Assembly (NCBI GenBank): GCA_017645955.1
Contig: JAGCNM010000037.1
Location: 1 to 61,782 of the forward strand
Direction: 5' to 3'
DNA length: 61,782 nt
Source of the DNA: Candidatus Saccharimonadota bacterium
GTDB taxonomy: Bacteria > Patescibacteriota > Saccharimonadia > Saccharimonadales > Saccharimonadaceae
The translations under genes and the position numbers were made by a program. Below are positions 1 to 61,782 of the stretch, in pieces. The stretch's first letter is position 1. Every line of letters begins with the position of its first letter. The notes below the pieces were generated by a model, which did no database searches, was not told the DNA's origin, and saw only the letters and a list, made by a program, of their open reading frames with translations.

Positions 1-62
1 GAGAATCGAACTCTCATCTCGAGTTTGGAAAACTCGCATACTAACCACAGTACTATACCCGC
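1..62 (-). tRNA. tRNA-Gly(UCC), 3' end cut by the window edge
   Basis: Reverse complement GCGGGTATAGTACTGTGG...CGAGT-TTTCCAA-ACTCG...GTTCGATTC; anticodon TCC, T-loop present. Confidence 0.9.
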
Positions 63-77
63 AATTCAAATTGTAAA

Positions 78-155
78 TGGGGTGGGATACCAGGATCGAA
101 CTGGTGACCTTCTGGACCACAATCAGACGCTCTAACCATCTGAGCTAATCCCACC
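78..155 (-). tRNA. tRNA-His(GUG)
   Basis: Cloverleaf with G-1, anticodon loop TTGTGGT, C discriminator, encoded CCA. Confidence 0.95.
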
Positions 156-176
156 ATCCCCCTTATTATATCATAA

Positions 177-560
177 TTATCTCGAAATACCAGGCTTTTT
201 CCACATCGGCGGTGCAGCTGCCTTCGGTGACGGCGTCGCCCCAGCACGATTCGCCATCGACGCTCTACCTACTGCGGCTGAATTATTATCACGAAATTGC
301 ATTCTCTGACTTTTATCTGCCTCTGCATTATAAACCTTCGGTCTCGGTGCCCGCCCAAACGAATCATTTACTACCTTCGAATCTCCGTAAGCCTTAATTC
401 TCGTCCTGTTCTGCTCCATCTTCATTCGATCCGCAAAACTCTCAGTCGAAGCCGATCCAATCCCCTGTTGATTCTGTACTTGTGCGTAAGCTGAACTATG
501 GATAACATCCTCAGTTTTAGCTTTCATCATGTGTTTTAATAAAGGGTTCTTATCCATCAT
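177..560 (-). CDS. hypothetical protein, 127 aa
   Basis: ORF whose start overlaps the upstream stop; no recognisable motif. Confidence 0.6.
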   Translation of the reverse strand: MMDKNPLLKHMMKAKTEDVIHSSAYAQVQNQQGIGSASTESFADRMKMEQNRTRIKAYGDSKVVNDSFGRAPRPKVYNAEADKSQRMQFRDNNSAAVGRASMANRAGATPSPKAAAPPMWKKPGISR

Positions 561-1174
561 TATTTCGGTAAGAGCAAGAACGCTACTGTCCCCGCTGCAG
601 CTCCTAATATTATTGTTAGTATTATTGTCACAATCAGACTTACATGAGCCTGTTTTTCTGGCTTTGTAATAATTGTTACTGGACCTTTCGGCTCCTCTTT
701 CGGTACTTCAACCTTTTTCTGGTAAACATTTTTAGAAAGCGGTCTTTTTACTACTTTATCTTGGTTAATAAACGGAGATCTCGGCGTCTTATATACCTTT
801 TCGTTCGTCTTTGGTTTCGTAGATAAACCACTCGGCTTATTAACGGCCCTCACCGGCGCTTCTCTGAGACCAACCCGTTTTGCTTTTACCGCTCTTATAC
901 TTTCCTTTTCTTCAGCAAAATGACTCTTTGATACACTTGATTCCGACGTAGTTACAGTGTTTAAATCCTCAATTACACCAAGCACTGGCTCTTTACTGCT
1001 CTTCGCCACAGCCTGTCGCACCGGCGCCTTTCTTTGAGGTATTTCTCTCTTAGCTACAACTCTTTTTGGAGCTACATTTTTTGGCACCACGACTTCAGGC
1101 TTTGCCTTCACGCTCGGGGTTACTTGCTTTTTTGCCTTCGTCGGCACAAAATCAATGTATCTTTTATTATTCAT
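560..1174 (-). CDS. hypothetical basic Lys/Pro-rich protein with C-terminal TM helix
   Basis: ATGA overlap with tpiA; C-terminal hydrophobic stretch VSLIVTIILTIILGAAAGTVAFLLL. Confidence 0.7.
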   Translation of the reverse strand: MNNKRYIDFVPTKAKKQVTPSVKAKPEVVVPKNVAPKRVVAKREIPQRKAPVRQAVAKSSKEPVLGVIEDLNTVTTSESSVSKSHFAEEKESIRAVKAKRVGLREAPVRAVNKPSGLSTKPKTNEKVYKTPRSPFINQDKVVKRPLSKNVYQKKVEVPKEEPKGPVTIITKPEKQAHVSLIVTIILTIILGAAAGTVAFLLLPK

Positions 1175-1941
1175 GATTTCACTCGTTTAGCAGTTTCAAT
1201 TATATCAACGAATTCATTAAGAATCAAACTTGAACCGCCAATTAGAAGCCCATTCACTCCTGGAACTGTTAAATATGCTCCCGCATTCGAAGAATTCACG
1301 CTTCCTCCAAACAGAACCGGCATTTTCTCTGCCGCATCATTCCCATAGGTCTCCCCTAAGGTCTTCCTAATCAGTTTAACAACTTCCGAAACCTCATCTG
1401 GAGTCGCTAATTTAGCCGCCTTAGTACTCGAAATTGCCCAAACCGGCTCATAAGCAACTATCACCTTATCTAACTCGTCATCGGCAACATCAGCTAATCC
1501 ACCTAAAAGCTGGTCTCGAATCACATCCGCCGTCTCTCCAAAAGAACGCTCCGATTCCGTCTCTCCAATGCATAAAATAGGAGTAATTTTATTTCTTACC
1601 GCCGCCGCAACTTTCTTCTGGACAAATTTATCGTCTTCACCGAATATATGCCTTCTTTCCGAATGGCCAACAATCACATAATCAACTAAACCTCGAAGTT
1701 GCGAAAAAGACGTTTCCCCTGTATATGCCCCATAGTCCCGATAGAACGCGTTTTGCGCCGCCAACTTCATCTTGTGTCTGTCAACCTGAAGAGATAATGG
1801 TTGCAAAGCAACTGTCGATGGCGCAATCACAACATCAACATCCCGATAGACTGGTAAAGCCTTTAATAGTTTATGAAGATAGATTGACGCTTCGCCAACC
1901 GTAAAGTTTAGCTTAAAGTTGCCCACGATATAAGTTTTCAT
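1171..1941 (-). CDS. tpiA: triosephosphate isomerase
   Basis: Motifs GNFKLN, VGHSERR, AYEPVWAI, GGSV, LIGGSSL. Confidence 0.97.
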   Translation of the reverse strand: MKTYIVGNFKLNFTVGEASIYLHKLLKALPVYRDVDVVIAPSTVALQPLSLQVDRHKMKLAAQNAFYRDYGAYTGETSFSQLRGLVDYVIVGHSERRHIFGEDDKFVQKKVAAAVRNKITPILCIGETESERSFGETADVIRDQLLGGLADVADDELDKVIVAYEPVWAISSTKAAKLATPDEVSEVVKLIRKTLGETYGNDAAEKMPVLFGGSVNSSNAGAYLTVPGVNGLLIGGSSLILNEFVDIIETAKRVKS

Positions 1942-1976
1942 GCCCCCATTATAACATATGCTATAATAAAAGTATT

Positions 1977-2741
1977 ATGAAAAAAGTACTCTCATTCGAC
2001 ATTGACCAAACCTTAAATGTTGCGAAAACGCCAATCCCTGACGAAATCGCCGAATTATTAACAAAATGTCTTAATCATTTCGAAATTTGTCCAATTTCTG
2101 GCCAAAAATTCGACCAGTTCCTCATCCAAATCGTTGACCGCATGAAAGATGCTACCCCTGAACAACTTACCCATCTTCATCTTTTCGTCGCACAAGGAAC
2201 GCAGTATTACCGCTACAACTTAAAAAAGAAAGACTGGGAACAAGTCTACAATTACCCCTTAACCGAAGCTCAAGTTAAAAAAATCACCGAAACTATCGAG
2301 AAAGCCGCGAAAGAACTCGGCTACTGGGAAGAAGATAAACTTAAACCCGGTGACGAAATAATCGAAAACCGTCTTTCACAGGTTACCTTCTCTGCCCTTG
2401 GGCAAAAAGCCGGCACTGAAGAAAAATATGCCTGGGATCCAGATCACGAAAAACGCAAAAAAATCGTTGCTCGCTGTAAAGAACTCAGTCCTGAATTTGA
2501 ATACGAAATCGGCGGCACGACCTCTATTAATGCTATTACCCCTGGAATGAACAAGGTCTTCGGCATGACTCACCTCTTAGAAGAGCTCAATATTAAAAAA
2601 GAAGATATTCTTTACTTCGGCGATATGACCATGCCGGGTGGGAATGATTATCCAGTCGTCCAAATGGGCATCGATACTATCACCGTCCGCAGTCATGAAG
2701 ATACTGCTTTTGCCTTGCGTGGCATCCTTGGCGTGCTATAA
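1977..2741 (+). CDS. HAD-IIB hydrolase, phosphomannomutase (PMM-type) family
   Basis: FDIDQTL motif I, IENRLSQVTFSALG, GGTTSI, YFGD..PGGNDYP. Confidence 0.85.
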   Translation: MKKVLSFDIDQTLNVAKTPIPDEIAELLTKCLNHFEICPISGQKFDQFLIQIVDRMKDATPEQLTHLHLFVAQGTQYYRYNLKKKDWEQVYNYPLTEAQVKKITETIEKAAKELGYWEEDKLKPGDEIIENRLSQVTFSALGQKAGTEEKYAWDPDHEKRKKIVARCKELSPEFEYEIGGTTSINAITPGMNKVFGMTHLLEELNIKKEDILYFGDMTMPGGNDYPVVQMGIDTITVRSHEDTAFALRGILGVL

Positions 2742-2748
2742 TTAAAGC

Positions 2749-4593
2749 ATGAATATTTTAATCGTGGGCAACATCTTAAAAGATGTCTATTTAAATCTTG
2801 ATAGTAGCAAAAACAAATTTGAAACTGATGACAATCAAACAAAATGGCTTGATTTAAGTTTTGACGCAAGCAGTAATTACTTTTTCAGCCGCAATAGTAG
2901 TCTTGGCGGCGCCGCTGTTTCCCTCGAAGTATTCGAAAAAATGGGCATCGAAGCTAAGATATCTGGTTCTAACCTAAAACTAGCTGACGGCGAATTAGTT
3001 TACACCGACCATTCCGCTGAAACACATCGCTACATTCTTATCTCTGACAGCAAAGCTAGCTATCTCGTACCCAGTAAATCGAAATTGACCGACTTTACCC
3101 CTCCCGCTGAAGCCGTCGATTATCTCTATATCGATCGCTCAGCCTCCCTAAGCCCAAATGCTATTAAAAAAATTAATGCCTACCTTGATCTCTCGAAGAA
3201 AACAAAACTCATCCTCTATATTAGTCCTTCGAATGTCTTTGATCTAAAACCGCTTTTAAATCGCGGAGATTTGTTCATTATCGAAAAAAACAGAGATGAA
3301 TCGGAAGAAAGCTACGCGCCTGAATTAGAAAAAATAGACCCTAAAAAAGTTATCAAAATCTTCGAAGATCAATTCTCGTATCTTGATATTATTGAAAAAA
3401 TCACACCAACCCGCATTGACCTTTCAACTCACCTTTCCTTCTATTCCATCGCTGCAGCAACCATTCTTGGTGGCTTTATTCTAGGAGAAACTGTCGAAAA
3501 CAGTCTCAAAATGGCCCGCGCTAACGTAGAAAACTCTAAATTAGATTCAGTTCTTAGCCTTTCTAATCTTAAAGAAATCGCCACTAACCTTAAACCAGAC
3601 AACAATCTTGAACTCATCGCCGCAAATCTCCTTCTATCTAAAAAAGGCATCCTCGCCGCCGACGAATCTGGTGGCTCAATTAAAAAGAAATTCGCAAAGC
3701 TAGACATTCCAGACACCTACGAAAATCGACGCGACTATCGTAACATCTTCTTTACTACCGAAGATCTCGAAAAACATGTTAACGGTGTTATTCTTTTCGA
3801 CGAAACCGCCCGCCAATTTGCCGACAACGGCCAAAACTTTGTCGAATACCTCACTTCAAAACGCATTATTCCAGGCATAAAAGTCGATCAAGGCCTCGAA
3901 CCTTTCCCAGATTCTGTCGAAACCTATACCAAAGGTCTCGATGGTCTCCCAGAAAGACTACAGGAATACTTTGATATGGGCCTTCGTTTTGCAAAATGGC
4001 GCGCCGCCTTCGAAATTCGGCTTTCCGAATCTGGCGAAATCCTTACTCCAACCGACCATGCTATTGATAAAAACTGCCGTATTCTCGCAGAATACGCCAA
4101 AGACTGTCAAACTGCCGGTATCGTCCCAATTGTCGAACCTGAAGTAGTTTATGACGGCTACTATAGAATTGAACAATCTGCCGAAGTGACTGGAAAAATC
4201 CTCGATCGACTCTTCGAAGCACTTAAAGACCACAATGTTAACTTTAAAGCCTGTATCTTAAAAGTTAATATGGTCCTCGCCGGAAAACAATACGAAACTC
4301 AATCTACCCCAGAAGAAGTCGGCAGAGAAACCGCTAAAACCTTAAAAGAACATGTACCAGACACTCTCGCTGGCGTCGTATTCCTATCTGGTGGTCAAAC
4401 CGTCGAACAAGCAACCGACAATCTCGCCGAAGTCGAAAAAAACGGACCATTCCCATGGCCAGTGACCTTCTCTTTTGCTCGCGCTCTTCAAGATCCTGCC
4501 CTCTATGCCTGGGCCGGCGACAACAACAACGCCGATGCTGCTCGCGCCGCCTTTAAAGCTCGCCTCGAAGCCAACACAAATGTTCTTCCATAA
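2749..4593 (+). CDS. fusion of a degenerate PfkB-like domain and class I fructose-bisphosphate aldolase
   Basis: C-terminal half has KGILAADES, GIKVDQG, FAKWR, VPIVEPEV, FLSGGQ, FSFARALQ; N-terminal half starts ILIVGNILKDVY and has LGGAAVS as in the PfkB fold. Confidence 0.85.
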   Translation: MNILIVGNILKDVYLNLDSSKNKFETDDNQTKWLDLSFDASSNYFFSRNSSLGGAAVSLEVFEKMGIEAKISGSNLKLADGELVYTDHSAETHRYILISDSKASYLVPSKSKLTDFTPPAEAVDYLYIDRSASLSPNAIKKINAYLDLSKKTKLILYISPSNVFDLKPLLNRGDLFIIEKNRDESEESYAPELEKIDPKKVIKIFEDQFSYLDIIEKITPTRIDLSTHLSFYSIAAATILGGFILGETVENSLKMARANVENSKLDSVLSLSNLKEIATNLKPDNNLELIAANLLLSKKGILAADESGGSIKKKFAKLDIPDTYENRRDYRNIFFTTEDLEKHVNGVILFDETARQFADNGQNFVEYLTSKRIIPGIKVDQGLEPFPDSVETYTKGLDGLPERLQEYFDMGLRFAKWRAAFEIRLSESGEILTPTDHAIDKNCRILAEYAKDCQTAGIVPIVEPEVVYDGYYRIEQSAEVTGKILDRLFEALKDHNVNFKACILKVNMVLAGKQYETQSTPEEVGRETAKTLKEHVPDTLAGVVFLSGGQTVEQATDNLAEVEKNGPFPWPVTFSFARALQDPALYAWAGDNNNADAARAAFKARLEANTNVLP

Positions 4594-4623
4594 AAAAATA
4601 ACCCCGATTGGGGTTATTTTTTT
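4592..4623. terminator. bidirectional intrinsic terminator
   Basis: A7-TAACCCC-GATT-GGGGTTA-T7 between the convergent aldolase and rplY genes. Confidence 0.85.
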
Positions 4624-5317
4624 ATTCTTCCTTTTTAGCTTCTTCAGCTTCCTCAGAAGGCTTTTCGCCATTCTCTGATGGAACATCCGCTGCGTCAACT
4701 GGTTCAGCTTCTGCTGCGGCTTTCTCTTCCGCTTCACGAGCTGCTGCTTCTGCTGCCGGATCGTATAGCGAGGCAACGACCTGGCTCATATCAATTTCTT
4801 TATCCGCAAACTTAACGCCATTCGGCAACGAAATATTAGCAATCGTCAACTTATCATCGATATTCGTTAAACTCGTAGCATCAATCTCAAGTTCCTTTGG
4901 AAGATCTGCCGGCTTCGCTTTAACATCAATCTCTTCTAGAGCCTGAGTTAAGGCAAAGTGATAAATCTTCGACGCCTCAGACGCCTCAAAGTTAACAATC
5001 ACGATTGGTGTTGTAGCTTCGACCACTTCGTTTGCTGAAATTGCTTGGAATTCAATATTGATAATCTTTCGTGAAATCGGATCAATAGCAACATCCTTCA
5101 CGATTGCAAGCTGTTTTTTACCCTCAATAGTCAAATCAATCGGGGAGTGATACCCAGCTTTCTCAAGAACCTTCTCCGTCGCAATGTATTCTGAAGCCGA
5201 AAGAACTGGCTCTTTTTCACCATACACTACAGAAGGAATAAGTCCTTTTTCTCTTAAACTTTTCAACTTTTTCCCAGTCAACTCTCTTTTTTCGAGCGAC
5301 AAATTATATTCAGCCAT
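4622..5317 (-). CDS. rplY: 50S ribosomal protein bL25/Ctc
   Basis: LREKGLIPSVVYG, IEFQ, Ctc beta domain, acidic tail. Confidence 0.93.
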   Translation of the reverse strand: MAEYNLSLEKRELTGKKLKSLREKGLIPSVVYGEKEPVLSASEYIATEKVLEKAGYHSPIDLTIEGKKQLAIVKDVAIDPISRKIINIEFQAISANEVVEATTPIVIVNFEASEASKIYHFALTQALEEIDVKAKPADLPKELEIDATSLTNIDDKLTIANISLPNGVKFADKEIDMSQVVASLYDPAAEAAAREAEEKAAAEAEPVDAADVPSENGEKPSEEAEEAKKEE

Positions 5318-5366
5318 TACTTTTTCCTTTAATTTCCTATTATTTTATCACTTTATTTAATATTTT

Positions 5367-5798
5367 TCAAGAGGTACGTTTTACCTTTACCATCGCTGGT
5401 CGAATCACCTCTTTTTCATAATAATATCCCGGCCTTAAAGTCTCAGCAATTACCTCTTTTTCCCCCTCGCCTTCTACCATTACCGCCTCATGCAAATCCG
5501 GATTAAACTCAACCCCTTCTTTTGAATCAATCTTCGCTAGCCCCAAATCGCCTAAAGATTTCTCTAGCGACTTATTTAGCGGCGAAAGTTCGCTATAGCT
5601 TAGAATCGCTCTATCTAAATCGTCTAATAACGGCAACAACTTACAAACTGTCGCAAACTTCACTGTCTTTTTCTCATTCTCTTTTTGAATTTCTACCTGT
5701 TTGCGAAAATTCTCAAAATCCGCCCGCGTCCTCTGTAAATCCGCTGTCAACTCCGCTATTTTTTCATTCTCTTTTGTATCTTTTATATCTTTTTTCAT
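5367..5798 (-). CDS. grpE: nucleotide exchange factor GrpE
   Basis: [33 protein letters not shown]. Confidence 0.96.
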
Positions 5799-6532
5799 AA
5801 TATATCCTCCAACATATTTCCCGCATGTTTAACCAGCGACATTACCTTAGAATAGTTTTGCCTTGTCGGGCCCAAAACCCCAATATAACTCTTATCCGAA
5901 AATGGCGACCTGAACTTCGATATTATTAACGAAACTTCTGAGTTCTTTCCAATCGGGTTCTCATGTCCAATAAAGATATTCAAAGCTTCACCTGGCGCCG
6001 CTTCTCTGAGCCAAGGTTCTAAATTATCAAGTAATTTAGCGACCGCTTGAACTCTCCTTGTATCACCAAACTCCGGCTGCGTAAAAAGTCGCGTTAAGCC
6101 AGATAGATAAAGCTGTCCACCAATCGTCGCAAGTCCTAGATTACCAGTTAGTTCAACTAAAGCATCAACCGCTCCACGAATTGCCGCATCCGCTCTAGAC
6201 TGCGACGAGACCCTTACCTCTAGCGCATGCACTCCTCTCTCAAACGTTCTTCGTCTTTCATCCTCAGCCCCTTCTTCAATCTCTAAAGCCGCATTCCCAT
6301 CCAAATTATTCACATAAAACCGATAACCTGCATCGGTCGGTACACGCCCCGCTGAAGTATGCGGCTGCGCAATTAGCCCCAACGATTCTAATTTCGCCAT
6401 TTCCGCCCGAATTGTTGCCGGCGAAACACCAAAAAGCTTCGCGAGAGTCACGCTCCCAACCGGAGACGCCGTTTCTGCATACTCCTCAATGATTTGACAA
6501 AGAATTTCTCTCTGACGTTGCGTAATTTCCAT
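5795..6532 (-). CDS. hrcA: heat-inducible repressor HrcA, short form
   Basis: [34 protein letters not shown]. Confidence 0.95.
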
Positions 6533-6549
6533 GCTTTAATTATATAAAA

Positions 6550-6576
6550 TTAGCACTAAAAAGTAAAGAGTGCTAA
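6550..6576. promoter_or_regulatory. CIRCE operator upstream of hrcA-grpE
   Basis: TTAGCACTA-N9-GAGTGCTAA, one mismatch to the CIRCE consensus. Confidence 0.92.
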
Positions 6577-6674
6577 CTGTTTACAAACCTTTTTTACCAT
6601 GTTACTATTGAAGAACCCCCGGGCGGTTGTGCCGAACCTAAAACGGCAAGAAAATTTCATAAGGAGGATTCGTC

Positions 6675-6917
6675 ATGGCAAAAACAAAAAGAGGTTCTCA
6701 AAGAACCAGGCCAATGAAGGTCGTCTTCGGCGGTGTCACCTACACCTGCCTCCGCAAAGACGGTAAAGTCGTAGTTCGTACTACGCGTACCGCTAAAGGT
6801 CAAAACCTGCTTGCTGGAGTCTATGACATCGCCAGTAAGACCTGGCATAACGATAACGGCGACAATTCGCTGCCCAGTGCAGTTAAAGAACATATCGCTC
6901 GAGTCGCTTCACTCTAA
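6675..6917 (+). CDS. small basic hypothetical protein, 80 aa
   Basis: AAGGAGG Shine-Dalgarno before the ATG; followed by a terminator. Confidence 0.75.
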   Translation: MAKTKRGSQRTRPMKVVFGGVTYTCLRKDGKVVVRTTRTAKGQNLLAGVYDIASKTWHNDNGDNSLPSAVKEHIARVASL

Positions 6918-6931
6918 TCCCCTACCCCAGC

Positions 6932-6961
6932 GCCTCGGTAATCTTTACCGAGGCCTTTTTT
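6932..6961 (+). terminator. intrinsic terminator
   Basis: GCCTCGGTAA-TCT-TTACCGAGGC followed by a T-run. Confidence 0.8.
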
Positions 6962-6977
6962 ATGGTAAAATAGCATT

Positions 6978-7601
6978 ATGGAAGAAAAAATCTCTACTAT
7001 TAAAAACTGGCTTGGAACCGGCTCAATCAATATATTCGGACTCCCCATGTCCGGAAAAGACACCCAAGGCATTCGCCTTGCTGAAACCCTTGAGGCTAAA
7101 TACTTATCTTCGGGTATGATTATTCGGGCCGCCGAACAAGAACGTCATAAAGACTACACTAAAAAAGGCGAACTTGCCCCGACCGACGTCTTCTATGAAC
7201 TTGTTCTACCTTATTTCTGGCGTCAAGATCTCGCAGATTATCCATTAGTCCTTTCCTCGATTGGACGCTGGTCTGGAGAAGAAGACCAAATTATCGCTAC
7301 TACGTCTGAAGCAGGACACGAAACAAAGGCTGCCATTCTCCTTAATATTTCTGAAAACGATGTCGAACAACGTTTCAGAGCCTCAAAAGTCCTTAATGAT
7401 CGCGGCGACAGAAACGACGACAAGAACCTCGAAATCTTCCACACTCGTCTCAAAGAATTCCGCGAAAAAACTCTTCCTGTTCTCCAACATTACAAAGCTC
7501 TTGGTCTCTTAGTTGAGGTCAACGGCGACCAAAACCGCAATGCCGTTTTTAACGAGATTGTCGAAAAACTTTACAAAAAAGCTTCCGAATCTCAGTCCTA
7601 A
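6978..7601 (+). CDS. nucleoside monophosphate kinase, adenylate kinase family (short LID)
   Basis: P-loop GLPMSGKDTQ, LSSGMIIR, RxDD, VEVNG. Confidence 0.85.
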   Translation: MEEKISTIKNWLGTGSINIFGLPMSGKDTQGIRLAETLEAKYLSSGMIIRAAEQERHKDYTKKGELAPTDVFYELVLPYFWRQDLADYPLVLSSIGRWSGEEDQIIATTSEAGHETKAAILLNISENDVEQRFRASKVLNDRGDRNDDKNLEIFHTRLKEFREKTLPVLQHYKALGLLVEVNGDQNRNAVFNEIVEKLYKKASESQS

Positions 7602-8913
7602 ACTCAAAAACAAGATATATTAAACCTAAGATAACTACACCTATTACCGCATATAGCGCAATAAAAGAAGACTTTTCTTCGTATTTTTCTGGTTCTAAAC
7701 TATAATCCGCGCCATTATTCTCTTGAATCCTTCTACATCTATTCGTCTCCGGATTCAAATAATACCCTTCTTTACATGTTTTTTCCGCAGCAGTCTTATA
7801 CTTATTGCAACGCCCCGTCAAAAGATTCAAATATTGTCCTTCACCACATACCCTCTCCGTAATTGTTGTAACTTTTACACAATTCCCAGTTGTCTCGTTT
7901 AAAACTTTCCCTTCCTCGCACGTCTTAAACTCTTGGTAATTGTTCGCCTCTCCAGGAGTTGGCGCATAAGTTGTCCGCCAAATTTCCTTCCCCGCCTCAT
8001 CATAACCAATTCGTGCATATGCCGTCCCTTTTCTCTGACCATTCAGATATTCCATTTTATGAACCCTTGACCCATTTGTATCAATCAACTCTATTACATT
8101 CGAACTAGTCGGATTCTTTGTTAAACTAAACTCACTCGGATAATAAACATAATATCCTTCTGCCTTAATAATTCCATTTAATAAATAAGACTTATTCTTA
8201 TATCTTATACTACATCCGTCCATTAATATTTGTTCCGAATTTGAATTATATAATTCAATAAACTGTTCTGTTTTGACATTTTCGTAATAGCTTAGAATTT
8301 CTGAGAATTCTAATCCATTACATTGACTTGGTTTTATTTCCTCTTCAACCTCCTCAAGATAATAACTCTTCTCGTCATAAACTGGCTCATATTCTTCTAG
8401 ATGTCTAAATTCGCCAGTCTCTATATCTCTTACTAAAACCGTCGGCGTAGCTGACTTAAATTCTCTCAAACACCCCTCTTTCCCGGTCCAACATACACTA
8501 TCTATAACTTCACCATTTTTTTCTAAGGTTAGTCCTGCTTTAAAAGCAATAGTTTTTGTATAATTCACGGCAGCCAGCTCACTCTCCGGTGAGCTGGCTA
8601 AGCGAAGGAGGATAGTCTCGCCAGACAAAAAACTGTTCTCGGGAAATTCAAACAACATTGAATAATTCCCGCTTGAATTAGTATAGCCTACAGTTATGCC
8701 AGCGAGCGAAACCAAACCGTCAGAGTCTTTTCTTGATATTTCTATCATTTCTCCGACATTACTTTTCCCGTCTATTGTATATCCAGGGTTTACAGCCTTA
8801 ATAAACAAATCCTTTTCAAGCACTATTTCTTCAGCAAACGCCACTCTTAAACTAAAAAACGTCAAACCCATCGTGATAATAAATAAACTAAAATATAATA
8901 AAAATTTTTTCAT
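7549..8913 (-). CDS. surface protein with two lamin-tail-like domains, three Cys-pair repeats and a C-terminal TM anchor
   Basis: Signal peptide; EMIEI and SEI...EQFIELYN...PTPGEAN; repeats CxEGxxLNxxTxxCxK/R. Confidence 0.75.
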   Translation of the reverse strand: MKKFLLYFSLFIITMGLTFFSLRVAFAEEIVLEKDLFIKAVNPGYTIDGKSNVGEMIEISRKDSDGLVSLAGITVGYTNSSGNYSMLFEFPENSFLSGETILLRLASSPESELAAVNYTKTIAFKAGLTLEKNGEVIDSVCWTGKEGCLREFKSATPTVLVRDIETGEFRHLEEYEPVYDEKSYYLEEVEEEIKPSQCNGLEFSEILSYYENVKTEQFIELYNSNSEQILMDGCSIRYKNKSYLLNGIIKAEGYYVYYPSEFSLTKNPTSSNVIELIDTNGSRVHKMEYLNGQRKGTAYARIGYDEAGKEIWRTTYAPTPGEANNYQEFKTCEEGKVLNETTGNCVKVTTITERVCGEGQYLNLLTGRCNKYKTAAEKTCKEGYYLNPETNRCRRIQENNGADYSLEPEKYEEKSSFIALYAVIGVVILGLIYLVFEFRTEIRKLFCKVFRQSR

Positions 8914-8972
8914 GAAAAAAACCTAGCATCTCTCCTTTAGGAAAACAACCCCCGATGTGATATAATTAAAGC

Positions 8973-9680
8973 ATGATCGTTTTCACCCCTTTAAGTATTC
9001 TGGTTCTTGCTATGCTTATTATCACTTCTATGAAGCTTATTCCGGGCGTTTTTGCTAATCTTTATCATTACGCTTCCGGTAAATATTCCGCAAAAAAAGC
9101 CGGAAACTTATGTCTCTATTTCATCTTAGGCGTTGAATTATTACCAGCTCTTTTATTCGTTACATCAAACTTTCTTTTGTATATTCTTTCATATACTTCA
9201 TTAGATATTACTAGCGACATCATCCTTTGGTCCACCGCGGGCCTCCTAATCGCTCTCGGCATCGCCTTCTTTTGTTTCTACTTCCGCCACGACAAAGGAA
9301 CTAAACTCTTCATTTCTCGAAAAACTGCTCTAAGTTTTAGAAAAAAAGCTTCTCTCGTTGAAACAAATTCAGATGCTTTCGTCCTCGGACTCATTTCTGG
9401 CATTCCTGAGCTACTCTTCACATTCCCACTTTACCTAATCACCCTCATCGAAATCACTAAAAGCTTCGTTCTCCCAATCCCTTGTTCAATGATTCTAATC
9501 CTCTTTATCCTAGCTATCATTAGCCCTCTCTTCTTCCTTTACGTCTATTTCAGAGCCGGTAACAATCTCGCCGATTTCTTAAGACTACGCGAAAAAAATA
9601 AAACCTTCTTTCGCTTCTTTGTCACGTCTCTATATTTTCTATTTGCATTATTAATAATTCTTCTTAAGGTAATTTTCTAA
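8973..9680 (+). CDS. multi-pass membrane protein
   Basis: About 6 hydrophobic segments; leaderless -10 upstream. Confidence 0.7.
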   Translation: MIVFTPLSILVLAMLIITSMKLIPGVFANLYHYASGKYSAKKAGNLCLYFILGVELLPALLFVTSNFLLYILSYTSLDITSDIILWSTAGLLIALGIAFFCFYFRHDKGTKLFISRKTALSFRKKASLVETNSDAFVLGLISGIPELLFTFPLYLITLIEITKSFVLPIPCSMILILFILAIISPLFFLYVYFRAGNNLADFLRLREKNKTFFRFFVTSLYFLFALLIILLKVIF

Positions 9681-9919
9681 TGGAATACTTCGACGAAAAA
9701 CAAATTAAGAAAACTCTAAAAATTGACGCAAAAGCGATTGATATCCCCTCTGGCTCCGCCGATATTTTTATCGAAAAAACCCTCGAAAGCGTTAAGAAGC
9801 AACTCAAAAACAAAACAATTATCACTAATAAGGATTTAGAAAGGATTATCGCGAAAGAACTAAAGAAGTATAACACTGATTTAGCTTATATTTATAAAAA
9901 CCGTGATAAAATAATATAA
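9680..9919 (+). CDS. small hypothetical protein, possibly ATP-cone-like
   Basis: Start overlaps the upstream stop; IxxKDLxxIIxxELxxxxxxxAYxY pattern. Confidence 0.55.
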   Translation: MEYFDEKQIKKTLKIDAKAIDIPSGSADIFIEKTLESVKKQLKNKTIITNKDLERIIAKELKKYNTDLAYIYKNRDKII

Positions 9920-9922
9920 GAT

Positions 9923-11290
9923 ATGGGAAAGAAATACGATTTTGAATACATAGTAATCGGTAGTGGGCCAGCTGGTTCTGCTGCCGCTTTAATACTTGCA
10001 AAAACAAAGAAAAAAGTTGCGCTTATTGAAGGAAGATTCTTTGGCGGTTCAAATCTAAACACTCGTGATGTCCCCTACTCAATTGCCCTAGACTTCTCTC
10101 ATACTTATTCTAAAATACTAACTCTCCCGGAATTTAAAAACCAAGATTTCTCTTTTGGCCTTCCAACTGCCGTCTCCCATCAACTAAAAACAGTCATTAA
10201 TACTGGTGGCAATAATCAAAAACCTTTTGAAGATGCTCATATAACATGTATTAAAGGATATGCGAATTTTCTTGATCAAAACACAGTCGCTGTTGGCGAA
10301 AAGAAATATACCGCATCTTCCTTTATTATCGCAACCGGCTCTAGGTTAAAGACTCTTGAAATCGCTGGAACTAAAACTGTTAGCCATTTAACCCCCGACA
10401 ACGCTCTTAAAGTCCGTCGTCTCCCGAAGGTCGCTGTTGTTGTCGGCGGTGGCTCAACCGGATGCGAAATCGCTGAATATTATGCTGAATTAGGCGTGAA
10501 AGTCATTATTCTCGAAACCGCAAGTCGTCTTCTCCCACGAGAAGATAAAGAAGTTGGCGACCTTATGACAAACTACTTCACAAACGAACTCGGAATCATG
10601 GTTTGCCCGAATTGCAAAGTCGTCGCTCTTGAACAAGACGCTAGCAGTAAACGTGTTATCTTCCAAAACGCCCGTTCTGAAAAAATGGTTCGAACCGATT
10701 GCGTCATCCTCGCAACAGGAAGCACTCCCGCTCTTGACCTCGGACTTGAAAACGCGAATGTAAAATATAAAAATAGCGGTATTATTGTTGATAAATATTT
10801 CCAAACCTCCGCGAAAAACATTTACGCCGTCGGCGATTGTCTTGGTGACGAATCCTCTTCTACTGAACGTGCCGATTACGAAGGTACTCTTGTAGCTTCA
10901 AATATAGTAAATCATGGCAAAACACTTGCAAACTACAACGGCTTCATCCGCTCGACCGAAACTGCTCCTGAAATCGCGACCGTTGGCCTAAACGAAGACG
11001 ATCTTATGAAACGTGATCGCAAATACTTAAAATCGACTATAGAGCTAAACGAGATTATTGCCGGAAAAATCTTTAACGCAAATTATGGTTTCGTTAAACT
11101 TCTAGCTAATAAAAATCTCCAAATCCTCGGCGCAACAATTGTCTCTCCAAACGCTAAATACATCGCTGAAGAAATCGCTGTTGCAATTCGTCATAATCTC
11201 ACTGCTCTCGAACTAGCCAGCACCCCACATCCAATCAACAGCTATAACTACGCAGTCAAATTAGCGGCCAAAGCCTTAATTAAAAAATAG
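9923..11290 (+). CDS. class I pyridine nucleotide-disulfide oxidoreductase homolog lacking the redox cysteines
   Basis: IGSGPAG, IATGS, VGGGSTGCE, T..NIYAVGD and dimerisation domain; GGSNLNTRDVP replaces GGxCLNxGCIP. Confidence 0.85.
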   Translation: MGKKYDFEYIVIGSGPAGSAAALILAKTKKKVALIEGRFFGGSNLNTRDVPYSIALDFSHTYSKILTLPEFKNQDFSFGLPTAVSHQLKTVINTGGNNQKPFEDAHITCIKGYANFLDQNTVAVGEKKYTASSFIIATGSRLKTLEIAGTKTVSHLTPDNALKVRRLPKVAVVVGGGSTGCEIAEYYAELGVKVIILETASRLLPREDKEVGDLMTNYFTNELGIMVCPNCKVVALEQDASSKRVIFQNARSEKMVRTDCVILATGSTPALDLGLENANVKYKNSGIIVDKYFQTSAKNIYAVGDCLGDESSSTERADYEGTLVASNIVNHGKTLANYNGFIRSTETAPEIATVGLNEDDLMKRDRKYLKSTIELNEIIAGKIFNANYGFVKLLANKNLQILGATIVSPNAKYIAEEIAVAIRHNLTALELASTPHPINSYNYAVKLAAKALIKK

Positions 11291-11332
11291 ATTGAAATTA
11301 TCTTTCAATCTATTCCTAAACTGACTTTATTT

Positions 11333-11409
11333 TGGTGGCGGGGGTTGGATTTGAACCAACGACCTTTTGGTTATGAGCCAAACGAGCTACCAGGCTGCTC
11401 TACCCCGCG
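11333..11409 (-). tRNA. initiator tRNA-fMet(CAU)
   Basis: CGCGGGG 5' end with C1:A72 mismatch, loop CTCATAA, encoded CCA. Confidence 0.93.
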
Positions 11410-11462
11410 TCGTGTACACTATTATACACGAAATCCAATATTTGTCAATCTAGCCAATCAGC

Positions 11463-12872
11463 TTAACAAGTCGGTCCGCCGAATGCAGGTGTCCACTCAC
11501 ATGTAACGACTCCCGGCTTCTGCAGTAGAGAATTATCATCATCACCAAGCAATTCAAGCGCATAAAGCGGGAATGGGAAGAATGCATCAGCCGAATCAAG
11601 TCTCGCCTCTACCCTTCGATAAAGGTTATTTGCACGACCAGTTGAGTCAATCTCAATTTGCATTCCATCAAGCGTTGCCGGTTTCTTTTCCGTACTAGAT
11701 CCACCGCCACTTACAACTTCCTGACCACAAGGCAAATCATCTCTACAATAGAACTCTAATGCGAAACTTGTATTTGGTTGCCCATAAGGAAGCGAAACAA
11801 CAAACATAAATGTCTCATCACTTCGAGCTCCGCCAACCGGATTAGGTAATGTCATTGTTGCTGAACAGGCAAATTCAGAATTAGCCGTATCACAATAAAC
11901 CGCAATTGGTAAATTCTTAACTTTTCTATCATTTGATTTCACTAATAAATCAGCACCAATACTGTTAACATTGCTTGAATCATAAGCACTAATATAATTA
12001 CCCGCCGCATCATTATCGCTTCCATAAACCGTTGCTTTAGTCCTAGGATCAAGATAGTTTGTATTACCATTTGGTACTAAGAATAACGTCGCACGATCAG
12101 TTCCACCATTCGTTGATTCAAAATCTTTTAGTGAGAAAGTTGTCGCTGTTTGTACTAATCCTACCGAGATTACCGGAGGAATCGCCATCTCGGTATCGCT
12201 CTTCTTTAGTGAAGGAAAAGCTACTTTTTTGTTTTTTACATTACTAAATGTTGGTTCAAATTTGCTTGTCGATCGACGATCTTCTTCTGCAAACCAACTA
12301 ATTTTCACCTTATTAATGTCGCTTGCCTTAATTTTATTACCATTCTTATCAACACCAAGTCTCACTCTTACCACCCTCGTAGTATCTGCCTCGGTTAAAG
12401 TCGAACGATAATCTGACAAATCGGTATTAATCTGTGTACAAGTATAAGCCTGTTGCATATTATTCTTAGACCCAGAACCACTAGAAAGTTCTTCAATCAC
12501 AACTTCATGCGTATCACTTTCCTTAATCCTTCCCAAAATTCTTCCGACCATATCACAACCAGCCTCTTCTGGATGATTAATCCAATATATAATCTCACCA
12601 CATTCAATAACGCCATCGTTAACCACCAATTTCTCAGGTTTATTCTGACCAATACATTTCTGATAATTATAGTAAGCCAGCTTTGCATCCTCGATACCAG
12701 CAAGTGCCGAATCATAAGCCGACTGCGATAAGTCGTCATTCTCCGTGCGTGCCATTTCCGACAAAATGACTACCAAAAAGCTCACCGCTATTATTGTCAG
12801 GATTAACGTCGAAAACGCGACAATGTAAAACGACGCTGCACCTTTCTTAACTTTCATTTTTACCTCCTTCAT
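11463..12872 (-). CDS. PilX-like minor pilin
   Basis: KKGAASFYIV N-terminus, SQSAYDSALAGIEDA, C-terminal IDSTGR..RRVEARL. Confidence 0.75.
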   Translation of the reverse strand: MKEVKMKVKKGAASFYIVAFSTLILTIIAVSFLVVILSEMARTENDDLSQSAYDSALAGIEDAKLAYYNYQKCIGQNKPEKLVVNDGVIECGEIIYWINHPEEAGCDMVGRILGRIKESDTHEVVIEELSSGSGSKNNMQQAYTCTQINTDLSDYRSTLTEADTTRVVRVRLGVDKNGNKIKASDINKVKISWFAEEDRRSTSKFEPTFSNVKNKKVAFPSLKKSDTEMAIPPVISVGLVQTATTFSLKDFESTNGGTDRATLFLVPNGNTNYLDPRTKATVYGSDNDAAGNYISAYDSSNVNSIGADLLVKSNDRKVKNLPIAVYCDTANSEFACSATMTLPNPVGGARSDETFMFVVSLPYGQPNTSFALEFYCRDDLPCGQEVVSGGGSSTEKKPATLDGMQIEIDSTGRANNLYRRVEARLDSADAFFPFPLYALELLGDDDNSLLQKPGVVTCEWTPAFGGPTC

Positions 12873-12883
12873 TTTTTTTATTA

Positions 12884-13834
12884 CTATCCTCCAGTTGCCT
12901 GCGCGGCAAAATTAAATTTATTTATAGCACAATAATCGAAATTTTCAATTTCCCAATCGTCCGGCGTCGCACAAGTTCCACCAGTCTTTTTAATATTAAT
13001 ACCTCCCTGTATCGTCCCTAAAATAAACGAAACAGAATAAAACAAATTATTCTTCGTCGTGCTCTGCGCAGGAGTCGAAACATAAAAATCATAAAGCGCT
13101 AAACCACCACTTTTTTCATCTGAACCCAATAAATCAATCGGATTTTCAGTTACGACCTCGCTAATGCTACCAACAATATTGAATTCAGAACTAATACTAC
13201 TCGTATTATAATTTGCCCCCGCAGTCGCAATACAAACCGACCTTGATTCGTCTCGTACCTTAAGAAGTCTAAAATTACTACAAGTCATCGTCCCGCCGCT
13301 AGTCTTCTTGCATATATCACTTGTCGTAACTTTACTTCCCGGCTTAAACTTAAGTGTCGCCTTATTAACGCCCTGAATCTTATATGCAGTTGCTTCCTCG
13401 TTAAAGAAATACCCGGAGTTCCAAATATAAGAATAATCACCCGTACAAAACGCCCCAAACGCCGCAACAGTACCAAGCGAATCAGTCCCGCCACGGCCTT
13501 TTACTTCCGCTGTTCTTGTCACCGTAACGAAATCTCTACCTCCATTATTTACGCATTTTTTACCAGAATCACTTCCGCCCGTTGTATAAATATCCTCGTA
13601 CACAGTCGTACAGTCATCCACAACCGACTTTGCCGATGAATTCTGAATCGCAGCCCGAATATCGTCAACTACATCCATACCCACAGTATTAACTTGTTTC
13701 AATGTTATCCCTTTTCTATAAGAAGCAATCGTATCATTTATAATATATGCAACAGTTAAAGATAATACACCAATAAAAATCAACGATAGCGAAACCTCGA
13801 TTAAAGTAAATCCTTTCTTCTTTACTCTGCGCAT
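12884..13834 (-). CDS. type IV minor pilin (PilW-like)
   Basis: Class III signal KKGFTLIEV. Confidence 0.85.
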   Translation of the reverse strand: MRRVKKKGFTLIEVSLSLIFIGVLSLTVAYIINDTIASYRKGITLKQVNTVGMDVVDDIRAAIQNSSAKSVVDDCTTVYEDIYTTGGSDSGKKCVNNGGRDFVTVTRTAEVKGRGGTDSLGTVAAFGAFCTGDYSYIWNSGYFFNEEATAYKIQGVNKATLKFKPGSKVTTSDICKKTSGGTMTCSNFRLLKVRDESRSVCIATAGANYNTSSISSEFNIVGSISEVVTENPIDLLGSDEKSGGLALYDFYVSTPAQSTTKNNLFYSVSFILGTIQGGINIKKTGGTCATPDDWEIENFDYCAINKFNFAAQATGG

Positions 13835-14679
13835 CGATTACCAACCTTTACTCCGCTTACTACCGTATCGTCGTCCTGACCAATCATCTCAACCCCAGAT
13901 GCATTTCTTGCCCCCTCAATCAATCTAATATTTCGTCGTACACCTTTCCTGGTGCCACTTTGCGGATCTACGCAAAAATCAACCTGCTTAATCACAAACT
14001 TATGACCGCTCGTAGTAGTACCGTCATCTTGTGGTAAATACTTAGCTAGCGGATTCGGCAATGAACTCACGGCGCTCCTCAAAATCTGATTAACCTCAAT
14101 CGTTTCATCTAAAACATAAGTAAATACCGTTCCTGAACGAGGATGTCTAACAATTAATAAAGCTCCCTTAAAATCCTTATAAGGCCAACCTTTAGTCGTC
14201 TCAATTGCTGCTTCCCATCTCGGGAAATATTGATCGGCTATACCTGCATAAGTAAACCCACCGCCAGTTTTCTCAACAAATACATTAGCTTCAAGCCTTC
14301 TCAACTCCGTCAAAGTATCCCCAGAACCGAAACTATTATCAACTTTCCCGACAACTGTATAGGTATAAATTGCCTTACTTTTACCGTCGCTATTTAGATT
14401 ACTATTTCCTTCAAGATCCTTCGATTCCCCAAATGTTACTAATTTCCCATAAATCGCCCTATTTGATCTTCCACTAGACGTACTGCTATTTTCAACATTC
14501 ATCGTCTGAGAATAAACAGTTCGTAAAAACTCCGCAAACCCCTGCGTCGAATCATTATATTTCTGCTGAAACAATGAGTTTTGTATCCCCATTACAATCC
14601 CAATAAAAATAAGACCAGTAATCGCCAAAAACAGCGAAATCTCTACTAAAGTAAAACCATGTTTCACTTTTTGCCTCAT
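13822..14679 (-). CDS. type IV minor pilin
   Basis: Class III signal HGFTLVEI. Confidence 0.85.
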   Translation of the reverse strand: MRQKVKHGFTLVEISLFLAITGLIFIGIVMGIQNSLFQQKYNDSTQGFAEFLRTVYSQTMNVENSSTSSGRSNRAIYGKLVTFGESKDLEGNSNLNSDGKSKAIYTYTVVGKVDNSFGSGDTLTELRRLEANVFVEKTGGGFTYAGIADQYFPRWEAAIETTKGWPYKDFKGALLIVRHPRSGTVFTYVLDETIEVNQILRSAVSSLPNPLAKYLPQDDGTTTSGHKFVIKQVDFCVDPQSGTRKGVRRNIRLIEGARNASGVEMIGQDDDTVVSGVKVGNRCAE

Positions 14680-14716
14680 ACTATATATTATACCATAAGC
14701 ATTTTTAATTAAAACC

Positions 14717-15154
14717 CTAATAATTTGGGAATAGATACATCATCCATTTTTGAGCGTTAGAATACTTCTTCTCAACAACTTCTACCGAAGAATTCTTATA
14801 CTTATTTTTTGCAGCTTCCGAATTTTCTGGCAAAACTACCATATTTTCACCTTCAAGTTTCTTATCTAATTGCTTCCTTGCCAATAGTTCCTGATACTCA
14901 TCCGATTTATAATAGTCATTTTCAAGCTCCGCCGCCTCAACTTCAACTTTTAAAAGCTCTAGTGTCTTCTTTTCGGCAGTCAACTTTTCCGACAGTTCCC
15001 AGTTTCTAGACATTGCCTTAATCGACTGAAAAGTCCAAACTAAACACAAAATAATCGCTAGACCAAGCACCACATTCTCGATTGTAAAAAAATCATGATT
15101 TAACTTAAACTTCAATCTCCTCAACCAGTTCTTTATTTTGCTCACGCTTATCAT
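14717..15154 (-). CDS. FtsB/DivIC-like septum formation initiator; true start may be GTG at 15145
   Basis: One TM helix, coiled coil, EYQELLARKQL...EGE.MVVLP. Confidence 0.7.
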   Translation of the reverse strand: MISVSKIKNWLRRLKFKLNHDFFTIENVVLGLAIILCLVWTFQSIKAMSRNWELSEKLTAEKKTLELLKVEVEAAELENDYYKSDEYQELLARKQLDKKLEGENMVVLPENSEAAKNKYKNSSVEVVEKKYSNAQKWMMYLFPNY

Positions 15155-15185
15155 TATACCATTTTGTGGTAAAATAGGATAGCAG

Positions 15186-15262
15186 GGGGGTATAGCTCAG
15201 CTGGTCAGAGCATGCGTCTTATACACGCAGTGTCCTTGGTTCGAATCCAAGTACCCCCACCA
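15186..15262 (+). tRNA. tRNA-Ile(UAU)
   Basis: Acceptor GGGGGTA/TACCCCC, anticodon arm TGCGT-CTTATAC-ACGCA (anticodon TAT), GGTTCGAATCC, A discriminator, encoded CCA. Confidence 0.9.
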
Positions 15263-15264
15263 AT

Positions 15265-15299
15265 AAAAAAAGGACCCCGAGGGTCCTTTAGTTTTTTTA
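15265..15299. terminator. bidirectional terminator
   Basis: AAAGGACCC-CGA-GGGTCCTTT flanked by A/T runs. Confidence 0.75.
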
Positions 15300-15563
15300 T
15301 TAATCCTCAACTACTATTTCGTCATCAACGAAAATTGAACAATGGATTCTAACATCACCACCAACCGAAACTTTAATCCTCTTACCATCAGGTAAACTTC
15401 CAGTCAAATGTGGTACCGCGCCAAACATACCATAGAATACATCTTGCAGCTTATCATTAACGAATAATTTGGTAGTTGAAAACTTGTTCTCAACCCTAAT
15501 ATGATTTCCGTCAACATCTACGGACCAATTGTCGCTTTGTTTATTGATATTATCTACTTTCAT
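15300..15563 (-). CDS. hypothetical protein, 87 aa
   Basis: AAGGAG Shine-Dalgarno; beta-rich sequence. Confidence 0.65.
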   Translation of the reverse strand: MKVDNINKQSDNWSVDVDGNHIRVENKFSTTKLFVNDKLQDVFYGMFGAVPHLTGSLPDGKRIKVSVGGDVRIHCSIFVDDEIVVED

Positions 15564-15654
15564 TTTTTCTCCTTACAAAACACTATTATAACGCTTTAGC
15601 TTTAAACCATCAAAAAAGTGTTGTAAAAATTACAACACTTTTTTACACACCTAA

Positions 15655-15858
15655 CTATTTCTTCTTAAGAGTTAAGAAACCGTTGCGTGGATTCTCGCAA
15701 ACGACACGATCAGAAGGAAGATCACAAGGAGTACCCTTGCCACCATTCTCGTCCTTTGTAAAGAAATAAATCGTCTGAGGTTTGCCGCCGCGAAGAGTAA
15801 CTTCAGATTTGTGTAGGTAATATTTCACACCCTTACCGTTGGTATGTGCATAAGCCAT
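15655..15858 (-). CDS. hypothetical protein, 67 aa
   Basis: AAGGAGG Shine-Dalgarno, TTGACA/TATAAT promoter upstream, hairpin downstream at about 15612-15644. Confidence 0.75.
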   Translation of the reverse strand: MAYAHTNGKGVKYYLHKSEVTLRGGKPQTIYFFTKDENGGKGTPCDLPSDRVVCENPRNGFLTLKKK

Positions 15859-15935
15859 ATAAGCTTTCCTCCTTAAATTATTATAATCTAATCTTATGAT
15901 TACGCCATTTAATTGTCAAGAGGTTTTTAGAGGTT

Positions 15936-16607
15936 TTAAACAAAAAGTAAGGATAAACGGAGTATCAACCAGATAAGGAATCTTATAAAAATTACAACAA
16001 TGATAATTGCCGTAACCAGTAACATAAATCCAGTCAAAGTCGGCACAAAAATTGGCGAAGCATAATTCTTGCGGTAAAGTTCCGTCGAAGGTAAACTTGC
16101 GATTATTTTATCCTGAATCTCATCCGTTGCTGGATACTTATTAATCTCCGTCAACATACAATTGATAAAACGTGAATCATTCCAGGTCCACCCATTCTGC
16201 GCCGCCAAAGGCGAACAAACATCCGAAGCAAGCGCATAAACATTCCCGTTTGGATTATCGTCCGATCTAAGTTTGCTCTCCGCCTCCTTTAAGGCTGCGT
16301 TCGCCGCTCTAATGTACTGATGCTCAAGATAAAATGGCCCAGTCCCGAATGTAATCCTCTGTGTCCCATTATCTTCAACTATATTAATTACAATATTTGA
16401 AAACACAAATTTCTTCAGTTCATCAAGCGTCCTGGCAATCTCTTCATCATTCTCTGCTTCATCCGCCGCAAGCACCGCATCACGCAGTTTTGTCATCTTA
16501 ATATGATCCATCCTAAGAAGCGTCGCATCCAAAAATAAAACTGGAATCAAGATTAAAATCAGCTGCCAAGTTTTTATCTTAAACTTAGGTCGCCCACGCT
16601 TTTTCAT
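15936..16607 (-). CDS. membrane protein with N- and C-terminal TM segments
   Basis: Hydrophobic termini; leaderless -10 upstream. Confidence 0.7.
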   Translation of the reverse strand: MKKRGRPKFKIKTWQLILILIPVLFLDATLLRMDHIKMTKLRDAVLAADEAENDEEIARTLDELKKFVFSNIVINIVEDNGTQRITFGTGPFYLEHQYIRAANAALKEAESKLRSDDNPNGNVYALASDVCSPLAAQNGWTWNDSRFINCMLTEINKYPATDEIQDKIIASLPSTELYRKNYASPIFVPTLTGFMLLVTAIIIVVIFIRFLIWLILRLSLLFV

Positions 16608-16667
16608 ATAGCCATTATAACATTTTTATGCTTGCCTAATTATAAATCTTTTGCTAAAATAAACCCC

Positions 16668-16877
16668 ATCGCTCATAATTTTCCCAATGGACTATCATAG
16701 TCCTTCGCGAGGTGGGTCGGTCGTCGAGCGAAAAACATTAAGGAGAAACTTTGATACATGCGTATCATTAGACTAAAGCGAGTTACGACTCGCAAAAAGT
16801 CAAGCATCGCTCCTGCCGCTTGGCAAGAGTTTATCGAAATCTAACGATCAAAAAATCCCCGTAAAGGGGATTTTTTT
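16668..16877 (+). ncRNA. candidate structured RNA, unassigned family; may contain a 28-codon sORF
   Basis: TGCTAAAAT -10 upstream, at least 5 hairpins, ends in terminator AAAAAATCCCC-GTAAA-GGGGATTTTTTT. Confidence 0.45.
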
Positions 16878-16881
16878 GTTC

Positions 16882-17640
16882 TTACTCTTCAAGTTTCGCT
16901 GCTACTATTTTCTTTATCAATTTCATGAAATCTTCGCCGCTTTGCGCCTTATCCCACGCAATTTTCTTTCCATTCACGGTAACACTTCCCTCTTCACTCC
17001 AATTAATCCATTGTCCGTCAATAAAGAACGCCGGCGTTCCTGCAACGTCAATCCTCTTCCCAATCCCCATATCAAAACTAATCTTCTTAGATACTGCCTC
17101 ACTTGCAATATCTTTATTAAACTTATCTAAATCACCTTCACCATTTGTCACATCTTCAAAATACTGATTGAAGAGTTCTGTTCGTTTCGAAGGAGCCGCA
17201 TATTCCCAATCTGCTTGTTCCGCGAATAATTTATCCGCGTATTGTTTCCAATAACCTTGAAGCCCCGCCGCTTCCGCCGCTGAAGCCGCCGCCGTTCCGT
17301 TTTGATGATAAGACAATAAGAAACTGCGATAAACGATTGCGAGCTTACCGTCAAGTTCCTCAACTAGTTTGTTTACCTTCGGATTAACCGAAGCGCAACC
17401 AGGACACTGATAATCTGCATACTCGAATATTAAAACCGGCGCGTTCGGGTCACCTTTCACGTGGTCAGCGATGTTTCCATTATCCCTCGTAGCTTCAATT
17501 ACTGAATAAAAATCATATTTATCATAATCCGTCGCTTTATTATTCCCATCAATCACCTTATAAGCACCAAATCCAATTAAAGCAACAACCACAACACCTA
17601 TTACCACACCTGCAACAGAAAAACCTTTAAACTTTTTCAT
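16882..17640 (-). CDS. DsbA-family thioredoxin-fold protein
   Basis: N-terminal TM helix, EYADYQCPGC, VAGTPAFFIDG. Confidence 0.9.
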   Translation of the reverse strand: MKKFKGFSVAGVVIGVVVVALIGFGAYKVIDGNNKATDYDKYDFYSVIEATRDNGNIADHVKGDPNAPVLIFEYADYQCPGCASVNPKVNKLVEELDGKLAIVYRSFLLSYHQNGTAAASAAEAAGLQGYWKQYADKLFAEQADWEYAAPSKRTELFNQYFEDVTNGEGDLDKFNKDIASEAVSKKISFDMGIGKRIDVAGTPAFFIDGQWINWSEEGSVTVNGKKIAWDKAQSGEDFMKLIKKIVAAKLEE

Positions 17641-17673
17641 GAAAACTCCTTTAAATGTTATAATTATTATATC

Positions 17674-18249
17674 ATGTTCGAAAGATTAATGAGAAAGTTC
17701 GTTAAGTTTATCGACCCAAAACTCGAAAAATATCGCGCTAAGAAAGCGCCTACGAAATTGCCGAAATATACCCCGAAAACTCTTGAAGAATTCATTGGCG
17801 TCCTCCAACGCACCCCTAAAACCATCTTAAGTTCTGACGACCGCGACCATATCGCCGCCGTCATGAGTTTTGATTCTCGTAAAGTTGTTGACCTCATGAT
17901 TCCGAAAGAGAAGATGGTTTTTGTCCATCAAAAAGATTTCCTCGGCCCATTAACTCTTGATAAATTATATAAATCCGGTTACACGAATTTTCCGGTCGTC
18001 GACGATAAAGATAAAGTCAAGGGGATTATTCACACCGAAGCCTTAAATGCTCTTGAGATTAAAAAAACCGACCGTGCCGAAAAATATCTCGATAAGAACG
18101 TCTGCTATTTACATATTGACAATTCATTACAGTTCGCCGTCGAAGAAATCGAAAGAACGAATAGCTATTACTTCCTCGTTCTCGACTCCTCCGATTCCCT
18201 CGCCGGCTTCTTCACTGTCCAAATGCTTCTAGACTATCTACTAGGATAA
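17674..18249 (+). CDS. CBS-domain protein (hemolysin/CorC-like CBS pair)
   Basis: VVDLMIPKEKM, SGYTNFPVVD, VKGIIH. Confidence 0.8.
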   Translation: MFERLMRKFVKFIDPKLEKYRAKKAPTKLPKYTPKTLEEFIGVLQRTPKTILSSDDRDHIAAVMSFDSRKVVDLMIPKEKMVFVHQKDFLGPLTLDKLYKSGYTNFPVVDDKDKVKGIIHTEALNALEIKKTDRAEKYLDKNVCYLHIDNSLQFAVEEIERTNSYYFLVLDSSDSLAGFFTVQMLLDYLLG

Positions 18250-18352
18250 AGTGTAAGAAAAATCCTATGGTGTTCTTAGGACCTTGAAGACTTGGCCTGA
18301 GTGGCCCGGAGCGTGTCCGAAGGACACGTATAGGATTTTTCTTACACTTTAT
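18246..18352. repeat. 107-bp branched palindrome with perfect 23-bp arms
   Basis: ATAAAGTGTAAGAAAAATCCTAT (18246-18268) and its exact reverse complement (18330-18352), with inner stems. Confidence 0.9.
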
Positions 18353-18367
18353 GGTATAATATACTCT

Positions 18368-20263
18368 ATGAGAATTTTAGCAAATGAATCAGAAAATTTT
18401 TTGGGCAAAGAAATCACCGTCGAAGGCTGGGTCAATTCCCGTCGCGACCACGGCGGACTAATTTTTATCGATCTCCGCGATCATACTGGAATCTTACAGC
18501 TTGTTGTTACTCCTGAAACTGCCGATTCGTTTAAACTTGCTGAATCCGTCCGCGATGAATTCGTTTTAAAAGCGACCGGAAAACTTCGCGAACGAGCTCC
18601 TGAACTCATAAACCCGAATATAAAAACTGGAAAAATTGAACTTGTCGTTAGTGAACTTATTCTACTTAATAAATCTGAACCATTGCCGGTCAATACTCAC
18701 GACGATGGCGAAAAATCTTCTGAAGAATTACGTCTTAAATATCGTTTTCTCGACCTCCGTCGCCCAAGCATGCAAAATCTCTTAAAACGTCGCTCTGAAT
18801 ATTATCGTTTTATCCGTGAATTTATGTATAATCATGATTTTACCGAAATTACGACCCCAATTCTCGCGAATTCTTCCCCGGAAGGCGCCCGCGACTTCCT
18901 CGTTCCATCACGTTTACATCCCGGAAAGTTCTACGCATTGCCACAGGCTCCACAACAGTTTAAACAATTATTGATGGTTGGTGGTGTTAATAAATATTTC
19001 CAAATTGCGCCTTGTTTCCGCGATGAAGACCCGCGCGCTGACCGACTTTATGGTGATTTTTACCAGCTAGATATGGAAATGTCTTTTGTTGATAATGGCG
19101 AAACTGTACGCGAAACCATTGAGCCATTATTCTTATCTCTCGCAACCGACTTCGGTAAAAAGAAACTCGTATTAAAATCTGAACCGGCCAAAAAATATTT
19201 AGTTAAAGGTTCTTCGGTTCCTCGCTTACCTTATGACTTTGCAATGAATACCTATGGCGTCGATAAACCTGACCTTCGCTACGGTATGGAACTCATCGAA
19301 CTGACCGAAGTCTTTAAAAATACCGACTTCAAAGTCTTTAAAGCTCCTTGCGTTAAAGCTCTTTGCGTTAAAGATGGCGCGAAACTAACTCGCCGCGAAA
19401 TAGACGAATTTACCGAAAAAGCGAAAAAAGAAGGTGCTGGCGGACTCGCTTATATATTATATACAGACGAAGGCCCGAAGTCCCCGATTCTAAAGTTCAT
19501 GACAGAAAACGAAATTAAATCTGTAGAAAAACTTACTGGCGCTAAAACCGGCGATGCCGTTTTCTTCGGTGCCGATGAAAGAGAAAAAGTTAATAAGGTT
19601 CTAGGCCAACTTCGTATCGCTTTTGCCGACCACATGGGTCTAAAAAATCCGGACGAAGTCGCCTATACTTGGGTTGTTGATTTTCCGTTTTACGAATGGG
19701 ACGAAAAGAATCATAAATTAGACTTCGGCCACAACCCCTTCTCAATGCCTAAAGGCGGCTTAAAAGCTCTTGAGGAGGCTACAGCAAGTGATTCTAAGAC
19801 CGTGTCCCGGACGGCTCACGAGCCGTCCGAAGCGAGTGAGGCCCGTAACGACGGGACCGAGCGAGCGGGGTCGAAGAACCACTTGCAAAGCCTCCTTAAC
19901 ATTGTTGCCGACCAGTACGACATGGTTATGAACGGCTACGAAGTCTGTTCTGGCGCCGTTAGGAACTATAATCCCGAAATCATGTATAAAGTCTTTAATA
20001 TCCTTGGCTATAACAACGAATACGTCGAAGCTCGCTTCGGCGGCATGTTAAACGCCTTTAAATTTGGCGCTCCTCCGCACGCTGGTTGTGCCCCTGGACT
20101 TGATCGTATCTTCATGGTTCTTGAAAAAACCGAAAACATCCGCGACATCGTCGCCTTCCCGAAAAACGGCAACGGCGTTGACTTAATGATGAACTCCCCG
20201 TCAAGAGTCGACCAATCCCAACTCGACGAGTCCCACCTCGCTATCATCGAAGACGAAGACTAA
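18368..20263 (+). CDS. aspS: aspartate--tRNA ligase with an in-frame palindromic insertion; start at ATG 18368
   Basis: RDHGGLIFIDLRD, PEGARDFLVP, LPQAPQQFKQLLM, CFRDED, GAPPHAG; TGGTATAAT 7 nt before the ATG. Confidence 0.97.
   Translation: MRILANESENFLGKEITVEGWVNSRRDHGGLIFIDLRDHTGILQLVVTPETADSFKLAESVRDEFVLKATGKLRERAPELINPNIKTGKIELVVSELILLNKSEPLPVNTHDDGEKSSEELRLKYRFLDLRRPSMQNLLKRRSEYYRFIREFMYNHDFTEITTPILANSSPEGARDFLVPSRLHPGKFYALPQAPQQFKQLLMVGGVNKYFQIAPCFRDEDPRADRLYGDFYQLDMEMSFVDNGETVRETIEPLFLSLATDFGKKKLVLKSEPAKKYLVKGSSVPRLPYDFAMNTYGVDKPDLRYGMELIELTEVFKNTDFKVFKAPCVKALCVKDGAKLTRREIDEFTEKAKKEGAGGLAYILYTDEGPKSPILKFMTENEIKSVEKLTGAKTGDAVFFGADEREKVNKVLGQLRIAFADHMGLKNPDEVAYTWVVDFPFYEWDEKNHKLDFGHNPFSMPKGGLKALEEATASDSKTVSRTAHEPSEASEARNDGTERAGSKNHLQSLLNIVADQYDMVMNGYEVCSGAVRNYNPEIMYKVFNILGYNNEYVEARFGGMLNAFKFGAPPHAGCAPGLDRIFMVLEKTENIRDIVAFPKNGNGVDLMMNSPSRVDQSQLDESHLAIIEDED
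19770..19899. repeat. about 130-bp cruciform/branched palindrome inside aspS
   Basis: Nested stems TTGAGGAGGCT/AGCCTCCTTAA, GCAAGTG/CACTTGC, TTCT/AGAA, GACC/GGTC; inner hairpins CGGACGGCT/AGCCGTCCG and CCCGT/ACGGG. Confidence 0.9.
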
Positions 20264-20266
20264 TAG

Positions 20267-21469
20267 CTATCGCTTTCTCTTTTGCAGAAACTTCGGCACC
20301 GCCATTCCAAAATTAATTGCATTTTTTTGAAATGTCTTTGCGGTTAAACGAACTACAAACATTGAAATCAAAACAATTTCAACTAAACCGATTATTAATT
20401 CTGTAATGCTAAGTGTACCTAAAGTATTTCGAAGCATTAAAGCAATTGGTGCTGAAAGCGGAAAATAAGTGATAAGCTCAACCATAAAATTCACTTCTCC
20501 CGAAAGGAAAAGTTGTAAGAAATAAAGCGGAAAAACCGAAGCAACAATTGCAGGCGCCATGAAGTTTGATGCCTCTCTTGCGTTCGGAGTCGCCGAACCG
20601 ATTAACGTTAAAATTCCCGTAATAAACAAAATTGAAAATAGGAATAATATTACACTCGCAATAATCATAAATGGATCGACTTCAATCAAATCAAAAACCT
20701 GGCTAATCATTGGATTCCCTCGGTTTAAGAAAACTAAAACAATCACCGGGGCAATAAAAGCTATTATCTGGATAAAACCTAAAATAATCATAGCTATTAT
20801 TTTTCCAACAATTAAATGCTTTGCCGAAACTGCTGTCAAAATCATTTCCGAAATCCGATTCTCTTTTTCCTCAACCACTGTCATTGTTAAACGATTCCCG
20901 CTAAGGACCAAAAACAGGAAAAACGAAATTGCAATTAAACCCGGAATAATCGCCCGCCCAAGTATATTTGCATCTTTCCCGTTTTTAGAAAACTGATTTG
21001 TTGAAACTTCATATTCTCCCGTCAAAGCTAAAAGCTCTGTCTCAGAAAGGTCTTGCGCAACAGCATTCTTTAAAATTCCTTTTATCGCTTCGGAACTAAA
21101 GTCGAATAAATGCAGCCCATCCACAACTTGATAAAACTCAATCTTCTTTGTTTCTGCGAAATCTTTCGGGATATAATAGAATAAATCTACTTCACCTTCC
21201 TTTACCGCTTTTATCCCCTCTTCTTCAGTCTGATAAAGCGCAAACGGGTTTAGCGGCAATATCCCCGCCTCATCCGTAATCGCAACTTTTGTGTCTTCTT
21301 CTAATTCCGTAAAATGATTCTCGTTACCCTGCGAATAACCGATTAAAAACGTCAACCCAAGAAACGCCGGAACAAACAAAACCGAAAGCCAAAATGATGG
21401 TTTTTTTAGCTGACGTATTATTTCAAATTTTGTAACAATAAAAAGTGGCTTATTCATTTTGTTCTCCAT
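20267..21469 (-). CDS. ABC-2 type permease (NatB-like)
   Basis: VVEEKENRISEMIL motif; multiple TM helices. Confidence 0.88.
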   Translation of the reverse strand: MENKMNKPLFIVTKFEIIRQLKKPSFWLSVLFVPAFLGLTFLIGYSQGNENHFTELEEDTKVAITDEAGILPLNPFALYQTEEEGIKAVKEGEVDLFYYIPKDFAETKKIEFYQVVDGLHLFDFSSEAIKGILKNAVAQDLSETELLALTGEYEVSTNQFSKNGKDANILGRAIIPGLIAISFFLFLVLSGNRLTMTVVEEKENRISEMILTAVSAKHLIVGKIIAMIILGFIQIIAFIAPVIVLVFLNRGNPMISQVFDLIEVDPFMIIASVILFLFSILFITGILTLIGSATPNAREASNFMAPAIVASVFPLYFLQLFLSGEVNFMVELITYFPLSAPIALMLRNTLGTLSITELIIGLVEIVLISMFVVRLTAKTFQKNAINFGMAVPKFLQKRKR

Positions 21470-22169
21470 ATATCTCCAAGAAAATTTGATCTAAACTCTT
21501 ACCATTAAATTCGTTTTTAATATCCTTGATTGTTCCGTAAGCTCTCGCAACACCATCTTTTAACAACAATGCCCTGTCGCACAATTTTTCCACTTCGTCC
21601 ATGTAATGCGTAATTAAAATAATTGCTGTTCCTTTTTTATGAAGCTCTTCAATTATCTCCATTAATAATCTTCGATTCATTGGGTCAAATCCCTTTGTTG
21701 GCTCATCTAAAATTAAAAGCTTCGGGTTTCCCATAATACAAACCCCAAGCTGAATCTTCTGTTGTTGACCACCAGACAATTTTTCAAGTTTTTCATTCGT
21801 CTTATCCGTAAGTCCAACTCGCTTCAAGTATTTCATAGACCATTCTAGTGGATTGTTCAAGCCCTTCAAATTCGCAAAATAAACCAAGTTATCAATCACA
21901 GTCTCTTTTTTATATAGACCTCTCTCCTCAGGCAAATATCCGACCGTAACGTTTCTATCTTCCGGATCATAAACTTTCCCATCAATCAATAATTCCCCAG
22001 ACGTTGGCTTATAAAACCCTAGGAGCGCCCTGACCGTTGTCGTCTTTCCCGACCCGTTCGCGCCAAGCAATCCGAAAATCTCACCTTTTCCCACCTCAAA
22101 GCTTAAATCCTCGATTACGGTTTTATTCCCAAACCTCATCTTAAAATTCTTAACTAACACTATACTCAT
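21450..22169 (-). CDS. ABC transporter ATP-binding protein
   Basis: GANGSGKTT, LSGGQQQ, LILDEP. Confidence 0.95.
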   Translation of the reverse strand: MSIVLVKNFKMRFGNKTVIEDLSFEVGKGEIFGLLGANGSGKTTTVRALLGFYKPTSGELLIDGKVYDPEDRNVTVGYLPEERGLYKKETVIDNLVYFANLKGLNNPLEWSMKYLKRVGLTDKTNEKLEKLSGGQQQKIQLGVCIMGNPKLLILDEPTKGFDPMNRRLLMEIIEELHKKGTAIILITHYMDEVEKLCDRALLLKDGVARAYGTIKDIKNEFNGKSLDQIFLEIYGEQNE

Positions 22170-22186
22170 AATTAATATTATATATC

Positions 22187-22268
22187 AAAAATAAATTGGA
22201 ATTTACTTCCAATTTATTTTTCAAGCTTGCTTCTTTTGCTAAACTTTTCTTCTTGAAGAAAAGTTTAG
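22187..22268. terminator. two tandem AT-rich hairpins downstream of tRNA-Arg
   Basis: 15-bp stem at 22187-22221 and 14-bp stem at 22239-22268. Confidence 0.6.
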
Positions 22269-22273
22269 GCTAA

Positions 22274-22348
22274 TGGTAGAGCCGACAGGAATCGAACCTG
22301 TATCGCAGACTTAGAGGGTCTGGGTCCTATCCGTTGAACGACGGCTCC
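22274..22348 (-). tRNA. tRNA-Arg(UCU)
   Basis: Acceptor GGAGCCG/CGGCTCT, arm CAGAC-CCTCTAA-GTCTG, encoded CCA. Confidence 0.88.
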
Positions 22349-22366
22349 ACTTACTTATATTATAAC

Positions 22367-23116
22367 CTATTCTTCCGGTTTTCTCAACTTATAATAAATT
22401 GAAGGCGCAAATCTAATCGGCGCCAGCGCTGCCTGCGCTTTATCTTCCATCTTCACTAAATTATCTGTTCTGAAAATTTTCTTTAGACTTTTACTTCGGA
22501 AATTCGAAACCGACAATACTTTTTCAGTCTTAAATCCAGTTTTCTCAAAAATCTCTTCAACATATTTCGGATGATAATTATAAAAACCATTTGCTGAAAT
22601 ATCTTTATAATTTGCAACTTTTTTATCGAACGGATTCACCTTACTTCGTCCAGTAATAAATCGCGCCATTTTCGGGAGTGTCCTTTTATTCGCAACTTCA
22701 ATTACCGCGACTCCTCCCGGCTTCAAAACTCGATAAAGTTCCGCCATTGCCTTATCCATATATTTAAGATGATGTGTTACCCGAATCATCATTAATCCAT
22801 CAAGTTCTTTATCCTTAAACGGCAACTTGTAGATGTCTCCGGCCTTCGTCTCGACCTTATCGCCATACATTTCTTTCGCCTGTGCAAGTTCAGACTTTGA
22901 ATAATCAAAAATGTAAACTTTATGCGCTCGTTTTAAATACTCATTCGCAAGCCGTCCATATCCTCCGCCAATATCTGCAAACTTCTCCATTCGCTTCGGT
23001 AATAACTTTCGAATCGCCATACGATCTGCTTGATCTTCATACTCTCTATCAGCATCTTCCCAAAAAATCTTCTTATAATCATATCCATTATAGTCAGAAA
23101 TAACTTTTTCACTCAT
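22367..23116 (-). CDS. class I SAM-dependent methyltransferase
   Basis: DIGGGYG, GDIYKLPF, RVLKPGG. Confidence 0.9.
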   Translation of the reverse strand: MSEKVISDYNGYDYKKIFWEDADREYEDQADRMAIRKLLPKRMEKFADIGGGYGRLANEYLKRAHKVYIFDYSKSELAQAKEMYGDKVETKAGDIYKLPFKDKELDGLMMIRVTHHLKYMDKAMAELYRVLKPGGVAVIEVANKRTLPKMARFITGRSKVNPFDKKVANYKDISANGFYNYHPKYVEEIFEKTGFKTEKVLSVSNFRSKSLKKIFRTDNLVKMEDKAQAALAPIRFAPSIYYKLRKPEE

Positions 23117-23136
23117 GGGCTATATTATACCATATA

Positions 23137-24759
23137 TTATATGACACGTGAAATCTCTTCCAGAGTTGTATCGCCCCGCAAGACCGCTAGAATACCTTTC
23201 TGCTCCAAGGTTAACATCCCATTTTTCTTTGCCACTTTTTCAATTGCATTAGTATTAATGTCTGCCACGTCGCCCCGAATAAACGCCTGGATATCTTCCG
23301 AAACGACTAACTGCTCCATGATTAACGTTCTTCCAGTATAGCCAAATGGTTCTTCTTCCGTTGGAACCGGATCGAAAAGAAGCGGCGCATCTAAATCAAA
23401 GTCGCTTAATACATCTTCCGAAACCCCCTCCATTACGGTACGAATGTATCTTATTTCTGCTTCCGTCGCCGGTCTTTGTCTCTTCGATTTCGACAACTTA
23501 CGAATTAATCTTTGTGCAATAATCAAACGAATCGAACTTGAGAAAATCGGATTAACTCCAATTAAATCAATCATTCTTGAAAACGCTGCTGAAGTTGAGT
23601 TAGCGTGGAACGAAGACAAAACCAAATGACCAGTAATCGAAGCCTGAATCGCCGTTTTCGCCGTATCAGCATCACGAATCTCACCAACCATCACTACGTC
23701 CGGATCTAGACGCAAAACCGAACGTAAACCTTCTGCGAACGAACCGCCCGAATTTGTGTTGATTGGAATCTGTGAAATACCCGTAATCCCATATTCAATC
23801 GGATCCTCAAGTGTAATAATCTTCTTTTCTGAAGTATTAAGTGCATTTAACATCGAATATAGCGTCGTTGATTTACCTGAACCTGTAGGACCCACCATCA
23901 AAACAAGTCCACGCGGATGCGAAACAACTTCATTAATTTCCGCACGCTCTTCCGTTGAAAGCCCAAGTAAATCCAAATTAAGCAAAGTTTCGTCAAAGTT
24001 AAACAACCTTAACACCGCATCTTGTCCATACATCGTCGGGATTGTCTCAACACGAATATTTAATAAATGCGTTGCGCCATCGCGCGTAATGTCTTTCTGC
24101 ATATGCCCAGATTGCGGTTTGTTTGAAGCTGTTGAAACATTTGCTCTTGAAGATAGCTCACCCATAAAAATACGATATCTATCTTTATCAATCGTCGCGA
24201 CCGGGTGCAAAAGTCCATCAACCCTCATTCTAATTCGAATCTCGCCACGCATATTCTCAATATGAATATCCGACGCGCCTAGCTTATCTGCCTGATCAAG
24301 CAAGAAATCGAATACTTTTTCTGTCGACACTGTCGCAAGCGTTTGCGAAACACTCGCAATCGTTTCCGAATCGCCCTCACCCGCAATTTTAATATCATCA
24401 TAAAGAACCTCTTTCGGCGGATCATAACGCAACATAAAAGCTTTATAAGACGAATTTGAAACTAGGAAGAAATCTGTTCGTTCGCCTCGATCGAGATAAT
24501 CCTTTCGCATTTTCTCAATCACCGTGCGCGGCGTCTGGCTCGTCACTAAGAATTGGAAATGTTCATCATCGCCACCTTTTTGCAAAGGAATAATAAAATC
24601 TTGATGCATTGTTTGTACATCAAGCAGTCCCATTGTTAACGGGATATCGTTTTCAAAATCTCTTGTATCAAGATATGGTAAACCTAAAATTCGCGCCCGC
24701 CCCGCCGTCGCTTGTTCTTCATTCTCACGACGTTTCGATTGAATCTCACTTTCATCCAT
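23137..24759 (-). CDS. PilB/GspE-family pilus assembly ATPase
   Basis: ASDIHIE, GPTGSGKSTT, TLEDPIEY, LRLDPDVVMVGEIRD, TGHLVLSSFH. Confidence 0.93.
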   Translation of the reverse strand: MDESEIQSKRRENEEQATAGRARILGLPYLDTRDFENDIPLTMGLLDVQTMHQDFIIPLQKGGDDEHFQFLVTSQTPRTVIEKMRKDYLDRGERTDFFLVSNSSYKAFMLRYDPPKEVLYDDIKIAGEGDSETIASVSQTLATVSTEKVFDFLLDQADKLGASDIHIENMRGEIRIRMRVDGLLHPVATIDKDRYRIFMGELSSRANVSTASNKPQSGHMQKDITRDGATHLLNIRVETIPTMYGQDAVLRLFNFDETLLNLDLLGLSTEERAEINEVVSHPRGLVLMVGPTGSGKSTTLYSMLNALNTSEKKIITLEDPIEYGITGISQIPINTNSGGSFAEGLRSVLRLDPDVVMVGEIRDADTAKTAIQASITGHLVLSSFHANSTSAAFSRMIDLIGVNPIFSSSIRLIIAQRLIRKLSKSKRQRPATEAEIRYIRTVMEGVSEDVLSDFDLDAPLLFDPVPTEEEPFGYTGRTLIMEQLVVSEDIQAFIRGDVADINTNAIEKVAKKNGMLTLEQKGILAVLRGDTTLEEISRVI

Positions 24760-24801
24760 GTTCTCATTATACCATAAACATTATCATGATATAATATATA
24801 C

Positions 24802-25182
24802 ATGGTATTCGCTGAAATCATCGCTTGGTGGTACGCTCACGGCTGGCAAGTTTTTATTCAAAAAATTCGCACCAGCTTTTCTGGTATTACTGATTTTTTC
24901 TCAATGGACTCATTAATTCGAACCTTGTTTAAACCCTTCCGTCAAATTTCTGCCGAAAGCGCAAAGGCCGATGCTTCCCTCGATTTAAAATTCCAAATGT
25001 TCATTGATCGCCTAATTTCACGCATCGTCGGATTTACATCACGCCTGATTCTACTTATCGTCGGGACCATAGTCATAATTGTCAGTGGCATCCTTTGCCT
25101 TTGCTTAATAATCATTTGGCCACTTATTCCGTTCTTACCAATTCTCGGTATCGTTCTAACTGTTCTCGGAGTAACCCTATGA
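24802..25182 (+). CDS. small membrane protein coupled to the Clp ATPase gene
   Basis: WWY..GW N-terminus, TLFKPFRQ, C-terminal TM segments; ATGA overlap with the next gene. Confidence 0.75.
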   Translation: MVFAEIIAWWYAHGWQVFIQKIRTSFSGITDFFSMDSLIRTLFKPFRQISAESAKADASLDLKFQMFIDRLISRIVGFTSRLILLIVGTIVIIVSGILCLCLIIIWPLIPFLPILGIVLTVLGVTL

Positions 25183-27563
25183 GCAATGTTTTTGATCCGA
25201 AAAATCCTCGCGTTAAAAAAGCTTATCAAAAAAAGCTCTTCTTTAACCCTCCAGTTATTGCCCTTTGCTTTATCCTCTTATTAATTCTTCTTGGTGGTGG
25301 TGTTATCCTGCTATATATTAAACATAGTTTTGGCTGGATAGTCCTCGGCTTCGCTGCTTTGCCTTTTATGCTCTTCTTTTGGATTAAAAACTGTCTCAAC
25401 GAAATACCAGTTACAAAAACCAAAAACTTCACAGATTTGATTTCAGAAGATCTACTAGTTCTTTTAAAGAAAGACCAAACCCCTGCCGACCTTACTTCAG
25501 TTATCCCAAAAACAAGAAGCGGTTCATTCCTTATGGCCCGTTTCGAACTTCCAATTCCATTCTTTGATGGCATCCGAGACTATCTCCCTCAATCAGTCGA
25601 ACCAGTTTACGAAACCGCAAAAACCATTCGTGAAAAAACCAATTCCGAAGAAATCACTGGCGCTATTCTCGCTACCGCTCTTATTGAAAACATTCCAAAC
25701 TATGAACAACTATTAAATCAATTTAAACTTAACATAACTGACTTATATCAAGGCATAATCTGGTTTAATTATCTCTACGGTGTCGTAAAAGACGGCAAAA
25801 AACCAGTCCACTCTGGCGGTATCGCTCGCGACTTCGCCTTCGGTTTTACTCCAACCTTACAACGTTTTGCTATCAACCTTTCAACTCGCTACACCGGCTC
25901 AAGTAATAAAATCCAACAAGCCGAAAACGTCGAAATCCTTAAAAAAATCATTCACACCTTTACAACCGCAGGCCGTCAAAACGTCGCTCTTATTGGCGCT
26001 TACGGCTCCGGTCGTTCAACCATAGTTAATTCGTTTGCTGAAACCCTTATGAACGCTGATTCAAAAATCCCTAATTCGCTGAAGTTTCGTCAAATCTATT
26101 CACTCGACGCCCCAAGTTTAATATCTGCCGCTAGGAACCGTGGCGAAATTGAATACTTTATGATTAAAATCTTAAATGAGATTTATTCCGCAAAAAACAT
26201 CATCCTTTGTCTAGATAACGCCCATCTTTTCTTTGAAGAAGGTCCGGGTTCTGTTGATATTGCGAATCTCTTAACTCCAGTCATCGAAGCTGGTAAGATT
26301 CGCATGATTCTTATCATGGACGACCAAAAATTCCTCGAAATCTCTGCGAAAAACTCAGCCCTCGCAAATTCGCTAAACAAAATTGTTGTCAACCCTTCAA
26401 ACAAAGAAGAAACCATTAAAATCCTCATGGATCATGTTCCTTATCTTGAATATCAAAAAAGCGTTATTTATACTTATCGTTCACTTCTTGAAGCATATCG
26501 TCTTAGCGAACAATACATCCACGATGTCGAAATGCCAGGTAAAGCCAAACTCCTACTCGAATCCGCTGCGAGCTATGCTACGGGCGGTCTTGTAACTGAA
26601 GCCTCCGTCCAGGCTGCCGTTGAAAAATCCTATGGCGTAAAGATTAAAGTATCTGAGAATAAAGAAGAACGAGAAAAACTCTTAAATCTCGAAGCCTTAA
26701 TTCATGAACGTATGGTTGACCAAAAAGAAGCTGTTTCCGCCGTTTCGAACGCCCTTCGCCGCGCCGGCGCTGGCGTTAAAAATAAAGGACGCCCAATCGG
26801 CACCTTCCTTTTCCTCGGCCCAACTGGCGTTGGAAAAACCGAACTCGCCAAAACTCTTTCTGAAGTATATTTCAACGGCGAAGACCACATCGTTCGTCTC
26901 GATATGAACGAATTCGTTTCCTCTTCCGATGTTTCGCGCCTTATTAAAGACGGCGCTACTGACGCACTTAGCCTAACTGCCCAAGTCATGAAACAGCCTT
27001 TCTCGGTCGTATTACTTGATGAAATTGAAAAAGCACATCCATCAGTTTTAACTACGCTTCTTCAAGTCTTAGACGAAGGCATTTTGCGTGACGAAAAAAA
27101 TCGTGAAGTCAGTTTTCGTGATTGCATCATTATCGCAACTTCTAACGCCGGCGCAAACGACATTCGCGAAAGAATCACCGCCGGCGAAAAAATCGAAGAG
27201 TTTAAAGAAGAATTCATCGAAAAACTTATTAATTCAAACGAGTTCAAACCAGAATTCTTAAACCGCTTCGATGAAATCTGTCTCTTTAAACCATTGTCTA
27301 AAGAAGATTTGACCGACGTCCTTGACCTCATCATCGCCTCGACCAATAAAACCCTCGAACCTCAAAAAATCGCCGTCAACGTTACTCCCGAAGCTAGACA
27401 AATCCTCATTGAAAAAGGCTACGATCCAAAAATGGGCGCCCGCCCAATGCGTCGCCTTGTCCAAAAAACCGTTGAGAACATCGTTGCCGCCGCCATCCTT
27501 TCAGGCGCCGCAACCCCCGGCTCTACTTTAACTATTACTCCATCCGAAATCGAAATTAACTAA
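25179..27563 (+). CDS. membrane-anchored ClpA/ClpB-like AAA+ ATPase; start at ATG 25179
   Basis: N-terminal TM segments; degenerate NBD1 (GAYGSGRS, LCLDNAH); intact NBD2 (GPTGVGKT, LLDEIEKAH, PEFLNRFD, GARPMRR). Confidence 0.88.
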   Translation: MSNVFDPKNPRVKKAYQKKLFFNPPVIALCFILLLILLGGGVILLYIKHSFGWIVLGFAALPFMLFFWIKNCLNEIPVTKTKNFTDLISEDLLVLLKKDQTPADLTSVIPKTRSGSFLMARFELPIPFFDGIRDYLPQSVEPVYETAKTIREKTNSEEITGAILATALIENIPNYEQLLNQFKLNITDLYQGIIWFNYLYGVVKDGKKPVHSGGIARDFAFGFTPTLQRFAINLSTRYTGSSNKIQQAENVEILKKIIHTFTTAGRQNVALIGAYGSGRSTIVNSFAETLMNADSKIPNSLKFRQIYSLDAPSLISAARNRGEIEYFMIKILNEIYSAKNIILCLDNAHLFFEEGPGSVDIANLLTPVIEAGKIRMILIMDDQKFLEISAKNSALANSLNKIVVNPSNKEETIKILMDHVPYLEYQKSVIYTYRSLLEAYRLSEQYIHDVEMPGKAKLLLESAASYATGGLVTEASVQAAVEKSYGVKIKVSENKEEREKLLNLEALIHERMVDQKEAVSAVSNALRRAGAGVKNKGRPIGTFLFLGPTGVGKTELAKTLSEVYFNGEDHIVRLDMNEFVSSSDVSRLIKDGATDALSLTAQVMKQPFSVVLLDEIEKAHPSVLTTLLQVLDEGILRDEKNREVSFRDCIIIATSNAGANDIRERITAGEKIEEFKEEFIEKLINSNEFKPEFLNRFDEICLFKPLSKEDLTDVLDLIIASTNKTLEPQKIAVNVTPEARQILIEKGYDPKMGARPMRRLVQKTVENIVAAAILSGAATPGSTLTITPSEIEIN

Positions 27564-27649
27564 CCATGAAAATGGCGTAAGACAGGATAGTCATCCAAGT
27601 CCTTTCCTTCAAAACACTAAATCCAAAGCGAGCTTTGGATTTACTATTT

Positions 27650-27735
27650 TGGCGGAAAGGACAGGATTCGAACCTGCGGAGCTTTCACTCTCTGGTTTTC
27701 AAGACCAGTGCCATAAACCACTCGGCCACCTTTCC
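27650..27735 (-). tRNA. tRNA-Ser(UGA)
   Basis: GGAAAGGTGGCCGAGTGG..., loop CTTGAAA, long variable arm, GCCA end. Confidence 0.95.
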
Positions 27736-27781
27736 ACGTTTAATTATACCATATTTATAGAGAATATGTTATAATATCGCC

Positions 27782-27886
27782 ATGGCAAGAAAATTTAAAA
27801 TGAAAGTGGTTTCAAAACAAAACCGCAATAATAATCATAAACACAGCGACAAGAGGAAACATCCTCGCCTGAAAAACGGCCGCTAA
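27782..27886 (+). CDS. unannotated 34-aa basic peptide MARKFKMKVVSKQNRNNNHKHSDKRKHPRLKNGR
   Basis: TGTTATAAT 6 nt before the ATG; hairpin AAATAAGCCCG/CGGGCTTATTT directly after the stop. Confidence 0.6.
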   Translation: MARKFKMKVVSKQNRNNNHKHSDKRKHPRLKNGR

Positions 27887-28027
27887 AATAAGCCCGAAAC
27901 CCGGGCTTATTTTTAAAACAACGACCTAATATGCGAAAGCATTAAACCGGTTTTGGAATAAAGCGCATTATTCGGTCGAAAAATGTGTAAAACCCCTTGA
28001 AACGGGGTTGGTGGAGAGGTTTTTAGA

Positions 28028-29704
28028 TTAACTATCAGGGATATAAATAAAAATAGTGGTTGCGACTGGGCGAGCTACGCAACGGATAGAGATACCGCTG
28101 CTGCGAAAGTCATAGTCCGACGGATTGGCGTAGCCAGCGACATTGAAGGCCACGCGCCTCGCATCGAACTCACCGCTCACGACTGGCGACCAGAAGTCGC
28201 CGCCGCGCCCGACACTGCCCAGCACGCCATCGAAGATCCCACTAGCGGGGAAGTAGAGCGGTTGAGTCCAAAGCGCCGTTTCGCCGGAATCGTAGGCATC
28301 ATCATTATCTGCATCAATAAAGCTCCCGTTTGTATTATTACCCATGTTGTATGAGTTCCATAAAGCATAGAAGGTATCGTCACCAGTTCCAATTCTAGGT
28401 AAAGTCCAACCGGCCGGGCAAATGGATTGTTCAATGAGTTCGTTTCGTGCAGTGTGGCTACTGCTATCGTTCATAGCCACAGCTGCAGTCCAGTTATAGT
28501 AGTTACCTAAATGAAGTTGAGCAGTACCAGTACTAGAAGTATAGGTAGAGAGTGGGTTGGTACCTGAGCAGCTTGGAGTAGAAGTACTGTAGTCACAAGT
28601 ACCGTAATATGTATCCCAATCATCGTAGTCGCTTAAAGCAGAGTTCCAATATAGGTCGCCTGGGTCGTAAGATTCGGGGGTATTATAGTTACAATAACCA
28701 TTTTCATAGAGCCCGCCTTGGCACCAAGCGTGCGTTTGTGATTGAGTAGTTTCGTAGGTTGAGCGAATTGGGGTCCAAGTGGCAGCCTCATATTGTCCAG
28801 TCGTAGTATTATAACCAATATCTGTGTCTTCGTTCGTATAAGTAGTATTAGAATCTAAATCTAGGTCTAGGTTTTTTGTCATCCAAACATTGTCGTCCGC
28901 TAGCTTCGCGATTGTATAGCTTTTTCCGTCGCGCTTATCTTTTAAGGTATATTGTTGTTCTAAGGTCATAGAAGTAACGATAGCGGAGGCGTCACCGGTT
29001 GCGAAATCTTGCATACATTTCGCGGCGGTAATGGTCGTAGCGTTAGGATTACAATCTATTGGCGTATTGGCGCTAGCTGGATGCACAATAGTATATTTTA
29101 CTTTTCCTGCATAAGTATCAGTCCTTTGAAGCCCAGAAACATAGGCGGCATAAGTAGTCTCTAACTTAGAGCCTAAAGTTAAATCAGTCGTAGAAGAAAA
29201 GGAAGCTACTTTAGTATAGGCATTAGGGACGGCACTATAAGAACCGAATCCATTCTCAATAGTTAAGTTAGCGGGATTATAAGCTTCGGAAGTATCAGTA
29301 ACCTTTGTTAATTTCATAGACCAGACTGAATCGGTAGTAGTGCCTTGTACATAAGTTCCAGTACTAATCTTTAAATCCGAAGCGATACCAATTAATTTTG
29401 TACTATCAGTTCCGCCAACTTCTTCACCAGTATAACCAGCCGCATAAATTGCAAATCCGCTTGCATCATTACAAAAGACAGTAAGTGTAGTTTTTCCAAT
29501 ATCTTCTCTATAAGTACCATTATTTACTACTGCGGAATGAGAGGTATTCCCATTTCCAGTAATAGCGCAAGAGACTGGAACCGAAACATTAACGTTAGAA
29601 ATTACCACATCTTCAGCAAAAACACCAACGCTAGAAAGTATAACACCAAGGACAAAAGTTAAGCCAACTAAGCCACTAGACACAAAGCATAAAGCCCTAT
29701 TCAT
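28028..29704 (-). CDS. secreted FISUMP (Fibrobacter major paralogous, CLec-like) protein; putative DGR target 1
   Basis: Signal peptide; D.RDGK.Y...KLAD..WM..NL, GNYYNW.AA, SICPAGWTLP, C-terminal SIRCVA. Confidence 0.85.
   Translation of the reverse strand: MNRALCFVSSGLVGLTFVLGVILSSVGVFAEDVVISNVNVSVPVSCAITGNGNTSHSAVVNNGTYREDIGKTTLTVFCNDASGFAIYAAGYTGEEVGGTDSTKLIGIASDLKISTGTYVQGTTTDSVWSMKLTKVTDTSEAYNPANLTIENGFGSYSAVPNAYTKVASFSSTTDLTLGSKLETTYAAYVSGLQRTDTYAGKVKYTIVHPASANTPIDCNPNATTITAAKCMQDFATGDASAIVTSMTLEQQYTLKDKRDGKSYTIAKLADDNVWMTKNLDLDLDSNTTYTNEDTDIGYNTTTGQYEAATWTPIRSTYETTQSQTHAWCQGGLYENGYCNYNTPESYDPGDLYWNSALSDYDDWDTYYGTCDYSTSTPSCSGTNPLSTYTSSTGTAQLHLGNYYNWTAAVAMNDSSSHTARNELIEQSICPAGWTLPRIGTGDDTFYALWNSYNMGNNTNGSFIDADNDDAYDSGETALWTQPLYFPASGIFDGVLGSVGRGGDFWSPVVSGEFDARRVAFNVAGYANPSDYDFRSSGISIRCVARPVATTIFIYIPDS
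28063..28255 (-). repeat. putative DGR variable region VR1
   Basis: 193-bp gap-free match to 41990-42182 with mismatches concentrated at codon positions 1 and 2. Confidence 0.85.
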
Positions 29705-29749
29705 ACCACCATATTACCATAAGGACAATTAATATTCAAACAATTTTAA

Positions 29750-30451
29750 CTATTCCGCATTTGTATAAACGTTCGTCACGTCGTCCAAATCATCAATCGC
29801 CGAAAGCAAACCTTCTAGTTTCTCCGCATTCTCGCCCTCAACTGGCACATAACTCGTCGGAACGTATTGTAGCTCCGCACTCGTTACCATCATCCCCGCT
29901 TCATCTAGCGCTTTTTTAACCTTCATCAAATCCGACGACTCCGTATAAATTACAATTCCCTCATCTTCTTCATTCGCATCCTCCGCGCCCGCCTCTAATG
30001 CCACCATTAACGCGTCTTCGCCTTTATCCGAAATCTCAATCACCCCTTTTCGCTTAAACTGGAACATCACTGAGCCCGAATCCGCCATTCGCCCACCATT
30101 CTTATCTAAAGTATGGCGAACTTCCGGCAAAGTACGATTCTTATTATCCGTCGCCACTTCAATCACAATCCCAACTCCGCCTGGTCCGTAAGCCTCATAA
30201 ACTTCTTCGATTAATGCCGCCGCCGACTTATCCGCTACCCGCGCAATCGCCCGTTCAATATTCGCCTTAGGCATATTCGCTAGTCGCGCCTTTTCTAGAA
30301 CCATAGCAAGGCTCGGATTCATATTCGGATCCGTTCCGCCTCTAGCTGCAATCGCAATCTGATTTCCGATTTTTGTAAAAAGCGCCCCTCTTTTCGCATC
30401 GACTACCGCTTTTTGTCTTTTCGTTGTCGCCCATTTGCTATGTCCAGACAT
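29750..30451 (-). CDS. yebC: YebC/PmpR family protein
   Basis: MSGHSKWA, YEAYGPGG, TDNKNRT, DDVTNVYTN. Confidence 0.95.
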   Translation of the reverse strand: MSGHSKWATTKRQKAVVDAKRGALFTKIGNQIAIAARGGTDPNMNPSLAMVLEKARLANMPKANIERAIARVADKSAAALIEEVYEAYGPGGVGIVIEVATDNKNRTLPEVRHTLDKNGGRMADSGSVMFQFKRKGVIEISDKGEDALMVALEAGAEDANEEDEGIVIYTESSDLMKVKKALDEAGMMVTSAELQYVPTSYVPVEGENAEKLEGLLSAIDDLDDVTNVYTNAE

Positions 30452-30503
30452 ATTGACTCCAAAATAAAATTAATAGTATTCTTCCCTATATTTTATCATA
30501 TTC

Positions 30504-31277
30504 TTATCCATTATTCAAATCGCTTGGCGCATCAACTTTTAGCTCATTGTCACGATTAACCGTTGGAGCCATACTCTCATCTTGTAGTGGCGGCATTGCA
30601 TCACGCTCAGCTTTCGCTTTCTCAGCTTCTAACCTTATCTGAACTTCCTTCTCGACCGCCGCCTTCGTATCGGCTTCCTTCTTTATCTCTTCTAGAGACG
30701 CTTTTTTGACAGCCTGATCATTTCGACTAATTTTTGACATCACTAGCGCCGTAATCCAACCAGTCATAAAGCAAGCCGAAAACACTCCTTCAAGATTCAA
30801 AATCTTAGACAATTCTCCTAAATCCTCCGAGAAAATCATTATCGTAGTAATCAGCCAAATACCAATTCCAGAAAACACTGCCACATTTCTTAGTAGACTA
30901 ACTACTTTTTCATTAACCTTAATACGTAGCACTAAAGCACCTGCAATCGCTGCAATCATTGTGACCGTCGTGAATGAAGTAAACTTTCCTATCGCCGTTA
31001 AACTATACGAAAAGAATCCAGTCGTTTCCATGTAAGAAAACGCTCCCCAAACCAACAAAAGCTGTAGTAAAACGCTCACGGCCCCAAACCCTAGCCCAAT
31101 CATTGCTAAAATTCTAGAAGCCTTTCCTCCCTTTTCAATACACCTCAAGGCTAAAACCGCCACCAGTAAAGCCTCGGCAAATATCCAAAACATTCCTTGG
31201 AATTTCGGATAAAATGGCTCCTTTACTACCTTGGCTGTCTCAGAGTTTATCATCTTATAAGTATCATAATAGTCCAT
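30504..31277 (-). CDS. multi-pass membrane protein; may be the 3' part of a gene starting at 31397 and broken by a TAA
   Basis: About 5 TM helices and a charged tail; in-frame upstream ORF at 31281-31397. Confidence 0.65.
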   Translation of the reverse strand: MDYYDTYKMINSETAKVVKEPFYPKFQGMFWIFAEALLVAVLALRCIEKGGKASRILAMIGLGFGAVSVLLQLLLVWGAFSYMETTGFFSYSLTAIGKFTSFTTVTMIAAIAGALVLRIKVNEKVVSLLRNVAVFSGIGIWLITTIMIFSEDLGELSKILNLEGVFSACFMTGWITALVMSKISRNDQAVKKASLEEIKKEADTKAAVEKEVQIRLEAEKAKAERDAMPPLQDESMAPTVNRDNELKVDAPSDLNNG

Positions 31278-31377
31278 TCTTTAACCCTCCACTAGTACTA
31301 GTATTGCCCAAATAAGCGCATCGACCAACAAAGCAATAATTAAAACCTTAACTACTGTTACCCTTATTTTACTTATA

Positions 31378-32835
31378 TTATTTATAAAACTTTCCATGTC
31401 TCTTATTATACCATAAGCGTTTAAAGCACCTTATTACAAATGGTAAAACAATTAACCCGTACAAAATAAATACCCAACTATTATTAGCGGGTATTTCAAT
31501 TAAAAACATTCTCATCTCACCAAAAAAATTCACCACTAAAATATGGAAATCCAGTAGCTTCGTTGCTAAAAACCCTATCATTGTTTCAACTCCCGGAACT
31601 CCCATAAAAACTCCGGCTAGAAATACTAGCCCCATCGCATAAGAAAGCGTCGGTAGAATTAACAAGTTGGCAATCACCGAAACGAGCGAAACCGTCCCAT
31701 AATAATATAAAGTAATCGGCAGCGTCATCAACGTCGCCGCGATTGTCGTTAAAATAACCGAACCAAAAAATCCCGGTTTCTTTTCGCCATAAAAAAACTG
31801 ATTGAGTCTCGGGCCTAAAATCATAATTCCGCCATAACTCGCAAACGACAAAAGCCAACCTAAATTAAAAAGAAAATTCGGATTCAGCATCAATGTAAAC
31901 GCTGCAACAATCAAAATAATCCGCCACGGCATAATTTTCCGCCCCACATACCATACCAACAAATTTAAAATAGCCATAATACCCGCTCTTAAAATTGACG
32001 GCGTCCACCCAACCATCGCCATAAAAAACACGATAAATAAAATTGAAAACAACAGCCCCGAAAACCGCGACAATTTCCCGAAAACTTTTCTCGCAATCTC
32101 TACTAAAATCGATAAATGTGCTCCACTCGCCACTACAATATGTACTAGTCCTACTATTCTTAACTTTTCACTCAACTCATCTGGAAGCCCCGTTTTCATA
32201 CCGAGAAGATACGAAAGCCCTAACGACACTTCGGGTTCCGATATTAGACTCCGAATTCGTTCCGAAAACCAATTTCGAACTTTTAACACTAAATCTCCTG
32301 GCTCCGGCCGATTCCAAGAAACGATTTTTGGCCGATACATATAACCCGCATACGTCCCGAATCCCTCGCTCATTTTTCCTGAAATCGTAACCTTATCACC
32401 CCGCGCTAGCTTTTCGTTTTTGTAACTTGAAATAAAAACACTCCCACTTACTTTATATTCCCCATTTTCACCAAACCTCAAATCCTGAAGCTTTAGTTTA
32501 GTTCCACTCTCATCCGTTTCCGGATCCCCAACAATCGTCCCACTAACCGAAACCATCTGACCAAAAAATTGCCGAATATATTCTTCCCCATAAAGCTCCG
32601 ACGAAACCCGAAAAAAAGCCAATAAAATCCCCGCAACTAACGCAAAAATCATCATCCATCTTCTCGGATTAAATAGTGTAAAAACACATAAAGCTACCGC
32701 AACAACAACCCAACCTATTACGCTAAAAAACTGTACTCTAAAAACTAACCCCAAAATAGCGCCTAGTACTATTCCGACACAAACAAGCACCACCACCCAT
32801 GACTGATGTACTTTTTCTCCCAAAAACCTCAGCAT
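31378..32835 (-). CDS. comEC: ComEC/Rec2 DNA uptake channel without the beta-lactamase-like domain
   Basis: GLVHIVVASGAHL, PSILRAGIM, GWLLSF. Confidence 0.92.
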   Translation of the reverse strand: MLRFLGEKVHQSWVVVLVCVGIVLGAILGLVFRVQFFSVIGWVVVAVALCVFTLFNPRRWMMIFALVAGILLAFFRVSSELYGEEYIRQFFGQMVSVSGTIVGDPETDESGTKLKLQDLRFGENGEYKVSGSVFISSYKNEKLARGDKVTISGKMSEGFGTYAGYMYRPKIVSWNRPEPGDLVLKVRNWFSERIRSLISEPEVSLGLSYLLGMKTGLPDELSEKLRIVGLVHIVVASGAHLSILVEIARKVFGKLSRFSGLLFSILFIVFFMAMVGWTPSILRAGIMAILNLLVWYVGRKIMPWRIILIVAAFTLMLNPNFLFNLGWLLSFASYGGIMILGPRLNQFFYGEKKPGFFGSVILTTIAATLMTLPITLYYYGTVSLVSVIANLLILPTLSYAMGLVFLAGVFMGVPGVETMIGFLATKLLDFHILVVNFFGEMRMFLIEIPANNSWVFILYGLIVLPFVIRCFKRLWYNKRHGKFYK

Positions 32836-32927
32836 ATCATTCCCCTATCATGCCATAGAAAAAACTTCAACCCCCTCATTCCGCCTAGGCTTTAAAAGAG
32901 AAGCAAAAAGTGATATAATTACAACAC

Positions 32928-33004
32928 GCACCCGTAGCTCAGTGGATTAGAGCATCTGTCTTCGGAACAGAGGGTCGTGGGTTCGAGTCCCTCCGGGTGT
33001 ACCA
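32928..33004 (+). tRNA. tRNA-Arg(UCG)
   Basis: Acceptor GCACCCG/CGGGTGT, arm TCTGT-CTTCGGA-ACAGA, encoded CCA. Confidence 0.92.
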
Positions 33005-33044
33005 TAAAAAATAAGGCCGAGGGCCATATTTTTATTTCATATTT

Positions 33045-35729
33045 TTACCAATTTATCTCCGTCTCGTTTACGATGTTATTTACTATCTTTCTGGCATCCC
33101 GAATATCCACATTATCATTATCATCTACATCTGCAAGTTTCCATGCCATATTGGAAAGAGAGTCTTTCCCTATAATTGAATTTATGATTTTCCTAACATC
33201 CCGAATATTTACAGCTTTATCAACATTCGCATCACCTACATAAAACACCCTTACTTCTGTCACGCTGGCATCGGTGATGCTGAATGAGCGCATATTGTTA
33301 CTCCCGTCAATCATATTAGATGCTAGACGATTCCATGTTATCCCATTATCGCGTGTCCAAAGCGCCATGCAGGCCTTATCACTTGTTACTGTGAATCTAT
33401 TCGCAGCAATCATATCAATAGTTGCCCCGTTATTCGTATTATTTATTACATTGCAAGTAGCCGCTACAATGTTTACTTTAAAACTTGTACTCATATTTTC
33501 AAATTTAACAGTAATCGTTTTTTCGCCTACTGTTGTATTATCAAATCCACTTACATTCACACTGTCATTTGGCAAGTAAATAGTTTCTTTAGAGCCATCA
33601 TTGTATGTTACTTCTATAGAGCATCCAGCTAAATCTAATTCTCCATTATTTACTACATAATCTAATTTTGTTGGTTCGTTAATTATGCTTATATCATGCA
33701 CCTCTTTTATAACTAATTCAGGTCGCAGTATCACATAGTAATCTTTGTCATATAGGGTTTGATAGTTTATATAAGACAATTCGTTATCCTTCTCTTCTTC
33801 TGTTAGCTTTGCATATCCAGCATACAAATGATTAGTAAGATTAATCCCTTTATCATTATAGTAATTCCATGTAAAACTATTCCTTTCATTTTCTTCTCCA
33901 GTATAATTATTACCCACAAATCTATCATTTATATACACATAAGCATACAAACCAGATTCTTTTGTATGAATAAGACCTGAATCTGTTTCGCTATAATCTA
34001 CCGTATAGATAAGCACATCACCATCTTTAAAATCTATAGAGTTAATCATTTTCTTTCTTTTATCGCTAGATGACCATCTTGGTAATGTATAAACGGATGT
34101 TTCATTGTCATCTTCCATTCCTGTCGAATTATCATCATCGTTATTAGATGAAGTACTGGATACTAATTTTACTAAGCCACTATAGTAGTTATTTAAAATC
34201 ATTTGTTGAAAAGCTTTTGACTCAGCATCGACATTATCTTTTAATACTACGGCGTTGGTCGCTCCTTTAGCTGTTACATTTTTTTTGTTTATAATGTTTG
34301 TAAAATTAAATTCTTCTAAATTAAAACTGTTTCCTCTTGCACATTCATACACTTTACTAATCAATTCCAGACCAGTATATGAATCCTTATAACTACTAAA
34401 GCAATTCCCATAACTTATTGAAGGCACAGACACTCTAGGAATAATTTTATTCTTTACTAGACCAGTAGGTATTCTTACGCCATTATCTATTCCGTCATAA
34501 AAATATCCATTAGCTTCTATATCATTATTTATAATATCAAGGTCATCCTTCACTTTAACCGTATATGTTAATTCTATACTATCATCCACACCTAAACTTG
34601 AAATATTCCAACTAATCGTATTATTAGAAAAATTGCTATTATTGTTAGATGATAAATATGTAACTTCATCTCCAATTATTTCATTTATCTTAAAACCTGA
34701 ATAATCTTCACCGTTATAAGTTGTATTACTCATATTTTTTACTCTGATTGTATATGTAAGTTCATCATCTGGATAAACACTATTATTATCGCCTTTATCA
34801 ACCGTCTTCTCAATAAACAATCCTGGATACTTTAGTCTGAGCATACTTTTTCTATAGTTATCAGGATTTATTTTGTAATTAAATATAGCTTTGCCATTAT
34901 CATTATAGTATGCTCTTATTACAACACATTCTTCATTAGCACATTTTATTCTGCCATTTTTAACAAGTTTAGTATTCTGACTAAGCCAAAAATAATTTAT
35001 GTTTCCCTCTTTTTCAACGTCTACAATATTGTTATTTCCGTGACTACTAGCAAATATCTTATAGTAAAGATTACTCGTCCCATTTATACGAGTCCTTATA
35101 TTGCTACCACCAGAAGATTGCAGCATTAGAACATCCCATGTTCCATCTTGTTTCTGAACCTTATCATAAGCTACCATGACATGACCCGTATAAGTAAACA
35201 TATCTCCTGGCTGTATCAATTGTGCAAAGTCCGATATATCATCCGAATCATTGTATATGTACTTTATGCCATCAGATTTCTTTTCCAAATATAGCAAATA
35301 TGTACCATCACGAGGATTATCTTGGTTTGAATAATATCTTATGGCGGCATTAGTTACTTCTGTATTATATCTGGGAAAACCATCATAATCATATTTGACG
35401 CCAAAAGCTTCTGAATAAACATCGTAATTATATGCCGCGCATACAGAATGTAATATGTCCTGACTAGTTCCCTCCTCGGGAGCTTCTATCCCATACTTCG
35501 TTTTGGCATAATTGTATTGCATACGCGGCCCCCTGATATAGTAAGATCGCATGACCTCTTTTACAATTTTCTGCGCATCTTCATATGCCCCATATTCACC
35601 CTCTACAAGATTAACACTATAAGCCTTATTGAAACTAACACTTATAACACTACACATCAGCAATATCATAATAATCATTGTCATTATTATTTGTGACCTT
35701 TTCTTCGTATTGCTGATACTCATTACCAT
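33045..35729 (-). CDS. secreted protein: NlpC/P60-like domain, DUF11-like domain, Ig-like domain and C-terminal dockerin
   Basis: Signal peptide; SVCAAY...IQPGDMFTYTGHVMV; IEKTVD...LTYTIRVKN; PTKLDY...LDL.G.....Y.DG...GFD....G.KTITV; two dockerin repeats GDANVDKAVNIRD and ADVDDNDNVDIRD. Confidence 0.8.
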   Translation of the reverse strand: MVMSISNTKKRSQIIMTMIIMILLMCSVISVSFNKAYSVNLVEGEYGAYEDAQKIVKEVMRSYYIRGPRMQYNYAKTKYGIEAPEEGTSQDILHSVCAAYNYDVYSEAFGVKYDYDGFPRYNTEVTNAAIRYYSNQDNPRDGTYLLYLEKKSDGIKYIYNDSDDISDFAQLIQPGDMFTYTGHVMVAYDKVQKQDGTWDVLMLQSSGGSNIRTRINGTSNLYYKIFASSHGNNNIVDVEKEGNINYFWLSQNTKLVKNGRIKCANEECVVIRAYYNDNGKAIFNYKINPDNYRKSMLRLKYPGLFIEKTVDKGDNNSVYPDDELTYTIRVKNMSNTTYNGEDYSGFKINEIIGDEVTYLSSNNNSNFSNNTISWNISSLGVDDSIELTYTVKVKDDLDIINNDIEANGYFYDGIDNGVRIPTGLVKNKIIPRVSVPSISYGNCFSSYKDSYTGLELISKVYECARGNSFNLEEFNFTNIINKKNVTAKGATNAVVLKDNVDAESKAFQQMILNNYYSGLVKLVSSTSSNNDDDNSTGMEDDNETSVYTLPRWSSSDKRKKMINSIDFKDGDVLIYTVDYSETDSGLIHTKESGLYAYVYINDRFVGNNYTGEENERNSFTWNYYNDKGINLTNHLYAGYAKLTEEEKDNELSYINYQTLYDKDYYVILRPELVIKEVHDISIINEPTKLDYVVNNGELDLAGCSIEVTYNDGSKETIYLPNDSVNVSGFDNTTVGEKTITVKFENMSTSFKVNIVAATCNVINNTNNGATIDMIAANRFTVTSDKACMALWTRDNGITWNRLASNMIDGSNNMRSFSITDASVTEVRVFYVGDANVDKAVNIRDVRKIINSIIGKDSLSNMAWKLADVDDNDNVDIRDARKIVNNIVNETEINW

Positions 35730-36056
35730 AAGCTAATTATATAGTACCTACTATACTTATTCAATATATCCGTATAAATAAGCTCAGATACGGCGTAATA
35801 CAAATTAGGTACCCTTAATGAGAGAATAATAGGCACGATGGGCAATTTCCGCTTATCAAATCTTCCCTTAGCATAGTTGCAACTTCTTTCACTAGGGTGT
35901 ACCAAGATATTAAAAAGAGCCTTTAGGCTCTATTTTAATATCTTAAAACCATAAAAACTATTGACTTTTTTAACAAAGTGTGCTATAATATATAAATATA
36001 CTCGCACATTAAAAGAGAATGGCGAAATCTCACAATAAATAGAGGGGGAGACAGTA

Positions 36057-36353
36057 ATGAACGTCAAAATCGAAGGCCTCGAAGAACTCTGCGAGAAGCT
36101 CGGAAAGAGCGACCTCTCCGAGAAGGAAATGGTGGCCATCATCATCGAACGGGCCAGAGGAAACAAGCTCATCGAGCTCGATGCCTGGTTGAACGAAGGC
36201 TCCGAGACAAATCCGTCTCCCGCTTTTGAATGGAGCGAGGACGAATGGAAAAGATGGCTCCTCTCCTGCATCGAAGAAGATGACAAAAAATCCCGTGGGA
36301 GATTCGACGGAATATCCGTTTACACAATCACAGACGTAATCGTCTGTGATTAA
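36057..36353 (+). CDS. hypothetical acidic protein, 98 aa
   Basis: TTGACT/TGCTATAAT promoter upstream, G-rich Shine-Dalgarno, C-ending codon bias. Confidence 0.6.
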   Translation: MNVKIEGLEELCEKLGKSDLSEKEMVAIIIERARGNKLIELDAWLNEGSETNPSPAFEWSEDEWKRWLLSCIEEDDKKSRGRFDGISVYTITDVIVCD

Positions 36354-36382
36354 GAGCCGTAAAAGTAAAAGGAGGGCAAAGC

Positions 36383-36694
36383 ATGTATATCTACGGCAAA
36401 ACACATATCGACAAAAACGACCGCATCCTTCTCTCAGGCTTCTTCGCACCCGAAGAACTGCCTGGGAAAATCGTACTGGTCGTCGATGCCGGAATGGAAA
36501 TGATCACTGTCATCAAAGCGGAAGAAAAACCGGAGCTCGGGACAGCCATCCCGGTCGACGAAAAGGGTCGCGTGACCCTACCGAAATGGCTGAGAGAAGA
36601 GCTGAAGCCCAGTCTTAACGACGAGAACGAATTGTTCTTCGTCTACGACGGAGGCAAACGCTACATCTCTCCGAAAACCGGGGACATTCTCTAA
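36383..36694 (+). CDS. MraZ/AbrB-like DNA-binding protein
   Basis: Two swapped-hairpin motifs, IDKNDRILL and VDEKGRVTLPKWLRE; AAGGAGG Shine-Dalgarno; hairpin after the stop. Confidence 0.7.
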   Translation: MYIYGKTHIDKNDRILLSGFFAPEELPGKIVLVVDAGMEMITVIKAEEKPELGTAIPVDEKGRVTLPKWLREELKPSLNDENELFFVYDGGKRYISPKTGDIL

Positions 36695-36744
36695 CGCCAA
36701 AAGGCGCCGAGTCTATCTCGACGCCTTTTTCCTTGCAAAAAAAA

Positions 36745-36821
36745 TGGTAGTACCGACTGGGATCGAACCAGTGACCTTGGGCTTATGAGTCCCACGCTCT
36801 AACCATCTGAGCTACGGTACC
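36745..36821 (-). tRNA. tRNA with CAU anticodon, most likely elongator Met (Ile2 not excluded)
   Basis: Acceptor GGTACCG/CGGTACT, loop CTCATAA, encoded CCA. Confidence 0.9.
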
Positions 36822-36862
36822 AACTTCGTTCATTGTACCATAAAATATGTTATAATTAAAGC

Positions 36863-37252
36863 ATGAACTATAAGAAAGGCTTTACAATATTAGAGATAAT
36901 CATCGTCGGCATCTTCGCTGGCCTACTTTTAATCTTTTTCTTTATCCAAAAGTCCAATATCGACGCCATGGAACGCGATGAAGACCGTAAAACTGCTATT
37001 AACGCAATGTACTATGCTCTCGAAGAAAGCTTTTATCCTGAAAACGGCTACTACCCTGAATTTATCTCCGAAGAAAACATTAAAGTCATTGACCCTGCGC
37101 TCTGGACCGACCCGCTTGGGTTTAACCTTGGTAGCTCTCTAAGCTCCTACTCTTACGAACCAGCCAACTGCAACAACGGCAAATGTAAAGAATACGTCTT
37201 AAAAGCCGAACTTGAAAAAGAAGACGCCTATACGAAATACAATCGTAATTAA
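36863..37252 (+). CDS. type IV pilin / pseudopilin G-like protein
   Basis: KKGFTILEI, RDEDRK...ALE....NGYYP, DP.G. Confidence 0.85.
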   Translation: MNYKKGFTILEIIIVGIFAGLLLIFFFIQKSNIDAMERDEDRKTAINAMYYALEESFYPENGYYPEFISEENIKVIDPALWTDPLGFNLGSSLSSYSYEPANCNNGKCKEYVLKAELEKEDAYTKYNRN

Positions 37253-37830
37253 TCCTCTTTCTTCTTCTTACTAATCTTTTTAGCTTCTGTAATTAGTTTT
37301 GTTACAGCTTTAAGCTCTGAAGGTTCTATATCGGAATACTTAAATGTATATGTCGTTTCGTCGCCAACCGTCGAAAGTCTAAACGTTCCGTAATGGAACA
37401 TCTTTTCAAGCAAGCTATTTTGTCTAAAACTCGCATCTTCAACCGAAGCTAGGTCAATAATATTAATCGAATCCGACACTAGCGTATCCATCACCATTTG
37501 AATCACATGCTTATTCGTAATAAAAAGCTTATTCCCGCGATAAATCCTAAGAGCAATCACGCCAATAATAATCGCCGCCGCTAGTAACGCAAACAAAATG
37601 ATAAACAGAAAATGTCTCCCCATCTCATCTATCATAGATTGAGCCAGCAAAGTCAACAAAAACGCCAGTAAAATCAAAATCAATCCCCCCGCCGTTCCCC
37701 CAAGAATCAAGAATAGACAAACCTTCGCCCGCGAAAACGCAAATTCAACATATTCATCATCCTCAAGCTTCAAGCCAGGAAAGTCCTTTACGCTTCGTTC
37801 ATGCCTTATTTTAGCTAAGTTGCTGTCCAT
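37249..37830 (-). CDS. membrane protein with a bacterial PH domain
   Basis: Two TM helices, then ITNKHVI and MFHYGTFRLSTVG. Confidence 0.75.
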   Translation of the reverse strand: MDSNLAKIRHERSVKDFPGLKLEDDEYVEFAFSRAKVCLFLILGGTAGGLILILLAFLLTLLAQSMIDEMGRHFLFIILFALLAAAIIIGVIALRIYRGNKLFITNKHVIQMVMDTLVSDSINIIDLASVEDASFRQNSLLEKMFHYGTFRLSTVGDETTYTFKYSDIEPSELKAVTKLITEAKKISKKKKED

Positions 37831-37855
37831 TTATATCTTTTTCCTTTCATTTTCA

Positions 37856-38875
37856 TTATATCACATTTCCCCTGTTTTGTAAATGCTTCCTCCCTTTTTC
37901 TGTTACGACTCTTCCCTTTGGCGTTCGCGCGAGAAGACCAAGTTGCAATAAATATGGCTCATAAAAATCTTCTATTGTTGTCGCTTCGTCCCCCGTCAAA
38001 GCCGCAATCGTCGTAAGCCCTACCGGTCTATCTCCATAATTCTCATACATGAGTCGAAGCATATTTCGATCCGCCGGATCTAATCCTAACTCATCTATCT
38101 CCATAAGCTCTAAAGACCGCGTAGCAGTTTCCCTATCTATTATCCCGTCCCCATTCACATCCGCAAAATCTCTTACCCGCTTAAATATTCGATTTGCAAT
38201 CCTCGGCGTTAGCCTAGACCTTGTCGCGAGTAGTTTTGTCGCATCCGGCTTAATCTCAGTCTTTAAAATCCCCGCCGTCCGGTTAATAATCTCCTCAATT
38301 TCCGGCTCTTTATAATACTCTAAACGATGAATAATCCCAAATCTATCCCTTAAAGGCCCCGCGAGTGACCCAGTTCGCGTTGTTGCCCCGATAACCGTAA
38401 ACTTCGGTAAATCTAACCTCACCGACCTCGCTGCTGGCCCCTTTCCGATTACAATATCTAATTTATAGTCCTCCATCGCAGAATATAAAACCTCTTCAAC
38501 CGCCCGACGCAACCTATGAATTTCATCAATAAACAAAATGTCTCCGTCTTTTAGATTCGTTAAAATCGACGCTAAATCTCCCGCTCGTTCAATTGCCGGC
38601 CCCGAAGTTACCCTAAGCGACGCTCCGAGCTCGTGCGCAATCACTCCCGCCATCGTCGTTTTCCCGAGTCCTGGCGGACCATATAATAATATATGGTCTA
38701 GCGTCGAGCCATCATTACGTTTTTTAACCGCCGAAATAGCTAACTTAAGATTATTCTTGAGATGTTCCTGTCCAATGTACTCAGAAAACGATGTCGGTCG
38801 CAACGAAATCTCAATCCGTTTTTCCTCCGGATTGTCCTCCGCTAACGTCGGCTCCACTAACCTCTCAATTGCCAT
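37856..38875 (-). CDS. ruvB: Holliday junction branch migration helicase RuvB
   Basis: [38 protein letters not shown]. Confidence 0.97.
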
Positions 38876-38953
38876 ATCTGTATTATACTAAAAAACTCTT
38901 AAGACCGCAAAGTATTGTATAATTAGTACAAGCAGATTAAAAAGGATTTGAAA

Positions 38954-39763
38954 ATGGGAGAAAGACTAAACACCAGTAATAATACAAACGACGATTGGCA
39001 AGCGCCGGGTCTCAGTTATCCGCCTTCAGAATGGGTCTATAATCACACCGACGTCAAGCCTCAAGAAGTTGATCGCTTTGCACCCCAACCTACTGGCCTT
39101 TACGCTAATGCCGAACAAGCTTGGGGAGACATGTCTGAAGAAGAGCAACGAGCGAATCTTGAAAAACAACGTGAAGATCGCGAAACCGCTCAAGGGACCG
39201 TTGAATCAATCCTCGCAAAAGATGAACAAATGCTTCAAAACGTCGAAAAAATCGCTTTTGATGACAACATTCGCGCCGAATTTTTAAATGATTATAACGC
39301 GGCCACACTCGAACTCATCAACAAATACAACGGCGATTACTCCGAACAAGCCTCCGAAGAAGTGAATGCCTTCATCGGCGATTATTGTGCCGTGATTATG
39401 ACAATGGATAATTTACAACGCGCCGAAGGCCAGAGGCTTCTCGATGTCGCGAGTAACGGCGATCAAATCACGAGCGAAACCGGCGGCCTCGAACATATCG
39501 TCCGTTTTATGCAACAACGTCGAAAAAATGGTTGCAATGTCGACATCCCAGTCCCAATTCAATACTCCGAAGACAACCCACATCCTAAATTAGATGGCGT
39601 AGTAGTAACTAGCTGGCTTGAACAGCGTCTCGGTCGAAAAGAAATTGACACAACCGATAGCACAAACACCCTTAAAGAACAAGTAACCACAAAACTCACC
39701 GGTAAAACCGCTTACCAAAGATTTCAAGAACGCATGGCAGCTAGAAGAGACGCTAAGCAATAA
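38954..39763 (+). CDS. hypothetical acidic protein
   Basis: Long ORF with host-like codon usage; AAGGA upstream of ATG 38954. Confidence 0.7.
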   Translation: MGERLNTSNNTNDDWQAPGLSYPPSEWVYNHTDVKPQEVDRFAPQPTGLYANAEQAWGDMSEEEQRANLEKQREDRETAQGTVESILAKDEQMLQNVEKIAFDDNIRAEFLNDYNAATLELINKYNGDYSEQASEEVNAFIGDYCAVIMTMDNLQRAEGQRLLDVASNGDQITSETGGLEHIVRFMQQRRKNGCNVDIPVPIQYSEDNPHPKLDGVVVTSWLEQRLGRKEIDTTDSTNTLKEQVTTKLTGKTAYQRFQERMAARRDAKQ

Positions 39764-39776
39764 TACTTTTCTTTTA

Positions 39777-39849
39777 TTAGCGGTCTTGACATACGAGTGC
39801 TAGTGCGCTACAATAGAGACAATTAGCACTCACATACAACGAGTGCCAA
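39777..39849 (+). promoter_or_regulatory. dnaK sigma70 promoter with two CIRCE operators
   Basis: TTGACA (39786) N17 TACAAT (39809); CIRCE TTAGCGGTC-N9-GAGTGCTAG at 39777-39803 and TTAGCACTC-N9-GAGTGCCAA at 39823-39849. Confidence 0.92.
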
Positions 39850-39875
39850 CGCAAAGTAAAAGAAAGTGAGGAAAA

Positions 39876-41765
<1,890 letters not shown>

Positions 41766-41776
41766 TCATCACTAAC

Positions 41777-41804
41777 AAAAACAGGGCCAAAAGCCCTGTT
41801 TTTT
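41777..41804 (+). terminator. dnaK terminator
   Basis: AAAAACAGGGC-CAAAA-GCCCTGTTTTTT. Confidence 0.8.
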
Positions 41805-41945
41805 AAGGTTTTAAACATCCAATCGGAACCACAAATCTAACATCATTTTTTCAATATTTTATATTATGCGACCAGACATTTTAGCTTGGTCGCATCCTTA
41901 CGTAGTTGATTTGGGTTAAAAAGGCGGGAGGGGAAAAACTAGAAA

Positions 41946-43595
41946 CTAGGAATTACCTCCGCCGCCACCGCCCTCTGAAGTAGAGGAGACGACTGGGCGA
42001 GCTACGCAACGGATAGAGGTACCGCCGCCGCGAAGGCCGTAGTAGGACGGATCGGCGTTGCCATCGACACCGAAGAACGCGCCCCTCGCACTGATCTCAT
42101 CGCCGACGACCGGCGACCAGAAGCCGCCGTCGATCCCGACATTGAGCAGCACGCCATTGAAGTACCCACTAGCGGGGAAGTAAAGTGGACTACTCCACAC
42201 ATTAGAGATGTTAGTAAAACCATCGTTTTCATCATAGCCGTACTCTTCCCAAAGGGCTTGGAAGGAGTCATCGCCATTACCAATTCTAGGAAGGGTCCAG
42301 CCAGCTGGACAAATAGATTGTTCTATTAGCTCGCCGCTCGTATCGTAGTCACTGCTATCGTTCATGGCCACAGCAGCGGTCCAGTTATAGTAGTTACCTA
42401 AATGAAGCTGAGCGGTACCAGTACTAGATGTATAGGTTCCGATTGGATTAATACCTAAGCAGCTAGGAGTAGAGGTACTGTAGTCACAAGTACCGTAATA
42501 TGTTTCCCAGTCGCTATAGGCACTTAAAGTAGAGTTCCAGTAAAGGTCGCCTGGGTCGTAAGATTCGGGGGTGTCGTTCTCTTCGCAATAACCATATTCT
42601 GTATTAAAGAGTCCGCCTTGGCACCAAGTTGTAGTTTGTGAATTACTAGTCGCGTAAGTAGAGCGCATTGGACTCCAAGCCGCCGTTTCGTATTCGCCAG
42701 TCGTCGTGTTATAGCCAATATCGGTGTCCTCGTTTGTATAAGTATCACCAGCAACAAGGTCTAGGTCTAAATTCTGGGTCATCCAGACATTACCATCGGC
42801 AAGTTTAGCGATAGTGTATTCTTTTCCATCACGTTTGTCCTTTAGTGTATATTGTGTACCCGTAGCAAGTGAAGTCATAATCGCATCATGATTCTCTCCT
42901 GCGAAATCTTGCATACATTTTACTTCTGAGATAGTGGTTGCATTAGGATTACAGGCTACTGGAGCTGAATGAGTGTTTGGATGTACCATTACATACTTAA
43001 CCTTACCAGTATAAGTATCCGCAGGTTGAGTATTAGAAATGAAGACTTGGTAGGTAGTAGTAAGTATGGAACCGGTAGCTCCAGTACCTACATCAGTAGC
43101 GGCAGTACGTTTAGCTACTAATGTATAGTCGTCTGGTACTGTATGGAATGAATCAAAGCTGTTTTGGATAGTAATAGGATAAGCCGGTTCTGGACTAGTC
43201 TGTGTCGCTAGTTTCATAGCCCATTGTGAGTTACCGGAAGTAGAAGTTCCAGTAGGAATGTTAACTGGAGAGGTTAGAGTAGTAGAAACTAGATTATTAT
43301 TACCATCTGTATTATTAGTATATCCAATAGCATATATAGCAAAGCCATTACTATCATTACAGAAGGCTTTTAGTGTGGTAGTTCCTACTTCTGAATTATA
43401 AGTACCCGGGTTAATGGTTGCGTTATGGGAGTTCATGCCAATACCTTCCAATGAACAGGCGGCTGGAACTGTAATATTAATAACATCTACTACTGAGTCA
43501 TCAGCAGAGACAATACTAGAAGATAAGACAAAACTAGAAAGAATAGTCAAAAAAGATAGAATAACTGCTGGAGCGTATGACCTATTAATGCTCAT
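41946..43595 (-). CDS. secreted FISUMP/CLec-like protein; putative DGR target 2; start at ATG 43595
   Basis: Close paralog of 28028-29704; TATACT 6 nt before MSINRSY; C-terminal SIRCVARPV. Confidence 0.85.
   Translation of the reverse strand: MSINRSYAPAVILSFLTILSSFVLSSSIVSADDSVVDVINITVPAACSLEGIGMNSHNATINPGTYNSEVGTTTLKAFCNDSNGFAIYAIGYTNNTDGNNNLVSTTLTSPVNIPTGTSTSGNSQWAMKLATQTSPEPAYPITIQNSFDSFHTVPDDYTLVAKRTAATDVGTGATGSILTTTYQVFISNTQPADTYTGKVKYVMVHPNTHSAPVACNPNATTISEVKCMQDFAGENHDAIMTSLATGTQYTLKDKRDGKEYTIAKLADGNVWMTQNLDLDLVAGDTYTNEDTDIGYNTTTGEYETAAWSPMRSTYATSNSQTTTWCQGGLFNTEYGYCEENDTPESYDPGDLYWNSTLSAYSDWETYYGTCDYSTSTPSCLGINPIGTYTSSTGTAQLHLGNYYNWTAAVAMNDSSDYDTSGELIEQSICPAGWTLPRIGNGDDSFQALWEEYGYDENDGFTNISNVWSSPLYFPASGYFNGVLLNVGIDGGFWSPVVGDEISARGAFFGVDGNADPSYYGLRGGGTSIRCVARPVVSSTSEGGGGGGNS
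41990..42182 (-). repeat. putative DGR variable region VR2
   Basis: Same length as VR1, with identical 29-nt 3' end and 18-nt 5' end. Confidence 0.85.
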
Positions 43596-43656
43596 GGTTA
43601 TAGTATACACTACCATAGAAAAGAGTCAAGTTATCAAAACATGTTATAATAACCTT

Positions 43657-44409
43657 ATGAAAATCATCATTCCCGAATTAGAAAATCCCTTCGTGAGAGC
43701 AGCCATTAAAGAATTTCCGGATGTCGAATTCATCCCGGCCGAAAACCTTGATGCTGCCGCCGAAATGTTAAAAAACCAAGAGGCCGATTCTATCATCTCC
43801 GGTATCGACTACCCTTCGCGCGACGTCGCCATCACTTTTAAAAACCATCTCCCTCTAAAATCCGCTTTCTTTTCAAGTAGCTTTATCTGCAAAAAAGACG
43901 ATAAAATCCTTGCTCTCGCCGACGGCGGCATCAATAAACAGCCTGACGCCGAAAAACTTTATTGTATTGTCGAAGATACCGCTGAGACTTTTAAAAACTA
44001 TACAAAAAAGCAACCTAAAATCGCCATGCTTTCCTATTCAACTTACGGTTCCGGCGGAAAAAATCCCGATCTCGAAAAAATCCATTTTGTCATCGAAAAA
44101 ATCCGCGAAAAGCATCCTGACTATCTCATCGACGGCGAAATGCAATTAGACGCTGCTATAAACCCGCGCATCGCCGCGAAAAAAACTCCTAATTCCCCGC
44201 TGGGCGGCGACGCCAACATCCTCATCACTCCCGACTTAAACTCCGGAAATATCCTTTATAAATCCCTCGAACAATTCGGCGGTTTTATCTGCGCCGGCCC
44301 CATTATCCAAGGCTTTAAAATGCCTCTCGCCGATCTCTCTCGTGGCAGTACCGTAGAAGATATTACTCTGACTATCGACATCATTAAAAAACAACTCGAA
44401 AGGAACTAA
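43657..44409 (+). CDS. pta: phosphate acetyltransferase family protein, short (about 250 aa)
   Basis: IIIPE, ALADGGIN..P, IAMLSYSTYGS, IDGEMQLDAA, PDLNSGNILYK, GPIIQG, DLSRG; leaderless ATG 43657. Confidence 0.85.
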   Translation: MKIIIPELENPFVRAAIKEFPDVEFIPAENLDAAAEMLKNQEADSIISGIDYPSRDVAITFKNHLPLKSAFFSSSFICKKDDKILALADGGINKQPDAEKLYCIVEDTAETFKNYTKKQPKIAMLSYSTYGSGGKNPDLEKIHFVIEKIREKHPDYLIDGEMQLDAAINPRIAAKKTPNSPLGGDANILITPDLNSGNILYKSLEQFGGFICAGPIIQGFKMPLADLSRGSTVEDITLTIDIIKKQLERN

Positions 44410-44410
44410 A

Positions 44411-45727
44411 ATGAAATACTTTGGTACCGACGGTATTCGTCAGAAAGCCGAAAAATTTACTCCCGAATTCTTGACTAAAATCGTCGCCGGACTTGTCGAC
44501 TACGCAGGCGATAATATTAAAGTCCTTCTCGGCGGCGACACTCGCGAATCAACCGAATGGATATTATCCGATCTCGAATCTGCTTGCGAAACTTTTGGTG
44601 TTGAATACGGAAACGTCGGAGTTTTACCTACTCCCGCGATTAACTACTGCTTTTACCAAATGGGCTTCGACTTCGCTATCGACGTCACCGCCTCTCATAA
44701 TCCCTATACTGATAATGGAATAAAAATTTTAGAACGCGGAAAAACATGTGGTCATAAGCTCGACGAAAAAGGTTGCTCGGTTATCGAAACCGCTCTCGAT
44801 TCGGAAAAAACCTACGCGCTCGCTTCGCCGACTTTAAGGGAAGATTTACATGAAGAAGCCGTTAATCTCTATAAAGAACATCTAAAAAATTATCTCGGCT
44901 CCGCCGACTTTAATGGCCTTAAAATCGGCATGGACTGCGCAAACGGCGCAACCAGCGTCATTAATAAAACTATTTTCGAAGAACTCGGCGCATCGGTTGA
45001 ATTAATTAACGCCGACGAACATTTCGGTACCGCCATTAACTCTAACTGCGGTAGCACTCATCTCGAACCCTTAAAAGAACTCGTCACTTCTCGTCATTTA
45101 GACTTCGGTGTCGCTTTTGACGGCGACGGCGACCGCTGTCTCATGATTGATAAGAACGGCGAAGAAGTCGACGGCGACGAAATTATCCCTATTCTCGCGA
45201 ACTACCTCAATCTCGATAAAATCGCTATTACTGTCATGGCTAACCAAGGCATTTTAAACTGGGCAAAAGAGAACCATATTGAGACCGAAATCACTCCCGT
45301 CGGCGACTCAAACGTCGCCCTTGCGATGCGCGAAAAAGATATCAAAATCGGGGGGGAACAATCCGGCCACGTCATTCTCCCAAACGAAACTACCGGCGAT
45401 GGTATGTTGACGGCCCTCATGGTGGCTAAAGTCGTTTCGGAAACGAAAAAACCTCTAGAAGAACTCGCTAAAATCATTACGAAATACCCTCAAGTCATCG
45501 TTAATATGGACGCCACTCCCGCCGAAAAGGAAAGTCTAAAAACTTCCGAAAAAGCAAGAGAGTTACTATTAGCTTACGATGAAAAACTAAAATCTATCGA
45601 AGGCCGTTTACTCGTCCGTCCGTCCGGAACCGAAAATCTCATTCGGATTACGATGTGGGGAAAGAATGAAGAGGAAATCACCACTCTCGCTAACGAACTA
45701 AAAACTAAACTAGGAGAAGCCTTATGA
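44411..45727 (+). CDS. glmM: phosphoglucosamine mutase family
   Basis: YFGTDGIR, TASHNP, DGDGDR, GGEQSGH, RPSGTE. Confidence 0.92.
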   Translation: MKYFGTDGIRQKAEKFTPEFLTKIVAGLVDYAGDNIKVLLGGDTRESTEWILSDLESACETFGVEYGNVGVLPTPAINYCFYQMGFDFAIDVTASHNPYTDNGIKILERGKTCGHKLDEKGCSVIETALDSEKTYALASPTLREDLHEEAVNLYKEHLKNYLGSADFNGLKIGMDCANGATSVINKTIFEELGASVELINADEHFGTAINSNCGSTHLEPLKELVTSRHLDFGVAFDGDGDRCLMIDKNGEEVDGDEIIPILANYLNLDKIAITVMANQGILNWAKENHIETEITPVGDSNVALAMREKDIKIGGEQSGHVILPNETTGDGMLTALMVAKVVSETKKPLEELAKIITKYPQVIVNMDATPAEKESLKTSEKARELLLAYDEKLKSIEGRLLVRPSGTENLIRITMWGKNEEEITTLANELKTKLGEAL

Positions 45728-46164
45728 ATATTAAAATATTAACTGAATATAGCGAAGAGACCGCGAACCGCGTTCGCGAACTCTTAATCCAACTTTCGCG
45801 CAGCGGAAAAGACCGTGGCGAAATCCCGAAAGAATGGTTTGATGACCTTATCGCCTCCCCTTATCACGACATGCTCGTCGCCTACGATGATGATAATAAA
45901 ATCGTCGGCATCGCTACATTGTCTATTATCATGGGGCCAATCGTTAGAAAAGTCGCTTATCTCGAAGATTTCGTTACAGACGCGGCATTGCGCGGAAAGG
46001 GCATTGGCTCTGCCCTTTGGAATGCAATGTTAGACTGGGCAAAAGAAAAAGGTTGCACCGAACTTTGCTTTACTTCTGGCCATGGCCGTGAAGCCGCCCA
46101 AACCTTCTACCTAAACCGCGGCGCCGAAATCTACGATACGAATTACTTCCGCAAAACTCTGTAA
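45724..46164 (+). CDS. GNAT acetyltransferase, GNA1-like
   Basis: AYLEDFVTD...RGKGIG, FY...G; ATGA overlap with glmM. Confidence 0.8.
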   Translation: MNIKILTEYSEETANRVRELLIQLSRSGKDRGEIPKEWFDDLIASPYHDMLVAYDDDNKIVGIATLSIIMGPIVRKVAYLEDFVTDAALRGKGIGSALWNAMLDWAKEKGCTELCFTSGHGREAAQTFYLNRGAEIYDTNYFRKTL

Positions 46165-46214
46165 AAAGTATACCTTTTTATAAATTTATATTAAAACAAT
46201 TCAAACTAGTAATC

Positions 46215-48050
46215 CTAACTACCAGAAAAGAGGCAGCGAATGCTCCTTCCGTAGGATTTGTAATAGTTATGGCTTGGATTGACACTAGTAGAACTCAGGC
46301 CAAAATCATACGCTAGGTTAGGCGACGTTGTCGCTGTAGACGACCAATAACCACTGTACGAACCACGACCACTTCCTGAACCACTACTACTAACGTCGCC
46401 AGAATAAACAAAATTATTAGGATAACTCCTAAATCTACTAGACATAACTACTCCTGTTGGATTAGAGCTACTATCTGCAATAGCTCCACCTTCTGGACCA
46501 CCCAAAGCTACACTAAGTGCGCCAAAGCTTCTATCTGTTACAGATTGGTTACTTATTGGCAATCTCCATCCAGTAGGACAAATCGAAGTAGTACCATGAT
46601 CGCTACCATCGGCATAATGAACAGTATCCGCGATAGCAGCAGCCCAAGTGTAGTAGTTACCATAACTATACATACCAGCATTAGTGGTACTATTGGTAGC
46701 TGAGTTGGATGTAGGATTCTGTGGACGATCCGAAGAGGCAGTTGGGGTATTCATATTGTTATAACGCGGGAATCTGTAACCTGCAATGCTATTACCAATA
46801 TTTATCGTATTATTACTACCGTCTATACTATATAGACTATTGGCGGTAGTATCGTCAATTCCCCATAAAGCTTCTGGAGCCGCTAAACCAGAAAAATTAC
46901 CATAAGTAATGCTTGTACCATAACCTTGAGCAAGGGCTCCGTCACCGTTATGACCTGCGGTATTTTCTAACCTTAAATTTTCAATCATCCAGCAGTTACC
47001 ATCCGCGAGTTTAGCGACCGCGTAGGTTTCGTTATCCCGCTGGTCAGTTAAAGCCGTAACGGCGCCTTCTTGGAGAAATGGACAACCGGTCCAATCTTGG
47101 AGATTACCAGCGGATTTAATCCAATGAGCGTAGAGGGAAAGGCCATTGTTTTGTCCAGTGTAGGTTCCAGCGGGGAATTCAATGTATTCTTGCGGGCCAT
47201 AGAAGCCTTCTGAATCAGAATAGTCATAAGTCGTAGACCAACCAGCGAAGCCGTAGCCATCGCGGCTGAAGTTAGAAGCGAGAAGCGTAGCATTGGTAGT
47301 AGATGCCGTAATCGTCTGGCACCCCATCGAACCTAGAACCATACCGCCATTAGGATAGTAGCAGATTTTACCAGCTTCAGTAGTCTCTTCGTGAAGCGGG
47401 ATTTCAGTAGCTGGATGAACTAGAGTGTAGATGACTTTACCATTATAAGTACCAGCAGGTTGTTCTGGAGAAGCATAGGCTCTATAAGTAGTAGTGAGGG
47501 TAGCACCAATAGCATTAAGGCCCATGTCTGTAATACCATTTCTTGAAGCTACTTTAGTGTAAGCTGAGGGAATTACGTGATAAGAACCGAATGAACCATT
47601 AGTATCAGAAGCTAGAGTGATTGGATAAGTAGCATTACTATCAGTAGTTAGTTTCATAGCCCATTGGGAGCTATTACCATTTAGTAGTAAACCAGTATCA
47701 ATAGTGTCTGTACCGGATGAGGCTACTAGTTTAGTACTATTAGTACCTCCTACTTCATTACCAGTATATCCTGCAGCATAGATAGCGAAGCCTTCATTAT
47801 CGTTACATGTTACAGTGAGAGTTGTAGAACCAATGTCTTCTTTATATGTACCGTTACTTACTATATCCGTATGAGCGGAGTTTAGTGTACTAGATAGTGT
47901 ACAGGAGACTTGGATGGAGAGAGAAACATTATCTATGACGGAGTCGGCGGCGGAGACATTATAAGAAGAGAGAATCAAGAACGAAAAAAGAGAACAGCTA
48001 ACCAAGAAAAAACACAAACAAATCATTAAAGACTTGGCGCTTTTTACCAT
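46215..48050 (-). CDS. secreted FISUMP/CLec-like protein, third paralog; start at ATG 48050
   Basis: Same N-terminal domain as the two DGR targets; DQRDNETY..KLADGNCWMIENL, GNYYTWAAA, SICPTGWRLP, SIRCL. Confidence 0.82.
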   Translation of the reverse strand: MVKSAKSLMICLCFFLVSCSLFSFLILSSYNVSAADSVIDNVSLSIQVSCTLSSTLNSAHTDIVSNGTYKEDIGSTTLTVTCNDNEGFAIYAAGYTGNEVGGTNSTKLVASSGTDTIDTGLLLNGNSSQWAMKLTTDSNATYPITLASDTNGSFGSYHVIPSAYTKVASRNGITDMGLNAIGATLTTTYRAYASPEQPAGTYNGKVIYTLVHPATEIPLHEETTEAGKICYYPNGGMVLGSMGCQTITASTTNATLLASNFSRDGYGFAGWSTTYDYSDSEGFYGPQEYIEFPAGTYTGQNNGLSLYAHWIKSAGNLQDWTGCPFLQEGAVTALTDQRDNETYAVAKLADGNCWMIENLRLENTAGHNGDGALAQGYGTSITYGNFSGLAAPEALWGIDDTTANSLYSIDGSNNTINIGNSIAGYRFPRYNNMNTPTASSDRPQNPTSNSATNSTTNAGMYSYGNYYTWAAAIADTVHYADGSDHGTTSICPTGWRLPISNQSVTDRSFGALSVALGGPEGGAIADSSSNPTGVVMSSRFRSYPNNFVYSGDVSSSGSGSGRGSYSGYWSSTATTSPNLAYDFGLSSTSVNPSHNYYKSYGRSIRCLFSGS

Positions 48051-48075
48051 AATAATTATATTATAGCACAAACAG

Positions 48076-49641
48076 TTACGACAACCTAACCTTATTATCA
48101 AATAAATACATTAATTCGGGCAATAAATAAATATGTAACGCGTTCGGCAATCCTGAGAAGAATACAAGGGAAACACCATACGCAACAATTAGCGACAATA
48201 CCAAAACTCCTCCCGAATTCTTAATTAAGGATTTTACGATTAAAACCATAGTCAACACGAAAAGCATCACCCCAACTAATCCCGTTTCTAATAATAAACT
48301 TGCATATTGATTTTGGACTATTTCTTTCGGCGCCGGCGACAAATCGTTTTCGTATAAAGCTCTCCCCGCACCCCCGAGCCCGACTCCGAATAACATTGTC
48401 CTAAAATCCTTCTTCCAAACCATCACTGCCGCCCCCGAAAGTCTTAATCTCGTATTTGTCGACTCCGCTACGTAACCATCAAAAACCGATTCATTTTCTT
48501 CCCACTCCTCCTTAAAGTTTTCCACAGGTTTTTCCGCAACATCTTTTTGCCTAAAGTCAATAGTTCCAAGTGATAAATGGTTTAAAGCCTTTGCAATTCC
48601 CGACTGATAAGTGTCATTCGTCGGCGAAACCGCCGCCATAATTCCCTGCGCGTTTAGAGTAAACAAAAATGCGAGAGCAATCGTTACCCATACACCAAAA
48701 ACCCGTTTTAAAACCTTTCCCTTTTCCCGCACCAACAAAACCGCAGTCAAAAATATCATCGCCACCATAAACGCATAAATCGCCCCTCTCGAAAACGTCA
48801 AAAACAACGTCGCAATAACTATGAAGAAACAGAACCACAGAAAATTAGAACATAAAGAGCACGAACCGTTGTCATTTTTACAACAGTCACGGACGAGATT
48901 TCTGTACTGAAATACAGAAGCGAGTCCGACTGACCTGTTGTAAAAATGACCATCGCGTGAGTGCTCCAGTTCTAATTTTCTGTGGTTCTGTTTCTCTATA
49001 GATTTCCGTCTTAATTTCTTATTATTTAGTTTCCTTATTATCAGCCATGCCGTGATTATACTCGGCGCGAGCAGTAAATTTCCCATAAACTGAGGTTCTA
49101 TCGCAAACCCATTCGGATGCGGAAACCCGAAACTAGTGTATGTGCATCCTGCGCAAAGTAAACTATACTCTCTTAAAACTCCACTTAAATCTAAAATGCA
49201 TTGCAAAAAACAAAAGAGACAAATAACAACTGTCGAACCAAAAAACCATTTTAAAAACTTTCGTAAAAACTCTTTATCAAATAACTCCCGAAAACTATAC
49301 ATTGCATAACCCGCAAAATAAATTAGCCAAACGATCCCAACCGTTAATGCCCCGCGTAAACTATTTAAAGACCAAAATACCGAAATTGTTAAAAATATAG
49401 GAAATAATAACCATACCCATTTCCCTTTCAGCCCAGAAAATAATTTCTTTCGTTTAATTAATACAAAAAACGTCACTAAATCAAACAGTACCAACCATAT
49501 TAGCGGCAACGAAATCTCAAAATTCATCGATTCATCCGACCCAAAATGCATCAACGGATAATACGAAAAAAACAAAACTAGAGGCAAAATACAAATCATC
49601 CCCTGAATCATTTTGTTTAGTTTATTTAAGCTTTTCATCAA
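48076..49641 (-). CDS. O-antigen ligase/polymerase family protein with an in-frame palindromic insertion
   Basis: Multiple TM helices; GFAIEP, LTFSRGA, FGVGLG, N.Y..LL.ETG..G. Confidence 0.85.
   Translation of the reverse strand: MMKSLNKLNKMIQGMICILPLVLFFSYYPLMHFGSDESMNFEISLPLIWLVLFDLVTFFVLIKRKKLFSGLKGKWVWLLFPIFLTISVFWSLNSLRGALTVGIVWLIYFAGYAMYSFRELFDKEFLRKFLKWFFGSTVVICLFCFLQCILDLSGVLREYSLLCAGCTYTSFGFPHPNGFAIEPQFMGNLLLAPSIITAWLIIRKLNNKKLRRKSIEKQNHRKLELEHSRDGHFYNRSVGLASVFQYRNLVRDCCKNDNGSCSLCSNFLWFCFFIVIATLFLTFSRGAIYAFMVAMIFLTAVLLVREKGKVLKRVFGVWVTIALAFLFTLNAQGIMAAVSPTNDTYQSGIAKALNHLSLGTIDFRQKDVAEKPVENFKEEWEENESVFDGYVAESTNTRLRLSGAAVMVWKKDFRTMLFGVGLGGAGRALYENDLSPAPKEIVQNQYASLLLETGLVGVMLFVLTMVLIVKSLIKNSGGVLVLSLIVAYGVSLVFFSGLPNALHIYLLPELMYLFDNKVRLS
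48825..48995. repeat. 171-bp palindrome with perfect 27-bp outer arms inside the ligase gene
   Basis: AGAAACAGAACCACAGAAAATTAGAAC at 48825-48851 and its reverse complement at 48969-48995; inner 16-bp stem 48871-48886/48935-48950. Confidence 0.95.
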
Positions 49642-50767
49642 TGAACGCCTTCATTTCTTTTTCAAATCGTTTCACTTCATATTCCTGAACCGACTTCGCA
49701 ATCTTCTCACGATTAAAACGAATCTTCTCGAACTGCAAAATCGCTTCCGCTAAAGAAGTGGCGGTTTGCTTTTCGAAAAACATCCCATTCTCGCCTTCCT
49801 TAATATAATCACGCGACCCGCCTTCATTAAATGCTAAAACCGGACATCCACAAGCCAGCGCTTCTACCGGCGCAATTCCAAACGGCTCTAAACTAGGAAA
49901 TAAATATCCCTTCGCTCCTGAAATATACGAAGCTAATTTTTCCTTTTTCATCATCGGCAAAAACTCGACCAACCCCGAACCCTTTGCCAGTTTAACTAGT
50001 TTTTTGTGTTCCGGACCCTCACCAATTACAACTAATTTCCTTTGCGACATTAAACAAGCTTTGACCGCAAGATCAACTCGTTTCCAATTCACCTGTCTAG
50101 ATGTTACAACATAATAATCCTTCGGTTTTGTCTTTTCGTATTTAAATGCATCTAGCTCAACCGGCGGATGAATAATCGTCGCCTCGCGTTTGTAGTATTT
50201 TAAAAGCGCATCCTTTGCATATTCCGAAATCGTAATATAATAATCCGGCCTTTTTGCCGCCCTTAAATCCGCTCGTCTTAAAGGAATTACAGTTAATCTA
50301 AAAAAGAATCGCACCAACGGATTAAAAATCCCAAACCCCGGGTTCTTAATGTAGTCATTGTACATCTGCCAATAATACTGCGTCGGCACATGACAATAAG
50401 AAATGTGAAGCCCATTTGGATTTTTTACATTCTTCTTTCCTTTTCTGTGAAGCCACTTCCCAGACTTCACAGCCTTTGCTTCCGCTCCCGTTACAGAAAT
50501 GATTAAATCGTACTCCGATAAATCTAAATGTGAAAAATATCGCTGCCTTAAAGGTCCTAAAATTCTTCTTAATTTCGCTGGGTATTTTTGTAACGAACCT
50601 GTCCTAATATCAGCGTCCGAAAACCAACCAATTCCCTTCGGATCGTATTGTGAAGTAAAAATCGGCGCCTTCGGAAACATCTTGTGAATATAAAGTAAGA
50701 CTTTTTCCGCCCCACCGACGTTTGTTAACCAATCACAAACTATCGCAACCTTTAAATCTTTTTTCAT
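49622..50767 (-). CDS. GT4 family glycosyltransferase
   Basis: DWL...GGAEKV, KRVD, EPFGIAPVEALACG.PV. Confidence 0.92.
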   Translation of the reverse strand: MKKDLKVAIVCDWLTNVGGAEKVLLYIHKMFPKAPIFTSQYDPKGIGWFSDADIRTGSLQKYPAKLRRILGPLRQRYFSHLDLSEYDLIISVTGAEAKAVKSGKWLHRKGKKNVKNPNGLHISYCHVPTQYYWQMYNDYIKNPGFGIFNPLVRFFFRLTVIPLRRADLRAAKRPDYYITISEYAKDALLKYYKREATIIHPPVELDAFKYEKTKPKDYYVVTSRQVNWKRVDLAVKACLMSQRKLVVIGEGPEHKKLVKLAKGSGLVEFLPMMKKEKLASYISGAKGYLFPSLEPFGIAPVEALACGCPVLAFNEGGSRDYIKEGENGMFFEKQTATSLAEAILQFEKIRFNREKIAKSVQEYEVKRFEKEMKAFIDEKLK

Positions 50768-52188
50768 TTTGCACCATCTCGTCTTAAAACCGCTGCAATC
50801 GTTTTAAAGAAAATCGAAGCGTCTAACATTAAAGACCAATTTCTCACATAATAAATGTCTAGCGCTCGTCTTTCTTCGAACGGAATATCTCTTCTTCCCG
50901 AAACTTGCGCAAATCCAGTTAATCCCGACTTAACCGTTAAAATTAGCGACCTGTCACCATAATCCCGTAACTCACCCGGAAGAAGTGCTCTCGGCCCAAT
51001 TAACGAAATATCTCCTTTTAGAATATTAAATAGTTGCGGTAGCTCATCAATTGAAGTCTCTCGAATAAATTGTCCAATTTTCGTTACGCGCGGGTCATTC
51101 TTTAAATAATCACCATTCTTACGATATTTTTTTATTAATTCCGGCTTGCCCATTTTAATAAACGCCTCTTCTGCCGTCATCCCACTATATTCCGATTTCA
51201 TTGACCTAAACTTATAGCAAATAAATTTTCGATTATACTGCGTCAATCTTTCATCCTTATAAATTGGCGAATGTTTAAAGTCCGAAAACTTAATAATTAA
51301 CCAAACAATCATCATCGGAATTAACGTTATAATAATCGCTATTAAACTAAACACGATATCAAACAACCGTTTCACGATAGCATATCCACCCGAAAGCGGA
51401 GTCGTCATTACGAGTACCGCCGGCGTATTTCCGACCAATTCTAACTCGCCAAAATGCGACGACAAAGCCGTTTCCGACGGCACAAAATAATATAGTAAAT
51501 GACGATTAATCGCCTGTTTATAAACATATTCCGTCGAACGCTCATCCGTTTGGAAAATTACATCCACTCGCGCTTTCTTTAAAGCTTCTTTTAGCGAAGA
51601 ATATTGACGTTTTCTTAAATCCTGCGGAATAAATTTTCGACTCGCGACAATTCCCGCCAACCTATATCCAGCCTCCGGCGTTGAAGTAATATAATCAGCT
51701 AAATATTCCGTATTTTTATGATTTCCAATAATCACTACTCGCTTTGTTCCGTAATCGCGCCTAAATATTAATCTAACAATTAACCTTACGATAATTCGTT
51801 CCGTCAATAAAAATACGAATGACAAAACAGCCGACGTCAAAGCCATAATTCTTACTGGAAACAAATTTTCGCCTTTAAAAAAGTCATAAACAATTAAAGC
51901 CGCTACCGATAAAATCGCCGCAAGAATCAGCTTTCCGCGTTCCGGCAGCCTAGATTTTCCTAAGAAAATATCCTTCCGATAAAGCCCCAAAGCCGCCAAA
52001 ATAATAATTAGAATCGGTACCAGTAAAATAACTGTGGTTGTAAAATCTAATAATTGCGACTCAAAAACATACGGCCTTGGATCGACATGTACCCTAATGT
52101 AATATGCTATTGCAAATGACAAAATTAACGCCACTGCATCCCCAATAATTAAGCAGAGTCTTAAAATAAAATCGGATTTTTTCCGCAT
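50764..52188 (-). CDS. initiating polyprenyl-phosphate sugar transferase (WcaJ/WbaP/CpsE type)
   Basis: KRLFD, KFRSM, DPRVT, SIDELPQL.N..KGD.S..GPR, GLTG.AQ. Confidence 0.93.
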   Translation of the reverse strand: MRKKSDFILRLCLIIGDAVALILSFAIAYYIRVHVDPRPYVFESQLLDFTTTVILLVPILIIILAALGLYRKDIFLGKSRLPERGKLILAAILSVAALIVYDFFKGENLFPVRIMALTSAVLSFVFLLTERIIVRLIVRLIFRRDYGTKRVVIIGNHKNTEYLADYITSTPEAGYRLAGIVASRKFIPQDLRKRQYSSLKEALKKARVDVIFQTDERSTEYVYKQAINRHLLYYFVPSETALSSHFGELELVGNTPAVLVMTTPLSGGYAIVKRLFDIVFSLIAIIITLIPMMIVWLIIKFSDFKHSPIYKDERLTQYNRKFICYKFRSMKSEYSGMTAEEAFIKMGKPELIKKYRKNGDYLKNDPRVTKIGQFIRETSIDELPQLFNILKGDISLIGPRALLPGELRDYGDRSLILTVKSGLTGFAQVSGRRDIPFEERRALDIYYVRNWSLMLDASIFFKTIAAVLRRDGAK

Positions 52189-52205
52189 ATATATATTATA
52201 TCATA

Positions 52206-54032
52206 TTACTCTACAGTAACAGATTTCGCGAGGTTACGCGGCTGGTCAACATTATAGCCTATCGCAACTGTCATATAATATGCAAACAATTGTGAAATTA
52301 AGTTCATTAAAATCGGCGTAAAAATCTTCAAAGGTGTTGTAATTTTTACAACATCCTCAACTTCTAAATCAAATTTATCTACATTCGTTACCGCAATAAT
52401 CTTCCCGCCTCGTGCTAAAACTTCCTGGACATTTGAAACGGCCTTTTCATACAATTCTCCTTCCGGAAGTAATGCCACCTCGAAAAATCGATTATCAATC
52501 AACGCCAGCGGTCCATGTTTCAACTCGCCGAATGCATATGCATTTGCATCAATATACGATATTTCCTTTAACTTCAAAGCTCCTTCCATCGCTGTCGGAT
52601 AAGCTGTTCCGCGTCCAAGATAAATTGCGTGCTCATAACCTTTGTACTTTTTCGCAATCTCTTTTATTAAATCTTTATTCACATCTAGGACTTTTTTAAT
52701 TTCCGCTGGCAACTTTGCAATTTCCTCAACATACGGCCTTAGAATGCTAGTTTTAACGCCTTTCGCCTGCGCAATCGTCAGCCCAAACATCACCATCGAA
52801 ATCACCTGCGAAGTAAAGGCTTTTGTCGACGCCACTGAAATTTCCGGCCCAACGTGTACATACGTCCCGCCATCAACTTCCCTCGCGATCGTCGATCCAA
52901 TCACATTAACAATCCCAATCGTTTTAATTCCCTGCTTCTTAATTTCACGAAGACAAGCCAATGTATCCGCCGTTTCTCCTGATTGAGAAACAATTAATGC
53001 CACTGAATCCCTCGGAATATAAGCTTCACGATAACGATATTCCGAAGCAATTACTGTTTCAATCGTCACTTCCGGAGCAAATTTCTCAATATAGTAACCA
53101 GCCAAAACTCCAGCATGATAAGCCGTCCCACAACCAACAATAATCAAATGTTTAATCTTACGCAGTTCCGCTTCTGAAAGGCCAGGTCCGCCTAAATGAA
53201 CTACTCCGTCTTTTACATTCACGCGTCCACGCAAGGTTTCCGTGAGCGATTCCGGTTGATCCATGATTTCCTTAAGTAAGAAATGGTCATATCCGCCTTT
53301 TTGAATCGCTGAAAGGCTTGTTTCAATTTCCTCAACCTTTGCCGAAACCGGCTCCGATCTTAAAGTTTTAATCTCAATACTCTCGCTCGTTACTCTCGCT
53401 ACCTCGCCGTCATTTAAATAAATCGCTTGTTTCGTATGTCCAACTAAAGCCGAAGCGTCCGATGCGATAAACGTTTCATCATGTCCCACTCCAATTACAA
53501 GCGGCGAACCGGAACGCGCCACTACGATTTCCTTCGGACTGAGTTCCGAAACTACCGCAATCCCGTAAGTACCCTTGACTAGCTTTAAAGCCTGTACTAC
53601 CGCATTCATCAATGGATGTTTCCCATCCTGATAGAACGAATTAATTAATGCCGCTAAAACTTCTGTATCCGTCTCGGATTTAAATTCATGATTCTTAATT
53701 GTTCTTTTCAAATCTTTATAGTTTTCAATAATACCATTATGAACTAAGAAAAGATGCCCAGCTTGATGTGGATGTGCGTTAGTTTCGCTCGGTTCTCCGT
53801 GTGTCGCCCACCTTGTATGACCAATCCCAATCGTATCTTCGCGTTTACTCTTTGCGAGTTTTTCCTCTAAATTTACAATCTTCCCCTTCGCGCGAATCAG
53901 CGTCGAAGACCCATCTTCCGCTAAAGTCACAATTCCCGCCGAGTCATATCCTCGGTATTCAAGTCGCTTTAATCCCGATATTAGAAAATTCTGTGCATTC
54001 TTTCCCCCAACATACCCAACAATTCCACACAT
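52206..54032 (-). CDS. glmS: glutamine--fructose-6-phosphate aminotransferase
   Basis: MCGIVG, EYRGYDSAG, HTRWATHG, SQSGETAD, PRNLAKSVTVE. Confidence 0.98.
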   Translation of the reverse strand: MCGIVGYVGGKNAQNFLISGLKRLEYRGYDSAGIVTLAEDGSSTLIRAKGKIVNLEEKLAKSKREDTIGIGHTRWATHGEPSETNAHPHQAGHLFLVHNGIIENYKDLKRTIKNHEFKSETDTEVLAALINSFYQDGKHPLMNAVVQALKLVKGTYGIAVVSELSPKEIVVARSGSPLVIGVGHDETFIASDASALVGHTKQAIYLNDGEVARVTSESIEIKTLRSEPVSAKVEEIETSLSAIQKGGYDHFLLKEIMDQPESLTETLRGRVNVKDGVVHLGGPGLSEAELRKIKHLIIVGCGTAYHAGVLAGYYIEKFAPEVTIETVIASEYRYREAYIPRDSVALIVSQSGETADTLACLREIKKQGIKTIGIVNVIGSTIAREVDGGTYVHVGPEISVASTKAFTSQVISMVMFGLTIAQAKGVKTSILRPYVEEIAKLPAEIKKVLDVNKDLIKEIAKKYKGYEHAIYLGRGTAYPTAMEGALKLKEISYIDANAYAFGELKHGPLALIDNRFFEVALLPEGELYEKAVSNVQEVLARGGKIIAVTNVDKFDLEVEDVVKITTPLKIFTPILMNLISQLFAYYMTVAIGYNVDQPRNLAKSVTVE

Positions 54033-54076
54033 ATCTTCTCCTCCACTTTATTAGTGATACCTCTTATTATAACATA

Positions 54077-57000
54077 CTAGTTGTCGGCGACACATCTAAT
54101 CGAGTATCCCGCATGTTTATATGTACCACCAGGATTCGAGAATGAAAATATACTAGTGCCAATACCAAAATCATAAGCTGTAGCTTCAGTATACGAAGTA
54201 GATGACCAATAATCTCCATACGATCCAAGGCTCCCAAAAGATTCAGCCCAAACGTGGCCAGAATAAACAAAATTATTAGGATACTTTCTAGCATTTTTGC
54301 TTGCCGAAGCATCATGGGCATCGCTATTGTTATTAATTTTATAATTTAGATAATAAAAACCGCCCGGTGTATTTCCACCATAAGTCGAATTTGCATCTCC
54401 ACCATACGGCAACCTCCATCCTTTCGGGCAAATACTTGAACCAGAAAGAACCACAGAATTATTGTTCGCTATGCTAGCTACGGATGCAGCCCATGTATAA
54501 TAATTACCGTAGCTGTAAACATTTTGCCCAGCCGAAGTCATATTAGATATACCATTAGATGTGTTAGTATTGTTGTATCTTGGAAAACGATAAGGACCAT
54601 AAACAGCAACAGTATTCCCGCTTCCGTTTATACTATATAAACTATTGGATGGATATGGATCCGCAACATTCACCCATGGCGCCTCCGGATCCGCTAAGCC
54701 AACAAAACCAGAAGAATAACCTTGAGCCAACGATCCGCTCGCATTGTTGCTTGCATTACTATCAAGTCTTAAGTTCTCAATCATCCAACATTTTCCATCC
54801 GCTAGTTTAGCTACCGCATAAACATCATTATCCCTCGTATCCTTTAAAGCAGTCACAGCACCACTAGCTAGAGAAGAACAACCCGTCCAACCTTGTAAAT
54901 TCCCCGCCGAAGCTACCCATTTCGCGTAGAGGATGAGTCCTTGACTTGAATACTGTCTAGCAGTAATTGTGATTGTCTCATTCGGACCATAATTAGTGCC
55001 CGTCCCATCAGCTTTCGTATTCCAACCCGCAAATCCATATCCACTCCTTTGGAAATTAGAAGCCCAAAAAGTCACTTCGGTCGCAGATGCACTTATTGTT
55101 TGTTTACCCATAGTAGTAGAACTATTCGCACCATTATCAACATAACAGACTCTCCCACCCGTACAGGTATAATGAGCATAGAGAGTATTACTCGCGCTAA
55201 CATCATTCGTCGTTGAAGTCCTAATCCATCGACCGCTACTATCGGTCCAACCCGAAACAGAACTTACAATCGTTCCATCCGCGTTAACCACTTTCGTTCC
55301 GCCTTCCGCCGCGGTATACCAACCATCAAAATCAAGATTAGTTGGCGGAGTAGCACTAGGAATCGCTCTAGCACTAGAACCGGTTCTAGAAGAGAAGGTT
55401 CCTGCCATTTGATAACTAACATAAACCGGGCTTGTCCCACTTAAAGTCCCCCCGTTACTCGTCGCATTAAAGTCGATTCTCGAATTAACTATTATTAAAC
55501 GAGTTCTATTCGCGACAGTTGTGCCAGTACTGTATCCAGTACCAGAAGTACAAGTCGAAGTAATCGTACTATCATTTTTATCAGTTACTACCACTCTAAC
55601 ACCATAAAACCTCCCGTAAGCATTCCTAAATGCATTAGCCGCAATAGTCAAAGTATTACTACTTTGAGCTGTACCGAAGTTACCCAAATCCGCAGTACCC
55701 CCATCCACAGTTGACGAGCCCGCCACATACCCAAACGAATAAGTAATATTAACACTACTAGTATCGTAATTAGCCGCATTGGAAGTTGCCGTTAAAGTTG
55801 TACTCGAACGATTATAAGCCTTTGTTGCACCGCCTCGAATAGTACAAACTGGCGTTGCGAGTGTAGTAGCATTTATATTAATCACACCGTTCCCCACCCC
55901 GACGGTATAAGTCGTCCCATTTAAGGTACCATAACTATCTATCTTCTCATATCTAGTCCCACTATAACCAGTCTTATAGGTCGGAGTCGCAGAAGAAAGA
56001 TTAATCGTATCGCCATAATGATAAGTCTTAGTTAAAGTAGCCGACCCAGTACCGGTCCAGCCCGAAAGCGCCACACTACCAACACCATTACCAGCATTTA
56101 TCGTAATCGTGTAGTCCGCCAACACACAAACACCATAAAGAGTCTTATTACTAGAAGGCGCTAACGAACCTCCGGACTCGTATTGAATCGTAGTCGCGCC
56201 AGAAGAAGTCTCAGTCCAACCACAGTTATAACCCGGTCTAGTAATGGTCGGCAAAGTTTTCGCTTCAGCCGTCCAACCAGCATAAAGAGTCACGCCTCCA
56301 TTCGCAGTCCATCCACCGTTCGAATTAGTGTAACTTGTGTTAGCTTGCAAAACTGGGATGGCATCGTTTGAGGCTATTTTATTCGTAGCACCACTTTCCT
56401 TATACCAACCATTAAAGGTATACGTTGAAGTTAATGTAGATGTAGACGAAACGGAAGCCCCGTTAGCATTATTACCAGAAGGCTTAGAAAATCCAGAAAT
56501 AGTGTGCTTTCTTTGCGGTACCGTTATAGGCGAAAGTGTCGTAGAACCAGAAGCCGTGGTAGTAGAGCTCGACCCTGCTGTAGTAGCACCATTACCATCA
56601 AGAATAATTGTATACGTATCAGCTACACACCTCACAGATTGCCCATAAGACTTAATATTTCCAGCAGTCCCCGGCGAAACACTAGTAGTTGATAACGAAA
56701 GATAATAGGAGCTAGTATTACTATTTGACAACGATGTCCAATAGTATCCATTGCTACCTCTACCATTAAAAGTTGACCCATTATAGATATCCCCAGAGAA
56801 TACAAAATTATTCGGATAAGCCCTTAAATTATTACTTGCTGCAGTATTGGTCACATTAGAATTGTTATTAAGCTTGTAATTCAAATAGTAAAACCCGCCA
56901 ATACTATTACCACTACCTGAAGCATTACCGCCATAAGGCAATCGCCACCCAATCGGACAAATCGAACTCCCTACAGTTTGGGAAGTATAACCATCGACCA

Positions 57001-60000
57001 CAGTTGTAGGACCAGAATAATCCTTTGTATTAGCCATTGCTGCAGCCCAAGTGTAATAATTACCATAAGAATAAGTTGCAGTGCTTAAACTACTATAATG
57101 TTGAGTAGTCGAAGTCGATCGATTATCCGTAACACTCGGGCCTGATGCTCGTTCATTCGTATTAGAGTTATTATAACGCGGGAAACGATATCCCTGATTA
57201 TTACCGGTGATATTTGTTGTACTATAAAGTGAATTAGCCGTAGTTGAATTAGAAAAATTAGCCGATTCCGACGTAGATAAACCTGTAAACGGCGCTACAT
57301 AACCTTGGGCAAGCGACGCATAACTGTTAGTTGTAAATTGACCTTCAAGCCTTAAGTTTTCCGTCATCCAACAAGCCTCATCCGCTAATTTCGCAACCGT
57401 ATAAACCTGATTATCTCGTTGATCCTTCAGAGCAACTACATCATTAATAGACATACTGGAACAACCATTCCAGTTCTGCATATAAACTCCCGTTTGCGCC
57501 GGCACCCAAACCGCGTAAAGCGTCTTCGTTTCGCCAGGAGTTGTTGGCGCTGAAGCGACAAAAGCCTCATTTGGCCCATAAATCTTAGACGAACCGCCCG
57601 GCTGCGCACTACTATCAAACGACCAACCCGCAAAACCATAGTTAGCTTTGCTATAGTTCGAAGCAAATAAATCAAATTTATCATTTTCAAACACATTCGT
57701 ATGTTTCACGTTCGTCATTACCCCCGCATCAGCTCCATTCCCATTATAGACAATAGTGTAAGCTGGTTTCCAAACAGTATAAACAGTTATATCCGAAGTC
57801 GGCGTGATACTTTGACCCTTCGTATATACTACATTCGTACCAGCACTATTAGTATCCCAGCCAGCCAAACTATAATTAGTCTTAGACCAGCTCGTAGAAG
57901 GCGACACAGCAATACTCTGTCCTCTAACCACATTCTTCGTTTGTGTAGCATTCGTTTCAGTATTCACAAATGTCAACACCCAAAGGTTATCCCATATCGC
58001 ATATACAGTTTTCGTCATTCCATTACCGCCAGGAAGAGATTTCAAAATCTCATCTGCCGAACTATAATTGACCGTAGTAGCAGAACTGCTTTCATGCCAA
58101 CCATTAAATGCTGTATGCGCATCCATAGTAGGAGTCTTATATGCCCCACCCACAATAGAACGCGCAGTACAAAAGGAAGTGTTTTGATTAGAAGTTATCG
58201 GCTCCCCGTTTGCATCAAGTCCTACAATCACAGCATAATATCCATAATCAACGACAGAACCATCAGATCGAAAAGCGAACGTTACCGTATCTCCCATAAT
58301 CTCACCACTCAAAGTCGTCATCGTTTTACCACCATATTTTCCCCCAGTACTACCAGTCCCAGTCCACGTCACACCAGTAGAATAATTATTTGCTGCCGTA
58401 TAGTCCGAATGGCTCCCAGTCCAAAAACTCACCCAGTCATAGCTAGTTGATTCCGTCTTATAAGTTAGTTTAATATATAGTTTCGACGCCCCCGAAATCG
58501 TAATCACCTCATTAGTGTTCATATTATTCGTATAAGTACCATTTCGCGTCCCATCATCCGAAATATTGCTCGTATGAGAATAACGAATTGCACTAGTCGC
58601 AACATCCTGGCAATCGTTATAATAATATACTGTATTTCTCGTGGCTCCACCGCTAAACTCTAGTCCATTCCCTTCATAATTCACTTTCAAAGTCTCAACC
58701 CCCTTCCACTGTGCATACAGCGTCACAGCACCACCACCCGCCGTCAAATCTGTCACCGATTGCTCGTCAATATAACTCGTCCCCGAGCCATCCGCAGCTG
58801 TATTCCATCCATCAAACGACCAATAAGTATACTCGGTCCCAGGAATAGTTGTTCCACTCGCGTTTTGATAAGACGAACCGAGCGCCGGAGCAGTAAAGCT
58901 ATTTGCAGAAAGATTCGTTGCCTCTCCTTCATAAATCGTCTGATTCGCCATCGAACCCGAACCGCCATTAGCGTTAAACGAGACAGTATAACCACGACTT
59001 GCTATACATCTCACCGACGTTCCGATATATTTAGCCTGCGAATACGTACCAGGATAAAGCGTAGAATTACCGAAAGCTAATCTATAACCATATCTATAAC
59101 CATTTACTGAAGATGTTGCATAATAACCATGAGTACCCTTACCAACAGATGAAGTATCATCGAATCGTCCAGCAAAGACAAAATTATTCGGATACCTTCT
59201 AATTAACCTATCTTCATTTCCCCCAGTGTAGTATGGTCGTGAAACACTGCCGTAATTTGATGGTCTAGTACCATTATTTAGAGTAGTTACAATCAAACTC
59301 CAATATTCGTTATTAGATTCATTATTCTTGTCTCCGCCCTTAGGTAACTTCCAACCAGCCGGACAAATCGAAGTTGTAGTAATAGATGAATTATTCACGT
59401 CGTAATACCCTACATCAGCCACCGCCGCCGACCAAGTATAGTAATTACCGTATTGATAAACATTTTGACTAACCTCAGACATCGTCCCAGTGGTGCTATT
59501 CGTGTTAGCGTTGCTATATCTTGGAAAACGAGAAAACGGATAGCCACTAGACGAAATATTAACCGTCGCACTGCCACTCTGAGTACCAGCATAATACAAA
59601 CTATTAGCAGTAGTAGACTCAGCAAAGTTCGCTGTTTCCGGCTGAGCTAACCCCGAGAAATTACCATAAGTTGAAGAAGAAGCATACCCTTGCGCCAATG
59701 TCCCATCCGAATTATGCGAAGCATTATAATCAAGCCTTAAATTCTCAATCATCCAACACCTTCCATCAGCTAATTTCGCAACAGCATAAACATCGTTATC
59801 TCGTTGATCTTTTAAAGCAATCACATCGCCAGCACTCAAGCTATCGCAACCCCTCCAATTCTGTAAAACCGCATTTTGAGCTGGCTTTACCCATACTGCA
59901 TACAAAGTAATATATTGCGTATTATTCTCTACCGTCGCCTGAGTTAGAAAAGTTGCATCTGTCGTAATAGTCTCGTTCGGCCCGAAAACTTTGCCCGCTG

Positions 60001-60811
60001 CAACAGCCGTGGCTAAATCGGACTGAAAAGTTCCCGAATCCGGATTTAATTGAACCGTGGACCAACCCGCAAACCCGTAACCGCTTCTCTTATAATTTGA
60101 TGTAGCGAGCGTCACATCATCGTCTTCTAGTACATTATGTGTAATTCCCATCGTCGGTGTAGAACTCGCCCCGTTTCCATTGTAACGAATAATATAATTT
60201 GCACAGTTAGCCGTCGGAGTTAAGAAATAAGTAATCGCATCATCGCCAGCACCCTGTGACGATTCAGACAGCGTATAAATACCTGGAGGTAAATCGGCAT
60301 CAACTGAAACCCCGAAGAAGACCGTAGCTGAATCACCGCCCGAAGCTGAAGCGGTTAACTTCGTTTTAATCTGGTTAGCGGTATTAGTTAAACCAATAAA
60401 GTTCGAACTAACTGTCGTTTCGCTATTTGTACTATATCCCCAAGTCCCTATATTATTTCCCAAAATAGATGCCGGATTAGCGTTCGTTCCAGAAGAAGCT
60501 TCAATTGTGTTTGCGTTCGAACTATTCCCTCCTAGATACAAGGCATTATCCGTTGGCCCAGCAATCGAAACCGTATAACCTAGTGGACAAGTCGAAACGA
60601 TATTAAGACTATCCGTCCCAAGATTAGCGCCGCTACCGTTAGGCGAAACATTAACTGTTATTTCCCCTTCAGTAGAAAGAGTAGCAGTATGCGCAAAAAC
60701 AGGAGCGACGTTCATCGAAGAAATCGTCGTAAGGCAAAGAGCAACAATCCCGACACTTATTATGCGAAAAAGTCGCCTGCGTCCTCCAAAATTATTATTT
60801 ATGACCTCCAA
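54077..60811 (-). CDS. 2244-aa surface protein with three FISUMP/CLec-like domains and InlB-B/Flg_new-like repeats
   Basis: Signal peptide; three copies of D.RD..VY...KLAD..CWM.ENL...GNYYTW...SICP.GW.LP...S(V/I)RC(I/V)A; repeats Y.GNG...F.GW...T.YA.W. Confidence 0.88.
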   Translation of the reverse strand: MEVINNNFGGRRRLFRIISVGIVALCLTTISSMNVAPVFAHTATLSTEGEITVNVSPNGSGANLGTDSLNIVSTCPLGYTVSIAGPTDNALYLGGNSSNANTIEASSGTNANPASILGNNIGTWGYSTNSETTVSSNFIGLTNTANQIKTKLTASASGGDSATVFFGVSVDADLPPGIYTLSESSQGAGDDAITYFLTPTANCANYIIRYNGNGASSTPTMGITHNVLEDDDVTLATSNYKRSGYGFAGWSTVQLNPDSGTFQSDLATAVAAGKVFGPNETITTDATFLTQATVENNTQYITLYAVWVKPAQNAVLQNWRGCDSLSAGDVIALKDQRDNDVYAVAKLADGRCWMIENLRLDYNASHNSDGTLAQGYASSSTYGNFSGLAQPETANFAESTTANSLYYAGTQSGSATVNISSSGYPFSRFPRYSNANTNSTTGTMSEVSQNVYQYGNYYTWSAAVADVGYYDVNNSSITTTSICPAGWKLPKGGDKNNESNNEYWSLIVTTLNNGTRPSNYGSVSRPYYTGGNEDRLIRRYPNNFVFAGRFDDTSSVGKGTHGYYATSSVNGYRYGYRLAFGNSTLYPGTYSQAKYIGTSVRCIASRGYTVSFNANGGSGSMANQTIYEGEATNLSANSFTAPALGSSYQNASGTTIPGTEYTYWSFDGWNTAADGSGTSYIDEQSVTDLTAGGGAVTLYAQWKGVETLKVNYEGNGLEFSGGATRNTVYYYNDCQDVATSAIRYSHTSNISDDGTRNGTYTNNMNTNEVITISGASKLYIKLTYKTESTSYDWVSFWTGSHSDYTAANNYSTGVTWTGTGSTGGKYGGKTMTTLSGEIMGDTVTFAFRSDGSVVDYGYYAVIVGLDANGEPITSNQNTSFCTARSIVGGAYKTPTMDAHTAFNGWHESSSATTVNYSSADEILKSLPGGNGMTKTVYAIWDNLWVLTFVNTETNATQTKNVVRGQSIAVSPSTSWSKTNYSLAGWDTNSAGTNVVYTKGQSITPTSDITVYTVWKPAYTIVYNGNGADAGVMTNVKHTNVFENDKFDLFASNYSKANYGFAGWSFDSSAQPGGSSKIYGPNEAFVASAPTTPGETKTLYAVWVPAQTGVYMQNWNGCSSMSINDVVALKDQRDNQVYTVAKLADEACWMTENLRLEGQFTTNSYASLAQGYVAPFTGLSTSESANFSNSTTANSLYSTTNITGNNQGYRFPRYNNSNTNERASGPSVTDNRSTSTTQHYSSLSTATYSYGNYYTWAAAMANTKDYSGPTTVVDGYTSQTVGSSICPIGWRLPYGGNASGSGNSIGGFYYLNYKLNNNSNVTNTAASNNLRAYPNNFVFSGDIYNGSTFNGRGSNGYYWTSLSNSNTSSYYLSLSTTSVSPGTAGNIKSYGQSVRCVADTYTIILDGNGATTAGSSSTTTASGSTTLSPITVPQRKHTISGFSKPSGNNANGASVSSTSTLTSTYTFNGWYKESGATNKIASNDAIPVLQANTSYTNSNGGWTANGGVTLYAGWTAEAKTLPTITRPGYNCGWTETSSGATTIQYESGGSLAPSSNKTLYGVCVLADYTITINAGNGVGSVALSGWTGTGSATLTKTYHYGDTINLSSATPTYKTGYSGTRYEKIDSYGTLNGTTYTVGVGNGVININATTLATPVCTIRGGATKAYNRSSTTLTATSNAANYDTSSVNITYSFGYVAGSSTVDGGTADLGNFGTAQSSNTLTIAANAFRNAYGRFYGVRVVVTDKNDSTITSTCTSGTGYSTGTTVANRTRLIIVNSRIDFNATSNGGTLSGTSPVYVSYQMAGTFSSRTGSSARAIPSATPPTNLDFDGWYTAAEGGTKVVNADGTIVSSVSGWTDSSGRWIRTSTTNDVSASNTLYAHYTCTGGRVCYVDNGANSSTTMGKQTISASATEVTFWASNFQRSGYGFAGWNTKADGTGTNYGPNETITITARQYSSQGLILYAKWVASAGNLQGWTGCSSLASGAVTALKDTRDNDVYAVAKLADGKCWMIENLRLDSNASNNASGSLAQGYSSGFVGLADPEAPWVNVADPYPSNSLYSINGSGNTVAVYGPYRFPRYNNTNTSNGISNMTSAGQNVYSYGNYYTWAASVASIANNNSVVLSGSSICPKGWRLPYGGDANSTYGGNTPGGFYYLNYKINNNSDAHDASASKNARKYPNNFVYSGHVWAESFGSLGSYGDYWSSTSYTEATAYDFGIGTSIFSFSNPGGTYKHAGYSIRCVADN

Positions 60812-60944
60812 AACACACTCTTTTTATCTAAACACTTACGTTTAATCTACTCTTTAATCATATCGCTCATCGTTATTCGTGTCAAACGAATTTCCGACTT
60901 TTCCACAGTAAAATTTAGTCATAAAACTATGCTACAATAAGCTT

Positions 60945-61592
60945 ATGGTAACAAAGCAAAAATCTTTTAAAAAACTTTACCGTGACTATCTTGATAGCAA
61001 AATCAAATTAAAAAAGTACCAGCTCGTCGGTATTTTTCTCTTAATCTGGGTTGTAGCCGGAATTGTCGGCTGGGTTTATGAGTTCATCGTCGGCTTTACC
61101 GAACCCGGAGGCCCTTACATGCAAGGCGGGAACCTTCTCCCTTGGATCAACATCTACGCCGTCGGCGCGGTTTTAATCGTCCCTGCGGTTTATAAAGTGA
61201 AAAAGTATCCTTGGGCAGTTTTTCTAATTTCTGTCCTCGTTACTGGGGTTGTCGAACTTATCGGCGGTTGGCTCGTCTATACCATCGGCAACGGCGAAAG
61301 ATATTGGAATTACGACCACGGTCTTTGGGCTATCGGCAGCATTAATGGGTTCGTCTGCCCGTTGAGTGTTCTCTTCTTCGGCATCGGCGCGCTTGGGTTA
61401 ATCTATTTCTTCTTACCTTACTTTATTTATCTTGCTTTAAACATGTCAAAACGCGCTTTTCTTATTCTCGCCATCTCATTATTCGTCATCTTTACTGCCG
61501 ACGGAGTTATTAATCTAACCTTGAAAAACACTGGCCAACCAACCGCGATGGATTTTTACCGTTCCCTCGGCCTAAAATACCAAGAATTGTAA
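60945..61592 (+). CDS. putative ABC-transporter permease-like membrane protein (CmpB-type)
   Basis: GWVYE, P...IY..G, VELIGG, WNY, NG..C. Confidence 0.75.
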   Translation: MVTKQKSFKKLYRDYLDSKIKLKKYQLVGIFLLIWVVAGIVGWVYEFIVGFTEPGGPYMQGGNLLPWINIYAVGAVLIVPAVYKVKKYPWAVFLISVLVTGVVELIGGWLVYTIGNGERYWNYDHGLWAIGSINGFVCPLSVLFFGIGALGLIYFFLPYFIYLALNMSKRAFLILAISLFVIFTADGVINLTLKNTGQPTAMDFYRSLGLKYQEL

Positions 61593-61626
61593 AAAATCTA
61601 ATTTCGTGATATAATTATTCGTACCT

Positions 61627-61703
61627 GGTCCGGTAGCTCAGCTGGTTAGAGCACGAGCCTCTTAAGCTTGGTGTCGTGGGTTCGAGTCCCACCCGGATCA
61701 CCA
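61627..61703 (+). tRNA. tRNA-Lys(CUU)
   Basis: Acceptor GGTCCGG/CCGGATC, arm CGAGC-CTCTTAA-GCTTG, encoded CCA. Confidence 0.94.
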
Positions 61704-61782
61704 AATGAAGAAAGATTGAACACACCGTAAAAAGGTGTTTTTATTATTCTGTGCTAAGTTTTATAAGAATACTTCCTTCGCC

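What the first reader, a model, noticed from the sequence alone, without database searches (positions are those of the whole stretch)
28063..42182. Two dispersed surface-protein genes carry sister DGR-type variable regions
Seen: 28063-28255 and 41990-42182 are a 193-bp gap-free repeat at the 3' ends of two FISUMP/CLec-like genes, and are visibly more GC-rich than the rest of those genes. By hand alignment 28 codons differ. 24 are non-synonymous, and all 24 keep the third base while changing position 1 and/or 2. 23 of those are NNC/NNT codons (ATC/TAC, GGC/CTC, CGC/ATC, GCC/TTC, AAT/GGT and others). Only 4 codons differ at the third position. The upstream homologous part of the same genes (about 28460-28680 vs 42350-42570) shows the opposite, ordinary pattern of mainly third-position changes. 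Established: DGR reverse transcriptases randomise adenines of AAY-rich template repeats in C-terminal CLec-fold domains, which gives this pattern. Inference: both genes are hypermutated from one template, giving a variable adhesin repertoire in a probable epibiont.
Basis: partly seen in the sequence, partly recalled or inferred. Interest (0 to 1): 0.92.

Follow-up and report, generated by a model that had tools for sequence, protein, structure and literature searches.

The report
Frozen DGR targets after cassette deletion
The GC-rich tails of these two predicted surface-protein genes match, almost everywhere except at adenines, a template that a close relative keeps beside a reverse transcriptase, but this gut Saccharibacteria genome lacks that 2.5-kb cassette at the same site, so the tails are most likely frozen products of a lost diversity-generating retroelement rather than a live variable repertoire.

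Summary
A third sister region lies on contig C15 and a decayed fourth on C20. A metagenome contig of a close relative (L068) holds the missing template (TR): 28 of 31, 29 of 30 and 31 of 35 differences of the three regions fall on its adenines. There, TR, a reverse transcriptase and an Avd-fold accessory gene sit between dnaK and the target gene. The window keeps both flanks but has 36 bp in place of 2,538 bp; a 2025 run bridges the same empty site. No RT, accessory gene or TR RNA was found in this assembly, and gene A's region is unchanged in four runs from two studies. So one template did write both genes, but the system is likely dead here. Relatives show the live form: RT in 212 of 368 genus genomes, TR convergent with RT in 30 of 31 pairs, a covarying leader RNA with no Rfam match, a 289-aa Avd fusion, and two further empty sites. 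The scan has reported orphan DGR regions in other Saccharibacteria before (unchecked notes). Verdict: relic of a variant DGR; interest moderate.

The parts
28028..29704 (-). Gene A, 558 aa: N-terminal hydrophobic segment, beta-sandwich domain, FISUMP domain ending in the variable region; remote former DGR target
28063..28258 (-). Variable region of gene A; template homology stops after the codons for RCVARP
   Evidence: 28 of 31 differences from the L068 template at adenines over 28065-28258; 3' ends compared
27991..28009 (-). Short GC-rich inverted repeat downstream of gene A (6-bp stem); role untested, may be only a terminator
   Evidence: read from the sequence printed
41946..43616 (-). Gene B, 556 aa, paralogue of gene A; occupies the place of the cassette-adjacent target
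41955..42186 (-). Variable region of gene B with its template-homologous 3' extension
   Evidence: 29 of 30 differences at template adenines over 41992-42185; 85.8% identity over 232 bp
41918..41938 (-). Non-coding IMH-like motif after the stop codon of gene B; in relatives TR/VR homology ends here with a fixed A (TR) versus C/T (VR) difference
   Evidence: 16 of 16 relatives show the difference; function inferred
41867..41894 (.). 8-bp inverted repeat downstream of gene B, also present in L068; role untested
   Evidence: sequences printed
41802..41867 (-). Remnant of the DNA directly upstream of the accessory gene's ribosome-binding site in L068 (88% identity over 67 bp)
41766..41801 (.). 36-bp scar with a hairpin flanked by A/T runs, standing where L068 has 2,538 bp (leader RNA, TR, RT, accessory gene); the terminator scan did not call it
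   Evidence: (joint 386 to 2925 in run X4 with the same 36 letters)
39876..41765 (+). dnaK, left flank of the empty cassette site
   Evidence: 90.7% identity to L068

Best explanation
The two GC-rich gene ends match the adenine-rich template of a relative's DGR cassette almost everywhere except at adenines, and that cassette is absent from its site beside gene B, so they are most likely frozen variable regions left after this lineage deleted its DGR. Shown: the template match, the empty site with both flanks, no RT/accessory/TR found in the assembly, unchanged gene A region in four runs. Inferred history: (1) a unit of target gene, accessory gene, RT and a convergently transcribed TR RNA settled between dnaK and pta; (2) RT with an Avd-fold partner copied the TR RNA with errors at adenines, and the copies replaced the 3' ends of at least three FISUMP genes (B beside the cassette, A 14 kb away, one on C15), each randomised independently; a fourth gene (C20) left this control long ago and drifted towards AT; (3) a recent deletion removed leader, TR, RT and accessory gene and fixed the last alleles. 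Gene A lacks the IMH-like 3' motif; it was reached either by cDNA pairing at the GC-rich end of its region or by recombination from a sister gene (not resolved). The proteins likely are exported binding proteins for a host cell or particle (inferred).
For: Template match: A 28 of 31, B 29 of 30, C15 31 of 35 differences at adenines, which are 53 of 194 positions. The template has 20 AAC/AAT codons and no codon that can mutate to a stop at adenines. L068 layout and flanks. Empty site bridged in run X4 of a second study, skip 2,538 bp, depth 25.7, no contig over most of RT or the accessory gene. No RT by Pfam, genus profile or tblastn; no accessory gene; no leader RNA. Frozen: 0 other letters over gene A's region in X1, X3, X4, X5. 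Recent: non-adenine third positions differ from the template at 5 of 180 (A, B, C15) against 142 of 629 in dnaK, P 3e-14; C20 18 of 60, with 15 of its 24 non-adenine differences C to T. Independent randomisation: shared derived bases 8 vs 6.7, 7 vs 9.8, 9 vs 9.9 expected. Remote targets exist in RT-bearing relatives: 22 of 28, 32 of 37, 25 of 25 differences at adenines. Parallel empty sites: G247 versus G340 and G354.
Against: The assembly is a 60-contig draft, and the runs are contigs, which drop rare variants. The bridging contig has only 28 letters on its short side and was laid at 80% likeness. The template comes from a related species, not from this lineage. The 67-bp remnant matches only L068, not the other eight cassettes compared, so it is not proved to be cassette DNA. 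A contig in run X8 (a more distant strain) carries a different allele, again at template adenines (table cut), so diversification went on after that split and may persist in other strains. Gene A has no IMH-like motif. The C-type lectin fold could not be modelled.
Confidence: 0.85

Rival explanations
1. The DGR is still active on these genes from a cassette that is unassembled, sits elsewhere, or is kept by a minority of the population.
For: Draft assembly in 60 contigs; contigs hide rare variants; a related strain in X8 has a different allele; RTs are common in the genus.
Against: Completeness 99.76% by marker genes; the expected site is empty within one contig and in X4; no RT or TR contig at depth about 25 in X4; identical region in 2021 and 2025 runs.
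Confidence: 0.08
2. This lineage never held the cassette at the dnaK site: L068 gained it by insertion, and the window's genes received already mutated variable regions by recombination from neighbours.
For: The usual order in the genus is dnaK then pta (7 of 10 genomes); the cassette lies at different sites in different species; the paralogues are mosaic, so recombination among them occurs.
Against: The window keeps DNA that ends right at the accessory gene's ribosome-binding site; gene B keeps the template-homologous tail and IMH-like motif; three genes would each need a separate import; G097 also has dnaK next to the TR.
Confidence: 0.06
3. Positive selection plus gene conversion between paralogues, with no retroelement.
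For: Paralogues are mosaic.
Against: A real non-coding template beside an RT explains 88 of 96 differences across three genes; selection has no reason to spare all bases except template adenines.
Confidence: 0.01

Closest known systems
DGRs with category 'd' / CLec2 targets (DUF1566, DUF823, Fib_succ_major), exemplified by Legionella LdtA (Wu et al. 2018, PMC5758913; passages and two sections read)
   Same: C-terminal variable region in a Fib_succ_major-type exported protein; AAC-rich template; adenine-specific changes at codon positions 1-2; several targets, some non-adjacent.
   Different: Here the cassette is absent from the genome. In relatives the TR lies convergent with the RT under its own predicted promoter, homology runs through the stop codon to a non-coding IMH-like motif, and the accessory protein is 289 aa. 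Wu et al. note that TR and RT can be on different strands and list a core order avd-RT-TR (B2), so the layout is not unprecedented; they say CPR DGRs tend to have one target.
Bordetella phage BPP-1 DGR (bRT, Avd, TR RNA; bioRxiv 10.1101/2023.10.23.563531, abstract and two sections read)
   Same: Accessory C-terminal domain matches Avd (4dwl Z 14.3, rmsd 2.1 A over 106 residues). A duplex between RNA upstream and downstream of the TR is predicted in 9 of 17 cassettes, like the 'cPRT Stop' duplex.
   Different: BPP-1 Avd is 128 aa and its upstream RNA lies inside avd; here about 170 extra N-terminal residues of unassigned fold precede the Avd domain, and the upstream RNA is a separate leader of about 190 nt with covarying hairpins.
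Saccharibacteria DGRs (one in TM7x; McLean et al. bioRxiv 10.1101/258137, passages read)
   Same: Same phylum; reduced epibiont-type genome.
   Different: That preprint found no further RT-bearing DGR in its G1-G6 genomes, including the G3 (Nanosyncoccus) group; here 212 of 368 genomes of this genus carry a related RT, and 31 of 41 RT loci examined show a TR/VR pair.

Membership tests
DGR variable region (product of a DGR) | Near-identical template differing mainly at template adenines | tested here: met
   28 of 31, 29 of 30, 31 of 35 against the L068 template; template is from a relative
DGR variable region (product of a DGR) | Template adenines mostly at codon positions 1-2 of AAY codons, no reachable stop | tested here: met
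   20 AAC/AAT codons, no stop reachable; per-codon counts
DGR variable region (product of a DGR) | Position at the C-terminus of a C-type-lectin-fold domain | tested here: inconclusive
   C-terminal and FISUMP for gene A, which Wu et al. group with CLec2; own model has pLDDT under 50 there
DGR variable region (product of a DGR) | IMH at the 3' end, differing from IMH* of the template | tested here: inconclusive
   Conserved motif with fixed TR/VR difference in 16 of 16 relatives and kept in gene B and C15; absent in gene A; function not tested
Complete active DGR in this genome | DGR-type RT gene in the genome | tested here: not met
   draft assembly, 99.76% complete by markers
Complete active DGR in this genome | Template repeat and its RNA in the genome | tested here: not met
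   BLASTN finds only the gene copies; leader model finds nothing, 150 of 273 candidates scored
Complete active DGR in this genome | Ongoing adenine-specific variation in the population | tested here: inconclusive
   No change in contigs of four runs; raw reads were not available
DGR cassette in relatives (L068 type) | RT next to a TR/VR pair with adenine bias | tested here: met
   17 of 21 loci and 14 of 20 further loci
DGR cassette in relatives (L068 type) | Avd-family accessory protein | tested here: inconclusive
   Fold match of residues 175-289 to Avd and its relatives (best hit 2gsc Z 17.4), but helical bundles score high easily and no Pfam bAvd hit in 39 members
DGR cassette in relatives (L068 type) | Mutagenic retrohoming activity | not testable with these tools
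   needs an assay or raw reads of a cassette-bearing population

The most novel reading that the evidence does not exclude
Gut Nanosyncoccus-type epibionts use a movable DGR module (Avd-fusion gene, RT, and a separately promoted, convergent, structured TR RNA) in a diversify-then-delete cycle: the module settles beside a FISUMP gene, randomises it and remote paralogues, including one with no IMH, and is then lost, locking in binding tips; repeated cycles plus paralogue shuffling build the roughly 23-gene FISUMP family, whose graded decay records the history.
Probability: 0.25. Interest if true: 0.75.

Novelty: new variant of a known kind. Interest (0 to 1): 0.5.

Why it matters
It gives a filled and an empty state of the same DGR site, so loss of a hypermutator and the decay of its footprints can be dated (1-4 non-adenine changes in recent targets, 24 in an old one). 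It shows that RT-anchored DGR surveys miss fossil targets. It points to a widespread DGR family on predicted surface proteins of gut Saccharibacteria, whose host-recognition proteins are poorly known, with a defined leader RNA, an Avd fusion and a target without the usual 3' motif, each testable in a reconstituted system. The window itself holds only the relic, which limits the score.

Tried and rejected
RT in own genome: Pfam RVT_1, a 28-sequence profile from relatives' RTs and tblastn all blank. Template by AAY density: top windows were ordinary Asn-rich coding or wrong-frame sequence. Rfam on four cassette loci gave only a tRNA and two weak unrelated rows. The accessory N-terminal part: MutS_I hit in 1 of 39 members at E 0.034, no usable Atlas hit, and the fold searches were filled by the C-terminal bundle, so its fold is open; the MutS-like idea is recalled, not shown. 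Target structure: model confident only to about residue 270; Foldseek gave weak pilin-like rows (best E 1e-3); no PDB sequence relative; the wide structural search for it was not run because the machine was busy. The 5'-3' RNA duplex failed in 5 of 17 cassettes and was weak in 3; the cognate pair ranked first in only 7 of 17. 'pta' hits beside target N-termini were opposite-strand shadows and were dropped by trimming the query. Missing RT cover in X7, X8 and X9 is not used as evidence, since depth is low. G204, G203 and G232 have sister regions without a matching template, but no filled counterpart was found, so they are not counted as empty sites. Literature searches for DGR with Saccharibacteria, Nanosyncoccus, Saccharimonadia, orphan or lost cassettes found no description of this system in the listings; Paul et al. 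2017 on CPR DGRs was not held and may cover the layout; supplements of PMC5758913 (1 file) and PMC8144416 (two files not searched) had no Saccharibacteria term, but such catalogues may list these elements under other labels.
Full report
Observation. The upstream control shows 18 third-position against 9 first/second-position differences. The genome (912 kb, 60 contigs) has a third close copy on C15 and a weaker one on C20. Of 23 reading frames ending in a FISUMP-like motif, only genes A, B and the C15 gene have GC of 0.61-0.63 in the last 60 codons; C20 has 0.54.

Organism. Runs holding this DNA are labelled mostly gut or bovine gut metagenome. Named relatives of the target and accessory proteins are Candidatus Saccharibacteria. 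The three named contigs with the closest RT (76-77%) are titled Saccharibacteria bacterium (two) and Candidatus Nanosyncoccus sp. (one), so the genus is likely Nanosyncoccus (inferred). An epibiotic life is taken from what is known of the phylum.

The template. An exact search of metagenome contigs with the invariant 3' end returned three matches on two contigs of one assembly. L068 carries a non-coding copy with AAC/AAT at the variable codons, beside an RT (RVT_1 over cut-off), a 289-aa gene, dnaK and the end of a target gene; L069 is the gene A orthologue. Over 194 bp, of which 53 are adenines, differences from this template fall on adenines at 28 of 31 (A), 29 of 30 (B), 31 of 35 (C15), 24 of 27 (L069) and 28 of 52 (C20). 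The template could encode about 10^29 protein variants with no stop. Derived bases are shared between copies at chance level, so each was randomised separately.

The empty site. In L068 the order is dnaK, leader and TR on the dnaK strand, then RT, accessory gene and target on the other strand. The window has dnaK directly beside gene B. Homology ends at the dnaK stop (41765) and resumes at 41802 with the DNA just upstream of the accessory gene's ribosome-binding site; 36 bp replace 2,538 bp. Run X4, from a different study than the best holder, has a contig across this joint with the same 36 letters (depth 25.7; short side only 28 letters) and no cover over most of RT and the accessory gene. 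No RT, accessory gene, template or leader RNA was found in the assembly. Gene A's region has no other letter in X1, X3, X4 and X5, and the gene B contig shows the same listed 34-difference pattern in all four; these are contigs and cannot show rare variants. A more distant strain (X8) carries another allele.

Timing. Non-adenine third positions differ from the relative's template at 5 of 180 sites in A, B and C15, against 142 of 629 in dnaK. So these regions were rewritten long after the two species split: the template is either strongly constrained or was shared laterally, and the loss is recent either way. C20 (18 of 60, mostly C to T) is an older fossil.

The live system in relatives. The L068 RT has relatives in 212 of 368 other genomes of the genus. 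In a first draw, RVT_1 hit 29 of 36 genus genomes and 5 of 24 genomes of other families (some of these hits are the long, group II-like type). Of 21 loci of the closer RTs, 17 show a full TR/VR pair, all with the TR just beyond the RT's 3' end on the opposite strand; in 10 the TR is inverted relative to the adjacent target and in 7 the whole module is flipped. Of 20 further, more distant loci, 14 show a pair and 13 of these are convergent; most targets are FISUMP-like. Remote targets were confirmed in 3 of 5 RT-bearing genomes searched. Upstream of all 17 TRs lies a leader of about 190 nt after a -10-like box; 18 of 31 predicted pairs show two-sided changes, 95% of cells pair against 81% in shuffles (0 of 500) and 33-45% when slid (structure derived from the same alignment); Rfam has no match. 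A model of it hit 11 of 150 sampled genus genomes, 8 of them training sequences. Its 5' end is predicted to pair with RNA just after the TR in 9 of 17 (z at most -3.5), resembling the BPP-1 cPRT Stop duplex. TR/VR homology runs past the target's stop codon to a motif where the TR has A and the target C or T in 16 of 16 relatives, an IMH/IMH*-like pair (inferred). Gene B and C15 keep it; gene A and L069 do not, and their tails drift at third positions. The accessory protein models well (pLDDT 86.7); residues 175-289 match Avd-type bundles, and the rest is unassigned.

Other losses. G247 and G340 share the target at 96.9% over 2,155 bp and the far flank, but G247 lacks the 2.5-kb module; its region differs from G340's template at adenines in 22 of 25 places. 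G354 keeps only the leader directly after its target. Neither is among the RT hits. The three junctions leave different remnants, which fits independent deletions better than a precise excision enzyme (inferred).

The proteins. One N-terminal hydrophobic segment and none later; a confident beta-rich domain with weak resemblance to chaperone-usher pilins; a FISUMP domain. Wu et al. file Fib_succ_major variable regions under category d/CLec2. Binding function is inferred.

Comparison and verdict. The window's regions work like, and descend from, DGR variable regions; the genome fails the test for a complete DGR. The relatives' cassette is a DGR with an uncommon layout. Opposite-strand TRs, multiple and remote targets and Fib_succ_major targets are in print (PMC5758913, passages and sections 21-22; PMC6602519, passages, which call opposite-strand cases rare). 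PMC8144416 (passages) discusses inactive DGRs; PMC11661182 and PMC11659515 (term searches) did not discuss this genus's DGRs. Earlier notes of this scan describe orphan regions in other Saccharibacteria (unchecked); none matched this template by sequence. What is added here is the paired filled and empty site, parallel losses, the leader RNA, the Avd fusion and the target without the 3' motif. Novelty: new variant of a known kind; interest 0.5.

Noticed in passing
G000:C15:1769-3478: The third target gene is a mosaic: 89-97% identical to gene B over about the first 700 nt, 93-95% to the C20 gene in the middle, 87-92% to gene A just before the variable region, with a template-like tail. Paralogue shuffling adds a second layer of variation.
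   Followed up: partly
G000:C20:3028-3241: Decayed fourth variable region: 28 of 52 differences at template adenines, and 15 of the 24 others are C to T.
   Followed up: yes
window 46215-48101 and 54077-60811: Two more FISUMP-family genes (628 aa; 2,244 aa with repeated FISUMP-like blocks and Listeria-Bacteroides repeats) without the GC-rich tail; 23 such frames genome-wide.
   Followed up: partly
L068:2732-2915 (-) and 16 related loci: Structured leader RNA of about 190 nt upstream of the TR with its own -10-like box and no Rfam match; the RNA's 3' part runs antisense towards the RT's 3' end.
   Followed up: yes
L068:401-1267: 289-aa accessory protein: long N-terminal helices and an alpha/beta domain of unassigned fold, fused to an Avd-type bundle.
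   Followed up: partly
L068:197-344: 146 bp with three short GC-rich direct repeats between target and accessory gene; missing from the window.
   Followed up: no
G204 C27/C24/C11, G203 C4/C7, G232 C2/C4, G011 C2: Further genomes with two or three sister variable regions and no matching template found.
   Followed up: partly
L117, L118, L179, L180, L186, L197, L198: RT loci of the genus with no TR/VR pair or AAY-rich stretch in the fetched DNA; some are near contig ends, others may be decayed cassettes.
   Followed up: no
window 43414-44409: The listed 331-aa pta frame overlaps the start of gene B on the other strand; the Pfam match begins at residue 110, so the true start is likely later.
   Followed up: partly
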